Shown in pieces: positions 1 to 64,000 of a stretch of DNA of 64,000 nt. Under the pieces are notes generated by a model. It had not been told where the DNA came from. It saw nothing but the letters and a program-made list of their open reading frames with translations, and made no database searches. The position numbers and the translations under genes are program-made. Numbering within the stretch: position 1 is the stretch's first letter; every line of letters starts with the position of its first letter. The stretch lies in IMG/VR virus record IMGVR_UViG_3300035670_005636, one strand, 5' to 3'. Source of the stretch: an uncultured virus (IMG/VR IMGVR_UViG_3300035670_005636) (taxonomy: Duplodnaviria > Heunggongvirae > Uroviricota > Caudoviricetes).

Positions 1-1
1 C

Positions 2-670
2 TGGATTGGTATTCATATGGGCGAAAAAGAACATGCAAATTTTATCACAGTATATAAAGCATGGTGTGATATCTATCGGATGTTGAATCTTGAACCACCG
101 ACAGATTACTACGAGTTTTTACCACAGCTTGATTTAGATTATTTCAATCTAAAACCTGCTACGAAATGGTTAGATGAACATGAGAATAAACCATTTGTTT
201 TGATATGTAACGGAAAACAACAAAGCGAACAAAGCGACATGGGCAACATGCGCCGAATTATTGATTTGGTCGCAAATGATTATCCTGATTATAACTTTCT
301 TGTATGTGATAAGTTGAATCTAGAAAAGAGTAATGTATTTTATACTGATGATTTGTTTGGCGGATCTACAGGCAATCTACCTCATATTTCATACATGAGC
401 AACTTCTCAAAACTTATCATTGGCAAGAATAGTGGTCCGTTTACATTCGCACATAATTTGTTGAACAATTCAAATCCTGAACAAACATTCCTATGCTTCA
501 GTAAAAATATGAAACATTGTTTGGCAGGTGAAGGTGAGTATCATGCGACACATTTGTTTAGTGATACAACAGACGATGATGAAGCTATACAAATTATAAT
601 CAACACCATTGAAACTCTTGATGCGCCAAGAGCGAATGAAAGAAAGAAAATTATGCAGGTGTATCCATGA
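2..670 (+). CDS. putative glycosyltransferase (GT-B-like), probably 5'-truncated by the window edge
   Basis: Frame is open upstream of the ATG at 17 (WIGIHMG...). C-terminal 'SKLIIGKNSGPFTFA' resembles the GT9-type 'ligxDSGpxH' motif. Lies in a glycan gene cluster. Confidence 0.5.
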   Translation, partial: WIGIHMGEKEHANFITVYKAWCDIYRMLNLEPPTDYYEFLPQLDLDYFNLKPATKWLDEHENKPFVLICNGKQQSEQSDMGNMRRIIDLVANDYPDYNFLVCDKLNLEKSNVFYTDDLFGGSTGNLPHISYMSNFSKLIIGKNSGPFTFAHNLLNNSNPEQTFLCFSKNMKHCLAGEGEYHATHLFSDTTDDDEAIQIIINTIETLDAPRANERKKIMQVYP

Positions 671-1605
671 AGAAAGTTTTAGTGTTTACTGGTCCTGAGC
701 AAAACTGTGGCATCTATCAGTATGGTGCAGCATTAGTTGATGCATTTAATGAAGCAAGTTCAGAGTATGTATTTGAACTTGTACCAACCGCTGATAAAAT
801 GTTTGCTAGGGATAAAATTGCAAGTGAGATGCCAGCAGCAATCATTTACAACCATCATCCTTGGACGTTGGGTTGGTTAGATTCAGGCTTCACTAGACCA
901 GTTAGAAATGAATTGAGCATTAAACAAATTATGATAACAGGGCATGAACATATCAATCAATATGTTGGTGTTGATGCATATGTTCATACTGATCCAAGAT
1001 TTATACCACATGGAACAAGCTATGCTGCAATACCACCAGTTATATATTACGATGACGTAGCATACGCACCACCGAGTGATGTTATAAAAATTGGCACTAG
1101 TGGTCTTGCAAATAGAACAAAGAACATTAATCGTATGATTGAAATGATTAATGAGCAATTTACTAAAGATGTCATTTTCAATTTGCATGTGATTGATGGC
1201 AAGTATATTGATCCATCAGGTGCTTTGACAAATGATTTAATCGCATCATGTAGGGCTATCGCAAAGAGCAATGTTGAAATTCGTGTATGTAGAGATTTCT
1301 TTAATAGAAAAGATTTAGTTAAGTGGTTAAATGGTAATGATATCAATCTTTACGTTTATAACAGTGCTGCACAAGTTCCTGGTGTCAGTGCATCAATAGA
1401 CAAAGCATTAGCATCTAAGAAACCTTTTGGTGTGAATAGTGACATTCTATTATCACATGTTCGCAAAACACATAACAATTTAGATAGAGTGTCAATACAA
1501 TCTATCATTGATGCTGGTGTAGAACCACTTCAAGAATTTTATGATGAATGGAATCCACAGAAATTAGTAGAGCGATATGAAAATATCATTGATGCTTCAA
1601 GGTGA
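667..1605 (+). CDS. glycosyltransferase (GT-B/GT4-like)
   Basis: N-terminal 'NCGIYQYG', 'KIGTSG...KN', C-terminal 'SASIDKALASKKP' nucleotide-sugar-binding-like segment. Confidence 0.6.
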   Translation: MKKVLVFTGPEQNCGIYQYGAALVDAFNEASSEYVFELVPTADKMFARDKIASEMPAAIIYNHHPWTLGWLDSGFTRPVRNELSIKQIMITGHEHINQYVGVDAYVHTDPRFIPHGTSYAAIPPVIYYDDVAYAPPSDVIKIGTSGLANRTKNINRMIEMINEQFTKDVIFNLHVIDGKYIDPSGALTNDLIASCRAIAKSNVEIRVCRDFFNRKDLVKWLNGNDINLYVYNSAAQVPGVSASIDKALASKKPFGVNSDILLSHVRKTHNNLDRVSIQSIIDAGVEPLQEFYDEWNPQKLVERYENIIDASR

Positions 1606-2299
1606 ATGTAATTCATTTACGTTAGCAATTATAGAGCAATATGCAACGTTAGATTTCGTTGACAAAATTGTTCTATCTACATATCGCACTGACATTAAAT
1701 ATCCATCTAATGTTCATGTGATATTCAATGATATAGTAAATCCTCGTGGTACAGGCAATCGCAATCTTCAAATCAATACAAGCAGAAATGGATTGAATGT
1801 TATAGAATCCGAGTTTTGTGCTAAGATGCGTACGGATCAATTCATACGTCTACATAGCATGGAAATGATGCACAAGTTTGCTGCTGATAGAATGCAGGAC
1901 GGTAGAATTTTTGTGATGGGTATGTACAGAGCATTTCCATATCATCCACGAGATCATGTGTTTTGGGGTAGAACTGAAGATGTCAAGAAAGTTTTTGATA
2001 TACCTTTTGATATGAATCCTAATTTTGACCAGAATTATACTCATAAGACAAGGGCTGAAACTTACATAGGGCAATTTTACTATGCAAGATTTGATCCTTC
2101 AATTCAATTACATATAGATAATCCGTTGATGTATACTGTAGACGCTGCACCTAAATTAAATGAAGCGTTAGCAAAAGATTTCGCAATTCGTGATCAAGTT
2201 TTTGTGCCGTTTCCTAAAGTGAGTATGTCTTGGCCTAAGCACAATCTACAAGAATACCACTATCACGTTGGTGAGGCTTATACTGAATATTGGAGTTAG
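1577..2299 (+). CDS. WavE-like lipopolysaccharide synthesis protein
   Basis: 'ISLMLQG', 'IVLST', 'NRNLQINTSRNGL', 'KMRTDQ', 'HPRDHVFWG' follow the WavE family pattern. Confidence 0.65.
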   Translation: MKISLMLQGECNSFTLAIIEQYATLDFVDKIVLSTYRTDIKYPSNVHVIFNDIVNPRGTGNRNLQINTSRNGLNVIESEFCAKMRTDQFIRLHSMEMMHKFAADRMQDGRIFVMGMYRAFPYHPRDHVFWGRTEDVKKVFDIPFDMNPNFDQNYTHKTRAETYIGQFYYARFDPSIQLHIDNPLMYTVDAAPKLNEALAKDFAIRDQVFVPFPKVSMSWPKHNLQEYHYHVGEAYTEYWS

Positions 2300-2300
2300 C

Positions 2301-2840
2301 ATGATTAAATTAATTATACTTGATGTAGATGGTGTTATGACTGATGGTCGTAAATACTACGACAGAGAAGGTAAAAGTCAAAATTTAAAAAAGTTTTGTG
2401 ATAAAGATTGGACAGCAATTAAGCGATTCAAAGCACTAGGATTGCCTGTAATATTTCTTACTGGTGATCCATTTAATATTGGGATTGCTACAAAAAGAAA
2501 CATAGATGTTTATGTGAATCGGTCAGATACACATCACGTAGACAAAATACAAATGTTGCCGAGTTTGTGTGATGAATATAAAGTTGAACCCACGAATATT
2601 GTATATGTTGGTGATGATATCTTTGACGTAAGACTTCTTGCTGCTGTTGGTTATCCATTCTGCCCAAGTGATTCTCCAAGTCGTGTAAAAGCAATTGCAC
2701 AGCATCTAAACGGCAAAGGTGGTGAAAATTTAATTGCAGAATTATTTGAAATTTTAGACTTTGCAGGCGAATTGCCTGATTACTCTTTTCATGACCATCT
2801 AGAAAAAGTTTATGAAATTGACATAAAGGAAAGATTTTGA
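2301..2840 (+). CDS. HAD phosphatase, KdsC/YrbI (KDO8P phosphatase)-like
   Basis: 'LDVDGVMTDG' motif I and 'YVGDDIFD' motif IV. ATG at 2301 follows a GGAG SD. Confidence 0.8.
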   Translation: MIKLIILDVDGVMTDGRKYYDREGKSQNLKKFCDKDWTAIKRFKALGLPVIFLTGDPFNIGIATKRNIDVYVNRSDTHHVDKIQMLPSLCDEYKVEPTNIVYVGDDIFDVRLLAAVGYPFCPSDSPSRVKAIAQHLNGKGGENLIAELFEILDFAGELPDYSFHDHLEKVYEIDIKERF

Positions 2841-3490
2841 GAGACTTCGGCCTTTACGGGCATTTAGTATTTGATACTGTATTGGATGTCAATACATACT
2901 ACGACACAGGTGGTATTGCAAATGTATGGAGAGCATTGAAGCATTTAAATTCCAAAGCAGACATTCATGTTTCGCCAACTGCTATAGGTTATTCTACAAT
3001 CACAATTGATAGAGAAAAGACAGAAAGATATAGCGATTCTGATTTAAATGCGTCTACCATATTACCAACAATCATTCAAGCAAGAGTCAATCATATCGCA
3101 TACATAAACGAGTTAGAGGAAACATTCTTTATTCGGCATTTAGAAGGTATTGTTTGCGCTGATATATGCACAGGTGAACCATTAGATGATGAATTGTTGG
3201 ACATGATTGATTATCTTTTTGTATCTGAAGAAGACTTGAGATTGATTAAAACTCCTGATAGAATTAGAGGTATCATCGTTGTTCATTCGCCGAGAAGAAG
3301 TTATTTTTATCATAACAAATATGAGTGTACTGGCGATTATATTGAAGGATTAAATGTGTTAGGTGCTGGTGATTATTTTGCTGCACGATTTATGGTAGGT
3401 CTACATAAGAATCATTTACCTGAAAAGTGTTTGCGAGATGCACATAGAGAAACTACAAAATTTTGGAAAGATAGTTATGGGAAAACCTAA
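2837..3490 (+). CDS. PfkB/ribokinase-family carbohydrate kinase
   Basis: 'GGIANV' near the N-terminus and 'NVLGAGDYFAA' anion-hole signature. Confidence 0.75.
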   Translation: MRDFGLYGHLVFDTVLDVNTYYDTGGIANVWRALKHLNSKADIHVSPTAIGYSTITIDREKTERYSDSDLNASTILPTIIQARVNHIAYINELEETFFIRHLEGIVCADICTGEPLDDELLDMIDYLFVSEEDLRLIKTPDRIRGIIVVHSPRRSYFYHNKYECTGDYIEGLNVLGAGDYFAARFMVGLHKNHLPEKCLRDAHRETTKFWKDSYGKT

Positions 3491-4643
3491 TATACTTGTA
3501 CCGATGGCTGGTTTGGGCAGTCGCTTTCAAAAAGAAGGCTTTACTGTACCAAAACAACTTATCAATATCCATGACAGACATTTGATTGACATTTCGTTAG
3601 CATGTTTGAAGACTGACGATTGCAATCTAATTTTTATTATTCGTGACGAACATGTTTATAACTTTCGCATGGATGAAATTCTAAAGAAAAAGTTTGGCGA
3701 CAATTGCCAAGTCATCGTTTTGGATCATTTGACAAGAGGTTCAGTTGAGAGTTGCTTGTATGCTGAGAGTCTAATTGATAACACTGATTCACTTATCATT
3801 CATACACTTGATATAGAATTTGAACCACAATATGATCCTTATGATATGCTCAAGTGGGATGCAGATGGTATGATTCTGACTTTCAAATCAAATAGCACAA
3901 ACTACAGTTACGCTAAAGATGTTGGTGGGCGTGTCGTTGAGACTGCTGAAAAGAAAGCAATTAGTGGTGATGCATGTGTAGGTATTTATGGATTTAGAAA
4001 TGGTGCGACATTTGTTAAGTATGCTAAAGAGATGATAGCAAAAGACATCCGAACAAACAATGAATTCTATATTGCACCATTATACAATCTTCTCATTCAG
4101 AATGGTTTAAAGGTTGTATCTTATCCAGTCCAGAAGATGCATGTCTTTGGTACACCTGAAGAGTATAGGTTTTATAAGAACAATGCAATTAAGAACTTAG
4201 GCAATACAACAAAGCCGATTGCTCTATGTTCGGATCATTCTGGCTTCGCTGAAAAAGAAATATTCAAATTTGTTCTGAGTGAATACTTTCATATGAAGTG
4301 GATTGACTTTGGCACTTTTGTAGACCGTGATTGTAATTATAAAGATTACATTGGTCAAGCAGCAAAAGCAATTCAAGACGGTGACTGTGACTTTGCTTTT
4401 GGTTTCTGTAGGACAGGCCAAGGCGTCAATATGTGTGCTAACAAATTCAAAGGCATTCGGTCAGCACTCATCTATGACTATCACGCAATGGAAATGGCGA
4501 TTCGTCATAATTGTGCTAACTTCTTTGCAATACCATCTAAGCTAGCAACATCAAAAGATTGGTTAGCGGATCTTATGTATCTTGCAATCAAGCACACATT
4601 TGATGGTGGTAGACATCAAATTAGGATACAGGAATTAGAATGA
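3477..4643 (+). CDS. sugar-phosphate nucleotidyltransferase fused to RpiB/LacAB-type isomerase
   Basis: N-terminal 'VPMAGLGSRF...PKQLI' and 'AEKK'; C-terminal 'SDHSG', 'FCRTGQG...ANKFKGIR', 'RHNCAN', 'FDGGRHQIRI' are RpiB motifs. Confidence 0.85.
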   Translation: MGKPNILVPMAGLGSRFQKEGFTVPKQLINIHDRHLIDISLACLKTDDCNLIFIIRDEHVYNFRMDEILKKKFGDNCQVIVLDHLTRGSVESCLYAESLIDNTDSLIIHTLDIEFEPQYDPYDMLKWDADGMILTFKSNSTNYSYAKDVGGRVVETAEKKAISGDACVGIYGFRNGATFVKYAKEMIAKDIRTNNEFYIAPLYNLLIQNGLKVVSYPVQKMHVFGTPEEYRFYKNNAIKNLGNTTKPIALCSDHSGFAEKEIFKFVLSEYFHMKWIDFGTFVDRDCNYKDYIGQAAKAIQDGDCDFAFGFCRTGQGVNMCANKFKGIRSALIYDYHAMEMAIRHNCANFFAIPSKLATSKDWLADLMYLAIKHTFDGGRHQIRIQELE

Positions 4644-4972
4644 TTGTATCAAACATTGAAAAGTATTTCAAAGGATGGTTTGTTGGTGACTTTGAGAATT
4701 CAATTTATAGAACGAATCTTTTTGAAGTCGGCCATCACAAACATCCTAAGAATGATCCAACGTTCGCACATTATCATAAACTTACAACGGAGTTAAATTA
4801 TATCGTTCGTGGTGAACTCAATGTATCTGGTTTACATCTAAAGACTGGTGACATGTGGATCTACGAAGCAAATGAAATTTCAAATGTAACCTTCTTGGAA
4901 GACACCGAACTCATTGTAGTGCGGTGGCCAAGCATACCAACGGACAAATACGATGCTACTCATTGCACATAG
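4640..4972 (+). CDS. cupin-fold protein
   Basis: 'KGWFVGDF' and 'HYHK..TE.NYIVRG' cupin motif. Confidence 0.65.
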   Translation: MIVSNIEKYFKGWFVGDFENSIYRTNLFEVGHHKHPKNDPTFAHYHKLTTELNYIVRGELNVSGLHLKTGDMWIYEANEISNVTFLEDTELIVVRWPSIPTDKYDATHCT

Positions 4973-5405
4973 AGGTCTGATGAACGGACCAAATACAACG
5001 TTAGAAAACTTTCCTGACCAAATTCGGTATGCAATAAAATCTGGATATCAATGCGAGATTGATTTATGGCGTGTCTATGACCAATTCTACTTAGGGCATG
5101 ATGAACCACAACATAAGATTGACGAAGAGTTTTTATACGACAATGCTACACTGTTATGGATCCATGCAAAGAATGTAGAAGCATTGGAATGGTTAACCAA
5201 AACAAATCTTCACTACTTCTGGCATGATAAGGACGCATACACACTGACAAGTCATGGTTTCATATGGGCTTATCCTAAGAGCAAATTAACCAAAACGTCT
5301 GTATGTGTTATGCCAGAGCAGTTCATAGCCTTAGAAAAGTGTTCCAAATTAGAATGCTATGCAATCTGTTCGGATTATGTTGACAAACTATCTGGAATCG
5401 TGTAG
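4953..5405 (+). CDS. glycerophosphodiester phosphodiesterase-like protein
   Basis: 'IAHRG', 'EN', 'EID', 'LGHD', 'ICSD' GDPD/PLC-like motifs. Confidence 0.75.
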   Translation: MLLIAHRGLMNGPNTTLENFPDQIRYAIKSGYQCEIDLWRVYDQFYLGHDEPQHKIDEEFLYDNATLLWIHAKNVEALEWLTKTNLHYFWHDKDAYTLTSHGFIWAYPKSKLTKTSVCVMPEQFIALEKCSKLECYAICSDYVDKLSGIV

Positions 5406-5408
5406 AAT
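5380..5408 (+). promoter_or_regulatory. sigma70-type (early) promoter
   Basis: TTGACA (5380-5385), 17 nt, TAGAAT (5403-5408), upstream of hydrolase/gp33/gp59. Confidence 0.65.
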
Positions 5409-5452
5409 ACTAAATATATAGGGAATTGTTCCCTTCTACACAAGGAGCAGAT

Positions 5453-5977
5453 ATGAAAACCTTTCCAAAGGTTGTAGTGTTACTCTTTTCTTTGCTTTTT
5501 GCAGTCTCATCTTACGCACTAGATCCACAATCATTACTGAAGAGCAAAGATACAAGTAAAATTGACTTGTACTGGATGGCACTTAATATTTACCACGAAG
5601 CAGGCAACCAACCATCTATTGGTAAGATAGCAGTTGGTATGGTTGTACTCAATCGCTTAGCCGACAAACAAAATAGATTTCCTAAGAACATTAAGGATAT
5701 TGTAACGCAAGATTGTCAGTTCTCTTGGTATTGTATCATAAAGGATCACAAGCCTAAGAACATGGACATGTGGAAACAATCTTATAAAGTTGCAGAATTT
5801 CTCTTGACAGGATACAAAAAAGGCATTATGATAGACGTTGTAGAAGGTGCTACGCACTTTCATGCAACTTACGTGAAACCACCTTGGGCAAAGACTGCAA
5901 CCAAAGTCGTGCAAATTGGCGACCACATTTTCTATCGTTGGGGAAAGGATGTCCAAAAAACAAAAATGCGAATCTAA
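5453..5977 (+). CDS. SleB/CwlJ-type cell wall hydrolase (Hydrolase_2) with N-terminal signal peptide
   Basis: 'NIYHEA', 'VVLNR', 'CQFSW', 'GATHFHA.YV.P.W', 'IGDHIFY'. AAGGAG SD before ATG 5453; hydrophobic N-terminus. Confidence 0.85.
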   Translation: MKTFPKVVVLLFSLLFAVSSYALDPQSLLKSKDTSKIDLYWMALNIYHEAGNQPSIGKIAVGMVVLNRLADKQNRFPKNIKDIVTQDCQFSWYCIIKDHKPKNMDMWKQSYKVAEFLLTGYKKGIMIDVVEGATHFHATYVKPPWAKTATKVVQIGDHIFYRWGKDVQKTKMRI

Positions 5978-5978
5978 T

Positions 5979-6230
5979 ATGAATTTGAATATATTAACAA
6001 GTAAAGAATTTGAACGGCACATTACTGGTATCATGCGAGAAAAACATCCAATTACAATGATTGATGCGATTGTTCTATATTGCGAAGAAAAGAATATAGA
6101 AATTGAAACTGCTGCTGCATTGGTTTCACCTCGCATGAAAAGTAAAATTGAAACTGAAGCAATGGATTCTAATATGATTATGAGAAAAGCGAGACTGCCA
6201 ATTGACGACGATGAAAATGGAAGCGATTGA
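5979..6230 (+). CDS. 33: late transcription coactivator (T4 gp33-like)
   Basis: 'IDAIVLYCEEKNIEIE...KSKIETEA' and position before gp59/gp32. Confidence 0.8.
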   Translation: MNLNILTSKEFERHITGIMREKHPITMIDAIVLYCEEKNIEIETAAALVSPRMKSKIETEAMDSNMIMRKARLPIDDDENGSD

Positions 6231-6807
6231 TGCTTATAAAACTTACATCGCATTGAAACATCATTTCACACTTGACACTTACGATTATTTTAGATACAAT
6301 AAGAAGACTAGAGTTACACTAGATTCTTTTCTAAAACGAAAAGATAGAATCTTTTTTGCCAAATTAGGCAATCGGAAAGACGCATACCTTGAAAGTTTTC
6401 TTGTAGCAAACTTTCTATATCAGACAAACATGTGGGTTGGTGAATTGTTATCTGATGAATGTGAAGACAGATATAAAGACTGGAAAAGAAGACAAGAATC
6501 TTTAAGTTATCATTTTAAAAGCGAAATGGAATTTATAAGTGATTTGTCTCCTGAAGAATTCAATAAGTTATTTCATCCAGTGAATGGTAATCATCCTGAA
6601 ATCATTCAAAAGTATATGCGAAAAGAAATTAGTTTGGAGACACTATGTATACTTGATCACATACTAAAGTTTATACACAAAACAGACAAAATTATATCAG
6701 ATCCTATCTACATTGATATTAGCAAGTTATGCAAAAAATACCAGCCCTTCTTAAAAGTAGACATACCGAAACTGAAGTTGCTCCTAAAGCAATTGGTACA
6801 GAAATAA
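6211..6807 (+). CDS. 59: helicase loader (T4 gp59-like)
   Basis: 'AYKTYIALKHHF...YDYFRYN', 'ISLETL'; synteny 33-59-32. Confidence 0.85.
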   Translation: MKMEAIDAYKTYIALKHHFTLDTYDYFRYNKKTRVTLDSFLKRKDRIFFAKLGNRKDAYLESFLVANFLYQTNMWVGELLSDECEDRYKDWKRRQESLSYHFKSEMEFISDLSPEEFNKLFHPVNGNHPEIIQKYMRKEISLETLCILDHILKFIHKTDKIISDPIYIDISKLCKKYQPFLKVDIPKLKLLLKQLVQK

Positions 6808-6835
6808 AAAAGGTTGTAAAAAGACAAATTTGTGC

Positions 6836-6864
6836 TTTACTTACGCAAAAAAGTAGTGTAGAAT
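6836..6864 (+). promoter_or_regulatory. sigma70/T4-early-like promoter for gene 32
   Basis: TTTACT (6836-6841), 17 nt, TAGAAT (6859-6864). Confidence 0.5.
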
Positions 6865-6946
6865 TACTATATACTCATGTAGATAATGATACATGTGGAC
6901 AAGAGTAATATATTTTTTAATACATTTTTAATACGAGGTACTACAT

Positions 6947-7837
6947 ATGGCAAGTTCATTCGCTGATCTAAAAAAATCACGCTCACAAGCCCTAGAGAAG
7001 TTGACGGGCGAACTCTCAAAACTCAGCAATAAAGAAGAAGGTAAAAAGTCATACGAAGATGACCGCTTCTGGAAACCTACGGTTGACAAAGCAGGCAACG
7101 GAATGGCTACAATTCGCTTTCTACCTTCACCAGAAGGTGAAGACATGCCCTGGGTTCAAGTTTTTTCACATTCAATCCAAGGTCCTACTGGTCAGTGGTT
7201 GATTGATAATTGCTTGACTACCATCAATCAAAAGTGCCCAGTGTGTGAGCATAACACTGTTCTATGGAACTCTGGCATTGAAGCAAACAAAGAAGTTGTC
7301 CGCAAACAAAAGCGTAAACTTCAGTATATCGCAAACATTTATATCGTTAAAGATCCTTCAAATCCTGAAAATGATGGTACTGTCCGTCTGTTCAAGTTCG
7401 GTAAGAAAATCTTTGACAAACTAAATGACCTCATGAATCCTGAATTTGAAGATGAATCACCTGTCAATCCATTTGATTTGTGGGAAGGTGCTAACTTCAA
7501 ACTGAAGATTCGCAAAGTTGAAGGTTATCAAAACTATGACAAATCAGAATTTGATAAGCCAAGCCCATTGTCTAAAGATGACGATGATTTAGAACGTATT
7601 TGGAAGTCTGAGCATAGACTCGGTGAATTCCTTGATAAGACAAACTTCAAGTCTTATGACCAAATTAAAGAACGTTTGAATGTCGTTCTAGGAATTACCG
7701 CTGCTGCAATCACTGGCACATCTTCGCCTGTTCAAAGAGTTGCACAACAAAACACTGCACCTGTTACAAAAACTGCTGCTGACGATGAGAGTGATGAAGA
7801 TTTAAGTTATTTTGAAAAGTTAGCAGAGGAAGATTGA
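6947..7837 (+). CDS. 32: single-stranded DNA-binding protein (T4 gp32)
   Basis: 'DDRFWKP.VDKAGNG.A.IRFLP', zinc ligands 'NCLTT...CPVCE', 'GANFKLKIRKVEGY.NYD.SEF', acidic tail. Confidence 0.97.
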   Translation: MASSFADLKKSRSQALEKLTGELSKLSNKEEGKKSYEDDRFWKPTVDKAGNGMATIRFLPSPEGEDMPWVQVFSHSIQGPTGQWLIDNCLTTINQKCPVCEHNTVLWNSGIEANKEVVRKQKRKLQYIANIYIVKDPSNPENDGTVRLFKFGKKIFDKLNDLMNPEFEDESPVNPFDLWEGANFKLKIRKVEGYQNYDKSEFDKPSPLSKDDDDLERIWKSEHRLGEFLDKTNFKSYDQIKERLNVVLGITAAAITGTSSPVQRVAQQNTAPVTKTAADDESDEDLSYFEKLAEED

Positions 7838-7871
7838 CGGTTGATTTGATTTCTCCTTAAGGGTGTTTTTG

Positions 7872-7896
7872 GGTGGCAGAAATGCCACCTTTTTTT
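7872..7896 (+). terminator. rho-independent terminator between convergent genes
   Basis: GGTGGCA-GAAA-TGCCACC hairpin followed by a T-run, between gp32 and the minus-strand 1717-aa gene. Confidence 0.85.
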
Positions 7897-10800
7897 ATGC
7901 TATTCCTGGAATTATTGCAAATTCGGATCTTCTTGTTGCACCAAACATAAAGCCTTCATCTCTGAGTGATGTATTGACGACGGTTGTGTTTGTACTGTTA
8001 TTGATTTGATTGCCGCTATTTACAACTGCTGCTGTGTCACCTGTATTAGTTGCTGTTGTAGGATTACTATTCTTCAGTGCATCATTTGTTGCTTGTTGTT
8101 GTTGGAAAGATAGTGATGTTCCGCTTGTCACTGGCAATGCTGTTCCCATTGCTGCAACTGCTGCGTCTGCGCCAGGTTTTATTGGATTACCTTGTCTATC
8201 ATATCCTATAATATTTGGATTATCTTCATCTTGGAATTTACCAGTTTTCGCATTGAAAACTTGTCTACCATGATAACTGCTATAAGAATCTTCTCCGCTA
8301 GTATATGAATCAGTATATGCTTCCTGAATCGCAAAACTATCTTTAAATCCAGCAGCAGTTGAAAATGCACTAAAATCTACAACATTGCCTTTTAAGTCTA
8401 CTGCTTGACCTTCTTTATTATATCCCATAATGAGAGGATTAGATTCTTCAACAACTTTACCTAATTTCTCATTCCACACTGATCTAGGACCTAAGTTTTC
8501 AGTATATGATCCTTCTCCAGTATCTACTGTTCTAGTGCCGCCCTCTCTATATTGTTGATTCAAATCTCTTTCAAATTTATTTGCAAAAGTTGTTCCACCA
8601 AGTCCTTTAAATTCTTCACCAGCACCAGCCACTACACCGCTTTCTAATTCAGGCTTTGTAAGTTTAGCAGCAGATGCAATTGCTGATGATTTCTTTTCCG
8701 CCGAAGTTTCTTCAAGCATAGCATTCATCAATGCTTGAGTAACCTTATTCAGTCCTTGTGCTGTAGATATTTCATCAAGTGAAACCGTGATAACTTCTTT
8801 ATTACCTTTTTCTTTAAATTCTCCTTTACCCACACCTACGGTTGATGTCTTGCTTTTACCGTGCATACTAATTGTAAAGTAATCGTACGCTAAAGGACCA
8901 TTGACAGTAATTTGTGCTTTCTTTAACATTGCAAAAAGCATAATACCAATCTTAGTTGTAGCATCTTTCATTGATCCGGGCGTTTTCTTACCCTCTGATA
9001 TAATAGAGCCTGCTGAAGGATCACTGTTACCATTTACATAGATGGCCCAAGTACATCGTGGATCCGCTTTGCCTATGAGTGCATTTGCTATAAATCCTGC
9101 AACTAATCCTAATCCAGGAAAACCTATGTTTAAGTATTGTGCTATAGCATTTACTGCGTATGTTGCACCAGCAGAAATCGCAGCACCTTTAATGTCACCT
9201 TGAAACAGTTTTACAATTGCGCCCGCATAAGGAAGAACATCACCGACGCCTGGTAAATTGTCTAAAATACCACTAGTAGCTGATGCTGCTCCACCGCCTT
9301 CTCCTAGTGCGTCTAATCCACCCGTCGTACCAGCAGAAAATCCACCAGAAGCAAAATTAGTATAACCTGATCCTAAAATATCTGACACTGGAACTGCTGT
9401 GCCTTCAACAATCGGTGCTGCTCCACCGCCCATTGATGCATTAATGTCCATTCCACCAAAATCAGATGTTCCTGCAATGTCCATATTTGGAGTAGTTGAT
9501 ATCCCGCCACCACCACCAGGCATTGTCAAATTGACGCCAGTTCTTAATCCTGCTTCACCAGCAGCATTATATCCTGCTGAACTGCCGGCATTGTTAAATG
9601 GATTGAGACTGCTAAAGTCACCAGTCTTTAACGCTGTTGTAAGGCCTGTATCTTTTCCTAAAAACTTAGCAGTAATGTCACCAAAGCCTAGTGAACTGCC
9701 TGCAAATTGAAGACCACTCTTTAATGCATAATTGACACCCTGCTGCGCTGCTAATTTAACATAAGGATTCTTTATGTTTTTTGTAATTTGATATGCTGCA
9801 TAATTTGTAGCTAAATTTCCACCAATTTTCATTCCTGTATTGAGAAGTGCGTCTCCCCAACTCATCTCACCAGACCACGCTTTTCCTAAATCACTAAAGA
9901 ATCCACCTTCACCACCTCCACCAAATAATCCGCCACCTGTGCCGCCACCTGTGCCACTAAACAAACTTGCAAGTAAATTGAAGCCCCAATTTAAAATGTT
10001 GCCGAGACCACCACCCACGCCGTCAAATACTTTACTTAAAAATCCAAAACCACCAGCAAAGATACTACCGAGACCAGCAAAAGCGCCAGTTTGCCCTTCT
10101 GCAACACTGTCTCCAATTCCTGAATAGAATTCGTCATAACTATTGACAGCAATTTTTTGGCTCGCTGCAAGACCAGAAGCAACTTTTTCACCGTTATAAG
10201 ATGTAGGTTTAAAGAAGTTTGATATGTTTGTTGCTAATGTTGAAAAGAATCCTGGACCTTGACCAGTATTAGTACCAACAGGAGCATAACCATATATGTT
10301 ATCATCTTGAGTCTGACTTCTACTTGGACCAAAAATAAAGTCGAGTAATCCACCTCCCGAAGGCTGACCAGCAATTCCTGAAACTTGTCTTCCAGGAATC
10401 ATGTTCATTGCACCAGACAAACCTTGATTGAATAACATGCCTGGTTGTAAAAATCCCATCATACCGCCAGTGAGCGTGTTTGATAGTGCTGCGACTTGTT
10501 GCTGCGGAGTCATATATCCGCCAGCATTTTTACCAAATAGTGATGGGAACTGTTGTTGAACAAATGCTAAACCAGATTGTGCTCCAATTGGTATACCAGT
10601 CATACCATAAATCAATTGCTCGATGCCTAGTTTTCTCGCTTCTTTGCCTTTCTTGCCCTTTGTTAATAAGTTTCCTGCAATTTGTTGGAAACTAAATGCA
10701 TTATTTTGAAACGGCAGCATTGAACCAAGAAAATTAACACCTTTGTCAACGAGAAGATTTCCTGCTTGACCAAAAATACTTGCATATTGACCACCATATT

Positions 10801-13048
10801 TTTTACCAACAAGTTTGTTAAAAAATGGTGTTATTTTTTTCTGAATTTGTAACTCTTTGCCTATCAAGTTACCTAAGTAGCCTGGACGCTCTGCTTGCTT
10901 TCTACTTACACCAAAAAACTTTCCTGGAAATAAAAGTTCCGTCAATGATGTATTGATAAGTCTTCGTGTTGTATTTTCAAATTGTTGCGTCAGTGACGTA
11001 ATGCGTTGCTGATAATATCGTTGAACAGGATCAGTAATAACGGATCTTTGTGATCCTCTACCCACTGCTGCTGCTCGTGTGTTATCTCGTTTTGCTTGTA
11101 GTGCTCTTTTTTCTGCATTGTTACCTTGTCGAACTAACTTGCGAGTATTTTTTTCCGTTTCAATAATTGCTTCAGCAACTTGATCACTCTTTGTATTAGG
11201 TGTAATTGTGCCTGAACTTGATGCAAAATCTACAAAATTTGCTCCTGACGTTGCTGCTAAATTTGGATATCTTGCAGCAAGTCTTTCTGTTTCGTCTCCT
11301 GTGTCTGGTGCAGGTACTACAGGTATAATTGGTGCACCAGTAGACTTAGGAGTTATACTGTCTCCACCGCCGCCGCCACTCAATGTATCGTTGCCCAAGC
11401 CTCCAATTAAAGTATCACCGCTCGCATTATCACTTCTTGGACCACCGAACCGCTGAGATTGTCCACTATCACCTTTAAAATTATAATTGCCTGAAAGATT
11501 GCCTGAAGTTGGCATCTGACCTGACAAATATAGTTCTGCTTCCTTTTTTCTTCTTTTTACTAAACCATCTAAAACTTGACCTTGACTTGTCCTTACTCCG
11601 TTTTCTATAGCCTTCGCTTGATTTTCTATAGATTCACCAGACTTAATAGATTGCACCCATGCAGAAGGCGGTGATCCAACATTATAAGTATAACTTAAAA
11701 TTGCAGCCTTTTGATTTTCATTTAATTTATTCCAATTTTCTTCACCTACCGCTCTAATTATTTTTGCTTCGAATTCTTTCAGTACAGTATTCAATAAAAT
11801 TTCAGCATGTTCATCAGTGAATCTTTCAATGGAACCAGCCCGAATTTCTGCCGCATTCTTTTTACCGCCCGACACATCAACTTTTCTACCACCAATGACC
11901 ATGTATCCACGTTTCATGTCTGCATTGGTTAACTGTTTACCATATCCTATAGCATATCCACCAGCATCTTTGTATGCTTCTAATCTTTTACCCTCTTCTT
12001 TTCTTATAAAATCTTTAACTGAAGTATTAGGTGAAGTGTTTTTAAATCCAGGACCTGGAGGCGGCTGATCTTTACGTGTTCTATCCCCAATAGGCTTCTC
12101 TTTATCAGGATCGTTGCCCACCCTTGTATTCTCACCTTTTGATATACTTTTAATATCTTCAATGAATCCTGGAAGTTCAAGGATTCCACCAATAGCAAGT
12201 CCAGCCCATCCTAAAACTCTTCCTACACTACCTAGACCTTTAAGAATACCGCCACCTTTAGGCATTTCAGGTGGAGAAGGAATTGGTTTTCCTGTTTTTA
12301 TATCGATAACGTTTCCTGGTGGCTTGTTGCTTCCAGGAGGCGTCTGCGGTGTCGATGGTTTTGGTCCTCCAGGTGCTCCAGGTGCTCCAGGTGGTGCGCC
12401 AGGAACTGGAACAGGTTTGTTTCCAGCAGGCTGTTGTTTATTAGGAGCATCTGGTGTCGATGGTGGAGGTGCTTTTGGTCCGCCACCGGGAATTCTATTT
12501 CCAAGTGCTTTGCCAAGACCTAATGCACCAAGTCCGGCTAAAATTTTGTTTAAATGATCTTTAAGAAAATCTGATATAGGATTTCTTTTTTTAAATTTTA
12601 AACCGCCACCACTTCCGTTACCAGTGCCATCAATATTTTCTATCGACTTTTTTAAATCTTTGATTGCGTCAAGCAATTTTTGATCACGAAGAATTTTTTC
12701 TTTTTCAGTTTCTTCGGCAAATGCTTCAGCCTTTGCTGCTCTTCTATCAGCATTTGCAGCAAGTCTTGTTTGTGCTATAATGCTTGAATTAATTGCACGA
12801 AGTTGTCGTGCCATATCAAGACTTATAACATTGTTTGTTCTTTGTTCTTTAACAGTCTCATTTTGTGTATTTGCTTCTTTTTCTTTTGCGCTAGAATATC
12901 TCTTAAGTGTCGATGCAAATGCAGCAGCACTTGTGATGCCAGGGACTTCCGACATGAATGCTCCCTTTGCACCTCTAGCAAATCCTGAAACTGCTGATGA
13001 TGTTTTTTCAGCGGCTAATTTACCTAATGCGCTTACATAATTTGCCAT
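7895..13048 (-). CDS. tape-measure/baseplate-hub-like virion protein with internal GH24 lysozyme domain
   Basis: 1717 aa, Gly/Ala-rich, downstream of gp26/gp51. Lysozyme motif 'FIRKEEGKRLEAYKDAGGYAIGYG...AILSYTYNVG...GLVKRRKKEAELY'. C-terminal 'NNSTNTTVVN' is typical of T4-like hub/TMP proteins. Confidence 0.7.
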   Translation of the reverse strand: MANYVSALGKLAAEKTSSAVSGFARGAKGAFMSEVPGITSAAAFASTLKRYSSAKEKEANTQNETVKEQRTNNVISLDMARQLRAINSSIIAQTRLAANADRRAAKAEAFAEETEKEKILRDQKLLDAIKDLKKSIENIDGTGNGSGGGLKFKKRNPISDFLKDHLNKILAGLGALGLGKALGNRIPGGGPKAPPPSTPDAPNKQQPAGNKPVPVPGAPPGAPGAPGGPKPSTPQTPPGSNKPPGNVIDIKTGKPIPSPPEMPKGGGILKGLGSVGRVLGWAGLAIGGILELPGFIEDIKSISKGENTRVGNDPDKEKPIGDRTRKDQPPPGPGFKNTSPNTSVKDFIRKEEGKRLEAYKDAGGYAIGYGKQLTNADMKRGYMVIGGRKVDVSGGKKNAAEIRAGSIERFTDEHAEILLNTVLKEFEAKIIRAVGEENWNKLNENQKAAILSYTYNVGSPPSAWVQSIKSGESIENQAKAIENGVRTSQGQVLDGLVKRRKKEAELYLSGQMPTSGNLSGNYNFKGDSGQSQRFGGPRSDNASGDTLIGGLGNDTLSGGGGGDSITPKSTGAPIIPVVPAPDTGDETERLAARYPNLAATSGANFVDFASSSGTITPNTKSDQVAEAIIETEKNTRKLVRQGNNAEKRALQAKRDNTRAAAVGRGSQRSVITDPVQRYYQQRITSLTQQFENTTRRLINTSLTELLFPGKFFGVSRKQAERPGYLGNLIGKELQIQKKITPFFNKLVGKKYGGQYASIFGQAGNLLVDKGVNFLGSMLPFQNNAFSFQQIAGNLLTKGKKGKEARKLGIEQLIYGMTGIPIGAQSGLAFVQQQFPSLFGKNAGGYMTPQQQVAALSNTLTGGMMGFLQPGMLFNQGLSGAMNMIPGRQVSGIAGQPSGGGLLDFIFGPSRSQTQDDNIYGYAPVGTNTGQGPGFFSTLATNISNFFKPTSYNGEKVASGLAASQKIAVNSYDEFYSGIGDSVAEGQTGAFAGLGSIFAGGFGFLSKVFDGVGGGLGNILNWGFNLLASLFSGTGGGTGGGLFGGGGEGGFFSDLGKAWSGEMSWGDALLNTGMKIGGNLATNYAAYQITKNIKNPYVKLAAQQGVNYALKSGLQFAGSSLGFGDITAKFLGKDTGLTTALKTGDFSSLNPFNNAGSSAGYNAAGEAGLRTGVNLTMPGGGGGISTTPNMDIAGTSDFGGMDINASMGGGAAPIVEGTAVPVSDILGSGYTNFASGGFSAGTTGGLDALGEGGGAASATSGILDNLPGVGDVLPYAGAIVKLFQGDIKGAAISAGATYAVNAIAQYLNIGFPGLGLVAGFIANALIGKADPRCTWAIYVNGNSDPSAGSIISEGKKTPGSMKDATTKIGIMLFAMLKKAQITVNGPLAYDYFTISMHGKSKTSTVGVGKGEFKEKGNKEVITVSLDEISTAQGLNKVTQALMNAMLEETSAEKKSSAIASAAKLTKPELESGVVAGAGEEFKGLGGTTFANKFERDLNQQYREGGTRTVDTGEGSYTENLGPRSVWNEKLGKVVEESNPLIMGYNKEGQAVDLKGNVVDFSAFSTAAGFKDSFAIQEAYTDSYTSGEDSYSSYHGRQVFNAKTGKFQDEDNPNIIGYDRQGNPIKPGADAAVAAMGTALPVTSGTSLSFQQQQATNDALKNSNPTTATNTGDTAAVVNSGNQINNSTNTTVVNTSLRDEGFMFGATRRSEFAIIPGIA

Positions 13049-13053
13049 TCAGT

Positions 13054-13548
13054 TTATCCACGTTCAAAAACGTTATCTGGATCAAGTTGTCGAATACGCT
13101 CAAGATTTGGTGCTCCTGATGTAGACGCTTGTCTATTTGGTGTATATGATTGCTGAGGCATTACAGGTGTAACAGTGTCATAGGTTCTAGTCATATTCAT
13201 ATTACTTGAAGAACTCATACCACCAATACTGCCGCCAACGTTCATGCCAAGACTTGATGTTGTACTAGCACCTGCCATTTTTTCTTGGCCTCTTGACCAC
13301 GCTGTAATACCTAGCACTGCACCCATTGCTAAGTGATACAAGCCACCATTTGCTAACGTCAAGGGTACCCATTGTCTAAAAGCATCATTCTGCGGCAATA
13401 CTTCCCAGAATTGAACAATGGTAAACATGATAGGAAATATTACGAAATCAAAGACACAAACAAACATATACTGCCAACCCATCATTGGTCGCCATTTCTT
13501 TTGCATCCAGTCTTCAGGAGGCTTTGCGTCTTTGATTTCCTCGGTCAT
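13054..13548 (-). CDS. holin-like membrane protein (GTA 3TM holin family-like)
   Basis: 'KWRPMMGW.Y', two hydrophobic segments, 'GAVLGITAWSRGQEK'. Confidence 0.7.
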   Translation of the reverse strand: MTEEIKDAKPPEDWMQKKWRPMMGWQYMFVCVFDFVIFPIMFTIVQFWEVLPQNDAFRQWVPLTLANGGLYHLAMGAVLGITAWSRGQEKMAGASTTSSLGMNVGGSIGGMSSSSNMNMTRTYDTVTPVMPQQSYTPNRQASTSGAPNLERIRQLDPDNVFERG

Positions 13549-13751
13549 TATTTTCTTCCTCTCATCTTTTGTTGTAATTGTTGTTGATGTATTCTTTCGT
13601 TTTCTTGCTGAATATGCTGAGAGAGAAGCATTATGTAAATATCACGTTCAAAAGGAATCATTTCCTCAAGTTCAGCGATACTATATTTATGATGTTGCAT
13701 CAGAGCAAAATTAGTCTTGTAATAGTTTAAAAGACTCTCATGCCCCATCAA
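13548..13751 (-). CDS. 51: baseplate hub assembly chaperone (gp51-like)
   Basis: 'NYYKTNFALMQHHKYS..ELEEMIPFERDIY' directly after gp26. Confidence 0.85.
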   Translation of the reverse strand: MMGHESLLNYYKTNFALMQHHKYSIAELEEMIPFERDIYIMLLSQHIQQENERIHQQQLQQKMRGRK

Positions 13752-14485
13752 AAGGCGAAAAAATTGTTCATGCCCTCCAGTTCAACTGTTTCCTCTTGAC
13801 CGCAACCTTTACATTTCCATTTCACTTCATGTTTCAATTTAGGCATTGTTTCAAAAAATGATGCAAGTTTTGTAAACTGTTCTTGTGATAGGTTGTCTAT
13901 AAAGTCGACCAATTCTTGCTTTGTATTGTCTTCTTTTTTGTATACGTTTTCTTTATCAAAAATATAATCTATAGAATTAATAATTGATTCTGTTGCAGCA
14001 TCCAATTCTGTCTTTGCGTCTTCTACATTCACTGGAGTCATCGTTGGATATTTCATTTTGACACCGATGCCTGTTTCTTCGTCAATGATAATTGTATCGG
14101 TATGATTTTCTTTTTTGCTAACTTCAATCTCTAACAAACTTAAATTTACCATTGTCTCTTTACTGCAGGATTCATTTAACTTGTTCATACCATTAGGATG
14201 ACGCATTCTCAAATCAACCTTTTCACCAATTGACTTCGCTCGTAGTCGAACAAAGAAATATTCTAAATCAAAGATTGGTAATTTATCAACGTCAATTGCA
14301 GGCTCTATCGAACAGTTATTAATAATCTGTTTTATTGCATTGATAACTGACGCTTGCTCATTATCTTCTAATGCTAACATTAGAATTTTTTGTTCTTTTA
14401 CTAAAAACGGTCTGTATTTAATAGTTTCTTTTGTCGATGGCAAAGTCAACTCAAAAATAGGTGCATGTAACTTAGGTAATGGCAT
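13748..14485 (-). CDS. 26: baseplate hub subunit (gp26-like)
   Basis: 'MPLPKL..P.FELTLPS...IKYRPFLVKEQKIL', 'LRAKSIGE', C-terminal CxxC. Confidence 0.9.
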   Translation of the reverse strand: MPLPKLHAPIFELTLPSTKETIKYRPFLVKEQKILMLALEDNEQASVINAIKQIINNCSIEPAIDVDKLPIFDLEYFFVRLRAKSIGEKVDLRMRHPNGMNKLNESCSKETMVNLSLLEIEVSKKENHTDTIIIDEETGIGVKMKYPTMTPVNVEDAKTELDAATESIINSIDYIFDKENVYKKEDNTKQELVDFIDNLSQEQFTKLASFFETMPKLKHEVKWKCKGCGQEETVELEGMNNFFAF

Positions 14486-14507
14486 AATATGCTCTCCAAA
14501 AAATTAA

Positions 14508-15053
14508 TTATTCATATTCATAATAACGATAATTCAACGTCACATTAAATCGTTGATATGTATTTACTTCTTCCCAACTCAAATTCATAGGTCCAATTTG
14601 TATAGGATACACATCTCGCAATGTGTATTTTAAAATGGTGTCACCCTGCTCATCTATTTGACGAAGTTGAAGAGAATTACCTCTTGCGAAATCCTCATAA
14701 TATCTAACAAGCCCTGACGTTTGACTATTTCCTTCAAATGATCCTGGTATGATAATGCTATCAATCCATGATTCAAAATAGTATCTTTCTGTCATGTCTG
14801 TACCACATATAATTGTAATTTCCATATCATTATAATTTATTTCATATGGAAATTTTAATGCTGGGCCAGAACCAATATCATCAACGGTTGCGACTGTTCT
14901 TCCTGGAATTTCAGCCTTTTCGCATCTAAACGTAAAGAATTCTGGTTCTTCTCTCAGACCTGTACTTACAACGGACAATGATGCGTCCCATAGATTAGGT
15001 CTTGCAATACCTTTAGGAAACGCCGCTCTAAATTCTGATATTGTAAACGCCAT
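14508..15053 (-). CDS. tail-tube-fold protein (gp54/gp19-like tube initiator)
   Basis: 'ARPNLW', 'CEKAEIPGR', 'VYPIQIG...LSW...F.V...YRY'. Confidence 0.75.
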   Translation of the reverse strand: MAFTISEFRAAFPKGIARPNLWDASLSVVSTGLREEPEFFTFRCEKAEIPGRTVATVDDIGSGPALKFPYEINYNDMEITIICGTDMTERYYFESWIDSIIIPGSFEGNSQTSGLVRYYEDFARGNSLQLRQIDEQGDTILKYTLRDVYPIQIGPMNLSWEEVNTYQRFNVTLNYRYYEYE

Positions 15054-15056
15054 GTG

Positions 15057-15647
15057 TTATCCCATTTTCTTTCTTGAGTCTGACCAAACTTGATCCTTCG
15101 ATGCTTTCTTAAAGTTTTCAGTAGGCAAAAACAGTGCTATGTCCCACTCTTTAGAAGAAATCTGTAAAAAATTAGACCGAATATGATTTCTTAAGTATTT
15201 CTTAAGTGTCGGTTTAAATGCTCTGAATCTTGAAGCACCTTTTAATACGTCATATGATATTCTTATCTTTGTTGTATCATTATACAGTTTATTATTTATG
15301 GTCGTATACAGTGCATCCATTAATTTTGCTCTGAGTACATGTGGTAAATAATGAAAGTTAATTCCAGTAAATCCATCTTGATGAAATTCTACAGGAAAAA
15401 TAAGTGGAAATTGATCATAGTACGGTAATTCTTTTTTCCATTTCGGATCATAAACAAATCCATACATGTAACCATAAGTAATGTTTTCTACAATGCGTGT
15501 TTCATCTTTTAAAATAGTGTCCGCAGATATCCTCCTGCTGTACAGATTTTCCGCAGCGGATCTATACCACTCCCTTGCGAATTTAGTCCGTGCAGGAACA
15601 ATTCCTTGTTTCAAACCTTGAAGTAAAACTTTGTCGAATATTGCCAT
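15057..15647 (-). CDS. 2: DNA end protector (gp2-like)
   Basis: 'YDPKWKKELPYYDQFPLIF', 'GINFHYLP', 'W..ALFLPTE.F.K'. Confidence 0.9.
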   Translation of the reverse strand: MAIFDKVLLQGLKQGIVPARTKFAREWYRSAAENLYSRRISADTILKDETRIVENITYGYMYGFVYDPKWKKELPYYDQFPLIFPVEFHQDGFTGINFHYLPHVLRAKLMDALYTTINNKLYNDTTKIRISYDVLKGASRFRAFKPTLKKYLRNHIRSNFLQISSKEWDIALFLPTENFKKASKDQVWSDSRKKMG

Positions 15648-15657
15648 AGTTTTCTAT

Positions 15658-16101
15658 TTATCTCAATTCTTTCTCAGTCATCAACTTAAATTCCCACTTT
15701 CGATCTAAACAATATTCAATTGCTGCTTTCCACTTCGCTTGATTGACTTCCCATGTAACCGCTTCACGTAAAAATCGTGACGTAGGTTTACCTCTCGCTG
15801 ACATCTTTATTTTAGGCGATGAGATTTGAGAATACGGCTTGACTTCAATCAACGACTCTCGTATGTTATTTTCTCTGTCACGATATTTAATATAAAAATC
15901 AGGAAAATATCTGTGCCATCTATTATCAACAGGTGACACATAAGGTATGATGATTTCCTCAGAACTCCATTGAAGAATGGACTGATTTGTATCACAGTAA
16001 ATCATGAATTTTCGTTCCAAAAGACTTCGAAAGACAATATTTGTTGGATCGCCTTTGTATTTTGGATAATTTTTTGGTATAAATCGACCTTTATATGACA
16101 T
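15658..16101 (-). CDS. 4: head completion nuclease (gp4-like)
   Basis: 'YKGRFIPKN..KYKGDP..I..RS..E', 'WSSEE..IPY', 'YFPDF', 'IEVKP', 'NQAKW.AA'. Confidence 0.92.
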   Translation of the reverse strand: MSYKGRFIPKNYPKYKGDPTNIVFRSLLERKFMIYCDTNQSILQWSSEEIIIPYVSPVDNRWHRYFPDFYIKYRDRENNIRESLIEVKPYSQISSPKIKMSARGKPTSRFLREAVTWEVNQAKWKAAIEYCLDRKWEFKLMTEKELR

Positions 16102-16132
16102 AAATAATATAAACTTGTAAAGAAGGATAACT

Positions 16133-17176
16133 ATGGCAGAAACAACATTTGCATTTGTGCCGAATTTTGGACAATCTAGCGCATTTCAAACAACATCAGC
16201 AGGCAGTCAAAATCGAGTTGCTTTTGGTTTAGACTACGCACATGCGGACTTTGTTGTTCCGGTAATGGCATTTACGTTCTATGATGCTTTAGGTGAACCT
16301 AAAGAACTATCTAATTTATATATTCGCATGACAAGTTCATTCGAAACTGCACTGGCTAATCCTTTTCAGGAAACTGAAGGTATTTTTGGAAGTCCAGGAA
16401 ACATGGACACGGTTCTAGGTGCGCTTAAAACAATTGGAGTTTCAGGGCTTGAAGCACTTACAAAACAATTGATTAATGCGTCGGGTGCATTAGGTGGTTA
16501 TCTTGCGTCGGCAGGGCAAACAGGAAAGGCACAGATTGAATTTTTAAGAAGAGAAATGTTCAATAATTTTCAACAGTTGATATACAAGGGTCCTCAATTT
16601 CGTAGATTCTCACCTTCATTTACAATGAGACCAACATCTCTTGCTGAAGCAAAGGCAATGAAAGAAATTATATCAACATTTAAAATAGCATCTTCTCCTA
16701 AGTCAGCATCATTATTTGGATCATTAGAGGCTGACGCAAGTACATCAATCTTAGGTCCGGTTACTCAAGCACAAAGAGATGCTGAATTAGGTGAATTAGG
16801 AATCAATACAGAAACGCAATCAAACGGTGAACAAGATGCAAGAGAAATTGAGGACACTTCAACCACAATTGATTTTTCTAATATTCTAGGCGACTCAAAA
16901 TTTACGTTTGGATATCCAGACATGTGTAGTTTTGAAATCATGCTTCTCCAAGGAAATGATGATATTACAACAGTCTTTAGAAGTAAAATTTGTGTTATTG
17001 AAAATGTAGCAGTAACATACGGTTCACAAAATAAATTAACATTCTTTGATGATGATGGTGAAGGTGCGTATTTCCCTACCGATGTAACACTTCAACTTCA
17101 ACTTAAAGAAGCAGTTCTTCAGACGGAAAATGACGCTCAAGACGAATATGAAAACAATTCATTAACAATTCTATAA
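16133..17176 (+). CDS. 48: baseplate tail-tube cap (gp48-like)
   Basis: 'YKGPQFRRFS.SF.M.P....EA', 'GYPD', C-terminal 'P.DV.L.LQ.KE'; precedes gp53. Confidence 0.7.
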   Translation: MAETTFAFVPNFGQSSAFQTTSAGSQNRVAFGLDYAHADFVVPVMAFTFYDALGEPKELSNLYIRMTSSFETALANPFQETEGIFGSPGNMDTVLGALKTIGVSGLEALTKQLINASGALGGYLASAGQTGKAQIEFLRREMFNNFQQLIYKGPQFRRFSPSFTMRPTSLAEAKAMKEIISTFKIASSPKSASLFGSLEADASTSILGPVTQAQRDAELGELGINTETQSNGEQDAREIEDTSTTIDFSNILGDSKFTFGYPDMCSFEIMLLQGNDDITTVFRSKICVIENVAVTYGSQNKLTFFDDDGEGAYFPTDVTLQLQLKEAVLQTENDAQDEYENNSLTIL

Positions 17177-17180
17177 TCAA

Positions 17181-17714
17181 ATGTCTATCTTTACACTCTA
17201 TCCAAAAGTTGATTATCCAATTGATGAGTACGATAAACTTCGTGCTATTGATATTACAAACTCTGCAAGAATCAAAGATTATCTAAAAGAATTTCGTGGT
17301 GTTGCTTATAATCCCTATGTGGTCCAAAATGGTGAAAGACCAGATCAAGTCTCGTACACTGTATACAAAACGCCTGATTATGATTGGATCATTATGATTG
17401 TTAATGACATGTATAGTGTATATGACGATTGGCCAAAGAGTGATGAATCTTTAAAAAAATATATCATTGAGAAGTATGGCAGCGTAGAGGCAGCACAGCA
17501 AATCATTAAATATTATAATGTGTACGGAAATGAAATTGATTTTACATTTTGGCAAACATTACCACCTGCCGAACGTGGAACGTCTAGCGAGACTGCATAT
17601 GAATATGAAGTGAGAAAAAACACAAATAAATCTAAAATTAAAGTTGTCAGAAAAGAACTTATAACATCAATCGAAAACAATTTTAAATTTAGTACCATTA
17701 AACCTATCCGATAA
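17181..17714 (+). CDS. 53: baseplate wedge subunit (gp53-like)
   Basis: 'Y.VQNGERPDQVS...Y...DYDWII...N', 'DWP', 'YI.EKYGS'. Confidence 0.88.
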   Translation: MSIFTLYPKVDYPIDEYDKLRAIDITNSARIKDYLKEFRGVAYNPYVVQNGERPDQVSYTVYKTPDYDWIIMIVNDMYSVYDDWPKSDESLKKYIIEKYGSVEAAQQIIKYYNVYGNEIDFTFWQTLPPAERGTSSETAYEYEVRKNTNKSKIKVVRKELITSIENNFKFSTIKPIR

Positions 17715-17717
17715 ATT

Positions 17718-19466
17718 ATGGCAACTTCTATCAACACATCGAATCAAAATATAATTTCGCAAGGCGATAATACACTCAATAGAAACCACTTAGGCGATAA
17801 AGTTTCGATTGACAGACTTGTTTTAAAAACAAACTATGGAGAATCAATAGGTTTAATAGGCAAATTTGATGAGATTATTATTTATGAAAATATGTTCTCA
17901 TCATCCATTTCAGGATATATTACAATAAAAGATACATACGGATTACTTGAAAAATATCTTTTAATAGGCGGTGAACAACTTGAGGTTAGACTAACAAAAC
18001 CACAAACATCCGATATCATTATGTGGAGAGATGATTTAATCATTCACAGAATATCAAAATCTACAGTAGATGAAAATCTAAACAGTCGATATGCGTTACA
18101 TTTTACAACTCAAAGTTTTATTAAATCATTTAAAAAGAGAATATTTAAGTCTTATAGAAGAATATCAGTATTAAGAATTGTTGAATCTTTATTCAAAGAA
18201 ATGTCAGTCAATGATCTGATTAAAGAAGATCCCGGAATGACTTTTGGAAGTAAAAAGCCTTATATTTGTCATGGATTAAATCCACATAGTGCGATTGATT
18301 ATTTGGCAAAACTTGCATCAACAAAAGGCAAATTCTTTTTATTCTTTGAAACCGCCATACCAAGCATCGGCACTTTTTTAGAAAGTAATGAAAATAACTT
18401 TTTCTCAGATGCTCCCGATACAGGATCATCTTTTTCTGCGTCACATTATTTCGGCAGCATTGAAAACTTATCCGCTGCTGCACCTTATACAGTAATTTAC
18501 AGACCAAGTTTAACAGGAAGCATTGAGAAATCTTTAGGCTCTAGAACATTAAGAACACCAAGTTTTACAAGACTTACGAATTATAATCATCTTGACGCAA
18601 TGATGACCGGTGTATATAATAGTAAGATTACATCTATAGATCCAATATTGGCGACATGGAATTATACAAAAATGTCATATGCTCACAGAGCAGGACCGTT
18701 TGCATCTTACAAAGATAAAGAGTATGAATTACCTGGTGAAAAATTGCTGATGGTAACAACAGTAAATCAATTTGGAAAAGATGGTTGGCTAGGAAATCAT
18801 TTGAGAGGCCAGATTGTAAATAATCTGATGAAGGTTGCCATTTTGTTGGAAGGTGGAACAAACACCGTGAAAACAGGTTCAATGATTGATTTAAAAATAC
18901 CTTCACAATATAAGAAAGTAATTAATCCTCAAGAATCTAAAATAGATGATGACATTCTTTATTCTGGAAAATATATCGTAACCGCTATTAAACATATCAT
19001 ATCATCGGATAATTATGTCAAAGAAGTTGAATTGAGTAGAGGAATTCTAAACTTTGATTTTAGAGGCACTGGTGAAGGTGCAATTGTAAATGAATCAATT
19101 CCTGATTTAATCAATAAGAAACCTACCGATGATCTACCGGCAGTTGAGATTACAGTTAAATATCAAGATGCGGTAGATGAAGTGATAGGCACAATTGATC
19201 AAACATTTAATGACGTTGCTATTACTATTACTAGAAATTCAGATGGTACACTAACTCAAAAATCACAAGCAATTATTGCTGCACTTGGTATAGAACTTAT
19301 TGATCCTCTTACATTCTCTGAGAGATCAATTAAACTTCTAAACAGTTCTTTAAATAAAGATGAGTTTGATGAAGCTAACACAGCCATTATAACAATGTAT
19401 CCAGGTAATGTCAAGACACTAAATCCAGATAAATTACTTATACTTAAACAATCATTAGGAAGATGA
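17718..19466 (+). CDS. baseplate hub protein (gp27-like)
   Basis: 'IYENMFSSSISG.I.I.D', 'GGEQL', 'FLFFE', 'YSGKYIVTAIKH'; synteny 53-27-5. Confidence 0.7.
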   Translation: MATSINTSNQNIISQGDNTLNRNHLGDKVSIDRLVLKTNYGESIGLIGKFDEIIIYENMFSSSISGYITIKDTYGLLEKYLLIGGEQLEVRLTKPQTSDIIMWRDDLIIHRISKSTVDENLNSRYALHFTTQSFIKSFKKRIFKSYRRISVLRIVESLFKEMSVNDLIKEDPGMTFGSKKPYICHGLNPHSAIDYLAKLASTKGKFFLFFETAIPSIGTFLESNENNFFSDAPDTGSSFSASHYFGSIENLSAAAPYTVIYRPSLTGSIEKSLGSRTLRTPSFTRLTNYNHLDAMMTGVYNSKITSIDPILATWNYTKMSYAHRAGPFASYKDKEYELPGEKLLMVTTVNQFGKDGWLGNHLRGQIVNNLMKVAILLEGGTNTVKTGSMIDLKIPSQYKKVINPQESKIDDDILYSGKYIVTAIKHIISSDNYVKEVELSRGILNFDFRGTGEGAIVNESIPDLINKKPTDDLPAVEITVKYQDAVDEVIGTIDQTFNDVAITITRNSDGTLTQKSQAIIAALGIELIDPLTFSERSIKLLNSSLNKDEFDEANTAIITMYPGNVKTLNPDKLLILKQSLGR

Positions 19467-19470
19467 TTCA

Positions 19471-20433
19471 ATGAAATTTACAGAGTTTTTTCATAAAAAA
19501 GAATATGAATATCAACAAGCACTGAATGAAAAACAAATTGTCTATAACGGCGGTAAGTCATATGGTCAAGTTGTTTTCTTAGCGGGTGGTGCTGGTAGTG
19601 GTAAAGGATTTGCTATCAGCAACTTCATGGAAGGTCCTAAGTTCAAAGTCATTGACGTTGATGAATTAAAGATGGCATTCCAGAAGTTGGACTATCTGAA
19701 CAAGTTTACCATGAAGCAATTGCTAGACAAATATGGCAGTAAAATTAAACCACATGACATGGAAACTTTGCAAAAAGAAGTTCTGGATCGTGACTACAGC
19801 ATGAAGAATCTAAATCTAAGAACGCCTGAGCATGTATTTGCACTTCACGTATTAGTCAGAGCAACTGGTGCAAAAGATAAACTCATTGATATGATGTTAA
19901 ACGGCGCTAAAGAAGGTAAGTTGCCTAATATTATATTTGATACAACGTTCAAAGATATGGACGATTTGAACACATACGTACCAAAACTCATGCGAATGGG
20001 CTACGATCCAAAGAGTATACATATCACTTGGGTACTCACAAATTATCAAGTAGCAATCAAAAACAACTCAGAAAGACCGAGAGTTGTTCCTGCTGACATT
20101 CTCCTTGCGACACATCAAGGCGCAGCAAGAACTGTATTTGAATTAGTTAAGGCTGGGCTGCCAAAAGAAATTGATGGTGGTTTCTATGTAGTTCTAAACA
20201 ATCGTGAGAACACTATTGTGTGGACTGATCCAAAGACAGGTAAGCCGTATAAGAATATGGGTAAGTATGATAATAAAAACAATTTGATTGTAAAAGATTT
20301 TAAGTATCTCACGCTAAAGAGACCTGGCAAAGCAATGGAACCAGAAGTGAACGTAAAGAAAGAATTGTTTACATGGATCAAAGACAATGTACCACCGAAT
20401 TCACTAGACACAACAGAGTTAGATAAACTATGA
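19471..20433 (+). CDS. P-loop kinase, zeta-toxin/AAA_33-like
   Basis: Walker A 'LAGGAGSGKG', 'IDVDE', 'IIFDTT', 'N.ERPRVVP'. Confidence 0.7.
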   Translation: MKFTEFFHKKEYEYQQALNEKQIVYNGGKSYGQVVFLAGGAGSGKGFAISNFMEGPKFKVIDVDELKMAFQKLDYLNKFTMKQLLDKYGSKIKPHDMETLQKEVLDRDYSMKNLNLRTPEHVFALHVLVRATGAKDKLIDMMLNGAKEGKLPNIIFDTTFKDMDDLNTYVPKLMRMGYDPKSIHITWVLTNYQVAIKNNSERPRVVPADILLATHQGAARTVFELVKAGLPKEIDGGFYVVLNNRENTIVWTDPKTGKPYKNMGKYDNKNNLIVKDFKYLTLKRPGKAMEPEVNVKKELFTWIKDNVPPNSLDTTELDKL

Positions 20434-20663
20434 AACGTTTTAAAGATTATATTCATGGTGCAATCTTATCCGAAGAAGAGTGGGAAGAAGCAGTATTTGG
20501 TGTAGAAATATCAGAGGTGCTCAAACAAGTGGATGGTAAATGGGCATTAGTCTCAAAGAAAACTGGCAAACCTTTAGCGTATTATGACGGTGAAGGCAAA
20601 CCGTCTGACGAGTGGGTCGCAAAACAAGAACGTAGAATTCAATTCTTTAAGCACAAAGGTTAA
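20430..20663 (+). CDS. hypothetical protein, possible internal head protein
   Basis: ORF coupled to both neighbours; N-terminus 'MKRFKDYI'. Confidence 0.6.
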   Translation: MKRFKDYIHGAILSEEEWEEAVFGVEISEVLKQVDGKWALVSKKTGKPLAYYDGEGKPSDEWVAKQERRIQFFKHKG

Positions 20664-22052
20664 ATGAGAAATTTTTTAGGTCAAGATGGATTTATTTGGT
20701 GGGTAGGAGTCGTTGAAGACGATAAAGATCCTGTTAAATTAGGAAGATGTCGTGTTAGAATTTTTGGTTATCATCCACCTTTAAAAGAAAATCTTGTGCC
20801 TACAGGACATTTGCCATGGTCAACTTCAATCATTTCCACTAATACCAGAGGAATATATAAAGCACCTAAAAAAGGTGACTGGGTTATAGGTTTCTTTTTA
20901 GATGGAGAAACCATGCAAGAACCTGCTGTATTTGGAATGTTTCCATCTGAACCGATTGAGTCTAAAGAATACTTTAGTTTACCTCCTTTTAAATTTCAAA
21001 AAGGTGATAAAAAAGATAAGATTGAAAAAGATTTTGAACAGGTAACAGATGGTACACTAGCGAACAAAGCAGGAATTGAAGATTTTAAGTCTGAGTATGC
21101 ATTCGCTCTTGAATCAAATAATGTCGGCGACAATAGTCATGGCCACTTCATGATGATGTACGATGAACCTGAGAAAGAAATTTTTATATTCAAGAGTTCT
21201 TTAGGTCACGAAATCGTGCTCAATGATAATACATTCAATTCTTTTGTGTCATTAACATCAAATGATGGTCGAGTTATTGAGATAAATGATACAAAAGAAT
21301 TGATAAAAATAGAGTCACTGAATCATAGCATAACGATAAATGATAAATTAAACACAATCTCTTTAGAGCACAGTACAGGCGCACTATTTACTATAGATGC
21401 ATTAGGAAACATTACTGTTAATGCGGCACCAAATAGAGATTTGAATTTTATCGGTAAAAATGTAAATGTCACATCAACAAACTTCAATGTCAATGCTACA
21501 AATAGCATAATAAATAATACAAAAGATTATACAGTTAACGCATCAAACAACATTTCATTGTCTGCCAATACAGCATATGTTACATCGGTAGACCTTGATG
21601 TTGATACTTCAAATACGGTAACGCACAATACGAAAGATTTGATTGTAGATGCATCAAATAATATATCGATCTTCAGCAATACAATCTACGTGACACCAAA
21701 TAGTATAACATTTACCTCAAGAGATTTTGAAGTAACCGCAAATAATTTGATGCTCATAGAATATCCTCCGTATGATTTATTACTTGAAGACGGTGATAAC
21801 GTTTTAATAGATGATGAAAATGATGACGGTGACAAATTCAGAAATGAAGATTGGACCATAATTCCTATTATATATTCACCATCTATATTGTCAAGTATAT
21901 TTGATGCATCAAATTCAAGTATAGTTGGTTTTCAAACTGGATTGAGTGGCGCAAATGCTGAAATTGCAACAATCAAAACAAGAATTGATTCTCCAGTAGT
22001 TGCAACTGCAAATACTCCTACAGGAACCGATACATTTATTCAGTCATTATAA
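20664..22052 (+). CDS. 5: baseplate central spike (gp5-like, no lysozyme domain)
   Basis: OB-fold 'WWVGVVED..DP.KLGRCRVRIFGYH', 'G.WVIGFFLDG...QEP.V.G'; beta-helix-like repeats in the C-terminal half. Confidence 0.9.
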   Translation: MRNFLGQDGFIWWVGVVEDDKDPVKLGRCRVRIFGYHPPLKENLVPTGHLPWSTSIISTNTRGIYKAPKKGDWVIGFFLDGETMQEPAVFGMFPSEPIESKEYFSLPPFKFQKGDKKDKIEKDFEQVTDGTLANKAGIEDFKSEYAFALESNNVGDNSHGHFMMMYDEPEKEIFIFKSSLGHEIVLNDNTFNSFVSLTSNDGRVIEINDTKELIKIESLNHSITINDKLNTISLEHSTGALFTIDALGNITVNAAPNRDLNFIGKNVNVTSTNFNVNATNSIINNTKDYTVNASNNISLSANTAYVTSVDLDVDTSNTVTHNTKDLIVDASNNISIFSNTIYVTPNSITFTSRDFEVTANNLMLIEYPPYDLLLEDGDNVLIDDENDDGDKFRNEDWTIIPIIYSPSILSSIFDASNSSIVGFQTGLSGANAEIATIKTRIDSPVVATANTPTGTDTFIQSL

Positions 22053-22062
22053 GGAGAAATTT

Positions 22063-22248
22063 ATGACAAATCATGAAAATTTAGTTAGTCTTTTTGATAC
22101 GTATCTTGTTGAAAATGCAAAGTTTGAGGAAAAAGGAAACAAGTCTGCAGGAACTCGTGCAAGAAAGGCACTCGCTGAGATTGCAAAAGTCATAAAAGAA
22201 AGAAGAAAAGAGATTCAAGAAATTAAAACAACAGAAAAAACGGAATAA
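22063..22248 (+). CDS. small basic protein, Hc1/histone-H1-like family
   Basis: 'EKGNKSAGTRARKAL.EI.K..KE.RKEI'; AAGGAG SD before ATG 22063. Confidence 0.65.
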   Translation: MTNHENLVSLFDTYLVENAKFEEKGNKSAGTRARKALAEIAKVIKERRKEIQEIKTTEKTE

Positions 22249-22255
22249 ATAGAGA

Positions 22256-22639
22256 ATGGCAACAGTAATTTTCTACAAAGATTTACCGCTCGATTTTACA
22301 CCACATCCGATTTCTGGAGATGTGCGACCCATTGTTAACGAAGTTGCGATCAAACGTGCGTTAATCAATTTGGTAAGAACTCGAAAAGGCACAAGACCAT
22401 TTGATCCAGAATTTGGTACAAATATACATAAATATCTATTTGATACTGGTCCTCTTGCTGAAAATGAAATCAACAAAAGTCTTTACAATACAATCAAAAG
22501 ATACGAGCCGAGAGTTACTGTAACAAAAATAAAAACGGAAATTGATGGTATGAATGGTATAGAAATTACAATAGAATATTATATCAAGAATGCTAATCTA
22601 TTAAATAACGTTCAAACAGTTATTAGAAGGGCGTCATAA
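22256..22639 (+). CDS. 25: baseplate wedge subunit (gp25-like)
   Basis: 'YKDL.LDF..HP..GD', 'AIKR...NLV.T..G.RPF.PEFG', 'YEPRV'. Confidence 0.92.
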   Translation: MATVIFYKDLPLDFTPHPISGDVRPIVNEVAIKRALINLVRTRKGTRPFDPEFGTNIHKYLFDTGPLAENEINKSLYNTIKRYEPRVTVTKIKTEIDGMNGIEITIEYYIKNANLLNNVQTVIRRAS

Positions 22640-24465
22640 TGGCCTCATCTTCATCACCAATAAACTTAAAACTTGATGAATTAAATTTTCAAGGTATTAA
22701 ATCAAATCTTATAAACTATCTTAAAGCACAAGATCAGTTTAGAGATTATAACTTTGAAGCATCAGGCATGCAAGTATTATTGGATCTTCTTGCGTACAAT
22801 ACTTATTACAATTCTTTTTACTTAAATATGGTTGCAAGTGAGACTTTTCTTGCAACCGCACAAAAAAGAAACTCAGTAATCAACATTGCAAGATCATTAA
22901 ACTATACTCCAAGGTCAACAACGTCTGCTAAAATTTCAGGCTTAGCACTATTGAGCGTGACAGGATCTCCGACGGCGGTTACAATTCCTGCATACACGAC
23001 ATTTCAAGGTACAGTTGACGGTAGAAGTTATGTGTTTAATACCATTGAAGCGATTACAGTTCCATCAGTTTCAGGCGTATACTCTAAAGAAATCACATTA
23101 ACTGAAGGTGCATATGTTCAGCAGCGATTTTTAGTAAACGGCAGTGATCCAGATCAAAGATTTTTAATTCGAAACACTGGAATTGATACGACAACATTGC
23201 TAGTAAGAATTCAAAACTCTACACTTGACAGTACGACACGCCTTTTCACACCACCAAATAATATTGTTGACGTTACACCAACATCACAAGTATATTATCT
23301 TGAAGAAGTTGAAGACGGCTTGTTTGAATTGTTTTTTGGTGATGGTAATGTTGGAGTAGCATTAGATGATGGCAATGTAATCATTGTAGATTTTTTAGTT
23401 TCAAGCGGTGCTTTAGCAAACGATATTGAAACGCTTGTTTATACAGACACGATTAATGGTATAACTGATATTACATTTACCGAAGATGGACCTGCTTTTG
23501 GTGGATTGAACAGAGAAAGCACTGCCCGCATTAAATTTAATGCACCAAAATCATATGAAGCGCAAAATCGAGCAGTTACCGTTGAAGATTACAAAGCACT
23601 TCTACTAAATCAAACAAATGTTGGCGCAGTTTCAGTTTGGGGTGGTGAAGACAATGATCCACCAGCGTATGGTGTAGTTTATGTTGCGATACGCCCATTT
23701 AACGGTGAAGTATTGACTGCATCGGAAAAAGAAAATTTAATTACGACAATCATTAAACCAAAAAAGATTCTAACCGTTAGAACTATTATTGTTGATCCCG
23801 AATACACATATCTTCAAGTAAACTGTACAGTCAAGTATGATTCTACAAAATCAATTCTTTCACTAACGTCGATTGAACAAAAAGTTATCACGACAATTGA
23901 AAATTATAACACCGACGATTTAAATGAATTTTCACAGTATTTTAGATTCTCAAAATTGTCAAGATTGATTGATGCAACTGATAGATCCATTCTAAACAAT
24001 TCGATGACAATTAAGATGATAAAGGAAACGGACGTCCAGTTAGGTCAATCGAAGCGATATGAAGTTAATTTTGCAAATCCTATAGATAGTACGACAAGTG
24101 GTAGACCAATCTCTCATCCATTTGGATTAGGAAATCAAATTACATCAAATGAATTCAGCTATGCAGGATACACTAGATGCTTTTTAGAAGACAACAACGG
24201 CATCATTCGTGTGTATCGTCTGTCTGGAGCAGATAAAGTTGGTGTAAATATTGACACTGGTACAATTAATTATGATACAGGAAAAATCGTACTTAACAGT
24301 TTTATGCCTACAGCATTTGCTGACGGTGGCGTTACGTTAAAAATTACTGCCAATCCAAGAGATTTAGATATTTTACCACTGAGAAATCAGATCATTAATA
24401 TTCGGGATGAAGATATTATAGTTGATGTAATTGACGATAGATCAATTAGTTTAGTAAGTAGATAA
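22639..24465 (+). CDS. 6: baseplate wedge subunit (gp6-like)
   Basis: 'DYNFEASG..VLLDLLAYNTYYN', 'FGDG..G', 'QNRAVT.EDY', 'WGGEDNDPP.YG.VY'. Confidence 0.95.
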   Translation: MASSSSPINLKLDELNFQGIKSNLINYLKAQDQFRDYNFEASGMQVLLDLLAYNTYYNSFYLNMVASETFLATAQKRNSVINIARSLNYTPRSTTSAKISGLALLSVTGSPTAVTIPAYTTFQGTVDGRSYVFNTIEAITVPSVSGVYSKEITLTEGAYVQQRFLVNGSDPDQRFLIRNTGIDTTTLLVRIQNSTLDSTTRLFTPPNNIVDVTPTSQVYYLEEVEDGLFELFFGDGNVGVALDDGNVIIVDFLVSSGALANDIETLVYTDTINGITDITFTEDGPAFGGLNRESTARIKFNAPKSYEAQNRAVTVEDYKALLLNQTNVGAVSVWGGEDNDPPAYGVVYVAIRPFNGEVLTASEKENLITTIIKPKKILTVRTIIVDPEYTYLQVNCTVKYDSTKSILSLTSIEQKVITTIENYNTDDLNEFSQYFRFSKLSRLIDATDRSILNNSMTIKMIKETDVQLGQSKRYEVNFANPIDSTTSGRPISHPFGLGNQITSNEFSYAGYTRCFLEDNNGIIRVYRLSGADKVGVNIDTGTINYDTGKIVLNSFMPTAFADGGVTLKITANPRDLDILPLRNQIINIRDEDIIVDVIDDRSISLVSR

Positions 24466-24470
24466 AATAA

Positions 24471-27227
24471 ATGTCTGATTTAATTCAGTATAGACCGTCG
24501 ATACCTTTACCAGAACTTCTCTGCGATGAAATCAGAGAAGGATCTGAGGATCTTCTTCTTTTCCTTCAAGCGTACTACGAGTGGCTTCAAACTTGTACTT
24601 TAATCTATACTGACATTTCTGGTACCTTTACAAAAGGTGAAACAGTTACAGGCAGCACATCGTCAGCAAATGGTATCATTAAAGTTGTTGACACTGCAAA
24701 TAATCAAATCATTGTAAAAAGAGGTACGTTAAAGCCTTTTGATTTGCAAGAAACGATTACTGGTGGATCATCTAGTGCAAGTGCGACACTTAATCAAATC
24801 AAGGACAATGTTGTAAGACAAACTGGTAAGATTTTAGAGTATCGTGATCCTGTAAAATCAGTAGATAAATTTGTAGACTTTCTAAAGTCCGAATTATATG
24901 ACAGTTTTCCTAAAACAATGGAAACTGATGAGAGATTCATTGCTAAAAAACTCCGAGATTTTTATAGAACGAAGAGTAATGAAGACTCATATAAATTCCT
25001 GTTTCGAATTTTATTTGATGAAGATATTGAACTTAAGTATCCTGGAGAAGACCTTCTCAGAGTTTCTGATGGTAAATTTTCAAAAATTTATAAGATAAGA
25101 ACTCAAATTAAGAGTGATGTTTTTGATTTCATAAATGAAACGATTAGAGGAAAAACGAGTGAGGCATTAGCAAACGTTATTGATATAAGACTTGTATATA
25201 TCGGAGCATTTCAAGTCGCTGAAATGGAACTTATATTAACATCAGGATCTTTTGATGCTGAAGAAGAAATCGAAGCAGTTGCAAATACGGAACTGACTGC
25301 AAACACTTATGGAATGATTACAGGATTTAACATCATTGATGGTGGATCAGGATATAGTTCGGGCGATCAAATTCCAATCTTTGGAGATGGAAGTGCAGCA
25401 GAAACTTTTGTTTCATCAATAAAAAAATCTCCTATTACAGCACTAAAAGTTAATACAATTGGTCATGGTTATAGATTGGGTGTTGATGCTACGATTGATA
25501 ATACAGGCACGGGTGGCACTGGATTAGAAGTCACAGTTAAATCTATATCAAACACATATATCGTCGTTGAAGGCGCAAACACATACACACTTGGCGAAAT
25601 TGACGAAGTTGCAATTGTTGCTAGAGGTAAGAATTATGCAGCAAAGCCTGGCATCACTTTAGTTGATACAACTATTAGTGCGTTAGGTATGTTGAGTGAC
25701 AGATTAATTACAATTGTTAGTGGTGGAAGTAATTATGCAGTCGGTGACGCTTTAGTTTTTACAGGCGGTGCAGGATCAAATGCTGCTGGTAATGTTGCAT
25801 CCGTTTCAGAAAATACTCCTTATGATTTACAATTTGAAGACGGCGGTAAAGTTTTAATAGATGGTGGAAGTATAGGTGATATATTAAAAAACGAAGATTG
25901 GAGTGTATCCGGTGCAATTACTCGGATCGAACTTACAAATTTTGGTAGAAATTATACATCAGAAAATTTACCATTGATTACTGTTACAAGTGGAAGTGGT
26001 GCAGACGCAAATCTAATCGCAACAAACATTCAAGGTGTCTCAGCAAATGTTGAGGTTGACACAGCAAACAATCAAACTGGCGTAGGATCAATTCGATCAA
26101 TTGAAGTCCGCAATCCTGGCGTGCTGTATACCACTGCGACAGCGAATACTTCATTGATAGGTGACGGAAATGCAAACGTTGTTCCAATCGTTTCAGGTTT
26201 AAGTATATCTGATGGAGTTTGGATAAATGATGAAGGTAAAATTGACTACAAGATTATTCAAGATTCTTATTACTGGCAAGACTTTTCTTATGTTATTCGA
26301 GGCGGTTTAGAAATTCAAGAATATTCTGATATAGTAAAAAGAATAATTCATCCTGCAGGTACAATATTTTTCGGTGAAATTCTTCTGGTGTCAGAATTGA
26401 ATGTCACACCGAGAATGAATAGTATCATTGAAGTTGTACAGAACATCGAAGACTTTTATATTTACATTAAATCTCTTGTCGATGCATCATTACAAAATGC
26501 ATCAACTGAACCTATTGAAAAAGAAATACCCCTTGAAATACTTGATCCTGCACCATTAACTAATGATAACAATATAGATCCTGTAATTATTATTGAGAAG
26601 CCTATTGATTTAACTGGCGAGGAACACACAGAATATAACCTACAAATTCCACTGGAAACAAACACCGAAATAACTACTGTATCAAATGAATACAGTCGAA
26701 AGATACAGTATGATGCGAATACTAACATCAATACAATCGAAGAATATTTAATTCAAATACCATTACATCAAAATGTTTCAATTGATAGTACAATAGATCA
26801 ATTAAAAGTTCAATATGAGATTCTTGCCAATAACGAATTTTTTGTACCAATATTAGAAAGAGTTGTATCTCCTGTAGCACAGTCAGCCAACGCTGCAACT
26901 AATTATATCGGACCTTTTGTAGGCACTTATGGAGATGCAAGAATTTCAGAATTTGCATCCGCCACTATAAGTAGTTTAGCAAGTATTACCTTTGATACGG
27001 AAATTTTGAAATCGATAAGAACTTTATCAAGAATTTCAGGAACAGTCAATGTATCATCAAATATTGTATTTGGAACAGGAACAACATTTACAAGCGATTT
27101 TTCACCTGGTAGTTATTTTGTCGTAGAAAACGAAAAATTTATCGTTTTAAGTGTAGCAAATTCAACATATATGGAACTAAACGTTCCAGCGCAAACAACT
27201 TACACAAATGTTTTTGCATATTCTTGA
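24471..27227 (+). CDS. 7: baseplate wedge initiator (gp7-like)
   Basis: 'FLQAYYEWL', 'SYKFLFRILF', 'IQDSYYWQDFSYVI', 'HPAG..FFGE'; between gp6 and gp8. Confidence 0.8.
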   Translation: MSDLIQYRPSIPLPELLCDEIREGSEDLLLFLQAYYEWLQTCTLIYTDISGTFTKGETVTGSTSSANGIIKVVDTANNQIIVKRGTLKPFDLQETITGGSSSASATLNQIKDNVVRQTGKILEYRDPVKSVDKFVDFLKSELYDSFPKTMETDERFIAKKLRDFYRTKSNEDSYKFLFRILFDEDIELKYPGEDLLRVSDGKFSKIYKIRTQIKSDVFDFINETIRGKTSEALANVIDIRLVYIGAFQVAEMELILTSGSFDAEEEIEAVANTELTANTYGMITGFNIIDGGSGYSSGDQIPIFGDGSAAETFVSSIKKSPITALKVNTIGHGYRLGVDATIDNTGTGGTGLEVTVKSISNTYIVVEGANTYTLGEIDEVAIVARGKNYAAKPGITLVDTTISALGMLSDRLITIVSGGSNYAVGDALVFTGGAGSNAAGNVASVSENTPYDLQFEDGGKVLIDGGSIGDILKNEDWSVSGAITRIELTNFGRNYTSENLPLITVTSGSGADANLIATNIQGVSANVEVDTANNQTGVGSIRSIEVRNPGVLYTTATANTSLIGDGNANVVPIVSGLSISDGVWINDEGKIDYKIIQDSYYWQDFSYVIRGGLEIQEYSDIVKRIIHPAGTIFFGEILLVSELNVTPRMNSIIEVVQNIEDFYIYIKSLVDASLQNASTEPIEKEIPLEILDPAPLTNDNNIDPVIIIEKPIDLTGEEHTEYNLQIPLETNTEITTVSNEYSRKIQYDANTNINTIEEYLIQIPLHQNVSIDSTIDQLKVQYEILANNEFFVPILERVVSPVAQSANAATNYIGPFVGTYGDARISEFASATISSLASITFDTEILKSIRTLSRISGTVNVSSNIVFGTGTTFTSDFSPGSYFVVENEKFIVLSVANSTYMELNVPAQTTYTNVFAYS

Positions 27228-27280
27228 TATACACTTAACTTTTAATCATAAATAAACAATAAGTAATAAAGGAGATTTTT

Positions 27281-28579
27281 ATGCCAGCAATTGTAAGCAG
27301 TAAATTTAGAGTTCATAATGCCGAACAATTTTACGAAGCCTTCTCGGAGACTTCCAATTCAATCATTTATTTTTATGTCGGAGGTACATCTGCGTTTTCT
27401 AACGATAGTTCACCACCAACACCAACAAATTCAACAGCAAACGTAGAATACTTGCCATGGAGAGACATGATTGGAGCAAAACGTGTAACATCAGCAGATG
27501 TCACGCTTGCTGCGCCAAGATATGATTGGACAACAGGTACAGTTTACGATCAATATGATGATACCGATACAAATTTGGTAGAGTCTGATGATTTTTTTGT
27601 TATGACTGATGAGTATAATGTTTATAAATGTTTGTTTAATAACAGTGGTGCAGCATCAACAGTTAAACCTACAGGCGTAAGTACCGATCAATTTGAAACG
27701 GCTGATGGCTATATTTGGAAATTCATGTTCAAACTTTCAACCGGTGACGCTCTAAAGTTTTTAACAAATGATTATATTCCTGTTAAAATTTTAGCATCCG
27801 ATGATGGATCGGATCAATGGGATGTACAATCAGCAGCAGTTGATGGCGGTATTCATATCGTTAGAGTCACAAGTGGTGGTACAGGTTATGATTCAGGAAC
27901 AGCGACAATTACCATTTCGGGTGACGGCACCGGTGCGACTGCTAACGCAACTGTTTCGGGTGGTGTCATTACGAAAATTACAATTTTAAATAAGGGAACT
28001 GGCTATACAACAGCAACAGTTTCTATCACAGGTGCAAATACTGGCACCGCTGCTGCGACTGCTGTCATCAGCCCCAAAGGTGGACACGGAGCAAATCCAC
28101 CTGAAGAATTGGGTGGCAAATATGTTATGCTGAACGTTCGCATGGATGGCAGTGAAAGTAACACCATTTCAACTGCTAACGAATTTAGAAAAGTTGGTTT
28201 GATCCGAGATCCATATTCTTATGGTACAACAAATAGAGCAACTGCGACAAACATTCGGCAAACGTATCGATACTACATACCAACACCAACAACAAATTAT
28301 AGTTCCGATGAGACTGTAACAGTTGGTAGCAATACTGCAACGGTTGTCGAGTGGGATTCAACGAATAAATATTTGTATACAACAAAGCCTTTAAACAGTG
28401 ATTTTGCAAACGCACAATACGCAGTAGGCGGAACATCTACAGCAAACGGTTTGATTCAAGCTATAAATACTCCAGGATTACAGCCATATACTGGTGACAT
28501 CATGTATACAGAATTTAGAAGCCCAATTTCAAGAGCAGCAGATCAAATTGAAGATGTTAAATTAATTATTCAGTTTTAA
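27281..28579 (+). CDS. 8: baseplate wedge subunit (gp8-like)
   Basis: 'MPAIV.SKFR.HNAEQF', 'YNVYKCL.N', 'DGYIWK.M', 'R.PI.RA.DQ.ED.K.I.QF'. Confidence 0.9.
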   Translation: MPAIVSSKFRVHNAEQFYEAFSETSNSIIYFYVGGTSAFSNDSSPPTPTNSTANVEYLPWRDMIGAKRVTSADVTLAAPRYDWTTGTVYDQYDDTDTNLVESDDFFVMTDEYNVYKCLFNNSGAASTVKPTGVSTDQFETADGYIWKFMFKLSTGDALKFLTNDYIPVKILASDDGSDQWDVQSAAVDGGIHIVRVTSGGTGYDSGTATITISGDGTGATANATVSGGVITKITILNKGTGYTTATVSITGANTGTAAATAVISPKGGHGANPPEELGGKYVMLNVRMDGSESNTISTANEFRKVGLIRDPYSYGTTNRATATNIRQTYRYYIPTPTTNYSSDETVTVGSNTATVVEWDSTNKYLYTTKPLNSDFANAQYAVGGTSTANGLIQAINTPGLQPYTGDIMYTEFRSPISRAADQIEDVKLIIQF

Positions 28580-28606
28580 TTATTCATATAACGGAATAGA
28601 AAAAAT

Positions 28607-31600
28607 ATGTCAGCAAACACAAATCCAGGTGGCGTGGACTTCAATAACAGTCCATATTTTGATGATTATGATGAAGATAAAAAATTTGCAAGGATTTTGT
28701 ATGTTCCTGGTAGAGCGGTTCAAGCAAGAGAACTTACTCAAGCACAAACCATCCAGCAAAAGCAAATTCAAAGATTTGCAAATTATTTCTTCAACGCTGG
28801 ATCAATTCTCGATGGTTGCGAAAACAATCTAGACTATTCCGTTTCTTTCGTAAAACTTCAACCAAATTATAATTCTGAAGAAGTCAACGTATCAAGTTTT
28901 CTTTACAGCGAAGTAATTGGTGCAAATACTGGCATTAAAGCATATGTCGGTATTGTTTCAGATATTGAAAATGATGATCCTAAAACACTATTTGTAAACT
29001 ATACAGCAGTAGGATGTGCAGTCTTAAGTGTCAACGTTGCTTCAAGTTTATTGACAGTTGGAAACACATTAGTATTTCCTAATGGTGGAACTGGTGTTAT
29101 TCGTGCATTCTATACTGATCCTATTTCAAACAGTGCTTATATTTACTTAGGTCAAATTGAAGGTGAACTTGTTGCACCAAATACTGCTAACAGTATTCTA
29201 TCAACTGGTCTCTCAAATACCGTAAACGTCACATCAATTATTGACAAAAGATATACCAGTATTTTTGAAGAAAATGAAACTTTGTTTAGCGCAAATGTTT
29301 TCTCACGCTTTTACGCAAACACTGCAACTGAACGTGCGACATGGTATATCGAGAATGAAGGATTAGCTACACAAAAAATTTATACAAAAGGATCTAAAAT
29401 TACCATCAATGATGGAACATTGTACATTGCGGATCATTTTGTAAAAAATAGTACACAAACAATCATACTTGACAAGTATTCAAATGCTCCATCTTATAAG
29501 ATAGGATTGGTGCCAGAAAAAACAATCATTGATAATATTGACGATACAACTTTGCTTGACAATGCAGCAGGCACACCAAACTTTCAAGCACCGGGCGCAG
29601 ATAGATTAAAGATTGATACCGTGCTTACCAAAGTTCCTTATGGTGAAACAACGGATGATAATGAATTCATTACAATAATGGAAATAGAACGTGGCGTAGT
29701 AAAGAAGAGAAAAATTTCCGGTCTAGAAAGTAAAATGGCTGATGCTATCGCCAAAAGAACATTTGAAGAATCTGGTAATTATACGCTTTCAGATCCTAAA
29801 GTTTTCATTCGTGAGCATTTAGATTTAGGAACAAACAACGGAAGATATTCTGAAGCGGATGGTGGAAGTAATGATCTATTGTCTGTTGAAGTTGACCCTT
29901 TTGTGTCTTATGTTGCAGGATATAGAAATGAATTTATTGTAAAACAAGATGTTGCATTATCTAAAGGTACCGATACTGAGCTAGTTGAACAAATTAAAAT
30001 TCCTGCAAATTACGGAAACTATGTTGAAGTCAACGAAGTTGTTGGTGCATGGGACTTCATGGAAGCAACTTCCGTTGATTTATATAATGCACCACAAAAA
30101 GCAGTTACGAAAACGCTTTATTCAAATACATCAACAAATGGTACAAAAATTGGTACTGCAAAAGTTAGATCAATCGATTATGCTAGTGGAACAGTAGGTA
30201 CAGCAAGCGGAAAATATTACTTATATTTGTTTGATGTTGTGATGAATTCTGGTAACAATTTCGTTGATGTTCGTTCTATTTACGATTCAGCTACACCAAA
30301 TCGATATGCTGACATTGTACTTGATTCAAATGGTAGAGCAGTTATACAAGATCAAAGTTTCGATAAATTAATTTTTGAATTACCCTATGAAGCAACTGAA
30401 ACTATTCGTGATGCTAACGGTAATGTTGAATCTGGATTTAGATTCAAAAAAGAATTTTCTGTAACATTCAACAGTGGTGTTGCAACAATCACATCTACAG
30501 ATTCAAGTGAAACATTTGTAGGAACAGGTGCACTTTCAACAACTCAGAAAAATGAAAATTATTTTGTTATTGTCACAAATTCATCAGCAAATGCAGAAAC
30601 ATCTTCATTAGGTACTGGTACCGTTGCAGCAGCAAGTAGCATGATCACAACTACAGGATCATTTGCTGCTAGATTAAACGTTGATGATTTTATTAAAATC
30701 AATTCTCAAATCCTTCAAGTATCAAGTGTCAATACAACACATATCGTTACAAAAACAACACATACTGCTGGAGCAACATCAAATACAATTACTAAAATTA
30801 TACCTCCAGGATATTATTTTAATTTAAATGGTAACGGTGGTTCTGCTGCAACAAGAACTGTAACTGTATCTTCTCCTGGAACAATTTCAATTGATGTAAA
30901 AGAACCTGCCACATTTACTGCTAGAGTTGTTGCTACAATGGATAGAGCAAACGCTAGAGAAATGTTGAAGATTTTAAACTATCAAGCAACTGCTAATATC
31001 AATCCTTCAACACACACGAATGGATTTAGCGGGCCTTATAGTTTAGGAAAGGCCGATGCATACAGACTTCATGCAATCTACGAGTCAGGAAGTTTTTCTG
31101 CTAACGCTACAACTTCTGATACAAATGTAACATCAAATTATGACTTTGATAACGGTCAACGTGACAATAGTTATGAACATGCGACAATTAAACCAAAACT
31201 TGGCATTGTTCCAGCAGGAAGACTATTAGCAGTATTTGATCATTTTACACATGATATATCGCAAGGTGTTGGATATTTATCGGTAGATTCATATCCTGTG
31301 AATGATACTACAACATCTAATACTACTATTCTAACAACTAACATTCCAAAATATACAAGCCCAAGAACCGGTATTACATACAATCTTAGAGACTGTATAG
31401 ATTTTAGACCTATTAAAACTGCTGCATCATCTACGTTGAATCCAGTAGATCCTGGTACATATCAGACACCCACTGGTGGCATACATTTTCCAAAAGTTGA
31501 TGAAGACTTTGAGGCTGATGCATCCTTCTACAAATCAAGAATTTCTAGATTGTATATTGACGAGGAAGGCAATTTAGGAATCAATAGCGGGCAATCGAAA

Positions 31601-34600
31601 AGATTTAAACCAACTCCACCACCAACACTTCCTAATACGATGGACTTGGTTGAATTCATTATTCCTCCATATCCTTCTACACCGTCTACCGTTGTAACAC
31701 GATTATTAAAAAACAAACGATATACTATGAAAGACGTTGGTAGAATTGAAGCAAGAGTTGAAAAACTGGAATACTATACATCATTAAATTTACTTGAACG
31801 AATTGCTGCTGAAAAAAGCGTCATTGATGAAGAAGGTATAGATCGATTTAAAAATGGAATTCTTGTTGATCCTTTTATAGGATATTCTGTTGCTGATGTG
31901 ACACTGCCAACATATAAAGCTGCGATAAATCGTGAGGAAAAATATGCTACAGCATATGCAAATAATGAAAATCAAGTGAAGCTGGTATTCAATTCGACAT
32001 CATCTTCTGGAGTTACAAAAACTCCAGGTAATAAACTGATGTTAAATTATACAACTGAAAATTTTATTAATCAGCCTTTTGCGTCACAATCATTAAATTG
32101 TGCACAGGAATTGTCATTTAACTGGACAGGAACAATGGAAGTTTATCCTCCGTCAGATAATTGGATGGATACGGTTAGAGACACCTCGAAAACGCTTGTT
32201 ATTGATAATTCAGGTGAACTTGATAATTGGAAAGCATTGTCTGATGCATGGAATACAGTTGTTTCTCCATTGAATAAAAATTGGGTTGGACTACCACCTC
32301 TAGTCACTACAGAATCATTTACAGAATCATCAACAAGCAACTTTGTTGAACAAAGAGGCAACATCGTTGTAAATCGTGCTGTCACATCATCCGAAATTGT
32401 GACTCGTCAAGTAACGACTCAAAGATCCGACGAGTTCATACAAAAATCTGAAGTCACATCTGGTGCTCTTCAAACACAAAGTGCTGATCGTGTTGTAGAC
32501 GTTTCGATTTCACATCACATGCGCCCAAGAGATTTTGTTTTCAAAGCAACAGGAATGAAACCTGGAGCAAGATTGTATGCATTTTTTGATGGTATCGATG
32601 TGACACAGTATTGTCAACAAATAAAATTATTAGGTAACTATACCATTCAAAATTTATCTGAACAAGTTGACAACAATGGTAAAATCTTATCTGCTGCAAA
32701 TAATGTGTATTACACACAGCTAAGTTCTGGGCTTCTTCGTACCAATGAAAATTATGAAATTGTTGGAATCTTTAGTGTTCCTTCTAAAAAGTTTAACGTT
32801 GGCTTGAGAGAGTTTAAAGTTACTGCAAGTAATACCAATATAGAAAATACAGGAACAACAACATTTGCTAAGACTGCAATACAATCATCGGGGCTTACAC
32901 AAACAAAAAGTGAAACTGTTGTTAATACTAGACCATCAAATATCAACTTCAATAATCCTAATCTTAGAGAAATTGTTGGTCAAAGAGCATCAGGACCATC
33001 ATCAGTTGAAATTGAAAGAAGAAGAGTTTCCGATGTTACGAATGAGACTTTGATAGCAACTATACCTCCACCTGCAAACACAACAAATGTTGTAAATAAT
33101 AATACTGTAAATAATACAACTATAGTAAATGCCGCACAGCAAACAACTACTAGAGAGGCTTTGGAAAGATTTGCTGAACAACGAGCAGCGGCCGAGCGTG
33201 AGAATCAAAGAATTCTGGCAGCCCTGCGGGAAACACAGGCAATCGAGCGGGAACGTGCTCGGGCAGCCCGTGCCGCGGGGACTGCTGCAACCCAAAACGA
33301 TCCTCTTTCACAAAGTTTCTATGTTGATGAGTTTTCATATCCTGATGGTGTATATGTGACATCTATCGATTTATTTTTTAGAACAAAATCAAGTGATCCT
33401 AATCTAGGTGTCTCAGTGGCGATTCGTGAAATGTCAAATGGATTTCCAACAAGAAAAACAATAGGTAATGAAATTTCAAGAAAAACATCATCTCAGATTT
33501 CAATAAGTGAAGATGCTTCTTCAGCAACAACATTTACATTTGTTAATCCAATATACCTTCTACCTGGTCAGGAGTACTGCTTTCTCGTAATGCCTGAAGG
33601 AAATTCTACTGATTTTGAACTTTGGGTTGCCGAACTTGGTAAGATTGACATTACGAATCCATCATTGAATACAAGAATTGATAAAAATAATGCACTCACT
33701 GCAGGTGTTCTGTTTACAAGTTCAAACGATTCTACGTGGACACCTAGACAAAATCTAGATATTAAATTTGTTATGAAAAATGCTGTATTTGATACTGAAT
33801 CAACCGGGACAGCAATATTTAATAACATAGGTGTTTCAGACAATTTTGGTTATCTTGCAGTTCAGCCAATTATTGAAGATTTGACTCCTAATTTTACCGC
33901 TATAACATATCAGATTAAAACAATTAGTTCCGCTTACGTTGCAGACAGCTACACTTTGTTTAAGAATTTAGATCGAATTGAATATGGTAGTAAAAGATAT
34001 ATTGCAAATACGACAAACGAAACCGCACAGACTCTTAAGTCGCTAACAATCAATGCGTCGATGAGTACAGCAAGTCGATACATAACGCCTTATATTGATT
34101 TGACAAGAGGTAATGCTGCATTTGAAGATTATGTTATTAATTCTTCAACATCAAATACTGCAACAGGAACGGTAACATATTCAGCATCATCAAATGTCGT
34201 TGTTGGTTCTGGTACATCATTCAATACTGAAATCAGCCCTGGGCAATATGTATACTTTGGTAATGATCAATATCGATTTATTGCAAACGTTGCTAACGCA
34301 ACCTATATGATAGTTGCAACACCATTTATCGAAGCAAACAGCGAAAGTCAGACAATTACATACAATAACGAAGAGAATCCTAGTGGACCTTACATTTCAA
34401 GCAGCAGATATATTAGTAGGCGAGTTGCGTTGAATGACGGCTTTGAAGCAAGTGATCTTGTTGTATACTTAGATGTAAATCGCCCTGGTGGTTCCGATGT
34501 TAAAGTTTATTACAAGATTCTAAATGAAAATGACGTTGATTCGTTTGATGATAAATTCTATTATGAAATGGAAATATCTGGAGCTAAAACGTTTACTGAT

Positions 34601-35020
34601 AATCCTAAAAAATATGTTGAAGAAAAATATGTTGTTCCTACATCTATAAAGACTGGTGGAACTTATCTTCTAACAGGTAATGTTATCATTTCAACATCAA
34701 ATACCGACGTTATAGGTAATGGTACAAGATTTACTGAAGATTTAAGAATCGGAGATACGGTAGCAGTTGGTGAAGATAGAACTCAGCGTGTCGTTTCAAA
34801 CATTGTAAATAATACATTTTTGACAGTAGAAAGCGCATTTACTTCAACTGCTGCTACACAAGATATATTTAAGGTTCTAAATAACTCAATTCAGTATACG
34901 ACACCAGATAACCGTGTATTCAGTGGATTCAAATATTTTGCAATCAAAATTGTATTTTTATCTTCATCGGATTCATCCATTCCAAGAACAAAAAATCTAA
35001 GGGCATTGGCACTAGCATGA
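28607..35020 (+). CDS. large virion structural protein (DUF4815/VrlC-like)
   Basis: 'N.SPYFDDYDE.K.F.RIL..PGRAVQARELTQ.Q', 'APGADRLKI', 'RYTMKD.G..E.R...LEYYTSL', 'DPLSQSF', 'FAIKIV'. Confidence 0.85.
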   Translation: MSANTNPGGVDFNNSPYFDDYDEDKKFARILYVPGRAVQARELTQAQTIQQKQIQRFANYFFNAGSILDGCENNLDYSVSFVKLQPNYNSEEVNVSSFLYSEVIGANTGIKAYVGIVSDIENDDPKTLFVNYTAVGCAVLSVNVASSLLTVGNTLVFPNGGTGVIRAFYTDPISNSAYIYLGQIEGELVAPNTANSILSTGLSNTVNVTSIIDKRYTSIFEENETLFSANVFSRFYANTATERATWYIENEGLATQKIYTKGSKITINDGTLYIADHFVKNSTQTIILDKYSNAPSYKIGLVPEKTIIDNIDDTTLLDNAAGTPNFQAPGADRLKIDTVLTKVPYGETTDDNEFITIMEIERGVVKKRKISGLESKMADAIAKRTFEESGNYTLSDPKVFIREHLDLGTNNGRYSEADGGSNDLLSVEVDPFVSYVAGYRNEFIVKQDVALSKGTDTELVEQIKIPANYGNYVEVNEVVGAWDFMEATSVDLYNAPQKAVTKTLYSNTSTNGTKIGTAKVRSIDYASGTVGTASGKYYLYLFDVVMNSGNNFVDVRSIYDSATPNRYADIVLDSNGRAVIQDQSFDKLIFELPYEATETIRDANGNVESGFRFKKEFSVTFNSGVATITSTDSSETFVGTGALSTTQKNENYFVIVTNSSANAETSSLGTGTVAAASSMITTTGSFAARLNVDDFIKINSQILQVSSVNTTHIVTKTTHTAGATSNTITKIIPPGYYFNLNGNGGSAATRTVTVSSPGTISIDVKEPATFTARVVATMDRANAREMLKILNYQATANINPSTHTNGFSGPYSLGKADAYRLHAIYESGSFSANATTSDTNVTSNYDFDNGQRDNSYEHATIKPKLGIVPAGRLLAVFDHFTHDISQGVGYLSVDSYPVNDTTTSNTTILTTNIPKYTSPRTGITYNLRDCIDFRPIKTAASSTLNPVDPGTYQTPTGGIHFPKVDEDFEADASFYKSRISRLYIDEEGNLGINSGQSKRFKPTPPPTLPNTMDLVEFIIPPYPSTPSTVVTRLLKNKRYTMKDVGRIEARVEKLEYYTSLNLLERIAAEKSVIDEEGIDRFKNGILVDPFIGYSVADVTLPTYKAAINREEKYATAYANNENQVKLVFNSTSSSGVTKTPGNKLMLNYTTENFINQPFASQSLNCAQELSFNWTGTMEVYPPSDNWMDTVRDTSKTLVIDNSGELDNWKALSDAWNTVVSPLNKNWVGLPPLVTTESFTESSTSNFVEQRGNIVVNRAVTSSEIVTRQVTTQRSDEFIQKSEVTSGALQTQSADRVVDVSISHHMRPRDFVFKATGMKPGARLYAFFDGIDVTQYCQQIKLLGNYTIQNLSEQVDNNGKILSAANNVYYTQLSSGLLRTNENYEIVGIFSVPSKKFNVGLREFKVTASNTNIENTGTTTFAKTAIQSSGLTQTKSETVVNTRPSNINFNNPNLREIVGQRASGPSSVEIERRRVSDVTNETLIATIPPPANTTNVVNNNTVNNTTIVNAAQQTTTREALERFAEQRAAAERENQRILAALRETQAIERERARAARAAGTAATQNDPLSQSFYVDEFSYPDGVYVTSIDLFFRTKSSDPNLGVSVAIREMSNGFPTRKTIGNEISRKTSSQISISEDASSATTFTFVNPIYLLPGQEYCFLVMPEGNSTDFELWVAELGKIDITNPSLNTRIDKNNALTAGVLFTSSNDSTWTPRQNLDIKFVMKNAVFDTESTGTAIFNNIGVSDNFGYLAVQPIIEDLTPNFTAITYQIKTISSAYVADSYTLFKNLDRIEYGSKRYIANTTNETAQTLKSLTINASMSTASRYITPYIDLTRGNAAFEDYVINSSTSNTATGTVTYSASSNVVVGSGTSFNTEISPGQYVYFGNDQYRFIANVANATYMIVATPFIEANSESQTITYNNEENPSGPYISSSRYISRRVALNDGFEASDLVVYLDVNRPGGSDVKVYYKILNENDVDSFDDKFYYEMEISGAKTFTDNPKKYVEEKYVVPTSIKTGGTYLLTGNVIISTSNTDVIGNGTRFTEDLRIGDTVAVGEDRTQRVVSNIVNNTFLTVESAFTSTAATQDIFKVLNNSIQYTTPDNRVFSGFKYFAIKIVFLSSSDSSIPRTKNLRALALA

Positions 35021-35250
35021 GTAAAATTAAAATGAAAGAGGTTGTAGGTGGATTTACTGAACGTGACAGTAATTCGAAAGCATTACTAAATACTGATAAG
35101 GATTCTTTACTGAAATATAAAATACAAAAAAGAATTCGATCCGAAACAAATTTTGAAATTGAATCAGTAAAGCGTGATGTCGTGCTAATGAAAAATGAAC
35201 TTTCTGAAATCAAAGAGTTGCTTTTAAGTATCGCAAAACCTAGAGAGTAA
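35017..35250 (+). CDS. hypothetical coiled-coil protein
   Basis: 'RD.NSKALLNTD' plus C-terminal heptads 'ELSEIKELL'; overlaps the upstream stop. Confidence 0.7.
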   Translation: MSKIKMKEVVGGFTERDSNSKALLNTDKDSLLKYKIQKRIRSETNFEIESVKRDVVLMKNELSEIKELLLSIAKPRE

Positions 35251-35270
35251 AATCAAGAGAGTAATCTAAC

Positions 35271-37175
35271 ATGCCAATTGCAAATGTAGCGTTATCAAAT
35301 ACCTTCAATGAGTTTCGATCAACGACAAATTCTGTCATCACGGAAGTTAATAAACTTTCTGACGGAACTGCTGTTCTAGTTGTTGATGCGATTACCGCAA
35401 ATACATTCACTGGCGTATCTTCAGACTTAAACATTTCAGCTAACACAGGCACCGATGTAGTTTCTTTAGTTACTGAATCACTTCGAATTGTTGGTACAAA
35501 TGGTATATCAACGTCAATAGCATCTTCATCGAATACCATTAATGTTGATTTGAACACTTCAGGTGTTACATCTGGAACATACGGTAGTGCATCTCAAGTT
35601 CCTACATTGGTCATTGATGCACAAGGTCGTGTGACAAGTGCAGCGAATGTAAACGTTGCAGGTGTTTCAGCATTCAATTATCACAGCGGTAATGCTAACT
35701 TTCAAATTGCTACAGCAGACGGCGGATCATTTACAGCAAGTATTGGTCAAGATTTAGGCACAAGTGCAAGTGTAACATTTCAAGATTTGTCTGTTACAGG
35801 TAATGTCACATTTACTGGTAATGTTATTTCCGTTACAGCGAACAATTTTGTTGTTGAAGATAATATTATACAGATCGGTAAGAATAATCTCACTGACGTA
35901 GTTGATTTAGGATTTTTAGGTCATTATTATAGTGGCGCCAATTTACATGCAGGTCTGTTCAGAGATGCGACAGATGGCGTATGGAAGTTTTTTGATAATT
36001 ATACTGTAGAACCTGGATCAAATACAAACATAGATGTTTCAGGATCAGGTTTTAGATTTGCCAATCTGACTGCGAATAATATTACAGCAAATGGTACGTT
36101 TTATGGATCATTAACTGGTGTAGCAGCAGTTGCTACGGTAGCAAACACATCTACACTTACAGCAGATAATACAACAAATGCTACAAATTATTTAACATTT
36201 GTAAATGCTGCAACTGGCAATCAAGCACTGAGAACTGATATAGGATTAAGTTTTAATCCAAGTACAAATACGCTAACAACTTCAAAATTTACTTTGCCTG
36301 GAAGTACAAGCGGTAACATAACTATTCAAGCAACTGCAACGGCAGGAACAACAACAATAACATTTCCTGCAACAACTGGCACTGTAATTACTACAGGCGA
36401 TAGCGGAACTGTTACTTCAACGATGATTGCTGACGGCACAATCGTCAACGGTGACATCAGTGCATCAGCAGCAATTGCAACGAGTAAAATTTCTGGTCTT
36501 GCTACATCAGCAACAACTGATACAACAAACGCTAACAATATTTCTTCGGGCACACTACCAGGCGCTAGAGGCGTAACAGCAGGATCGGCTTCAGCATCTT
36601 TTATCACATACAACGGAACAACAAAAACATCTGGGCAATTTGATGGCGGTTCAACAGCGCCAACAAACACAACAAGATTGAACTATGATGGAAATCTCTA
36701 CGCAACAAACTTTTTTGGAAATGGTTCAAATCTAACAGGTATTTCAAGTGGTTTGACTGTAAGTGATGATACATCAACAAATGCAACGAGGTATTTAACA
36801 TTTACGGATCAAACTTCAGGCACAGAAACAACAGCATTCATATCATCAACAAAACTTTATTTTAATCCATCGACTGGCACATTGAATGCTACAGTGTTCA
36901 ATTCATTGTCCGATGAAACACTTAAAAAGAACATTACAAAAATTACAAATGCAACTGATTTGATTTCATTGCTTGATGGTGTAGAATTTGAATGGGCAGA
37001 AAATGGCACCAAATCTTCTGGTTTGATTGCTCAATGGATTGAAAAGATTGTGCCTCATCTTGTTTCCAGCGGTGATAGTGAAATTAAAACAGTTAATTAT
37101 TCAGGTCTCATTGCATATTTGGTTGAAGCGGTCAAAGAGTTAAATGAGCGTGTGAAAAAGTTAGAGAGCAAATAA
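35271..37175 (+). CDS. tail fibre with C-terminal intramolecular chaperone (peptidase S74-like) domain
   Basis: Ser/Thr/Gly-rich fibre modules; C-terminal 'SDETLKKNI...GLIAQ..E...P.LV...VNY.GLIA.LVEAVKEL'. Confidence 0.88.
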   Translation: MPIANVALSNTFNEFRSTTNSVITEVNKLSDGTAVLVVDAITANTFTGVSSDLNISANTGTDVVSLVTESLRIVGTNGISTSIASSSNTINVDLNTSGVTSGTYGSASQVPTLVIDAQGRVTSAANVNVAGVSAFNYHSGNANFQIATADGGSFTASIGQDLGTSASVTFQDLSVTGNVTFTGNVISVTANNFVVEDNIIQIGKNNLTDVVDLGFLGHYYSGANLHAGLFRDATDGVWKFFDNYTVEPGSNTNIDVSGSGFRFANLTANNITANGTFYGSLTGVAAVATVANTSTLTADNTTNATNYLTFVNAATGNQALRTDIGLSFNPSTNTLTTSKFTLPGSTSGNITIQATATAGTTTITFPATTGTVITTGDSGTVTSTMIADGTIVNGDISASAAIATSKISGLATSATTDTTNANNISSGTLPGARGVTAGSASASFITYNGTTKTSGQFDGGSTAPTNTTRLNYDGNLYATNFFGNGSNLTGISSGLTVSDDTSTNATRYLTFTDQTSGTETTAFISSTKLYFNPSTGTLNATVFNSLSDETLKKNITKITNATDLISLLDGVEFEWAENGTKSSGLIAQWIEKIVPHLVSSGDSEIKTVNYSGLIAYLVEAVKELNERVKKLESK

Positions 37176-37178
37176 AAA

Positions 37179-38168
37179 ATGACATATAGTGTTAATGGCA
37201 TAACAGTCATTGATATCAGTAAGAACGCTACATTTACAAGTGCAAATGTGGTTGGTAGTGTAGGATTTGCTGCAACTGATGGCGGTTTTCAAGGTGTAGT
37301 GAGTGGATATACAAGTGGTGGATATGCACCAACACCCACCAACGTCATAGACAAGTTTCCTTTTGCTTCAAATGCAAATGCTACAGACGTTGGTGATTTG
37401 ACTGTGGCTAGATTCTATGTAGCAGGCCAATCTTCAACAGTTTCTGGCTATACAAGCGGAGGAGTTTCTGGGGCAACAAGGTATAATGTCATCGACAAGT
37501 TTCCTTTTGCGTCAAACGCTAACGCTACAGACGTTGGTGATTTGACTCAGGTTAGACAGGGTCCAGCAAGCCAATCTTCAACAGTTTCAGGCTATTCAAG
37601 TGGTGGTTTTGTACCACCAGCTACCAACGTCATTGACAAGTTTCCTTTTGCATCAAATGCAAATGCTACAGATGTTGGTGATTTGAGTGTGGTGGGTAGA
37701 TATGGTTCAGTAGGGCAGTCTTCATTAATTTCCGGTTATACAAGTGGTGGTGCTATAGCACCACTTGGCAGTTTATCCAACGTCATTGACAAGTTTCCTT
37801 TTGCATCGGACGCTAACGCTACAGATGTTGGTGATTTGAGTCAGACTAGATCATATGCAGCAGGTCAATCTTCAACAGTTTCTGGTTATACGAATGGTGC
37901 TTTGATTGCCCCAGGACCCAGCAACGTCATTGACAAGTTTCCTTTTGCGACAGATGGTAATGCTACTGATGTTGGTGATTTGACTGTGGCTAGATACCTT
38001 GCAGCAGGACAATCTTCAACAGTTTCAGGTTATACGAGTGGTGGTAAACCGGCGCCATCCACTACAACTAACGTCATTGACAAGTTTCCTTTTGCATCGG
38101 ACGCTAACGCTACAGATGTTGGTGATTTGAGTCAGGGTAGATATGCTTCAGCAGGTCAACAAGATTAA
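37179..38168 (+). CDS. six-repeat Kelch-like beta-propeller protein, paralogue 1
   Basis: 6 x ~47-aa 'GYTSGG-x-NVIDKFPFASNANATDVGDLT-x-R-x-AGQSSTVS' repeats. Confidence 0.8.
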   Translation: MTYSVNGITVIDISKNATFTSANVVGSVGFAATDGGFQGVVSGYTSGGYAPTPTNVIDKFPFASNANATDVGDLTVARFYVAGQSSTVSGYTSGGVSGATRYNVIDKFPFASNANATDVGDLTQVRQGPASQSSTVSGYSSGGFVPPATNVIDKFPFASNANATDVGDLSVVGRYGSVGQSSLISGYTSGGAIAPLGSLSNVIDKFPFASDANATDVGDLSQTRSYAAGQSSTVSGYTNGALIAPGPSNVIDKFPFATDGNATDVGDLTVARYLAAGQSSTVSGYTSGGKPAPSTTTNVIDKFPFASDANATDVGDLSQGRYASAGQQD

Positions 38169-40160
38169 CAAATCAATGTTCAATAACTATAACAAACAAC
38201 TATGACATTCTACGCTAACAATGCATTGATTATTGATCAAACATCGAGAGAAACTTTCTTTGCGAACGTTTTAATTTTTGGATCAAATAGTTCTTATTTG
38301 TTTGTTGATGATACTTTTCAAGGCACCGTGAGTGGTTATACAAGTGGTGGTTATCTAATACCAGGTAATTCAAACGTCATCGATAAGTTTCCTTTTGCAT
38401 CCAATGCAAATGCAACAGACGTTGGTGATTTGACTTTGGCTAGATATGGTCCTGCTGGACAATCTTCAACAGTTTCAGGTTACTCAAGTGGTGTCGGTAA
38501 TGTCATCGACAAGTTTCCTTTTGCATCCAATGCTAACGCTACAGACGTTGGTGATTTGACTCAGATTAGATCCTATCCAGCTGGCCAATCTTCACCAGTA
38601 TCTGGTTATTCAAGTGGTGGTTTTTCACCGGGAGGAACCACTAACGTCATCGACAAGTTTTCTTTTGCATCAGACGCTAACGCTACCGATGTTGGTGATT
38701 TGACTCAAGCAAGTCAAGGTCTTGCAGGACAATCTTCAACAGTTTCAGGTTATACAAGTGGTGGAGCTACTGTACCAGTAACCAACACCATCGACAAGTT
38801 TCCTTTTGCATCCAATGCTAACGCTACAGACGTTGGTGATTTGACTGTGGCTAGAAATTACTCAGCAGGCCAATCTTCAACAGTTTCTGGTTATGTAAGT
38901 GGTGGTTTTACATCATCTGGAGCCACTAACGTCATCGACAAGTTTTCTTTTGCAACCAATGCAAATGCTACTGACGTTGGTGATTTGTCTCGGGGTAGAT
39001 ATGGCGGTGGAGGTCAATCCTCAACAGTTTCTGGTTATGTAAGTGGTGGTAGTCCACCAAACGTCAACACCATCGACAAGTTTCCTTTTGCATCCAATGC
39101 TAACGCTACAGACGTTGGTGATTTGACTGCGATTAGAACTTTGTCAGCGGGACAACAAGATTAACAATATAACCAATAAACCATTATGACATTTACAGCA
39201 AACGGCACAACATTCATTGATTCAAGCAGAGGTGCAAACACTACTGCACTCAATGCTTTTGGTGAAAATTCTTACTTAGAAGTTTTGAGTTTGCCAAATG
39301 CTGTTGGCGAAACGAGTGGATATACAAGTGGTGGTTTTGTACCACCAGTCTCCAACGTCATTGACAAGTTTCCTTTTGCATCGGATGCAAGTGCTACAGA
39401 CGTTGGTGATTTAACTCAAGGTAGATATAGTCCAGCAGGGCAATCTTCAACAGTTTCTGGTTATACAAGTGGTGGTACACCAGGACCCGTTAACATCATC
39501 GACAAGTTTCCTTTTGCTTCAAACGCTAACGCATCAGACGTTGGTGATTTGACTGTGGCTAGAAGATATGCAGCGGGACAATCATCAACAGTTTCTGGCT
39601 ACTCAAGTGGTGGTTTCGCTTTACCGGGAACAACCAATACCATCGACAAGTTTCCTTTTGCTTCTAATGCGAATGCTACAGACGTTGGTGATTTGACTGT
39701 GGCTAGATATGATGCGGCAGGACAATCTTCAACAGTTTCTGGATATACGAGTGGTGGTACACCAGGAGCCAGCAACGTCATTGACAAGTTTCCTTTTGCT
39801 ACAGATGGTAACGCTACAGACGTTGGTGATTTGACTGTGGCTAGAATTGGACCAGCAGGTCAATCTTCAACAGTTTCTGGTTATTCAAGTGGTGGTTTTG
39901 TACCACCAGGAACCAATGTCATTGACAAGTTTCCTTTTGCGACGAATGCTAATGCTACAGACGTTGGTGATTTGACTGTGGCTAGATATTATTCAGCGGG
40001 GCAGTCTTCAACAGTTTCTGGTTATTCAAGTGGTGGTCAACCGGCGCCTGGTGCAGGTGGCACCAACACCATCGACAAGTTTTCTTTTGCATCGGATGCA
40101 AATGCTACAGACGTTGGTGATTTGACTGCGGCTAGACGTGGTAATGCAGGGCAACAAGAT
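37300..40160 (+). repeat. 18 coding repeats of ~140 nt (cluster A)
   Basis: Recurrent DNA blocks GACAAGTTTCCTTTTGC, GACGTTGGTGATTTGACT and CAATCTTCAACAGTTTC separated by variable segments. Confidence 0.95.
38202..39164 (+). CDS. six-repeat Kelch-like beta-propeller protein, paralogue 2
   Basis: Same repeat, six copies. Confidence 0.8.
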   Translation: MTFYANNALIIDQTSRETFFANVLIFGSNSSYLFVDDTFQGTVSGYTSGGYLIPGNSNVIDKFPFASNANATDVGDLTLARYGPAGQSSTVSGYSSGVGNVIDKFPFASNANATDVGDLTQIRSYPAGQSSPVSGYSSGGFSPGGTTNVIDKFSFASDANATDVGDLTQASQGLAGQSSTVSGYTSGGATVPVTNTIDKFPFASNANATDVGDLTVARNYSAGQSSTVSGYVSGGFTSSGATNVIDKFSFATNANATDVGDLSRGRYGGGGQSSTVSGYVSGGSPPNVNTIDKFPFASNANATDVGDLTAIRTLSAGQQD

Positions 40161-40163
40161 TAA
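39186..40163 (+). CDS. six-repeat Kelch-like beta-propeller protein, paralogue 3
   Basis: Same repeat, six copies. Confidence 0.8.
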   Translation: MTFTANGTTFIDSSRGANTTALNAFGENSYLEVLSLPNAVGETSGYTSGGFVPPVSNVIDKFPFASDASATDVGDLTQGRYSPAGQSSTVSGYTSGGTPGPVNIIDKFPFASNANASDVGDLTVARRYAAGQSSTVSGYSSGGFALPGTTNTIDKFPFASNANATDVGDLTVARYDAAGQSSTVSGYTSGGTPGASNVIDKFPFATDGNATDVGDLTVARIGPAGQSSTVSGYSSGGFVPPGTNVIDKFPFATNANATDVGDLTVARYYSAGQSSTVSGYSSGGQPAPGAGGTNTIDKFSFASDANATDVGDLTAARRGNAGQQD

Positions 40164-40227
40164 TAGAATTAACAACATTAACATAATTCATAAAATTAAC
40201 AAAATTAAAAATTAATACAATCAACAC

Positions 40228-40256
40228 TTGACACCAAATCAGAAAGCATATATAAT
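40228..40256 (+). promoter_or_regulatory. perfect-consensus sigma70 promoter with A-rich UP-like element
   Basis: TTGACA (40228-40233), 17 nt, TATAAT (40251-40256); A/T-rich tract at about 40165-40227. Confidence 0.85.
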
Positions 40257-40284
40257 GTAACTTTATAATTCTTTGTGATAATCT

Positions 40285-41118
40285 ATGAATATAATCCATT
40301 TTTGCGGTGGGTTGCCAAGGTCAGGCAGCACTTTGTTGATGAATCTTCTCCAACAAAATCCAAGAATATTTACGACAGGCACATGTGCGCTGTATGAAAT
40401 TCTTCGTGATAAAATTCTAATCAAATCAAGATACTCCGAAACATTCCAAGCAATGTCTACAGACCAAGCAGACAGAGCAATGTATGGGCTAATTCATGGT
40501 GCAACAAAAGGTTGGTTTGAAGGCTTAACAAACAAACCCATAGTCATTTCAAAACGCCACGGATGGTCTTCATTATTCCATTTATATCCAAAATCAAAAT
40601 ACATATGCTTGATTCGTGATTTGCGAGATGTTGTCGAAAGTTTTGAACGAGTCAACAATAAAACTTTAGCATTGCATACATACGCAGACTCACAAGTGAT
40701 GACTCCTGCAATGCATGTTCATGAAAAGTACAAATATTATTTTGATGAACCTAATGCATTTTCAGTCAATCTTCAAACTGAAATTCCACGAATGATGGAA
40801 GTCTTTCAGAGAACACCAGAAAAAGTGATGTTCATTCGATATGAAGATTTCACTAAAGAACCTTTATACATGCTGAAAAAACTTTATGCATTTTTGAATG
40901 AGAATTATTTTTCGCATGACTTGACCGACATCAAACAATCAGAATTATTTGAGCATGACCATGCATACTTCAGAGAGAAAACGGACCACGAAACTTTGCC
41001 GACCTTTAGATTTCATAGTGAACCAAAAAGAAATCTGCCAGAAAGTTTTCATAGCAGAGTGCTAAAAGAAAATCGCTGGTTCTATGAAGCATTTTATCCA
41101 AGTGAGATTTCAACATGA
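40285..41118 (+). CDS. sulfotransferase
   Basis: 5'-PSB 'GLPRSGSTLL', 3'-PB 'RDLRDVVES', 'IRYEDF...P'. Confidence 0.88.
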   Translation: MNIIHFCGGLPRSGSTLLMNLLQQNPRIFTTGTCALYEILRDKILIKSRYSETFQAMSTDQADRAMYGLIHGATKGWFEGLTNKPIVISKRHGWSSLFHLYPKSKYICLIRDLRDVVESFERVNNKTLALHTYADSQVMTPAMHVHEKYKYYFDEPNAFSVNLQTEIPRMMEVFQRTPEKVMFIRYEDFTKEPLYMLKKLYAFLNENYFSHDLTDIKQSELFEHDHAYFREKTDHETLPTFRFHSEPKRNLPESFHSRVLKENRWFYEAFYPSEIST

Positions 41119-41663
41119 TGAAAGAAAATTCAATCGATATATTTCCTACACGCATTTGGGGATTCATACTGAATGACCATAAGTATCAATCTGCTGATTA
41201 CATAGAAGCAATTGAAACGATTGAAAAGACTGAACCTTCAATGCGAATAAGTAATTTTGGTGGATATCAAACGCATCCAAATTTACATACCATTCCTGTT
41301 TTTCGTGAGTATGTGTCTGCTATACAAAATATAGTATCAAAATGCATTGACCATCCTGTTAAAATAACTGAGATGTGGGGTAATGTTAACTATAAGTATT
41401 GTCACAACGGCGCACATACTCACGGTGGTGCATTGTCGGGTGTATTTTATCTTAAAGCACCAGCAAATTGTGGAAGATTGATGCTATGTAATCCTGCTGT
41501 GAGAAGCGATGGTCAGTATATAAGACAGCCAAACTATCCAATTGTGCCTGAGAATCTTGCACTCATTATTTTTCCTAGTTGGTTAGAGCATTATGTAGAA
41601 CCAAATTTGAGTGATGAAAAGCGAATCAGCATTTCCTTTAATTTTGGAATCATTAAATCATGA
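41115..41663 (+). CDS. 2OG-Fe(II) oxygenase (TIGR02466-like)
   Basis: 'W.N.N', 'HTH...LSGVFYL', 'FPSWLEH.V.PN', 'RISISFN'. Confidence 0.85.
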   Translation: MMKENSIDIFPTRIWGFILNDHKYQSADYIEAIETIEKTEPSMRISNFGGYQTHPNLHTIPVFREYVSAIQNIVSKCIDHPVKITEMWGNVNYKYCHNGAHTHGGALSGVFYLKAPANCGRLMLCNPAVRSDGQYIRQPNYPIVPENLALIIFPSWLEHYVEPNLSDEKRISISFNFGIIKS

Positions 41664-42394
41664 GAAAACTGATTGCCGTATTGTGTACGGATGATTGGCA
41701 ACCAGAAATTAGAGCGATGACATTTCCTCTGTTTCGATATCATGCCGCTAAGATTGGTGCAGATTTTCATGTCATCAATGACAGAAAATTTCCTTCAAGT
41801 TATCCGCTATGTTATGAGCGATTTCAATTGTATGAGATTTCAAAACATTATGATTGGACTATTCAATTAGATGCAGACTTGCTTCTTCATCCAGACACAC
41901 CAGATTTTACACGGCATGTTGACAAGTCACAATTATTGATTTCATCTCCTGGATTTGCTTCAGACTCTTATCAGATGGATGAATATTTTCTCCGAGATAA
42001 AAGAGATGTTGGTGTCGGCGGTTTCATTACAATCAACTCTGATTGGACAAGAGACTTCTGGAAACCACCTGAAGATTTATCGCCTGAACAAGCGATGGCA
42101 AGATGCACACCAAGAACACATGAATGGCGAGATAGACAATTCTATCATGACCACATTGTGCTTGATTACATATTGAGTAGAAATGTTGCTAAGTATGGGC
42201 TTCAATATGTTACGTTACAGGATTTATTTACAAGAATGGTCGATGAAAAAAGAGCGAGTATCAAATGGATTGATGATTATGTGATGCATAATGGTGCTTT
42301 GAAATACCATGAAAAAATTATACACATCAAAAACTATCTGAATAAACATTGGAAGATTGATTTAAATCATCCGTACTTTAAAAAATATCTATGA
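41660..42394 (+). CDS. putative glycosyltransferase (GT-A, DxD)
   Basis: 'A.KIGADF', 'YDW.IQLDADLL' DxD motif. Confidence 0.6.
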   Translation: MRKLIAVLCTDDWQPEIRAMTFPLFRYHAAKIGADFHVINDRKFPSSYPLCYERFQLYEISKHYDWTIQLDADLLLHPDTPDFTRHVDKSQLLISSPGFASDSYQMDEYFLRDKRDVGVGGFITINSDWTRDFWKPPEDLSPEQAMARCTPRTHEWRDRQFYHDHIVLDYILSRNVAKYGLQYVTLQDLFTRMVDEKRASIKWIDDYVMHNGALKYHEKIIHIKNYLNKHWKIDLNHPYFKKYL

Positions 42395-43173
42395 TTACAT
42401 TGATTGGGCATGGCTACATCGGCACACACATAGCCAAACGATTGAGAAACTTTGAATGGATCTCACATAAAGATGTGCCGAATAAGCATACAAAATTTAT
42501 CATCAATGCAACAGGATACATCGGATATCCAAATGTAGAATCGTGCGAAACAAATCGACAGATATGTATGGAAGCAAATGTTCTTTATCCGCTTTCGTTA
42601 GAGTATCAATATGATGTGCCTATATTACATATCACATCGGGTTGTGTCTATCAAGGATATCCTGAGAATGGATGGAAAGAAACGGATGAGCCAAATTTAA
42701 ATTTTGATACAGGTCCTTTCTATAGCGGTTGTAAAAATTTATTTCAAACATTGATGAAACCATATCTGAATAAGTCTTATGTGTTTCGAATAAGAATACC
42801 ATTTGATGATTTGCCAAATCGAAAGAATCTATTGTACAAATTAGAAAATTATGATACCATTGTGAATTATAAAAACAGTATCACATGCATTGATGATTTA
42901 ATTGGATGTGTTCTTCTTTTTATTAAAAGTTTTCCACCGTTCGGCATATATAATATTGTAAACAAAGGAATTATTTCAAATAAAGAAATAGCGGAAAGAA
43001 TGGAATTGAATGATAAGATTTTTGTCTCACCAAATGAATTTGAAAAGAATTCTACAATTGTACGAAGTTCTTGTAGTTTGAATACAGAAAAAATAGAAAA
43101 AATTTATCTGATGCCATCAATACATGACGCACTGGATAACACAATAGTTCATTATAGGAAAAACAGATTATGA
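42391..43173 (+). CDS. NDP-sugar epimerase/reductase (RmlD or NRS/ER-like SDR)
   Basis: 'GHGYIG', 'NATGYIG.PNVESCE', 'SGC.Y', catalytic 'YSGCK', 'RIRIPF'. Confidence 0.8.
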   Translation: MITLIGHGYIGTHIAKRLRNFEWISHKDVPNKHTKFIINATGYIGYPNVESCETNRQICMEANVLYPLSLEYQYDVPILHITSGCVYQGYPENGWKETDEPNLNFDTGPFYSGCKNLFQTLMKPYLNKSYVFRIRIPFDDLPNRKNLLYKLENYDTIVNYKNSITCIDDLIGCVLLFIKSFPPFGIYNIVNKGIISNKEIAERMELNDKIFVSPNEFEKNSTIVRSSCSLNTEKIEKIYLMPSIHDALDNTIVHYRKNRL

Positions 43174-44447
43174 GTCAGACTAAAGAGTATTTTGATAAAA
43201 ATGGTTATGTTGTTTTAAAAGATGCTTTGTCAAAGGACCAGTGCAATCATTTGGTCAAACATATGTTTGCACTTCATGAGCAAGGTAAACTTGTCAAAGA
43301 TGACCAGTGCCCGCTTTCAGATGCGGTTTATGGTGATCCAATTTTTGATGAGATTCTCCAGAAATTTGCGAAACCAATTGGTGATGCTGTAGGTAGAACG
43401 CTGCTGCCAACGTACACATACGCAAGAATTTATCGAAATGGTGAAATTCTCAAGAAGCATAAAGACAGACCTGCATGTGAAATCTCTGCAACGATGACGC
43501 TAGGCTTTGATGCTAAGCCTGTTTGGCCTATCTTTTTTGATGAAGAAAAAGAAATACCTGTATCAATGGAGCAAGGTGAGTTAGCAGTTTATAAAGGATG
43601 TGAAATTCTACATTGGAGACCTGCATTCAAAGGTCAATGGCACGTTCAAGTGTTCTTTCACTATGTAGATGCAAACGGACCTTATAAGGATCATGTTCGT
43701 GATGGCAGAGAAACATATGGTATACAAAAACATTCTAACGTCAAAGCATATGAAGCGGCTAATCCCAAACCACCTGTATTGAAACACGAAATTGCTAATG
43801 ATATACAATTTAAAAAGCCTGTATTCAATACGATTACAATACCTAGCAACGAAAAATTCTTTCCTGGTTATTTTTGTATTGAAAATGAGAATCTACCACA
43901 ACTTAGATTTACACCACAAGAGTGCCAGAGAATTATTGATTTGACAAAGCAAGTATATCCTAGTTCAGCAAGTGTAGGCGGATCTTCAGACAACAGTCGA
44001 ATTGCAAGAGAGATTCGGTCAGCAAATATTTTTGTTCTAGAAAATGACGAAGAGAACCGATGGATCTACGAAAAAGTTGCAAATGTTATATCAATCGTCA
44101 ACACATTACATTTTGATTATGACATTGTAGGCATCACACATGGGCTTCAATTGATTGAATACAAAGCGGATACACCAGTTCAAGGGCACTATAATTGGCA
44201 TGTTGACGCAGGAAATGGTGAGCCTGTTCATCGAAAAATATCCTTTACTGCACAATTGTCAGACCCTTCTGATTATGAGAACTGTGAACTCATTATAAAT
44301 AATCACGGTACTGAAATCGTAGGAACAAAAGAAAGAGGTTCCATTCATTTATTTCCAAGTTACATGCCGCATAAAGTAGCACCGATTACAAAAGGTGTCC
44401 GTTATGCATTAGTTATTTGGATTCATGGATCTAAACGTTTCCGATAA
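43170..44447 (+). CDS. tandem double 2OG-Fe(II) oxygenase (prolyl-hydroxylase/PKHD-like)
   Basis: Domain 1 'YARIY..GE.LKKHKDRPACEIS...HWR'; domain 2 'YNWHVD...RKIS...FPSYMPH.V.PIT.GVRY.LV.W'. Confidence 0.88.
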   Translation: MSQTKEYFDKNGYVVLKDALSKDQCNHLVKHMFALHEQGKLVKDDQCPLSDAVYGDPIFDEILQKFAKPIGDAVGRTLLPTYTYARIYRNGEILKKHKDRPACEISATMTLGFDAKPVWPIFFDEEKEIPVSMEQGELAVYKGCEILHWRPAFKGQWHVQVFFHYVDANGPYKDHVRDGRETYGIQKHSNVKAYEAANPKPPVLKHEIANDIQFKKPVFNTITIPSNEKFFPGYFCIENENLPQLRFTPQECQRIIDLTKQVYPSSASVGGSSDNSRIAREIRSANIFVLENDEENRWIYEKVANVISIVNTLHFDYDIVGITHGLQLIEYKADTPVQGHYNWHVDAGNGEPVHRKISFTAQLSDPSDYENCELIINNHGTEIVGTKERGSIHLFPSYMPHKVAPITKGVRYALVIWIHGSKRFR

Positions 44448-44464
44448 AATAAAAGGAGATACAT

Positions 44465-44812
44465 ATGGCAGTTGTAGAATATAAACATCATGTTTACTTA
44501 GGTGACCATAGAAGACACATTCCAGGATTCATCACTGACGGTGAACACTGGTACAATCCAACCAATCATACTATGGTTGGTTGGGCAAATGATAATGCAG
44601 ACTATTATGTGCCTTGGTCTACGCTTAAAGTTTTGACAAAAGAAGATATTGTTCAAAGAGTTATAGCATTACATAATCAAAATCCTATTATGGTTCAAGA
44701 CAATTCTAATCCTGAAGTGCCTATGGGCATGAGAGCATTAGCAAATGAAGCGGAAGTTAGAACTCATGCTGAAGCATGGTATGATGCGTATGTAGCAAGA
44801 AATTCTGCGTAA
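44465..44812 (+). CDS. hypothetical protein
   Basis: 115-aa ORF with strong AAGGAG SD. Confidence 0.7.
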   Translation: MAVVEYKHHVYLGDHRRHIPGFITDGEHWYNPTNHTMVGWANDNADYYVPWSTLKVLTKEDIVQRVIALHNQNPIMVQDNSNPEVPMGMRALANEAEVRTHAEAWYDAYVARNSA

Positions 44813-44815
44813 TCT

Positions 44816-45559
44816 ATGAATCATTATGAGAAGGTTGCTACATTAAAACGATTCACAGATAGCATAGGTACAGTATACGGTACAGAAGATTTTGCGATTT
44901 ATTTGTATAGCATTATAAAAATGACAAAGCCAAAAACGGTGCTTGAATTAGGCACTGGTTTTGGCACAACAACATTATGGGCAGCACTAGGGCTACAAGA
45001 AAACAATTCAGGCGTTATACACACCGTTGACGACGGCAGTGAATGGGAAATATTGAGAAAAGCAAAACATCTTTTTGAAACATATTATAGAGAAGATTAT
45101 AAAGTTTACATATACGATTTGATTCAGCAGTTTGACTTTTCAAATCAGATTTCGTTTTATCATCAAAAAATTACCAAAATTAATTATTTGAATGAGATTG
45201 ATATACTATTTTGTGATTACTCTCATGGACCATACTCAGTTATCAAATTATTTACTGACTATCTAAGCCGCATGAGTGAAAATAGTTATATCTTTATTGA
45301 CTCAGCGTCTACATACTATCAATCATATCATACACTTGAAGCAATGATATCATATTTTAATGCGGGTAAAATACCTAAAACTGTTTATGAAATGATTGAT
45401 GGCGCTGATTTACAAGCATTTCATCAACGCATGATGACTTCAAAATTTGAACTGTCACATTTGATTGAAAACAAACAAAGAAACCAAAACAGCACAGCAC
45501 AAATTAAAATATCTCCGATTGACATCATGCCACAACCTAGAGTGAGTATCCGATTTTGA
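44816..45559 (+). CDS. class I SAM-dependent methyltransferase (Methyltransf_24-like)
   Basis: 'KPKTVLELGTGFGTTT', 'TVDD', 'IDILFCD.SH'. Confidence 0.8.
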   Translation: MNHYEKVATLKRFTDSIGTVYGTEDFAIYLYSIIKMTKPKTVLELGTGFGTTTLWAALGLQENNSGVIHTVDDGSEWEILRKAKHLFETYYREDYKVYIYDLIQQFDFSNQISFYHQKITKINYLNEIDILFCDYSHGPYSVIKLFTDYLSRMSENSYIFIDSASTYYQSYHTLEAMISYFNAGKIPKTVYEMIDGADLQAFHQRMMTSKFELSHLIENKQRNQNSTAQIKISPIDIMPQPRVSIRF

Positions 45560-46101
45560 TTAAAGTATTAGATGATGTGATTTCAAATAAGTATTCACAA
45601 TTTTTATTTGATGAGATTGTGAAAGTTCCTTGGACTTTTGTGCCAAATCTTTCTTATGGTAATACGGATAACTATGATGCTGCTGGTTTTTCTTATTCAT
45701 TCTATCTTCATGAAAACTTCAATCGAAAAGAAAAAAGAACAATCGAAAATCCAGAATATAAGTATGTTGCACCAATGCTTCTTTCAGCGTTTGATGCGTT
45801 TGCTTTGAATGCGACACTTGAAAATGTGTTTAGATCCAGAGTAAGACTGACACTAAATCGTGAAAAATCTGTAGCGGAAGATAAGCATGTAGACTATAAT
45901 TTTTCGCATTTGGTCCTTCTTTACTACATAAATACTACGGACGGAAATACGGTGCTATATGATGGTGATACCATTATTGAAAGTATATCACCTAAACGTG
46001 GGCGATGCGTACTCTTTGATGGTTCAATTGTTCATGCATCGTCATCTTCGACGTTAGCACCAAGACTGGTGTTAAACACAAACATTATATTTTATAAATA
46101 G
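45556..46101 (+). CDS. 2OG-Fe(II) oxygenase
   Basis: 'HVD', 'LYYIN.TDG.T', 'PKRGR.VLFDG...HASS', 'R.VLN'. Confidence 0.8.
   Translation: MIKVLDDVISNKYSQFLFDEIVKVPWTFVPNLSYGNTDNYDAAGFSYSFYLHENFNRKEKRTIENPEYKYVAPMLLSAFDAFALNATLENVFRSRVRLTLNREKSVAEDKHVDYNFSHLVLLYYINTTDGNTVLYDGDTIIESISPKRGRCVLFDGSIVHASSSSTLAPRLVLNTNIIFYK
46093..46100 (+). promoter_or_regulatory. T4-type late promoter
   Basis: TATAAATA upstream of the ORF at 46123. Confidence 0.75.
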
Positions 46102-46122
46102 AACATTACAGGAGATTGAATA

Positions 46123-47070
46123 ATGACTGAGGAAAATAAGAATGCATTAAGCACTGAGGTTGCAGTCTTTGAAGAAATTCGAAGAGACTTAGCAATTCGG
46201 AGCAATGAAGTGAAAGTTCCTATGGCAATGGTATTTGGTCGTGGAACAACAGGCGGAAATCTTCAGAGTTTCGGTGGAAAATCTTTAGCAGAAAACACAC
46301 AAAAAGTTGACTACGCTTTAGCAAACGTCGGCGAACTTCAGACAATTTGGAATCATAGCCACACACAGTGGATGTGGAAGCATTTGAATTTAAGTTGGCA
46401 TGAACCAATGCGAAACATGCGTCAAATTGCTGCTGAAACAACAAGAAAGAAAGGAGCATTGAACGAAGCAAAATGGCGTCAAGTTGAAGCAGAAATCAAA
46501 ATTCGAAAAATCGAAGACGAACTTGAGAAAGGTACCGCTGATGGTACAATTGACTACTGGCGTGAAGTTGAACTCAAAGTCAAACTTGCTAAGTTGAAAG
46601 AAGGCATTGCTGAAGGCATTGTTGTCATTGAAGGTGCTATGAAAGATATATTGGTTCTCAATGAACTTTATGAGCAACTAAAAGAAAAGGTTTCAGGTTT
46701 CTCTGAAGCAGACGTTGAAAAAGAAGAAACAAAGAGTCATTTGAAACGTGCTTTAATTCAGAGCATTCGTGATGTTCGAATGTCTGGTGCAATCACAAAA
46801 GCGGAGCAAGAATACATCGAACAGATTGGTATCAATCCTATGAAACTTCAAGGATTGCTTCGTGCGTATGTTGACAGTGAAGCAAAATCAGACACATGGG
46901 ACATAAGTGGTCTGTATGAATTTGTTGATAAGTTAACCGATGAATTGGTTGAAGTCTACAAAGTTGATGAAAAGCGCATGGCACTTCAAGGATTCAGTAC
47001 AAGTATTTTTGAAGAATTTGCACAATCAGAAAAACTTGCACTTCTTGCAAAACCTGAGGAGAAAGCGTAA
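46123..47070 (+). CDS. hypothetical alpha-helical/coiled-coil protein
   Basis: 315 aa, Glu/Lys-rich heptads, AGGAG SD, late promoter upstream. Confidence 0.75.
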   Translation: MTEENKNALSTEVAVFEEIRRDLAIRSNEVKVPMAMVFGRGTTGGNLQSFGGKSLAENTQKVDYALANVGELQTIWNHSHTQWMWKHLNLSWHEPMRNMRQIAAETTRKKGALNEAKWRQVEAEIKIRKIEDELEKGTADGTIDYWREVELKVKLAKLKEGIAEGIVVIEGAMKDILVLNELYEQLKEKVSGFSEADVEKEETKSHLKRALIQSIRDVRMSGAITKAEQEYIEQIGINPMKLQGLLRAYVDSEAKSDTWDISGLYEFVDKLTDELVEVYKVDEKRMALQGFSTSIFEEFAQSEKLALLAKPEEKA

Positions 47071-47204
47071 TGCCTCCGATGATGTTAGCAAAGAAAATTT
47101 TAGATTTGGATGAGCAAGAACTAATTAAAGTTCTAAGACAATTGGAAATGGAAGACAGAGATTTATATAATACACTCAAAGAAAAAATCGAAGACATACT
47201 TTAA
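47070..47204 (+). CDS. small hypothetical protein (44 aa, not in the supplied ORF track)
   Basis: TAATG stop/start overlap with the upstream gene, GAGGAG SD; MPPMMLAKKILDLDEQELIKVLRQLEMEDRDLYNTLKEKIEDIL. Confidence 0.6.
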   Translation: MPPMMLAKKILDLDEQELIKVLRQLEMEDRDLYNTLKEKIEDIL

Positions 47205-47216
47205 AGACAAGAAGAG

Positions 47217-48230
47217 ATGACAATCCGCTTTAAAAAAGATAGAATTGAATTTGAGAACGGTGCAAATTCTTTTATTTTACTTGAGGAATCAGGCGGATTT
47301 GCTTTCACAGGAAGAATGGCTGCAACAGTGGTTGCAGCCGCCTTTCAAGGCACTGTGAGTGGTTATACAAGTGGCGGTTATGCTGTGCCATTCTCTAACG
47401 TCATTGACAAGTTTCCTTTTGCTTCAAATGCAAATGCGACAGACGTTGGTGATTTGACTCAAGGTAGATATGGTGCAGCAGGGCAATCTTCGTCAGTGTC
47501 TGGTTATACAAGTGGCGGTGGGGCAGCTCCAGGAATCGTCAACACCATCGACAAGTTTTCTTTTGCTACCAATGCGAACGCTACAAATGTTGGCGGCCTG
47601 TATTATGCCAGACGATATATTGCAGGACAATCTTCAACAGTTTCTGGATATACAACCTCTGGCAACAATCCGCCTGTACCGCAGGCAGGCTTTGCTATCG
47701 ACAAGTTTCCTTTTGCAACCGATGCAAACGCTGCAAATCTTGCTCAATTGAGTGTGAGTAGATATGGTGCAGCAAGTCAATCATCAACAGTTTCTGGTTA
47801 TGCAAGTGGTGGTAATCCAGGAGCACCATCTCACTCTAATGTCATTGACAAGTTTTCTTTTGCGTCCAGTGCGAATGCATCAGACGTTGGTGATTTGACT
47901 GTGGCTAGATATTATGTGGCTGGGCAATCTTCAACAGTTTCTGGTTATGCAAGTGGTGGTACTGCTTTACCAGGAACTACCAACGTCATCGACAAGTTTC
48001 CTTTTGCGTCAAATGCTAACGCAACTGATGTCGGTGATTTGACTCAGGGTAGATATCAGTCAGCAGGCCAATCTTCAACAGTTTCTGGTTATACAAGTGG
48101 TGGTCAAACAGCAGCACCATCAGCCGTCAACACCATCGACAAGTTTCCTTTTGCATCAGATGCGAATGCATCAGACGTTGGTGATTTGACTCAGGCTAGA
48201 CGATTCGGTGCAGCGGGGCAACAATTCTAA
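47217..48230 (+). CDS. six-repeat Kelch-like beta-propeller protein, paralogue 4
   Basis: Six repeats, the third more divergent. Confidence 0.8.
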   Translation: MTIRFKKDRIEFENGANSFILLEESGGFAFTGRMAATVVAAAFQGTVSGYTSGGYAVPFSNVIDKFPFASNANATDVGDLTQGRYGAAGQSSSVSGYTSGGGAAPGIVNTIDKFSFATNANATNVGGLYYARRYIAGQSSTVSGYTTSGNNPPVPQAGFAIDKFPFATDANAANLAQLSVSRYGAASQSSTVSGYASGGNPGAPSHSNVIDKFSFASSANASDVGDLTVARYYVAGQSSTVSGYASGGTALPGTTNVIDKFPFASNANATDVGDLTQGRYQSAGQSSTVSGYTSGGQTAAPSAVNTIDKFPFASDANASDVGDLTQARRFGAAGQQF

Positions 48231-50247
48231 AAACAATCATGGCAATCTACATATACCCAGATAGAATTCAGTTTTCAACATACGCACTTCGCTTAGATGA
48301 TTATGGACTGCGTGTTACAAATTCTACATCATCGACAGTCAACGGAACATTTACTGCTGTCAGTGTACAAGGTGTTTCACCTCTTGAAGGTACTGTGAGT
48401 GGTTATACGAGTGGTGGTTATGTGCAACCGACCATCCTCAACACCATTGACAAGTTTCCTTTTGCGACAGATGGTAATGCTAGCGATGTTGGTGATTTGA
48501 CTGTGGCTAGATATAGTGCAGCAGGGCAATCATCAACAGTTTCTGGCTACTCAAGTGGTGGTTCTGCACCATCAAGCACCACCAACACCATCGACAAGTT
48601 TCCTTTTGCGTCAAACGCTAACGCTACAGACGTTGGTGATTTGAGTGTGATTAGATTTCGTGTAGCAGGGCAATCTTCAACAGTTTCTGGTTATACAAGT
48701 GGCGGTACGTTACCAATAACCAACGTCATCGACAAGTTTCCTTTTGCAACCAATGCGAATGCATCAGACGTTGGTGATTTGACTGTGGCTAGATCCTCAT
48801 TAGCAGGTCAATCTTCAACAGTTTCAGGTTATTCAAGTGGTGGTTTAGTACCACCATTAAGCAACGTCATTGACAAGTTTCCTTTTGCATCGAATGCTAA
48901 CGCAACTGATGTTGGTGATTTGACTGTGGCGGGTAGATATGGTTCAGGGCAATCTTCAACAGTTTCAGGATATACAAGTGGTGGTGATACACCAGCAACC
49001 GTCAACACCATCGACAAGTTTTCTTTTGCGACAGATGGTAATGCTACAGACGTTGGTGATTTGACTGTGGCTAGAGAGCAATCAGCTGGACAATCTTCAA
49101 CGGTTTCAGGATATACAAGTGGTGGTTATTTGCCACCAAACACCAACGTCATCGACAAGTTTCCTTTTGCGTCAAACGCTAACGCTACAGACGTTGGTGA
49201 TTTGACTCAGGCTAAACGAAATGTGACAGGTCAACAAGATTAAATCTTAACATAATACATACAAAAATGGCAATTCGAATTCTTTCAAACAATATAAAAA
49301 TAGGTGATTATACACTCTCTGAAAATGCTAATGGCATTTTCTTTGATGGCACTGCGAGATTTTCTTCGACGATTGATATGGCGGGTAGATATATAGGCGG
49401 CACTGTGAGTGGTTATACAAGTGGTGGTTTAGTACCACCATTAAGCAACGTCATCGACAAGTTTCCTTTTGCGACAGATGGTAATGCTAGCGATGTTGGT
49501 GATTTGACTGTGGCTAGACGTGGTGGTGCAGGGCAATCATCAACAGTTTCTGGATATACAAGTGGTGGTTATTCACCAGCCACCAACACCATCGACAAGT
49601 TTCCTTTTGCTTCAAACGCTAACGCTACAGACGTTGGTGATTTGACTGTAGCTAGATTTCTTATAGCAGGTCAATCTTCGTCAGTTTCTGGCTACTCAAG
49701 TGGTGGTACACCACCATCCACCAACGTCATCGACAAGTTTCCTTTTGCTTCAAACGCTAACGCTACAGACGTTGGTGATTTGACTGTTATTAGATGGAAT
49801 GCAGCAGGTCAATCTTCGTCAGTTTCTGGCTACTCAAGTGGTGGTTTTGCGCCACCTCAGGTAAACACCATCGACAAGTTTCCTTTTGCTACAGATGGTA
49901 ATGCATCAGACGTTGGTGATTTGACTGTGGCTAGATATGTTGGTGGTGATGGTCAATCTTCAACAGTTTCTGGTTATACAAGTGGTGGATATGGTCCTAC
50001 CAACTCCAACGTCATCGACAAGTTTCCTTTTGCTACAGATGGTAATGCATCAGACGTTGGTGATTTGACTGTGGCTAGATATTGGACGGCAGGGCAATCG
50101 TCAACAGTTTCAGGATATATAAGTGGTGGGCGGGTAGCCCCGCCAATCGTCAATACCATCGACAAGTTTCCCTTTTCAACCAATGCGAATGCTACTGATG
50201 TTGGTGATTTGACTCAGGGTAGATATGGTGCAGCAGGGCAACAAGTC
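47350..50247 (+). repeat. 18 coding repeats of ~140 nt (cluster B)
   Basis: Same DNA blocks as cluster A. Confidence 0.95.
48239..49243 (+). CDS. six-repeat Kelch-like beta-propeller protein, paralogue 5
   Basis: Six repeats. Confidence 0.8.
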   Translation: MAIYIYPDRIQFSTYALRLDDYGLRVTNSTSSTVNGTFTAVSVQGVSPLEGTVSGYTSGGYVQPTILNTIDKFPFATDGNASDVGDLTVARYSAAGQSSTVSGYSSGGSAPSSTTNTIDKFPFASNANATDVGDLSVIRFRVAGQSSTVSGYTSGGTLPITNVIDKFPFATNANASDVGDLTVARSSLAGQSSTVSGYSSGGLVPPLSNVIDKFPFASNANATDVGDLTVAGRYGSGQSSTVSGYTSGGDTPATVNTIDKFSFATDGNATDVGDLTVAREQSAGQSSTVSGYTSGGYLPPNTNVIDKFPFASNANATDVGDLTQAKRNVTGQQD

Positions 50248-50250
50248 TAA
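49267..50250 (+). CDS. six-repeat Kelch-like beta-propeller protein, paralogue 6
   Basis: Six repeats. Confidence 0.8.
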   Translation: MAIRILSNNIKIGDYTLSENANGIFFDGTARFSSTIDMAGRYIGGTVSGYTSGGLVPPLSNVIDKFPFATDGNASDVGDLTVARRGGAGQSSTVSGYTSGGYSPATNTIDKFPFASNANATDVGDLTVARFLIAGQSSSVSGYSSGGTPPSTNVIDKFPFASNANATDVGDLTVIRWNAAGQSSSVSGYSSGGFAPPQVNTIDKFPFATDGNASDVGDLTVARYVGGDGQSSTVSGYTSGGYGPTNSNVIDKFPFATDGNASDVGDLTVARYWTAGQSSTVSGYISGGRVAPPIVNTIDKFPFSTNANATDVGDLTQGRYGAAGQQV

Positions 50251-50296
50251 ATAGTTTTATATTTTATCATTACTTTATCATTATGGAGTTTATATC

Positions 50297-51133
50297 ATGC
50301 AAAAAATTCTCATCATGGGGCTTCCAGGTTCCGGCAAAACTTATTTCGCAGAACGGTTAAAAACTTATCTTGAACTTCACGGAGAGCGACCACTTGATAC
50401 GCTCAGTGATGCACCATTTCCTAGAATGAATGCAAGAGTTGATTGGTTCAATGCGGATGACATTCGGAAACGATTCAACGATTGGGATTTCTCAAAAGAA
50501 GGGCGCATTCGGCAATCACTGAGAATGGCAGAGTTTGCAATGCGATGCACTGGTGAATACGTCATTTGTGATTTTGTAGCACCACTGCCTGAAATGCGTC
50601 ACAATTTCAAAGCAGACTGGACAATCTGGATGGATACCATCAACACAAGTCGCTATGAAGATACAAACAAAGTCTTTACATCACCAGAAATCTATGACTT
50701 TAGAATCAACGAAAAGAATGCGGAAGTCTGGGTCCAGTATGTAGGTGAACGTATCATAGCAAACCAAAGAAGACCGATGTTTGATTGGCGCAAAGAAACT
50801 GTACAGCTACTTGGGCGCTGGCAACCTTGGCATCCTGGGCATCGTGCTTTATTTGAACGAGCATTAGCAAAAACTGGTCAAGTTTGTATCATGATTCGTG
50901 ATTGCCAAGGATGGAATGGAAGCAATCCGTTTGCGATTGAAGAAGTCAAAAATTATATCCGAAGAGACTTAGATCCACTTCATCAAGGCAAATATGAAAT
51001 TCTTGTTGTTCCAAACATTGTAAACATCACATACGGAAGAGATGTTGGCTATAAGATTGAACAAGAAGTATTTGATGAGCAAATTCATTCTATTTCAGCA
51101 ACCAAAATCCGAAAAGAAATGGGCATTGAATGA
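50297..51133 (+). CDS. adenylyl-sulfate kinase (CysC-like) fused to an HxGH nucleotidyltransferase domain
   Basis: 'GLPGSGKT', 'NADDIR...DWDFS.EGR.RQ..R', 'DFVAP', then 'GRWQPWHPGH' and C-terminal 'ISATKIR'. Confidence 0.8.
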   Translation: MQKILIMGLPGSGKTYFAERLKTYLELHGERPLDTLSDAPFPRMNARVDWFNADDIRKRFNDWDFSKEGRIRQSLRMAEFAMRCTGEYVICDFVAPLPEMRHNFKADWTIWMDTINTSRYEDTNKVFTSPEIYDFRINEKNAEVWVQYVGERIIANQRRPMFDWRKETVQLLGRWQPWHPGHRALFERALAKTGQVCIMIRDCQGWNGSNPFAIEEVKNYIRRDLDPLHQGKYEILVVPNIVNITYGRDVGYKIEQEVFDEQIHSISATKIRKEMGIE

Positions 51134-51342
51134 AACAATACCACATTCGGTTTAATACACAGCATGGTAATACTGATTTTTTCTGGAGAATTTTTGAAAA
51201 TGGCGAAGAGATTTTAGCAAAAACACTTCAAATCAATGTTCCCGTGTATGACGAATGCACTTATGAACATGGTGTAAAGAAATGGAATCTGGCTTGCAAA
51301 GGTAATTTACTATTGATTGATGGCAAAGCACTAATCTGTTAA
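51130..51342 (+). CDS. hypothetical protein
   Basis: 70-aa ORF overlapping the upstream stop codon. Confidence 0.6.
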   Translation: MKQYHIRFNTQHGNTDFFWRIFENGEEILAKTLQINVPVYDECTYEHGVKKWNLACKGNLLLIDGKALIC

Positions 51343-51344
51343 AT

Positions 51345-51352
51345 TATAAATA
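51345..51352 (+). promoter_or_regulatory. T4-type late promoter
   Basis: TATAAATA upstream of gp13. Confidence 0.8.
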
Positions 51353-51378
51353 GCCATGTTACAATTTAAGGATTTAAC

Positions 51379-52122
51379 ATGGCTAAACCTACCACAAGAG
51401 AAGACTTCAAAGAGTATTGCTTACGCAAGCTAGGCAAGCCTGTTCTTGAAATCAACGTTGATGACACACAAGTTGAAGACAGGATTGATGAAGCGTTAGC
51501 CTATTATCACGATTATCATTTTGACGGTACGCAGAAAGTTTATTTAGCGCATCCAGTCACCGCTGAAGACAAGACAAACAAATACATAACCATTCCAGAA
51601 GCAGTCATCGGCATCATTAATATATTTGATATCGGTGATTCTTACTCTACAAATAATCTGTTCAACATCCGATATCAAATTGCATTGAACGATTTGTTTG
51701 CGTTTAACTACGGACCATTTGCACCATACTACATGGCACTTCAGAATGTTGCACTTGCTGAAGAACTCTTCGTTGGTCGCCAAAGTTTACGATATAATCG
51801 CCATGTGAATAGACTTTATATTGATATGGACTGGGAAGCTAAGATTGCTACTGGCGAATATATCATTATTGAAGCATACCAGAAAGTAGATCCTGAAACA
51901 TACTCAGATGTATGGGGTGACAGATGGCTTCAACGATATGCTACAGCACTGATTAAAAAGCAGTGGGGAGATAACCTTAAGAAATTTGAAGGTCTGCAAA
52001 TGCCTGGTGGTCTAACATTCAACGGGCAAAAGATTTGGGATGAAGCGACAGACGAATTGACAACATTAGAGGCTGAAATGATTTCGTCATACTCTTTACC
52101 AGTTTCGGATATGATTGGATAA
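51379..52122 (+). CDS. 13: neck protein (gp13)
   Basis: 'YCLRKLGKPVLEINVDD.QVEDRIDEA', 'KKQWG.NL.KF.G.Q.PGG.T.NG'. Confidence 0.95.
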   Translation: MAKPTTREDFKEYCLRKLGKPVLEINVDDTQVEDRIDEALAYYHDYHFDGTQKVYLAHPVTAEDKTNKYITIPEAVIGIINIFDIGDSYSTNNLFNIRYQIALNDLFAFNYGPFAPYYMALQNVALAEELFVGRQSLRYNRHVNRLYIDMDWEAKIATGEYIIIEAYQKVDPETYSDVWGDRWLQRYATALIKKQWGDNLKKFEGLQMPGGLTFNGQKIWDEATDELTTLEAEMISSYSLPVSDMIG

Positions 52123-52124
52123 AA

Positions 52125-52940
52125 ATGGCACGCAATCGCTATTTCAATCAGTATGGTACAGCAAGTGAACAGAATGTCTATGAAGATTTGATTATAGAAT
52201 CTATCAAAATCTATGGCATAGATGCATATTACATACCAAGAACATCTGGTTATGTTGACCAGATTTATGCTGAAGACAGACTCTCACTCTTTGATGACGC
52301 AATCGCATTGGAATTGTTTGTTAAAAGTTATGACGGATTTGTAGGCCAAGAAGATTTCCTTTCAAAATTTGGCCTACAAATTGACGAACAGATTAATTTT
52401 GTCGTATCTCAAAGGCGATTTACTCAATCATTGAAAACGAGTCTCCTGACAGAATATGGATATAACCTAATTACCGAAGATGGAAACCAACTTTTGTATG
52501 ATGTATCCGATGCATGGGACTACTCATCCATTCTTCGCCCAAGAGAAGGCGATTTGATTTGGATACCTATGATGGGATACATGTACGAAATTAAGTTTAC
52601 AGAAAATATTGAGAACTTTTTTCCGCTAGGTAAACTCTACACTTATGAGATGAGATGTGACAGATACGAATACAGCAGCGAACGCATCGACACTGACGTT
52701 GCAGACATTGATGCGGTTGAAGATGACTTTTCAGAATCCACTGCACTCATTGATAATATTCTTCTTGAAGACGCTGACCAGTTACTTACTGAAGACGGTA
52801 CCATCCTGCTTCTTGAAGGTGAACACATTAAGACGGTCGATGCTGAATCCGATAACGATTACATTGCTGATAAAATTCGTGACGATGATATCATTGATTT
52901 TTCAGAAACAAATCCATTCTCATTGGTTAGGGAGTTTTAA
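52125..52940 (+). CDS. 14: neck protein (gp14)
   Basis: 'EQ...EDLIIESIKIYG.D.YYIPR', 'SKFGLQI', 'RP.EGDLI', 'DFSE.NPF'. Confidence 0.93.
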   Translation: MARNRYFNQYGTASEQNVYEDLIIESIKIYGIDAYYIPRTSGYVDQIYAEDRLSLFDDAIALELFVKSYDGFVGQEDFLSKFGLQIDEQINFVVSQRRFTQSLKTSLLTEYGYNLITEDGNQLLYDVSDAWDYSSILRPREGDLIWIPMMGYMYEIKFTENIENFFPLGKLYTYEMRCDRYEYSSERIDTDVADIDAVEDDFSESTALIDNILLEDADQLLTEDGTILLLEGEHIKTVDAESDNDYIADKIRDDDIIDFSETNPFSLVREF

Positions 52941-52942
52941 TC

Positions 52943-53668
52943 ATGATGTTCGGGCATGATTTTTATCACGGTACACTGAGAAAGTACATTGTTATGTTTG
53001 GTAATTTGTTTAATGAACTTCAGATTGAACGTTATAATGACGGTGGCACCAAAATTCAAACACTCAATGTGCCAATTGCATACGGACCTAAAGCAAAATA
53101 TATTGCACGGATCACTTCAGATCCTGATTTGAATCGTGAAATTTCTATCACATTACCGAGATTGTCATTTGAATTAACTGGTATAACTTATGCACCAGCA
53201 AGAAAGTTAAACACGGCAGTACGAATTAAAAAAGGTGTAGACACAGGCGGCACAGATTTTTCTGGAACATACGCACCAGTGCCATACGATATGGATTTTA
53301 CTTTAAGCATCATGACTAAGTATGCTGAAGATGGTATCCAATTAGTTGAAAAGATTGTACCATTTTTTACACCAGATTTTACAGTCACAGTCAAAGCATT
53401 GCCTCAACTATCATTAAATTTAGATGTTCCAATTGAATTAAATAGTATTGCTTCAAATGATAGTTATGAAGGTGATTTTGAAAGCAAACGTGTGATTACA
53501 TGGGATCTAAGTTTTACTGTGAAAGGCTATCTATTTGGTCCTGTTACAAAAACTAAGTATATTACAAGTGCTGATGTTAATTTGAAATTTATTGAGAGTG
53601 AAGAACTCATATCATCATCTAGAACAACCGGCAATTCCAACTTTGATATTACAACGACACTATCATGA
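52943..53668 (+). CDS. 15: tail sheath stabiliser/terminator (gp15)
   Basis: 'FYHGT.RKY...FG.LFN', 'VPIAYGPK.K', 'TLPRLSFE', 'K.YL.GPV'. Confidence 0.93.
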   Translation: MMFGHDFYHGTLRKYIVMFGNLFNELQIERYNDGGTKIQTLNVPIAYGPKAKYIARITSDPDLNREISITLPRLSFELTGITYAPARKLNTAVRIKKGVDTGGTDFSGTYAPVPYDMDFTLSIMTKYAEDGIQLVEKIVPFFTPDFTVTVKALPQLSLNLDVPIELNSIASNDSYEGDFESKRVITWDLSFTVKGYLFGPVTKTKYITSADVNLKFIESEELISSSRTTGNSNFDITTTLS

Positions 53669-54072
53669 AAAAACCAGTTGATGAAAAAATAAGTGATGCA
53701 TTAGACATTCCTTATATTGAAAGTAATCCTAAAGAATATCCTGTCACACCTGTTGTGGAAAAACAGAATGATTCGATTGACGATGACTTTGAATATGCTC
53801 GGGACAATCTTCGCCACTTTATTGAGCGTGGTAAAGAGGCTATGGAAGATGCTCTTTATCTGGCCAAAGACGTAGAATCTCCTAGAGCATTTGAAGTTGT
53901 CGGACAACTCATTAAAACTTTAGCAGAAACAAATAAAGATTTATTAGAACTTTCCAAGAAAGTCAAAGAAATCAAACACAAAGAAGAAGACAAGCAACCA
54001 AGTCATGTCACAAATGCTTTGTTTGTAGGCAGCACAGCAGAGTTACAAAAATTGCTCAAAGGTAATGGCTAA
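53665..54072 (+). CDS. 16: terminase small subunit (gp16)
   Basis: 'DFEYAR.NL...IE.G', 'PRAFEV..QLIK', 'NALFVGST.ELQK.LK'. Confidence 0.93.
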   Translation: MKKPVDEKISDALDIPYIESNPKEYPVTPVVEKQNDSIDDDFEYARDNLRHFIERGKEAMEDALYLAKDVESPRAFEVVGQLIKTLAETNKDLLELSKKVKEIKHKEEDKQPSHVTNALFVGSTAELQKLLKGNG

Positions 54073-55711
54073 GAAAATTTATTTAGGAAACCCGCTCCTC
54101 AAAGCAGCAGGTGTTTCAGTACCATTTACAAAAGAGAACATTGAAGAATATCTCAAGTGTTCAGGAGACTACATTTACTTTATTGAAAAGTATTGTAAAA
54201 TTGTAACGCTAGATTATGGTTTGCAGCCATTTAATCTTTACGATTGTCAGAAAGAAAAACTGGATATAATTCATAACAATCGAAAAGTCATTCTAATGGA
54301 GCCACGCCAGCAAGGTAAGACTACAACTTCAGCAGCATACATTCTATGGTACACACTCTTTCAAGGTAGCAAGACGGTTGCGATTCTTGCAAACAAAGCG
54401 ACAGCAGCACGAGAAGTTTTAGCACGTTATCAACTCATGTACGAACATCTTCCGCAGTGGTTGCAGCAAGGTGTCAAGACATGGAACAAAGGTGACATTG
54501 CACTTGAAAATGGATCAATTGTTTTCACAGCAGCAACAAGTCGCCAAGGTATTCGTGGTAAGTCTGTTAATTTATTGTATGTTGACGAAACAGCAATCAT
54601 ACCAAATAATATAGCGGAAGAATTCTTTACAGCAGTCTCGCCAACCATTTCTGCTGGCTCTACAACCAAAATTCTATTATCTTCTACACCTCTTGGATAT
54701 AATCACTTCTGGAAATTCTGGAATGATGCTGAAAAGAAAAGAAACGATTTCGTACCATTGTTTATACCATACTGGAAGATTCCTGGGCGTGATGAGAAAT
54801 GGGCTGAAGAACAGCGCAGACAGTTGGGTAATCTTAAGTTTAATCAAGAGATTCTTTGTGCATTCTTGGGATCAAGTCTCACATTGATTGATTCAGATTC
54901 TATAGCACAAATGTCAGCAGGTAGTCCAATTTACAGCAAAGATGGATTAGACATTTACGATAAAGTAGAACGTGATCATTCTTATGTGTTAGTTGCAGAC
55001 GTTGCTAAAGGTGTTGGCGGAGACTATTCAGCATTTACGGTGCTTGATGTATCTGAAATGCCTTATCGCCAAGTCGGTAAGTTCAGAGACAATACAATCA
55101 GCCCGTTATTGTATCCTTCTATGATTTATAAAGTTGCAAAAGAATATAACAATGCTTGGGTGCTGATTGAAACCAACACATCCGAACAAGTAGCAGAAAT
55201 TCTACATAGCGAATATGAATATGATAACATTATATTTGTTAACCGAACATCACAAGGTCAAGTTGTTTCAGGTGGATTTGGTGGTGGCAAGACTCAATTA
55301 GGTGTGAATACAGACAAAAAAGTAAAACGAATTGGTTGCATGAACTTTAAATCACTTGTAGAAGGTAAGAAGATGTTGATTCAGGATGCAGATACCATTG
55401 CGGAAATTTCAACATTCATTGAACGAAAAAATAGTTACAGTGCAGACGAAGGCTATCACGATGATTTAGTCATGCCTCTGGTACTTTTTTCTTGGCTTAC
55501 AACGAACCCTTATTTTAAAGAACTGACGAATACCAATATAAGAAAAGAATTATACGAACAGAGAATGAAAGCAATTGAAGATGAGGTGACTCCTTTTGGT
55601 ATTATTGATGATGGTAGGGAAGATTCTATGATAATAGATGGTTCAGGGCAAGTCTGGCAAATTGAAAACGCTATGGATCGTCAGGAAAAAGAGTTTTTTA
55701 TGAAACTGTAA
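54065..55711 (+). CDS. 17: terminase large subunit (gp17)
   Basis: 'YLGNP.LK', Walker A 'PRQQGKTT', Walker B 'LLYVDE', 'SSTP.G.NHF', nuclease 'HDDLVM'. Confidence 0.97.
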   Translation: MAKKIYLGNPLLKAAGVSVPFTKENIEEYLKCSGDYIYFIEKYCKIVTLDYGLQPFNLYDCQKEKLDIIHNNRKVILMEPRQQGKTTTSAAYILWYTLFQGSKTVAILANKATAAREVLARYQLMYEHLPQWLQQGVKTWNKGDIALENGSIVFTAATSRQGIRGKSVNLLYVDETAIIPNNIAEEFFTAVSPTISAGSTTKILLSSTPLGYNHFWKFWNDAEKKRNDFVPLFIPYWKIPGRDEKWAEEQRRQLGNLKFNQEILCAFLGSSLTLIDSDSIAQMSAGSPIYSKDGLDIYDKVERDHSYVLVADVAKGVGGDYSAFTVLDVSEMPYRQVGKFRDNTISPLLYPSMIYKVAKEYNNAWVLIETNTSEQVAEILHSEYEYDNIIFVNRTSQGQVVSGGFGGGKTQLGVNTDKKVKRIGCMNFKSLVEGKKMLIQDADTIAEISTFIERKNSYSADEGYHDDLVMPLVLFSWLTTNPYFKELTNTNIRKELYEQRMKAIEDEVTPFGIIDDGREDSMIIDGSGQVWQIENAMDRQEKEFFMKL

Positions 55712-55722
55712 AACTCGATTTT

Positions 55723-55730
55723 TATAAATA
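55723..55730 (+). promoter_or_regulatory. T4-type late promoter
   Basis: TATAAATA upstream of gp18. Confidence 0.8.
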
Positions 55731-55787
55731 AATTCAAAATGATCGTAAGATTGATAGAACATCATTATAAAAACAAGGAGAATATAA

Positions 55788-57683
55788 ATGGCAATTAGCT
55801 TAATTTCACCTGGAATTAAAATCACAGAGAGAGATTTTATTTCAGTTGCGCCAACTGGAGGTACATCTGCAGGTGCGTTTGCCGGTCAATTTCGTTGGGG
55901 TCCAGTCGAAGAAAGAGTCCAAGTTCCAAGCGAAAACGAACTTGTAGTTAGATTTGGAAAACCAAATGCAACAAACGTTGTTGATTTTTTATCAGCAGCA
56001 AACTTCCTCAGTTATTCAGCAAACCTTTATGTTGTTCGTGTAGCAAACACCGCTCTAAATGCTACAGCATCAAATACAACAGCAGACTCAGCAAATGCTG
56101 GCACCGGTGTTTTGATCAAAAACCGTGACACTTATGATGCAACAGCATCTTTTGATAACGGTCCTTGGGCAGCAAGATGTGCTGGAGCATTAGGAAATTC
56201 TCTCAAAGTTTCTCTATGCCCATCCGCAACTGCTTGGTCATCAAGTTTAACAGGAACATTTACTGTATCAGCAGGTACGACAGCGGTTGTAGGATCAGGT
56301 TCAGCAGCGAACACCGAACTTCGTGTTGGTGATTATTTCGTTGCAGGTGGTCGTTCACTTAAAGTTGCTTCTATTACAAACACCACACACTTCACGCTTG
56401 CAACAGCACATCCTGATGGTGTATCAGCAGGCTCATCAGCAACACGCCGTTGGGAATACTATGATGAATTCTCAGATGCACCAGGAACTTCAGCGGATGC
56501 GACACTTAAGGGTGCAACAAATGATGAATTGCATGTTGTTGTAGTTGACGAAGATGGTCAATTTACAAACACACCAGGTTTAGTTCTTGAAAAATTTGAA
56601 GGTCTTTCTAAAGGATCTGATGCAAGATCACCTGATGGTGGTGGTAATTACTACAAAGACATCATCAACAATACATCAAAGTATATTTGGTGGACTGATC
56701 ATGATAATGCAGGATCAAATTGGGGTACCGCTCTACTAGGTGTAACATACACGGCAGTTACAGTTCCTAAAACATATAGTCTTGCTGGTGGTTCAGATGG
56801 CAATGCACTTACAAATGGTGATCGTTTAATCGGTTATGATTTGTTTGAAAGTAAAGATACCGTATCAATTTCAGCAGTCATTGCAGGCCAAGCAGCAAAT
56901 ACGGTAGTCAATACATTGATTGCTGATTTAGGCGAAGCAAGAAGAGATTGTGTTGTATGTTTTTCACCACCTAGAACAGCAGTAGTAAACAATGCAGGTA
57001 GCGAAACTTCAGCAATTGAAACATGGGCAGGATCAATCACACGTTCTACATACGGTGTTGCAGACAGCGGTTGGAAATATCAATATGATCGTTATAACGA
57101 TACATATGTTTATGTACCATTGAACGCAGACGTTGCAGGATGTATTGCAAGAAATGATAACATTCGTGATCCTTGGGTTTCACCAGCAGGCATTACAAAT
57201 GGTGTTATCAACAATGCAATCAAACTTTCATGGAATCCAAATCAATTAAATAGAGATGCACTCTACAAGATTGGTGTAAATCCTGTTATCAATCAGACAG
57301 CGAGAGGAACAATTCTCTATGGTGACAAGACTTTTATTACAAAAGCGCAGTCACTAAGCAGAGTAAATGTTCGCAAACTTTTCATTGAATTACAGAAAAC
57401 AATCGGTGCAACAGCAGAAAATATTCTGTTCGAACAGAATGATGCGAGAACAAGAGCAACATTTGTGAATCTTGTAACACCTTACTTAAGAACTGTAAAA
57501 GCAAGAAGAGGTGTTGTAGACTTTAGAGTTATCTGTAATGAAACAAATAACACTGAAGACATCGTAAATGCTAACGGCTTTGTCGCTGACATCTTTGTTC
57601 AACCAATCGGATCAATCAACTTTATTCAATTGAATTTTGTTTCTGTTAGAGGCACCGCCGCTTTCGCTGAAATTGGCGCCTAA
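55788..57683 (+). CDS. 18: tail sheath protein (gp18)
   Basis: 'SPG..ITE.D', 'F.WGP', 'DSGWKYQYDRYND', 'W.SPAG', 'R.NVR.LF', 'SINFI.LNFV'. Confidence 0.97.
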   Translation: MAISLISPGIKITERDFISVAPTGGTSAGAFAGQFRWGPVEERVQVPSENELVVRFGKPNATNVVDFLSAANFLSYSANLYVVRVANTALNATASNTTADSANAGTGVLIKNRDTYDATASFDNGPWAARCAGALGNSLKVSLCPSATAWSSSLTGTFTVSAGTTAVVGSGSAANTELRVGDYFVAGGRSLKVASITNTTHFTLATAHPDGVSAGSSATRRWEYYDEFSDAPGTSADATLKGATNDELHVVVVDEDGQFTNTPGLVLEKFEGLSKGSDARSPDGGGNYYKDIINNTSKYIWWTDHDNAGSNWGTALLGVTYTAVTVPKTYSLAGGSDGNALTNGDRLIGYDLFESKDTVSISAVIAGQAANTVVNTLIADLGEARRDCVVCFSPPRTAVVNNAGSETSAIETWAGSITRSTYGVADSGWKYQYDRYNDTYVYVPLNADVAGCIARNDNIRDPWVSPAGITNGVINNAIKLSWNPNQLNRDALYKIGVNPVINQTARGTILYGDKTFITKAQSLSRVNVRKLFIELQKTIGATAENILFEQNDARTRATFVNLVTPYLRTVKARRGVVDFRVICNETNNTEDIVNANGFVADIFVQPIGSINFIQLNFVSVRGTAAFAEIGA

Positions 57684-57709
57684 ATAGAAATTGAATAAAG
57701 GAGAATAAA

Positions 57710-58264
57710 ATGGCATTTACAATTGAAGAATTCAGAAAGGCACTAGGAGCAGGTTCACGTCCGAACCTGTTTTTAGTCAAAGTAACAGCACCAGAGGGTT
57801 ATGATTTTGATGGATTTGAATATGTTTGCCGTGCAGCGTCATTACCTTCGTCTACAATAGGACTCATTGATATTCCAATGAATGGTGGTAGAAGACTGAA
57901 AATGGGTGGTGCACGACAGTTTACGGAATGGACAACAACCGTGTTGAATGATGAGAATTTTTATATTCGATCAAGACTTGAACAGTGGCAAGCAGATTTA
58001 GCAAAAACAAACTTTAATTTATTAACAGTTGGTAATAGAACTGTTGGAGAAGGAACTATTGTTAGTGGCACAGTTGAAGTTTATCAACTCAATGCGGATG
58101 GTGAAACCGTAGGCGATCAAACTGAATATAAACTCATTAATTGCTGGCCGAGTGATCTATCAACTTTAGATTTGTCGTATGATTCAGTAGACGTTGTTGA
58201 AGAATTTACTGTGACTTGGACATATGATTATTATTTACAGGGCGATAACGCCGCACTATCATAA
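57710..58264 (+). CDS. 19: tail tube protein (gp19), copy 1
   Basis: 'G.RPNLF.V', 'CRAASLP', 'W..TV.NDE.F.IR', 'WPS.LS..DLSYD....EEF.VT'. Confidence 0.9.
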   Translation: MAFTIEEFRKALGAGSRPNLFLVKVTAPEGYDFDGFEYVCRAASLPSSTIGLIDIPMNGGRRLKMGGARQFTEWTTTVLNDENFYIRSRLEQWQADLAKTNFNLLTVGNRTVGEGTIVSGTVEVYQLNADGETVGDQTEYKLINCWPSDLSTLDLSYDSVDVVEEFTVTWTYDYYLQGDNAALS

Positions 58265-58276
58265 AAGGAAATTAAT

Positions 58277-58888
58277 ATGGCCCTTTCAACAATTGCTAAT
58301 TTAAGAAGTCAGTTAGGCATAGGTTCAAGACCCAATCTATTTGAAATAGAATTTCATTGGCCAAGTGCTTTATCACAAAGTGCGCCATCATCAATTCTAG
58401 ACCAATCATTATATCTTTGTAAGGCTGCTGCAATTCCTGCATTTACGATTGGAGTAATTGAAGTTCCTTATCGTGGCGGTAGAAGAATTAAAGTTCCTGG
58501 TGATAGATCATTTGGTGACTGGACAGCAACATTTATTTCCGATGATGTCCATGCTTTACGTGGAGCTTTTAAAGCATGGCTTGATTATATTGAATTAAAT
58601 GACTTTAATGATGAAGCACTCAGACCTTCTGGTGGTGAAGGTTTTGATTATCTTGCGGATTTAACAGTAAAACATTTAAAACAAAACAGTGATATATCTA
58701 GATATTATAAACTTTTTGACTGTTTTCCTACGGATGTAAGTGCGATTGATTTATCATTTGATTCTACTGATACGCTTTCAGAATTTACTGTAACGTTCCA
58801 GTATCATACAATGACTGCATCTTCAGCATCGACTCCAGATTCTGAAACCCAAGTCGATTCTGCGTCGGCAGTATCTCTAGCAACATAA
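58277..58888 (+). CDS. tail tube protein (gp19-like), copy 2
   Basis: 'GSRPNLFE', 'CKAAAIP...IG.IEVPYRG', 'GDRSF.DW', 'FPT.VSAIDLSFD.....EF.VTFQY'. Confidence 0.88.
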   Translation: MALSTIANLRSQLGIGSRPNLFEIEFHWPSALSQSAPSSILDQSLYLCKAAAIPAFTIGVIEVPYRGGRRIKVPGDRSFGDWTATFISDDVHALRGAFKAWLDYIELNDFNDEALRPSGGEGFDYLADLTVKHLKQNSDISRYYKLFDCFPTDVSAIDLSFDSTDTLSEFTVTFQYHTMTASSASTPDSETQVDSASAVSLAT

Positions 58889-58934
58889 TTAAAACTTTTC
58901 GCAACGAATAAATAGTTGCGTAATAGTTATCAAC

Positions 58935-58961
58935 AAAGGGAAGCTATTACGCTTCCCTTTT
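58935..58961 (+). terminator. hairpin terminator between tube genes and portal
   Basis: AAAGGGAAGC-TATTAC-GCTTCCCTTT(T). Confidence 0.7.
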
Positions 58962-58981
58962 ACATTTAATAAGAGAGAAAA

Positions 58982-60640
58982 ATGGCCATAAAGTTATTTG
59001 GTTTTAAAATTGGAAAAGATGAGCCAGAACAATCGCAACCGCAGTCGTTTGTTCCTAAAGCTGAAGATGATGGCGCAGTTGCCATATCAGCGGGTGGTGT
59101 TTATGGAACTTATGTTGACTTAGAAGGTCAGATACGATCCGACTCTGAACTTATCAATAAGTACCGTGAAATGTCATTGCAGCCAGAATGTGATTTAGCC
59201 ATTGATGACATTGTAAACGAAGCAATTGTATACGAAGAGCATAAGTATCCTGTTGAAATTGTTCTAGATGAACTCAAACAACCTGAGTCAATCAAAAAGA
59301 AAATTCGTGATGAATATTCACACATTATGAAACTTCTTGATTTCAATAACATGGGATATGATATCTTTCGCCGTTGGTACATTGATGGTCGGTTATACTA
59401 TCATATGATTATTGATGAAAAGAATCCACGATTAGGTCTTCGTGAGATCCGATACATTGATCCACGAAAGATTCGCAAAGTGCGTGAATCCGTCAAGAAG
59501 AAAGATCCAACTGGTGTTGCACAGATTTATACTAAACCTAATGAGTATTATATTTTTTCAGACAAAGGTTTTGCAAAAGATGGTGCACAGGGTCTTAAGA
59601 TAGCAGCAGATTCGGTATGTTATGTTCATTGCGGTCAGTTTGACAAAGATGGTAAAGTTGTTATATCGCATCTTCATAAAGCAATCAAGCCACTCAATCA
59701 ATTAAGAATGCTTGAAGATGCTACAGTCATTTATAGAATTTCAAGAGCACCTGAACGAAGAATCTTTTACATTGATGTTGGTAATTTACCAAAAATGAAA
59801 GCAGAGCAATATCTCCGTGAGATGATGCAAAAATATAAGAACAAACTTGTATATGATGCTCAGACAGGTGAGATTCGTGATGATAGAAGATTTCAGACGA
59901 TGCTTGAAGATTTTTGGTTACCACGAAGAGAAGGTGGTAAAGGTACAGAAATCTCTACACTTGCAGGTGGTCAAAACTTAGGCGAGATTGAAGACGTTCT
60001 ATATTTTCAAAAGAAACTTTATAAATCATTGAACGTACCAATTTCAAGATTAGAGTCGGACCAAGGTTTCTCTTTAGGTCGTGCAAGTGAAATCTCCAGA
60101 GATGAAATCAAGTTTTCAAAATTCGTATCAAGATTACGTTTACGCTTTACACATTTGTTTGATAAACTTTTGGAAACACAATTACTTCTAAAAGGTGTAT
60201 GTACCAGAGCAGAATGGCTTCAACTCAAAGAAGAAATCAATTATGATTTTATTTCTGATTCATATTTTGTAGAACTTAAACAATCTGAAATTATGAAAGA
60301 TAGACTTGGATTGTTGGGTGAAATTGATCCGTATGTGGGCAAATATTTTTCCGTTGCTTATATTCGCAAGAACATTCTTCGGCAGTCTGAAGATGAAATT
60401 AAAGACATGGACAAAGAAATGGAAGAAGACAAAGCAAATATGGAAGATGAACCAATGGAGCCACCGCAACCTGCTCCACCTCCACCACCTCCACAAGAAG
60501 TTGTCGTGAGTGTAAAGAAAGAGGAATATAGTTCTAATAACACATTTGATGATACAGACCAAAAAGAGTTAGCTAAATCTATGACACGTTTTTTTGAAAC
60601 ACTAACTGAAGAGACAAAGAGTGAGCGAGGAGAAAAGTAA
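58982..60640 (+). CDS. 20: portal vertex protein (gp20)
   Basis: 'IFRRWYIDGR', 'YIDPRKI', 'IYRISRAPERRIFYIDVGNLPK.KAEQY', 'EDFWLPRREGGKGTEI'. Confidence 0.98.
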   Translation: MAIKLFGFKIGKDEPEQSQPQSFVPKAEDDGAVAISAGGVYGTYVDLEGQIRSDSELINKYREMSLQPECDLAIDDIVNEAIVYEEHKYPVEIVLDELKQPESIKKKIRDEYSHIMKLLDFNNMGYDIFRRWYIDGRLYYHMIIDEKNPRLGLREIRYIDPRKIRKVRESVKKKDPTGVAQIYTKPNEYYIFSDKGFAKDGAQGLKIAADSVCYVHCGQFDKDGKVVISHLHKAIKPLNQLRMLEDATVIYRISRAPERRIFYIDVGNLPKMKAEQYLREMMQKYKNKLVYDAQTGEIRDDRRFQTMLEDFWLPRREGGKGTEISTLAGGQNLGEIEDVLYFQKKLYKSLNVPISRLESDQGFSLGRASEISRDEIKFSKFVSRLRLRFTHLFDKLLETQLLLKGVCTRAEWLQLKEEINYDFISDSYFVELKQSEIMKDRLGLLGEIDPYVGKYFSVAYIRKNILRQSEDEIKDMDKEMEEDKANMEDEPMEPPQPAPPPPPPQEVVVSVKKEEYSSNNTFDDTDQKELAKSMTRFFETLTEETKSERGEK

Positions 60641-62111
60641 ACTCACGGAGAATGCTCTTGCTGTAGTAACATCAATCGCATATACTAAAAAAGAGATTGG
60701 TAAACTACAGGAAAAAATAAATTCTCTTTCAACACAAAAAGAAATCCTAGAGATTGTAGGACCATCTGGCGAGCAAGGGCCACGTGGTCTTCCTGGGATT
60801 CAAGGTGAAAAAGGTGAGCGTGGTGATCCAGGCGAAAAGGGCGACAAAGGTGACACGGGATCACAAGGACCACAGGGCATTTCAGGCGCTAAAGGTGAAC
60901 AGGGTTATAAAGGTGATAAGGGTGACGTTGGTCCAGTTGGTCCGCAAGGCGAACAGGGCGTTCAAGGTCCACAGGGCGAGAAAGGTGACAAAGGAGACAA
61001 AGGTGATCCCGGCATAGATGGTGCGAAGGGTGAGCGTGGCGAAAAAGGTGATAAAGGTGATATCGGTCAAAGAGGTGAGAAGGGTGATAGAGGAGACCAA
61101 GGATTTCCTGGCAAAGATGGCAAATCTGGTAAAGACGGAAAAGATGGCAAGCAAGGTCCAAAAGGAGACAAAGGTGACGTAGGTCCTGCAGGAGCACAAG
61201 GTCCTCAAGGTGAAAAAGGTGATAAAGGAGAAAAAGGTGATCCCGGCGCAGATGCAGACTTCACTGCTATAGAAAAACAAATCAATGAATTTAAAGATGT
61301 TCTACAAAAAGATGTAACGCAATACAAAAACAAAGTCAATGCAGTCATCTCTAAAGGTTTCGGTGGAGGTGGTGGTGGATCTGGTGAAGTCAATCTTCGT
61401 TTTTTAGATGATGTTGATACAACAAATTTAACGAATAATTATTATTTAAAATATAACGCTACAACAGGTAAATTTGTATTCTCAGCAATATCAGTTGGTG
61501 GTGCTGACCAATCCTTAAATACAACAGATGCAGTAACATTTACAGGAATTACGATTACAGGTGATACAGTCAATGTAGGCTCTGCTATACTTACTGCAAA
61601 TGGATCATCGTTTGATTTGCCCGCTGGTACAACAATCGGTGGTACAACAATCACAGGCATAGATACCACTGCTAGAACAACTGCAAACTTAGCATACACT
61701 CAAGCGAACACTGCTACAACACTAGCACAAGCAGCATATGACGCAGCAAATAATGCTGGTGGTCAACCACACGAAGATGCGCTTGTTGTAACATTTAATA
61801 ATGATACAGGCAATGTGCATAAAATTGTAGCATTGAATGCTAATGGTGAAACGATTGTAGCAACAACAAAAAATATAGATTTCATTGATAGAATTGTTGG
61901 TATATTAGATTCTGATAATCATACCGTATCATTTGGTGTTATACAATATAACTCTTGGAGTTGGACACCAGAACAATCGTTGTTTTTAGGAGATAATGGA
62001 GATATCGTTACAACATCTACCATTGATGGTGCAGTCTTTTCATTGAAGGTTGGTTATGCAATCAATGCAACAAAGATATTTGTAAAGATTGGTACGCCTG
62101 TTATTTTATAA
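60621..62111 (+). CDS. collagen-like fibre protein
   Basis: About 55 uninterrupted Gly-X-Y triplets (about 60759-61253), then 'GGGGSGEVNLRFLDDVD' and beta-rich domains; GTG start. Confidence 0.85.
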   Translation: MSEEKSKLTENALAVVTSIAYTKKEIGKLQEKINSLSTQKEILEIVGPSGEQGPRGLPGIQGEKGERGDPGEKGDKGDTGSQGPQGISGAKGEQGYKGDKGDVGPVGPQGEQGVQGPQGEKGDKGDKGDPGIDGAKGERGEKGDKGDIGQRGEKGDRGDQGFPGKDGKSGKDGKDGKQGPKGDKGDVGPAGAQGPQGEKGDKGEKGDPGADADFTAIEKQINEFKDVLQKDVTQYKNKVNAVISKGFGGGGGGSGEVNLRFLDDVDTTNLTNNYYLKYNATTGKFVFSAISVGGADQSLNTTDAVTFTGITITGDTVNVGSAILTANGSSFDLPAGTTIGGTTITGIDTTARTTANLAYTQANTATTLAQAAYDAANNAGGQPHEDALVVTFNNDTGNVHKIVALNANGETIVATTKNIDFIDRIVGILDSDNHTVSFGVIQYNSWSWTPEQSLFLGDNGDIVTTSTIDGAVFSLKVGYAINATKIFVKIGTPVIL

Positions 62112-62114
62112 ATA
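62107..62114 (+). promoter_or_regulatory. T4-type late promoter
   Basis: TATAAATA overlapping the stop codon of the collagen gene. Confidence 0.7.
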
Positions 62115-62146
62115 GACAACAAAAATACTCTTTTTGGAGAACATGA

Positions 62147-62548
62147 ATGGCAAACGCATTATATCCTAAGGCTAAGGAAGCATTTCTAAATGCTGACATA
62201 GATTTAGCCGTTGATACAATTAAAATATCTTTGATAGATACCGGAGAATATACTTATGCAGCAACTCATCAATATAGAAGTGATGTTGCAAATGCTGCCG
62301 TTATTTCTACTGCTACACTGACAAATAAAACAACAGCAAACGGCATATTTGATGCTGACGATGCTTTGTTTACGTCCGTAACTGGAGCGAATGCTGAAGC
62401 ACTGATTATATTTCAAGACAGCGGAGTACAATCAACTTCAAGGCTTATCGCTTATATTGATAGTGCAACTGGTCTTCCTATTCTTCCTAACGGTGGTGAT
62501 ATTACAGTAGCATTCTCTAGCGGTTCTAACAAGATTTTCTCTCTCTAA
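62147..62548 (+). CDS. putative virion structural protein
   Basis: 'MANALYPKAKE.FL', 'FDADD', 'LPI.PNGGDIT..F...KIF.L'; GGAG SD; late promoter. Confidence 0.7.
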   Translation: MANALYPKAKEAFLNADIDLAVDTIKISLIDTGEYTYAATHQYRSDVANAAVISTATLTNKTTANGIFDADDALFTSVTGANAEALIIFQDSGVQSTSRLIAYIDSATGLPILPNGGDITVAFSSGSNKIFSL

Positions 62549-62560
62549 TCAAATAATATT

Positions 62561-63190
62561 ATGAGTCAGGTGATTGACCTTGATGTTCGAATTTCGAGTG
62601 TATCGAATACTGAACTTCAAACGTACTCAGCAAACTCAATCATAAGCGTAGTTGATGAATTAGACTACGCTATAGATCCTACATTAGTTTTTGGTATTGC
62701 TACACTTAATGCAACATTTACTTCCTTAGCAGATAGCATAGAGTCTACCAGTGCATTGTCTGTAGACCATATATTAAACTTCAAAATTTATCTCAATTCA
62801 GTGGATTCTGCGACAGCTTTTGGTTGGGATGATCCTCTACTGAATATGGAACTTACAAACGTTCCTGATCCAGAAATTTCATCAACAGTTATAATACCTA
62901 CACCAGATGTCAGAAAGGTTCTAGGACCTTTAAGTATTGCAACAACTGTTAATTTTGGATTACCATCTTTCACAGATAGTATTCACCGTCTTCTTATATT
63001 TAAAGATGATAACATTACAAAAGTTGGCAACACTGATGCTGTAGTTGTTGCAGGTGGTATACGAATCAATCCAAGCATTGCAAAGACTGAAACTGCTGAA
63101 GCTGGCAGTGCAACACTACCTTCAAATCCAGTTGGTTTCTTGTCAGTGAATATTGATGGAAATGACTATAAAATACCATATTACAACTAA
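62561..63190 (+). CDS. putative virion structural protein
   Basis: 209 aa; C-terminal 'ATLPSNPVGFLSVNIDG..YKIPYY' resembles a fibre-type terminus. Confidence 0.6.
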   Translation: MSQVIDLDVRISSVSNTELQTYSANSIISVVDELDYAIDPTLVFGIATLNATFTSLADSIESTSALSVDHILNFKIYLNSVDSATAFGWDDPLLNMELTNVPDPEISSTVIIPTPDVRKVLGPLSIATTVNFGLPSFTDSIHRLLIFKDDNITKVGNTDAVVVAGGIRINPSIAKTETAEAGSATLPSNPVGFLSVNIDGNDYKIPYYN

Positions 63191-63194
63191 AAAT

Positions 63195-63202
63195 TATAAA
63201 TA
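63195..63202 (+). promoter_or_regulatory. T4-type late promoter
   Basis: TATAAATA upstream of the ORF at 63223. Confidence 0.8.
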
Positions 63203-63222
63203 CATGAAACAGGAGAAATATT

Positions 63223-63441
63223 ATGGAACATATTAAAAGTGCTTTGCAATTTGCAGCGGATTCAAATGCTCTAGAATTTAAAAATTCAATTCTTTCAGCG
63301 TTACAAGATAAAGTACAAGATGCACTTCATTTGAAGAAAATGGAAATAGGTTCAAATATGTTTGCTGAGCCTGAAGAACTAGACCAAGAAGAAACCACAG
63401 ACCAATTAGATCAAGAGGAAAATGTAGATGAAAACCTTTAA
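63223..63441 (+). CDS. prohead core protein (gp67-like)
   Basis: Small protein with acidic tail, downstream of the portal region; 'F...L..KV..AL..KK.EI'. Confidence 0.65.
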   Translation: MEHIKSALQFAADSNALEFKNSILSALQDKVQDALHLKKMEIGSNMFAEPEELDQEETTDQLDQEENVDENL

Positions 63442-64000
63442 GTCGTTTATCGGACCAGTGAATGAGTTAGAGACAATCAAACTCAAGCCTAAAAAAGAGC
63501 AAGAGATTGTTGATAAAACTTACATGGCGCAAGTCAAAGATCCTGGTGATCTTGAAGACGTTGGTCCTGAAGAGGTTGGTCCAACAGGTGTCAAAGCAGG
63601 TTCAGGAAAGAGGCCAGCGGATCGCTTAGACAATAAGCAAGCGTTTGGTGAAGCCGAAAGTCATCAAGCAAAAACTACCATGAAACATATCAGTAAGCCA
63701 ACAGCAGGTGAGAAAAAGGCTGCTAAAGACATCAAGCCTGGTATTGCTGGGTACCGTGATAGAATTGCTATGCTTAAATCAGCAAAAGCAAGAGGCGCTT
63801 TGAAGGAAGATGAAACAGAAATTGAAGAAGCAGACTTTACTAAGCAACAGACAAAAATGGCTCACACCATTGGTAAAGAATTTGAAAAGAAGGGTGTAGG
63901 AGACAAATACAAAGGTGGTCCATATGCAGTTGCAACAGCAATGGTACGTGATAAGCCAGAAGCAGCAGCAAAAGCATACAAGACAATCAAAGGTAAGATG
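63428..64000 (+). CDS. hypothetical Lys/Glu-rich head-region protein, 3'-truncated by the window
   Basis: Open frame from ATG 63428 (MKTFKSFIGPVNELETIKLKPKK...) to the window end. Confidence 0.7.
   Translation, partial: MKTFKSFIGPVNELETIKLKPKKEQEIVDKTYMAQVKDPGDLEDVGPEEVGPTGVKAGSGKRPADRLDNKQAFGEAESHQAKTTMKHISKPTAGEKKAAKDIKPGIAGYRDRIAMLKSAKARGALKEDETEIEEADFTKQQTKMAHTIGKEFEKKGVGDKYKGGPYAVATAMVRDKPEAAAKAYKTIKGKM

Follow-up and report, generated by a model that had tools for sequence, protein, structure and literature searches.

Homogenised framework and variable loops in a sextet of Kelch-type propeller genes in the tail module of an uncultured phage

The stretch of DNA analysed here (the window, 64,000 nt from an uncultured virus of the Caudoviricetes) carries six paralogous genes built from repeats that are almost constant over most of their length and differ sharply in two short segments. 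The original prediction was that recombination or gene conversion through the constant blocks reassorts the loops of 36 blades, giving an antibody- or VLR-like binding repertoire that needs no dedicated reverse transcriptase or invertase. All six genes lie on the + strand and are split three and three: g1 (37179-38168, 329 aa; anchor 37179-37301, blades 37302-38165), g2 (38202-39164, 320 aa; anchor 38202-38330) and g3 (39186-40163, 325 aa; anchor 39186-39314), and then g4 (47217-48230, 337 aa; anchor 47217-47357), g5 (48239-49243, 334 aa; anchor 48239-48397) and g6 (49267-50250, 327 aa; anchor 49267-49407). Each is a complete ORF with a start codon, an anchor and six blades, and each holds exactly six DKF-anchored repeats of ~47 aa at a spacing of 42-51 aa, so that the ORF list and the repeat count bear out the predicted six genes of six repeats.

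Alignment of the 36 blades likewise upheld the proposed near-constant framework with two variable windows. Column entropy is near zero in the framework, and the variable windows correspond to loop 1, which follows SGG, and loop 2, which surrounds a conserved Arg. Loop 1 is 2-9 aa long (the shortest, of 2 aa, is in g2 blade 2) and loop 2 is 7-8 aa, and in each case 35 of the 36 sequences are distinct; the loops of the paralogues are saturated and differ in length. Mean pairwise nucleotide identity in the framework is 0.853 for the 63-nt core and 0.822 for SGYTSGG, as compared to 0.359 for loop 1 and 0.582 for loop 2, and the framework diverges most in blades 2 and 3 of g4. The pattern of a constant framework with variable loops in this propeller sextet is real, and it is little described.

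The loops were also said to recur in different genes and blade positions. The examples given are exact, since the 37 nt encoding SGGLVPPLSNV are common to g5 blade 4 (48834-48870) and g6 blade 1 (49418-49454), a match that extends exactly no further than 37 nt, ALPGTTN begins at 39618 and 47964, and FVPP occurs three times (37608, 39336 and 39897); recurrence is nonetheless rare, with one duplicate among 36 for each loop. Among 1,515 loop-1 sequences from 95 loci, LVPPLS and ALPGTT are absent elsewhere, FVPP is found seven times (three of the seven in the window), Pro is present in 82% and [FYLW][AVS]PP in 6%, and the similarity between loops is in part a family-wide theme. Loop 1 is rich in Pro, Thr, Ala and Ser and almost uncharged, a composition that would fit weakly constrained linkers as well. 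The rates of identical loop 1 within and between loci (0.0010 vs 0.0006) were set aside as evidence, since overlapping copies of one phage make up many of the loci.

The g3 protein, which was used for folding, was modelled by AlphaFold2 as a six-bladed Kelch-type propeller (pLDDT 91.2, pTM 0.84) whose 24 strands fall into six sets beyond residue 41. The top Foldseek matches in the PDB were the six-bladed Kelch domains of KLHL12, KEAP1 and KLHL3 and the designed SAKe6 propellers (TMq 0.76-0.79, TMt 0.86-0.93, rmsd 1.7-2.6 Å), with 14-20% sequence identity to the matched Kelch structures, and the top viral matches (BFVD) included S-SKS1 proteins, a Kelch-motif protein of a Burkholderia phage and Kelch proteins of large phages. 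On the strength of this confident model, the propeller genes are predicted to encode the Kelch-type six-bladed fold, with four antiparallel strands in each of six blades closing into a ring. DSSP analysis of the g3 model gave strands 84-87, 91-95, 58-63 and 71-75 per blade, an order that makes loop 1 the connection from strand B to strand C and loop 2 that from strand D to the next A, and the four-strand meander topology puts the modelled B-C and D-A loops on one face.

In the blades, strand B is followed by a Gly-Gly pair and strand A is preceded by an Arg, features that we take to be comparable to the Kelch sequence motif. Pfam Kelch models gave no match at E<=0.01 in any of the six proteins, a PDB profile search with the propeller sequence returned 0 hits, and in one neighbouring Atlas cluster 18% of the members have Kelch_1. 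The DUF4907 model (PF16250, curated cut-off 25 bits) gave summed scores of 30.2, 24.6, 36.2, 32.4 and 36.4 bits in five of the six proteins, with no single stretch above the cut-off and only positions 23-61 of 67 matched over 22-32 residues, and these scores probably reflect the summed partial similarity of the repeats; a literature search found no paper on DUF4907. The two proteins scanned against PHROGs, g1 and g4, matched phrog_19111 (unknown function; E 9.9e-20 and 2.5e-21).

The family to which these propellers belong is large: of the 8,000 candidates that were scored more than 6,234 were hits, IMG/VR contains 254 stretches, and the genes usually form tandem arrays of 2-9. Its Atlas clusters are 100% viral and bear the names 'hypothetical protein' and, in PHROG, 'unknown function'; contigs of bacterial and archaeal genomes (one genome per species, 185,579 species) yielded only 4 short MAG contigs, and no description of the family, which is without a name, was found in the literature searched. 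A loose pattern counted six blades in 212 of the 260 family genes of at least 290 aa and seven in 4, the 44 with fewer than six being likely undercounts, and the repeat-number polymorphism of unequal crossing-over was not found in this set. Megablast recovered no near-identical phage record, and tblastn among phage records found only Synechococcus phage S-SKS1 (27.6%). The closest metagenome relative, on a short contig, is at most 85% identical in the protein of a neighbouring gene, and run X4 contains, in fragments only, a relative at roughly 91-98% identity in unique genes. The six slots and their 3+3 order are kept in the related loci L050, L070 and L079. The g1 N-terminus is orthologous to slot 1 of these three and of L073, that of g4 matches slot 4 in 5/5 relatives, and in 19 of 25 slots compared across diverged phages the first 30 residues pair with those of the syntenic gene.

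Synonymous codons in the blades follow another pattern. In the framework codons are fixed by column (Lys AAG in 36/36 blades, Leu TTG in 34/36, Thr ACT in 29/29), the codon for Val depends on the column (GTC 22/22 vs GTT 34/35 and GTG 18/20 elsewhere), and relatives fix other synonymous codons. Identity of the core within the window compares with 0.733 between genomes for pairs orthologous in gene and blade and 0.737 for pairs that are not, and the same-codon fraction is 0.762 within the window vs 0.486 between genomes at orthologous gene and blade, so the blades are more alike within the genome than orthologues are between genomes, as in concerted evolution. Blade trees that follow gene duplication with positional orthology had been named in advance as the outcome that would speak against exchange. 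On a tree built from 192 blades, 21 changes of genome label compare with ~126 on shuffling (minimum 116), and the gene-slot label is without signal; the blade-position label carries a weak but significant one, with 120 changes vs 129.1 shuffled (2/500 shuffles) and, within the window, 18 vs 23.3 (0/500). Homogenisation is therefore not fully register-free; neither gene nor cluster has an effect on blade similarity.

The blades are also mosaic. There are 108 maximal exact matches of at least 30 nt between them, the longest of 70 nt (49869/50013), and one of 64 nt (37488/49148) joins the two triplets. Blades 4 and 5 of g6 have a 70-nt core in common and unrelated loops, while g5 blade 4 and g6 blade 1 have the same loop 1 and different C-D segments. 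Identity tracts are longer than when the order of sites is permuted (p=0.003, and p=0.007 for the core by itself), r2 falls to ~0.03 at distances above 10 nt, and incompatibility is seen in 88% of informative site pairs, a share to which recurrent change at a few saturated sites could add. Because the PHI test was significant for the nearest sites only (p=0.0105 at w=3, p=0.54 at w=10), we relied on the tract test and the between-genome comparison. Over 53 loci the within-locus same-codon fraction ranges from 0.43 to 0.78 against a baseline of 0.466; the window is the second most homogeneous, the close relative L073 stands at 0.493, and framework homogenisation is not universal in the family. 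Codon usage, clustering by genome, the tract test and the mosaic tracts together support the proposed recombination or gene conversion through the constant blocks, and genome-wise homogenisation of the framework, mosaic tracts and orthologous anchors are all demonstrable at the level of sequence.

The sextet is flanked by baseplate gp5/25/6/7/8-like genes, an S74-chaperone fibre gene and neck gp13/14/15-like genes, and the neighbours described here are all on the + strand. The 634-aa tail-fibre-like protein (35271-37175; Peptidase_S74, E 2.1e-10; tail fibre and baseplate PHROGs) has a C-terminal intramolecular chaperone domain, and its gene ends 4 nt before g1. Between the triplets lies an enzyme cluster (40285-46101, by Pfam and PHROGs) composed of a sulfotransferase (40285-41118), 2OG-Fe(II) oxygenases (41115-41663, 43170-44447 and 45556-46101), a weakly matched RmlD-like protein (42391-43173), a methyltransferase (44816-45559) and two ORFs without family match, and it is partly syntenic in L050, L026, L060 and L003. 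Directly upstream of the second triplet is a conserved all-alpha protein of 315 aa (46123-47070) with 63 relatives in metagenome contigs; its AlphaFold2 model (pLDDT 70) has long helices at 99-140, 145-190 and 195-221, and it gave no PDB fold match at E<=0.001 and no Pfam or PHROG hit. Directly after g6, a kinase-like gene (50297-51133; phrog_10255 'kinase', E 8.6e-48) encodes an APS-kinase-like N-terminus and a weak cytidylyltransferase-like C-terminus (Pfam) and is syntenic in L050, L026, L024, L020 and L062. The gp13-, gp14- and gp15-like neck genes (51379-53668; T4_neck-protein, T4-gp15_tss; phrog_211, phrog_460, phrog_227) form the downstream border of the propeller module, and the gp15-like protein is 45-47% identical to those of marine T4-like phages.

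A complex model of g4-g6 scored 0.69 (runs 0.69, 0.65 and 0.70), and the best of 3 controls scored 0.00; 116 of 157 solved complexes attain this mark, as do 2 of 215 mismatched pairs, in a calibration unlike the present job with its small custom alignments and three chains. Partner pLDDT was at least 82, contacts agreed in at least 69%, and the interface comprised residues 1-46 only (g4 5-41, g5 1-46, and g6, the partner, 1-40). Because close cousins of a true partner pass too, the model is blind to the choice between a heterotrimer and homotrimers; most likely there is one heterotrimer per gene triplet, with homotrimers the possible alternative. The same logic is seen in Gp45 of Staphylococcus phage phi11, described in PMC4901313 as a baseplate trimer held by an N-terminal stem, whose three propellers barely touch and are thought to hold the sugar-binding site. 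Gp45 differs in its five-bladed propellers, helical stem, C-terminal tower and one-gene homotrimer, and a PDB profile search found no sequence relation to the sextet (0 hits).

Given these data, several readings of the sextet were considered. The predicted repertoire, an actively shuffled 36-blade library whose loops are reassorted in the population without reverse transcriptase, could draw on the mosaic tracts, the loops common to different genes and blade positions, the lack of a gene or cluster effect, the recurrence of LVPPLS and ALPGTT in this genome only, and T4-type recombination genes, of which gp59-like and gp32-like genes are present in the window. We consider it unlikely, and the comparison with antibodies or VLRs does not hold: each loop has one duplicate in 36, slots and 3+3 order are stable in relatives, as is the count of six blades, and blade position retains its weak signal. 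An incomplete gene with silent donor cassettes would mark such a system, and here all copies are complete and no partial cassette arrays were seen in 36500-51000. Among the joints listed between Logan contigs (e.g., 37984>48872 and 49519>47994) the sides measure 21-41 nt, as words common to different repeats would give. The part of the prediction that dispensed with a dedicated reverse transcriptase or invertase stood, as no reverse transcriptase, integrase or other recombinase family was hit among the 53 window ORFs scanned, and in place of the flanking inverted repeats of a shufflon or invertible segment there were no meaningful inverted repeats, only 17 imperfect pairs of 18-24 nt with 76-86% complementarity. 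The likeness might instead be young common descent, with one blade amplified recently to make each propeller; highly repetitive propellers of the Kelch superfamily are read in this way in PMC9218822 (Pereira & Lupas 2022), which reports near-identical blades within one propeller and lists the Kelch superfamily and viruses. The window's rank in homogeneity fits this, but six genes with orthologous N-termini would all need rebuilding from one blade, near-identical cores link both triplets while the loops are unrelated, and variants stand at intermediate frequency in linkage equilibrium (AAT 18/AAC 17; GCA 15/GCT 10/GCG 10), where a star-like burst would give mostly singletons; we regard it as improbable. 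Homogeneity here spans six genes, unlike the case read as fresh amplification, and with orthologous N-termini this points to conversion. Nowhere in the main text of PMC9218822 do the terms phage, hypervariable, concerted or gene conversion appear.

Ordinary ancient paralogues, kept alike by purifying selection and codon bias with unconstrained loops and no exchange, would account for framework residues conserved family-wide, for the simple loop composition and for relatives without excess codon sharing, but would not readily give different fixed codons for one amino acid at different columns, other fixed codons in other genomes, or identity that is higher within the genome than between orthologues, and this reading is very improbable. 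Even less credit is due to the idea that a short-read assembler made the mosaic by crossing between repeats. Logan contigs of run X1 do break into pieces of 224-428 nt in the repeats, and such repeats were, according to PMC11761791 / 10.1101/2025.01.13.632504, not recovered from Illumina assemblies. Yet the longest exact match is only 70 nt, the reading frames and the counts of six blades are undisturbed, contigs obtained independently in other studies have the same architecture and genome-wise codon sets, and five X1 pieces in the triplets, one of them (49182-49454) spanning the g5/g6 junction, agree with the window at 0-1 differences. A different objection concerns function, namely that the propellers are not adhesins but enzymes, substrates or scaffolds of the enzyme cluster, or host-takeover proteins outside the particle. 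Kelch folds include enzymes, the hydroxylase/sulfotransferase cluster sits between the triplets, and 34 of the 36 blades have an N-x-S/T motif in the conserved C-D loop. Dioxygenase-sulfotransferase neighbourhoods of phages or bacteria are proposed in PMC2938197 to modify co-encoded fibre-like proteins. Against this, the genes lie in the tail module, a modified protein may still be an adhesin, and no invariant polar loop residues point to a catalytic site, which counts against an enzyme because the variable face is the usual functional face; we think a role other than adhesion improbable.

The explanation that we favour, and hold to be reasonably probable, is that the sextet encodes virion propeller heads that bind ligands through their variable loops and whose framework is homogenised by recombination or conversion; they are probably the three-headed host-binding tail parts of a T4-like myovirus. 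Each protein would consist of a ~40-aa N-terminal anchor followed by the six-bladed Kelch-type propeller, and the anchors would trimerise, so that a short stalk close to the baseplate or fibres bears three heads. On each of these, one face of 12 variable loops (B-C and D-A of six blades) would bind a host-surface ligand, giving six different faces per phage; because the functional unit is the propeller, these are six binding faces and not 36 independent binders. Repeated exchange over short tracts, by homologous recombination or gene conversion, would keep the 36 frameworks alike, both inside each of the six genes and from one gene to another, and the ordinary recombination machinery of the phage would drive it. 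The loops may stay different because tracts start and stop in the identical blocks or because homogenised loops are selected against, and an occasional tract would bring a loop along and leave the few that are shared. In this explanation we infer that the proteins are in the virion and that they bind, how the trimers are composed, which enzymes recombine the genes and why the loops are diverse.

Known systems offer partial parallels. Diversity-generating retroelements acting on phage receptor-binding proteins leave the scaffold of a tail protein constant and vary the residues that bind the ligand, apparently the same aim as in the sextet; unlike their targets, the sextet varies in length and is not limited to template adenines, and no template/variable repeat pair and no reverse transcriptase were found in the window. 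The WD40 repeats of the Podospora het-d/het-e/HNWD fungal NLRs are, according to 10.1101/2025.01.13.632504, kept highly identical by concerted evolution, with a few hypervariable positions on the interaction face and exchange between paralogous loci. The phage blades resemble them in homogenised propeller repeats, variable interaction-face sites and exchange between paralogues, but are Kelch-type, belong to a tail module and not an immune receptor, vary whole loops including their length where the fungal repeats vary four codons, and are fixed at six, with no length polymorphism seen in family genes. Jumbo phage vB_PcaM_CBB likewise encodes Kelch-type six-bladed propellers (CBB_550, CBB_552 and CBB_554), CBB_552 being found in the particle by mass spectrometry (PMC5259590); these match Pfam/InterPro Kelch models, as the sextet family does not, and no homogenised-framework arrays are described for them there.

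The propeller family is very abundant in environmental phages, and if its members serve common freshwater and marine myoviruses as heads for host recognition, they would offer a handle on the host range of phages that are mostly uncultured. The sextet propeller is a natural, almost perfectly six-fold-symmetric Kelch scaffold whose best matches include designed symmetric propellers, and it carries the warning that repeat regions of this kind are hard to assemble and easy to misread. A homogenised framework with variable loops extends to phage tail proteins the concerted evolution with hypervariable binding sites already known in fungal and bacterial immune-type receptors. We further entertain, as a tentative and rather unlikely possibility, that tailed phages of the family use their own recombination, with no need of a reverse transcriptase, to diversify receptor binding by moving loops between the six faces of two heterotrimeric three-headed adhesins. 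If such recombination-driven loop exchange is true, the near-identical framework of 36 blades would be a built-in recombination substrate, host range would shift within populations, and the sextet would be a phage counterpart of the fungal NLR repeats.

The six propeller genes (g1-g6) lie on the + strand as two triplets of open reading frames, at 37179-40163 (g1-g3) and 47217-50250 (g4-g6), and each encodes exactly six DKF-anchored repeats, or blades, with a spacing of 42-51 residues. Aligned, the 36 blades have the order SGYtSGG, loop 1, N[VT]IDKFPFA[ST][ND][AG]NA[ST]DVGDLT, loop 2 (around a conserved Arg) and GQSStV. Column entropy is near zero across the framework and high in both loop windows. 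Compared pair by pair, the blades have a mean nucleotide identity of 0.853 over the 63-nt core and of 0.822 over SGYTSGG, as against 0.359 over loop 1 and 0.582 over loop 2. Loop 1 ranges from 2 to 9 residues and loop 2 from 7 to 8, each with 35 distinct sequences among the 36 blades. Between blades, 108 maximal exact matches reach at least 30 nt, among them the longest, of 70 nt (49869/50013), and one of 64 nt (37488/49148) that links the two triplets. The original prediction of six genes with six repeats each, built on a constant framework with two variable windows, is thus borne out by the reading frames and repeat count on the one hand, and by entropy and identity on the other.

Codon choice across the 36 blades is fixed by column and does not follow a general codon bias. 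Lysine is AAG in every blade; valine is GTC in 22/22, GTT in 34/35 and GTG in 18/20 blades at three separate columns; and aspartate is GAC in 35/36 at one column versus GAT in 34/34 at another. Further examples are Leu (TTG 34/36), Thr (ACT 29/29) and Arg (AGA 33/33). Relatives have fixed different codons: one locus (L003) uses AAA in 15/15, another (L009) mostly TTA and ACA, and a third (L011) CTT and GGA.

Gene slots, the syntenic gene positions, are orthologous across genomes, whereas the blades of the propeller core are not. When the N-terminal 30 residues of the syntenic genes of six relatives were compared with the window, the syntenic counterpart was found in 19 of 25 slots (~4 by chance). 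Between genomes, core identity is 0.733 for blades of orthologous gene and position (n=126) and 0.737 for non-orthologous ones (n=4,086), against 0.853 within the window, and the fraction of identical codons is 0.486, 0.487 and 0.762, respectively. In a tree computed from 84 framework nucleotides, which covered 192 blades of seven genomes but not one blade of the window and five of the relative L079 that the search pattern missed, blades group by genome, with 21 changes of the genome label versus a shuffled mean of 126 (minimum 116). On the same tree neither the gene slot (85 changes versus 87.6; 121 of 500 shuffles gave 85 or fewer) nor slot plus position (129 versus 129.8) carries a signal. 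Blade position carries a weak one (120 versus 129.1, 2/500 shuffles), also inside the window (18 versus 23.3, 0/500), so that exchange is somewhat biased toward blades in register. The tree speaks on both sides of the exchange that had been proposed: blades show no gene-slot orthology, in favor of it, while a weak signal of position remains.

Homogenization forms a continuum in the family, the same-codon fraction within loci running from 0.43 to 0.78, compared with a baseline of 0.466 between loci. Of the 53 loci the window ranks second, whereas L073, a fairly close relative, reaches just 0.493. Its degree varies between triplets as well as between lineages. At L070:2676-5676 the blades of triplet 1 are irregular and partly degenerate, and those of triplet 2 regular.

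Within the window, blade similarity shows neither a gene effect nor a cluster effect, and the distance matrices of five blade segments are almost uncorrelated. Among 69 informative sites, 88% of site pairs are incompatible, and r2 drops from 0.16 at 1-3 nt to ~0.03 beyond 10 nt. The PHI test is significant for the nearest sites only (p=0.0105 at w=3, p=0.54 at w=10). In a GENECONV-like permutation identical runs exceed the expected length: the longest spans 51 polymorphic sites (p=0.003), the mean per-pair maximum is likewise significant (p=0.001), and so is the test confined to the core (p=0.007). Variants of intermediate frequency that are unlinked fit a 'population' of 36 blades exchanging short tracts. 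Together with the codons fixed per genome, these mosaic tracts uphold the proposal of recombination or gene conversion through the constant blocks. In T4, homology of ~50 bp suffices for recombination, and gp59-like and gp32-like proteins are encoded in the window. T4-type replication is described in PMC6337909 as driven by recombination.

Shuffling of the loops themselves is little visible in the window. The recurrences that had suggested it are real: a 37-nt stretch is identical at 48834-48870 and 49418-49454, ALPGTTN starts at 39618 and 47964, and FVPP occurs at 37608, 39336 and 39897. LVPPLS and ALPGTT are absent elsewhere among 1,515 loop-1 sequences, and three of the seven occurrences of FVPP fall in the window, which marks the recurrences as particular to this genome and as products of copying inside it. 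Nucleotide identity is 83-89% in the FVPPxx trio and 76% in the xALPGTT pair, and exact duplicates number one for loop 1 and one for loop 2. The predicted reassortment is thus seen for a few loops copied across genes and positions, with little sign of it in the repertoire at large. Blade pairs with identical cores have loop identity at background level. The pairs g6b4/g6b5 (gene 6, blades 4 and 5; 70 nt) and g1b2/g5b6 (64 nt) carry unrelated loops despite their common cores; g5b4/g6b1 have loop 1 and its flanks in common and a different C-D segment. Loop diversity may be kept by selection, or because tracts end in identical blocks. Across the family, loop 1 has a modal length of 6, with Pro in 82% and [FYLW][AVS]PP in 6%. 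FAPPQV, loop 1 of g6 blade 4 (49825-49968), also occurs in L004, L005, L007 and L008 (9 occurrences, 5 loci), through either shared ancestry or convergence.

Several other processes could be considered for such a pattern. A programmed or population-level library of shuffled loops we consider improbable; the run data consisted of contigs that break in the repeats, with joints sized like words common to the repeats. Misassembly of the repeats is itself unlikely. Diversity-generating retroelements (DGRs) acting on the loops are unlikely too, as the loops differ in length and the 53 window ORFs scanned gave no reverse transcriptase match; invertible segments are excluded by the shared + orientation of all six genes and the absence of inverted repeats. 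The prediction that neither agent is needed agrees with these results from the window. The constant framework contradicts a reading by purifying selection and codon bias alone, its codons being specific both to the column and to the genome. Fresh amplification from a single blade, the reading given to highly repetitive propellers in PMC9218822, is hard to square with six orthologous slots and with shared variants that are unlinked. The WD40 repeats of fungal NLRs are a well-documented case of concerted evolution combined with hypervariable sites (10.1101/2025.01.13.632504).

The window belongs to a T4-like myovirus; its gp15 is 45-47% identical to those of Pelagibacter phage HTVC008M, cyanophages and Melnitz phages, and no near-identical phage record was found. 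Upstream of g1 lie baseplate gp5/25/6/7/8-like genes (20664-28579), a 2,137-residue structural protein of phrog_358 (unknown function; 28607-35020) that separates the gp8-like baseplate gene from the fiber gene, and then the fiber, which has an S74 chaperone domain and ends 4 nt before g1. Downstream are neck gp13/14/15-like genes, terminase, sheath, tube and portal. We take the place of g1-g6 to be that of the baseplate-periphery, short-fiber and whisker genes in the T4 order. Elsewhere in the window, a 1,717-residue protein (7895-13048, - strand) with an endolysin-like stretch (residues 326-527) adjoins a holin-like ORF and baseplate hub genes; a collagen-like tail-fiber protein (60621-62111) directly follows the portal gene; and of three ORFs of the tail-tube family phrog_45 (14508-15053, -; 57710-58264, +; 58277-58888, +), two are adjacent paralogues.

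The insert between the triplets (40285-46101) encodes a sulfotransferase, three 2OG-Fe(II) oxygenases, a methyltransferase and a weak RmlD-like protein, and an APS-kinase-like or kinase-like gene (50297-51133) follows g6; parts of this set are syntenic in relatives. For dioxygenase-sulfotransferase neighborhoods it was proposed that co-encoded fiber-like proteins are hydroxylated and then sulfated (PMC2938197), and the substrates here may be the propellers or the fiber. A conserved all-alpha protein (46123-47070), always directly upstream of the second triplet, has 63 relatives at 48-85% identity plus one weak match at 25%. It matched nothing in Pfam or PHROGs and no fold in the PDB, and may be an assembly factor or stalk partner.

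Homologues of the propellers number more than 6,234 among 8,000 candidates scored, none with a name; the cultured phage S-SKS1 has distant ones. The family matches 254 IMG/VR stretches, its Atlas clusters are 100% viral, and a bacterial and archaeal collection (185,579 species, one genome each) held it on only four short MAG contigs. Tandem arrays of 2-9 genes are usual, and the 3+3 layout with an insert recurs in L050, L070 and L079 and partly in L073. By a loose pattern applied to genes of at least 290 residues, 212 of 260 have six blades (three in 2, four in 7, five in 35, seven in 4). In L060:1285-7666, P0026 and P0032 an extra N-terminal domain of ~130 residues (precomputed PF01833, IPT/TIG) precedes the six blades, which fits surface display. 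Kelch-type proteins are reported from jumbo phages, one in the particle (PMC5259590), and a Kelch-repeat protein from cyanophage P-HM2 (PMC3037559), and long-read marine viral data are enriched in Kelch repeats (PMC9238414). We found no account of this family, its arrays or its homogenized framework in the main text of the open literature searched.

In sequence the family is set apart: profile searches gave DUF4907 only, as summed partial matches, in Pfam, with no match to the Kelch models; nothing in the PDB; and phrog_19111 ('unknown function') in PHROGs. We folded g3 with AlphaFold2 from an alignment of 47 family members (mean pLDDT 91.2, pTM 0.84; only residues 28-40 poorly modeled). Foldseek matched the model to the six-bladed Kelch domains of KLHL12, KEAP1 and KLHL3 and to designed symmetric SAKe6 propellers (TMq 0.76-0.79, TMt 0.86-0.93, rmsd ~2 A, identity 14-20%); the best predicted viral structures were uncultured Caudovirales proteins, two S-SKS1 proteins and a Kelch-motif protein of a Burkholderia phage.

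Each modeled blade has four strands (AGQS, SGYTS, VIDKFP, TDVGD), and their order places loop 1 at the B-C joint and loop 2 between D and the next A; in a four-stranded meander these loops share one face. In KEAP1-type Kelch domains it is with this face that the ligand is bound. The opposite face carries the tight A-B turn and the conserved seven-residue C-D loop, around which the family consensus reads D-A-N-A-T-D-V-G-D. An N-x-S/T motif lies in the C-D loop of 34 of the 36 blades (39369-39389 in g3 blade 1, for example); that it is a glycosylation site or part of a metal-binding loop is speculation. Each gene is therefore predicted to present one binding face of 12 variable loops, and the idea of 36 separate binders gives way, on the strand topology of the g3 model, to six faces in the region.

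A complex model of g4, g5 and g6 (998 residues), built from small alignments of slot orthologues in a set-up unlike its calibration, scored 0.69 (runs 0.69, 0.65 and 0.70; best of three controls 0.00), a level at which 116 of 157 solved complexes pass, as do 2 of 215 mismatched pairs. Contacts agreed in at least 69%, no partner pLDDT lay below 82, and the confident interface comprised N-terminal residues only (5-41, 1-46 and 1-40), supporting predicted binding through the N-termini. Because near relatives of a true partner pass as well, and the set-up differs from the calibrated one, homotrimers are possible. In the phi11 receptor-binding protein, a trimer in the baseplate, three five-bladed propellers barely contact each other and are proposed to harbor the sugar site (PMC4901313); the likeness lies in a trimeric stalk with three separate propeller heads, the present trimer being a model. 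Since the three anchors are distinct, related and conserved as sets of three, we prefer one heterotrimer per triplet, in which a short trimeric stalk would carry three free propeller heads.
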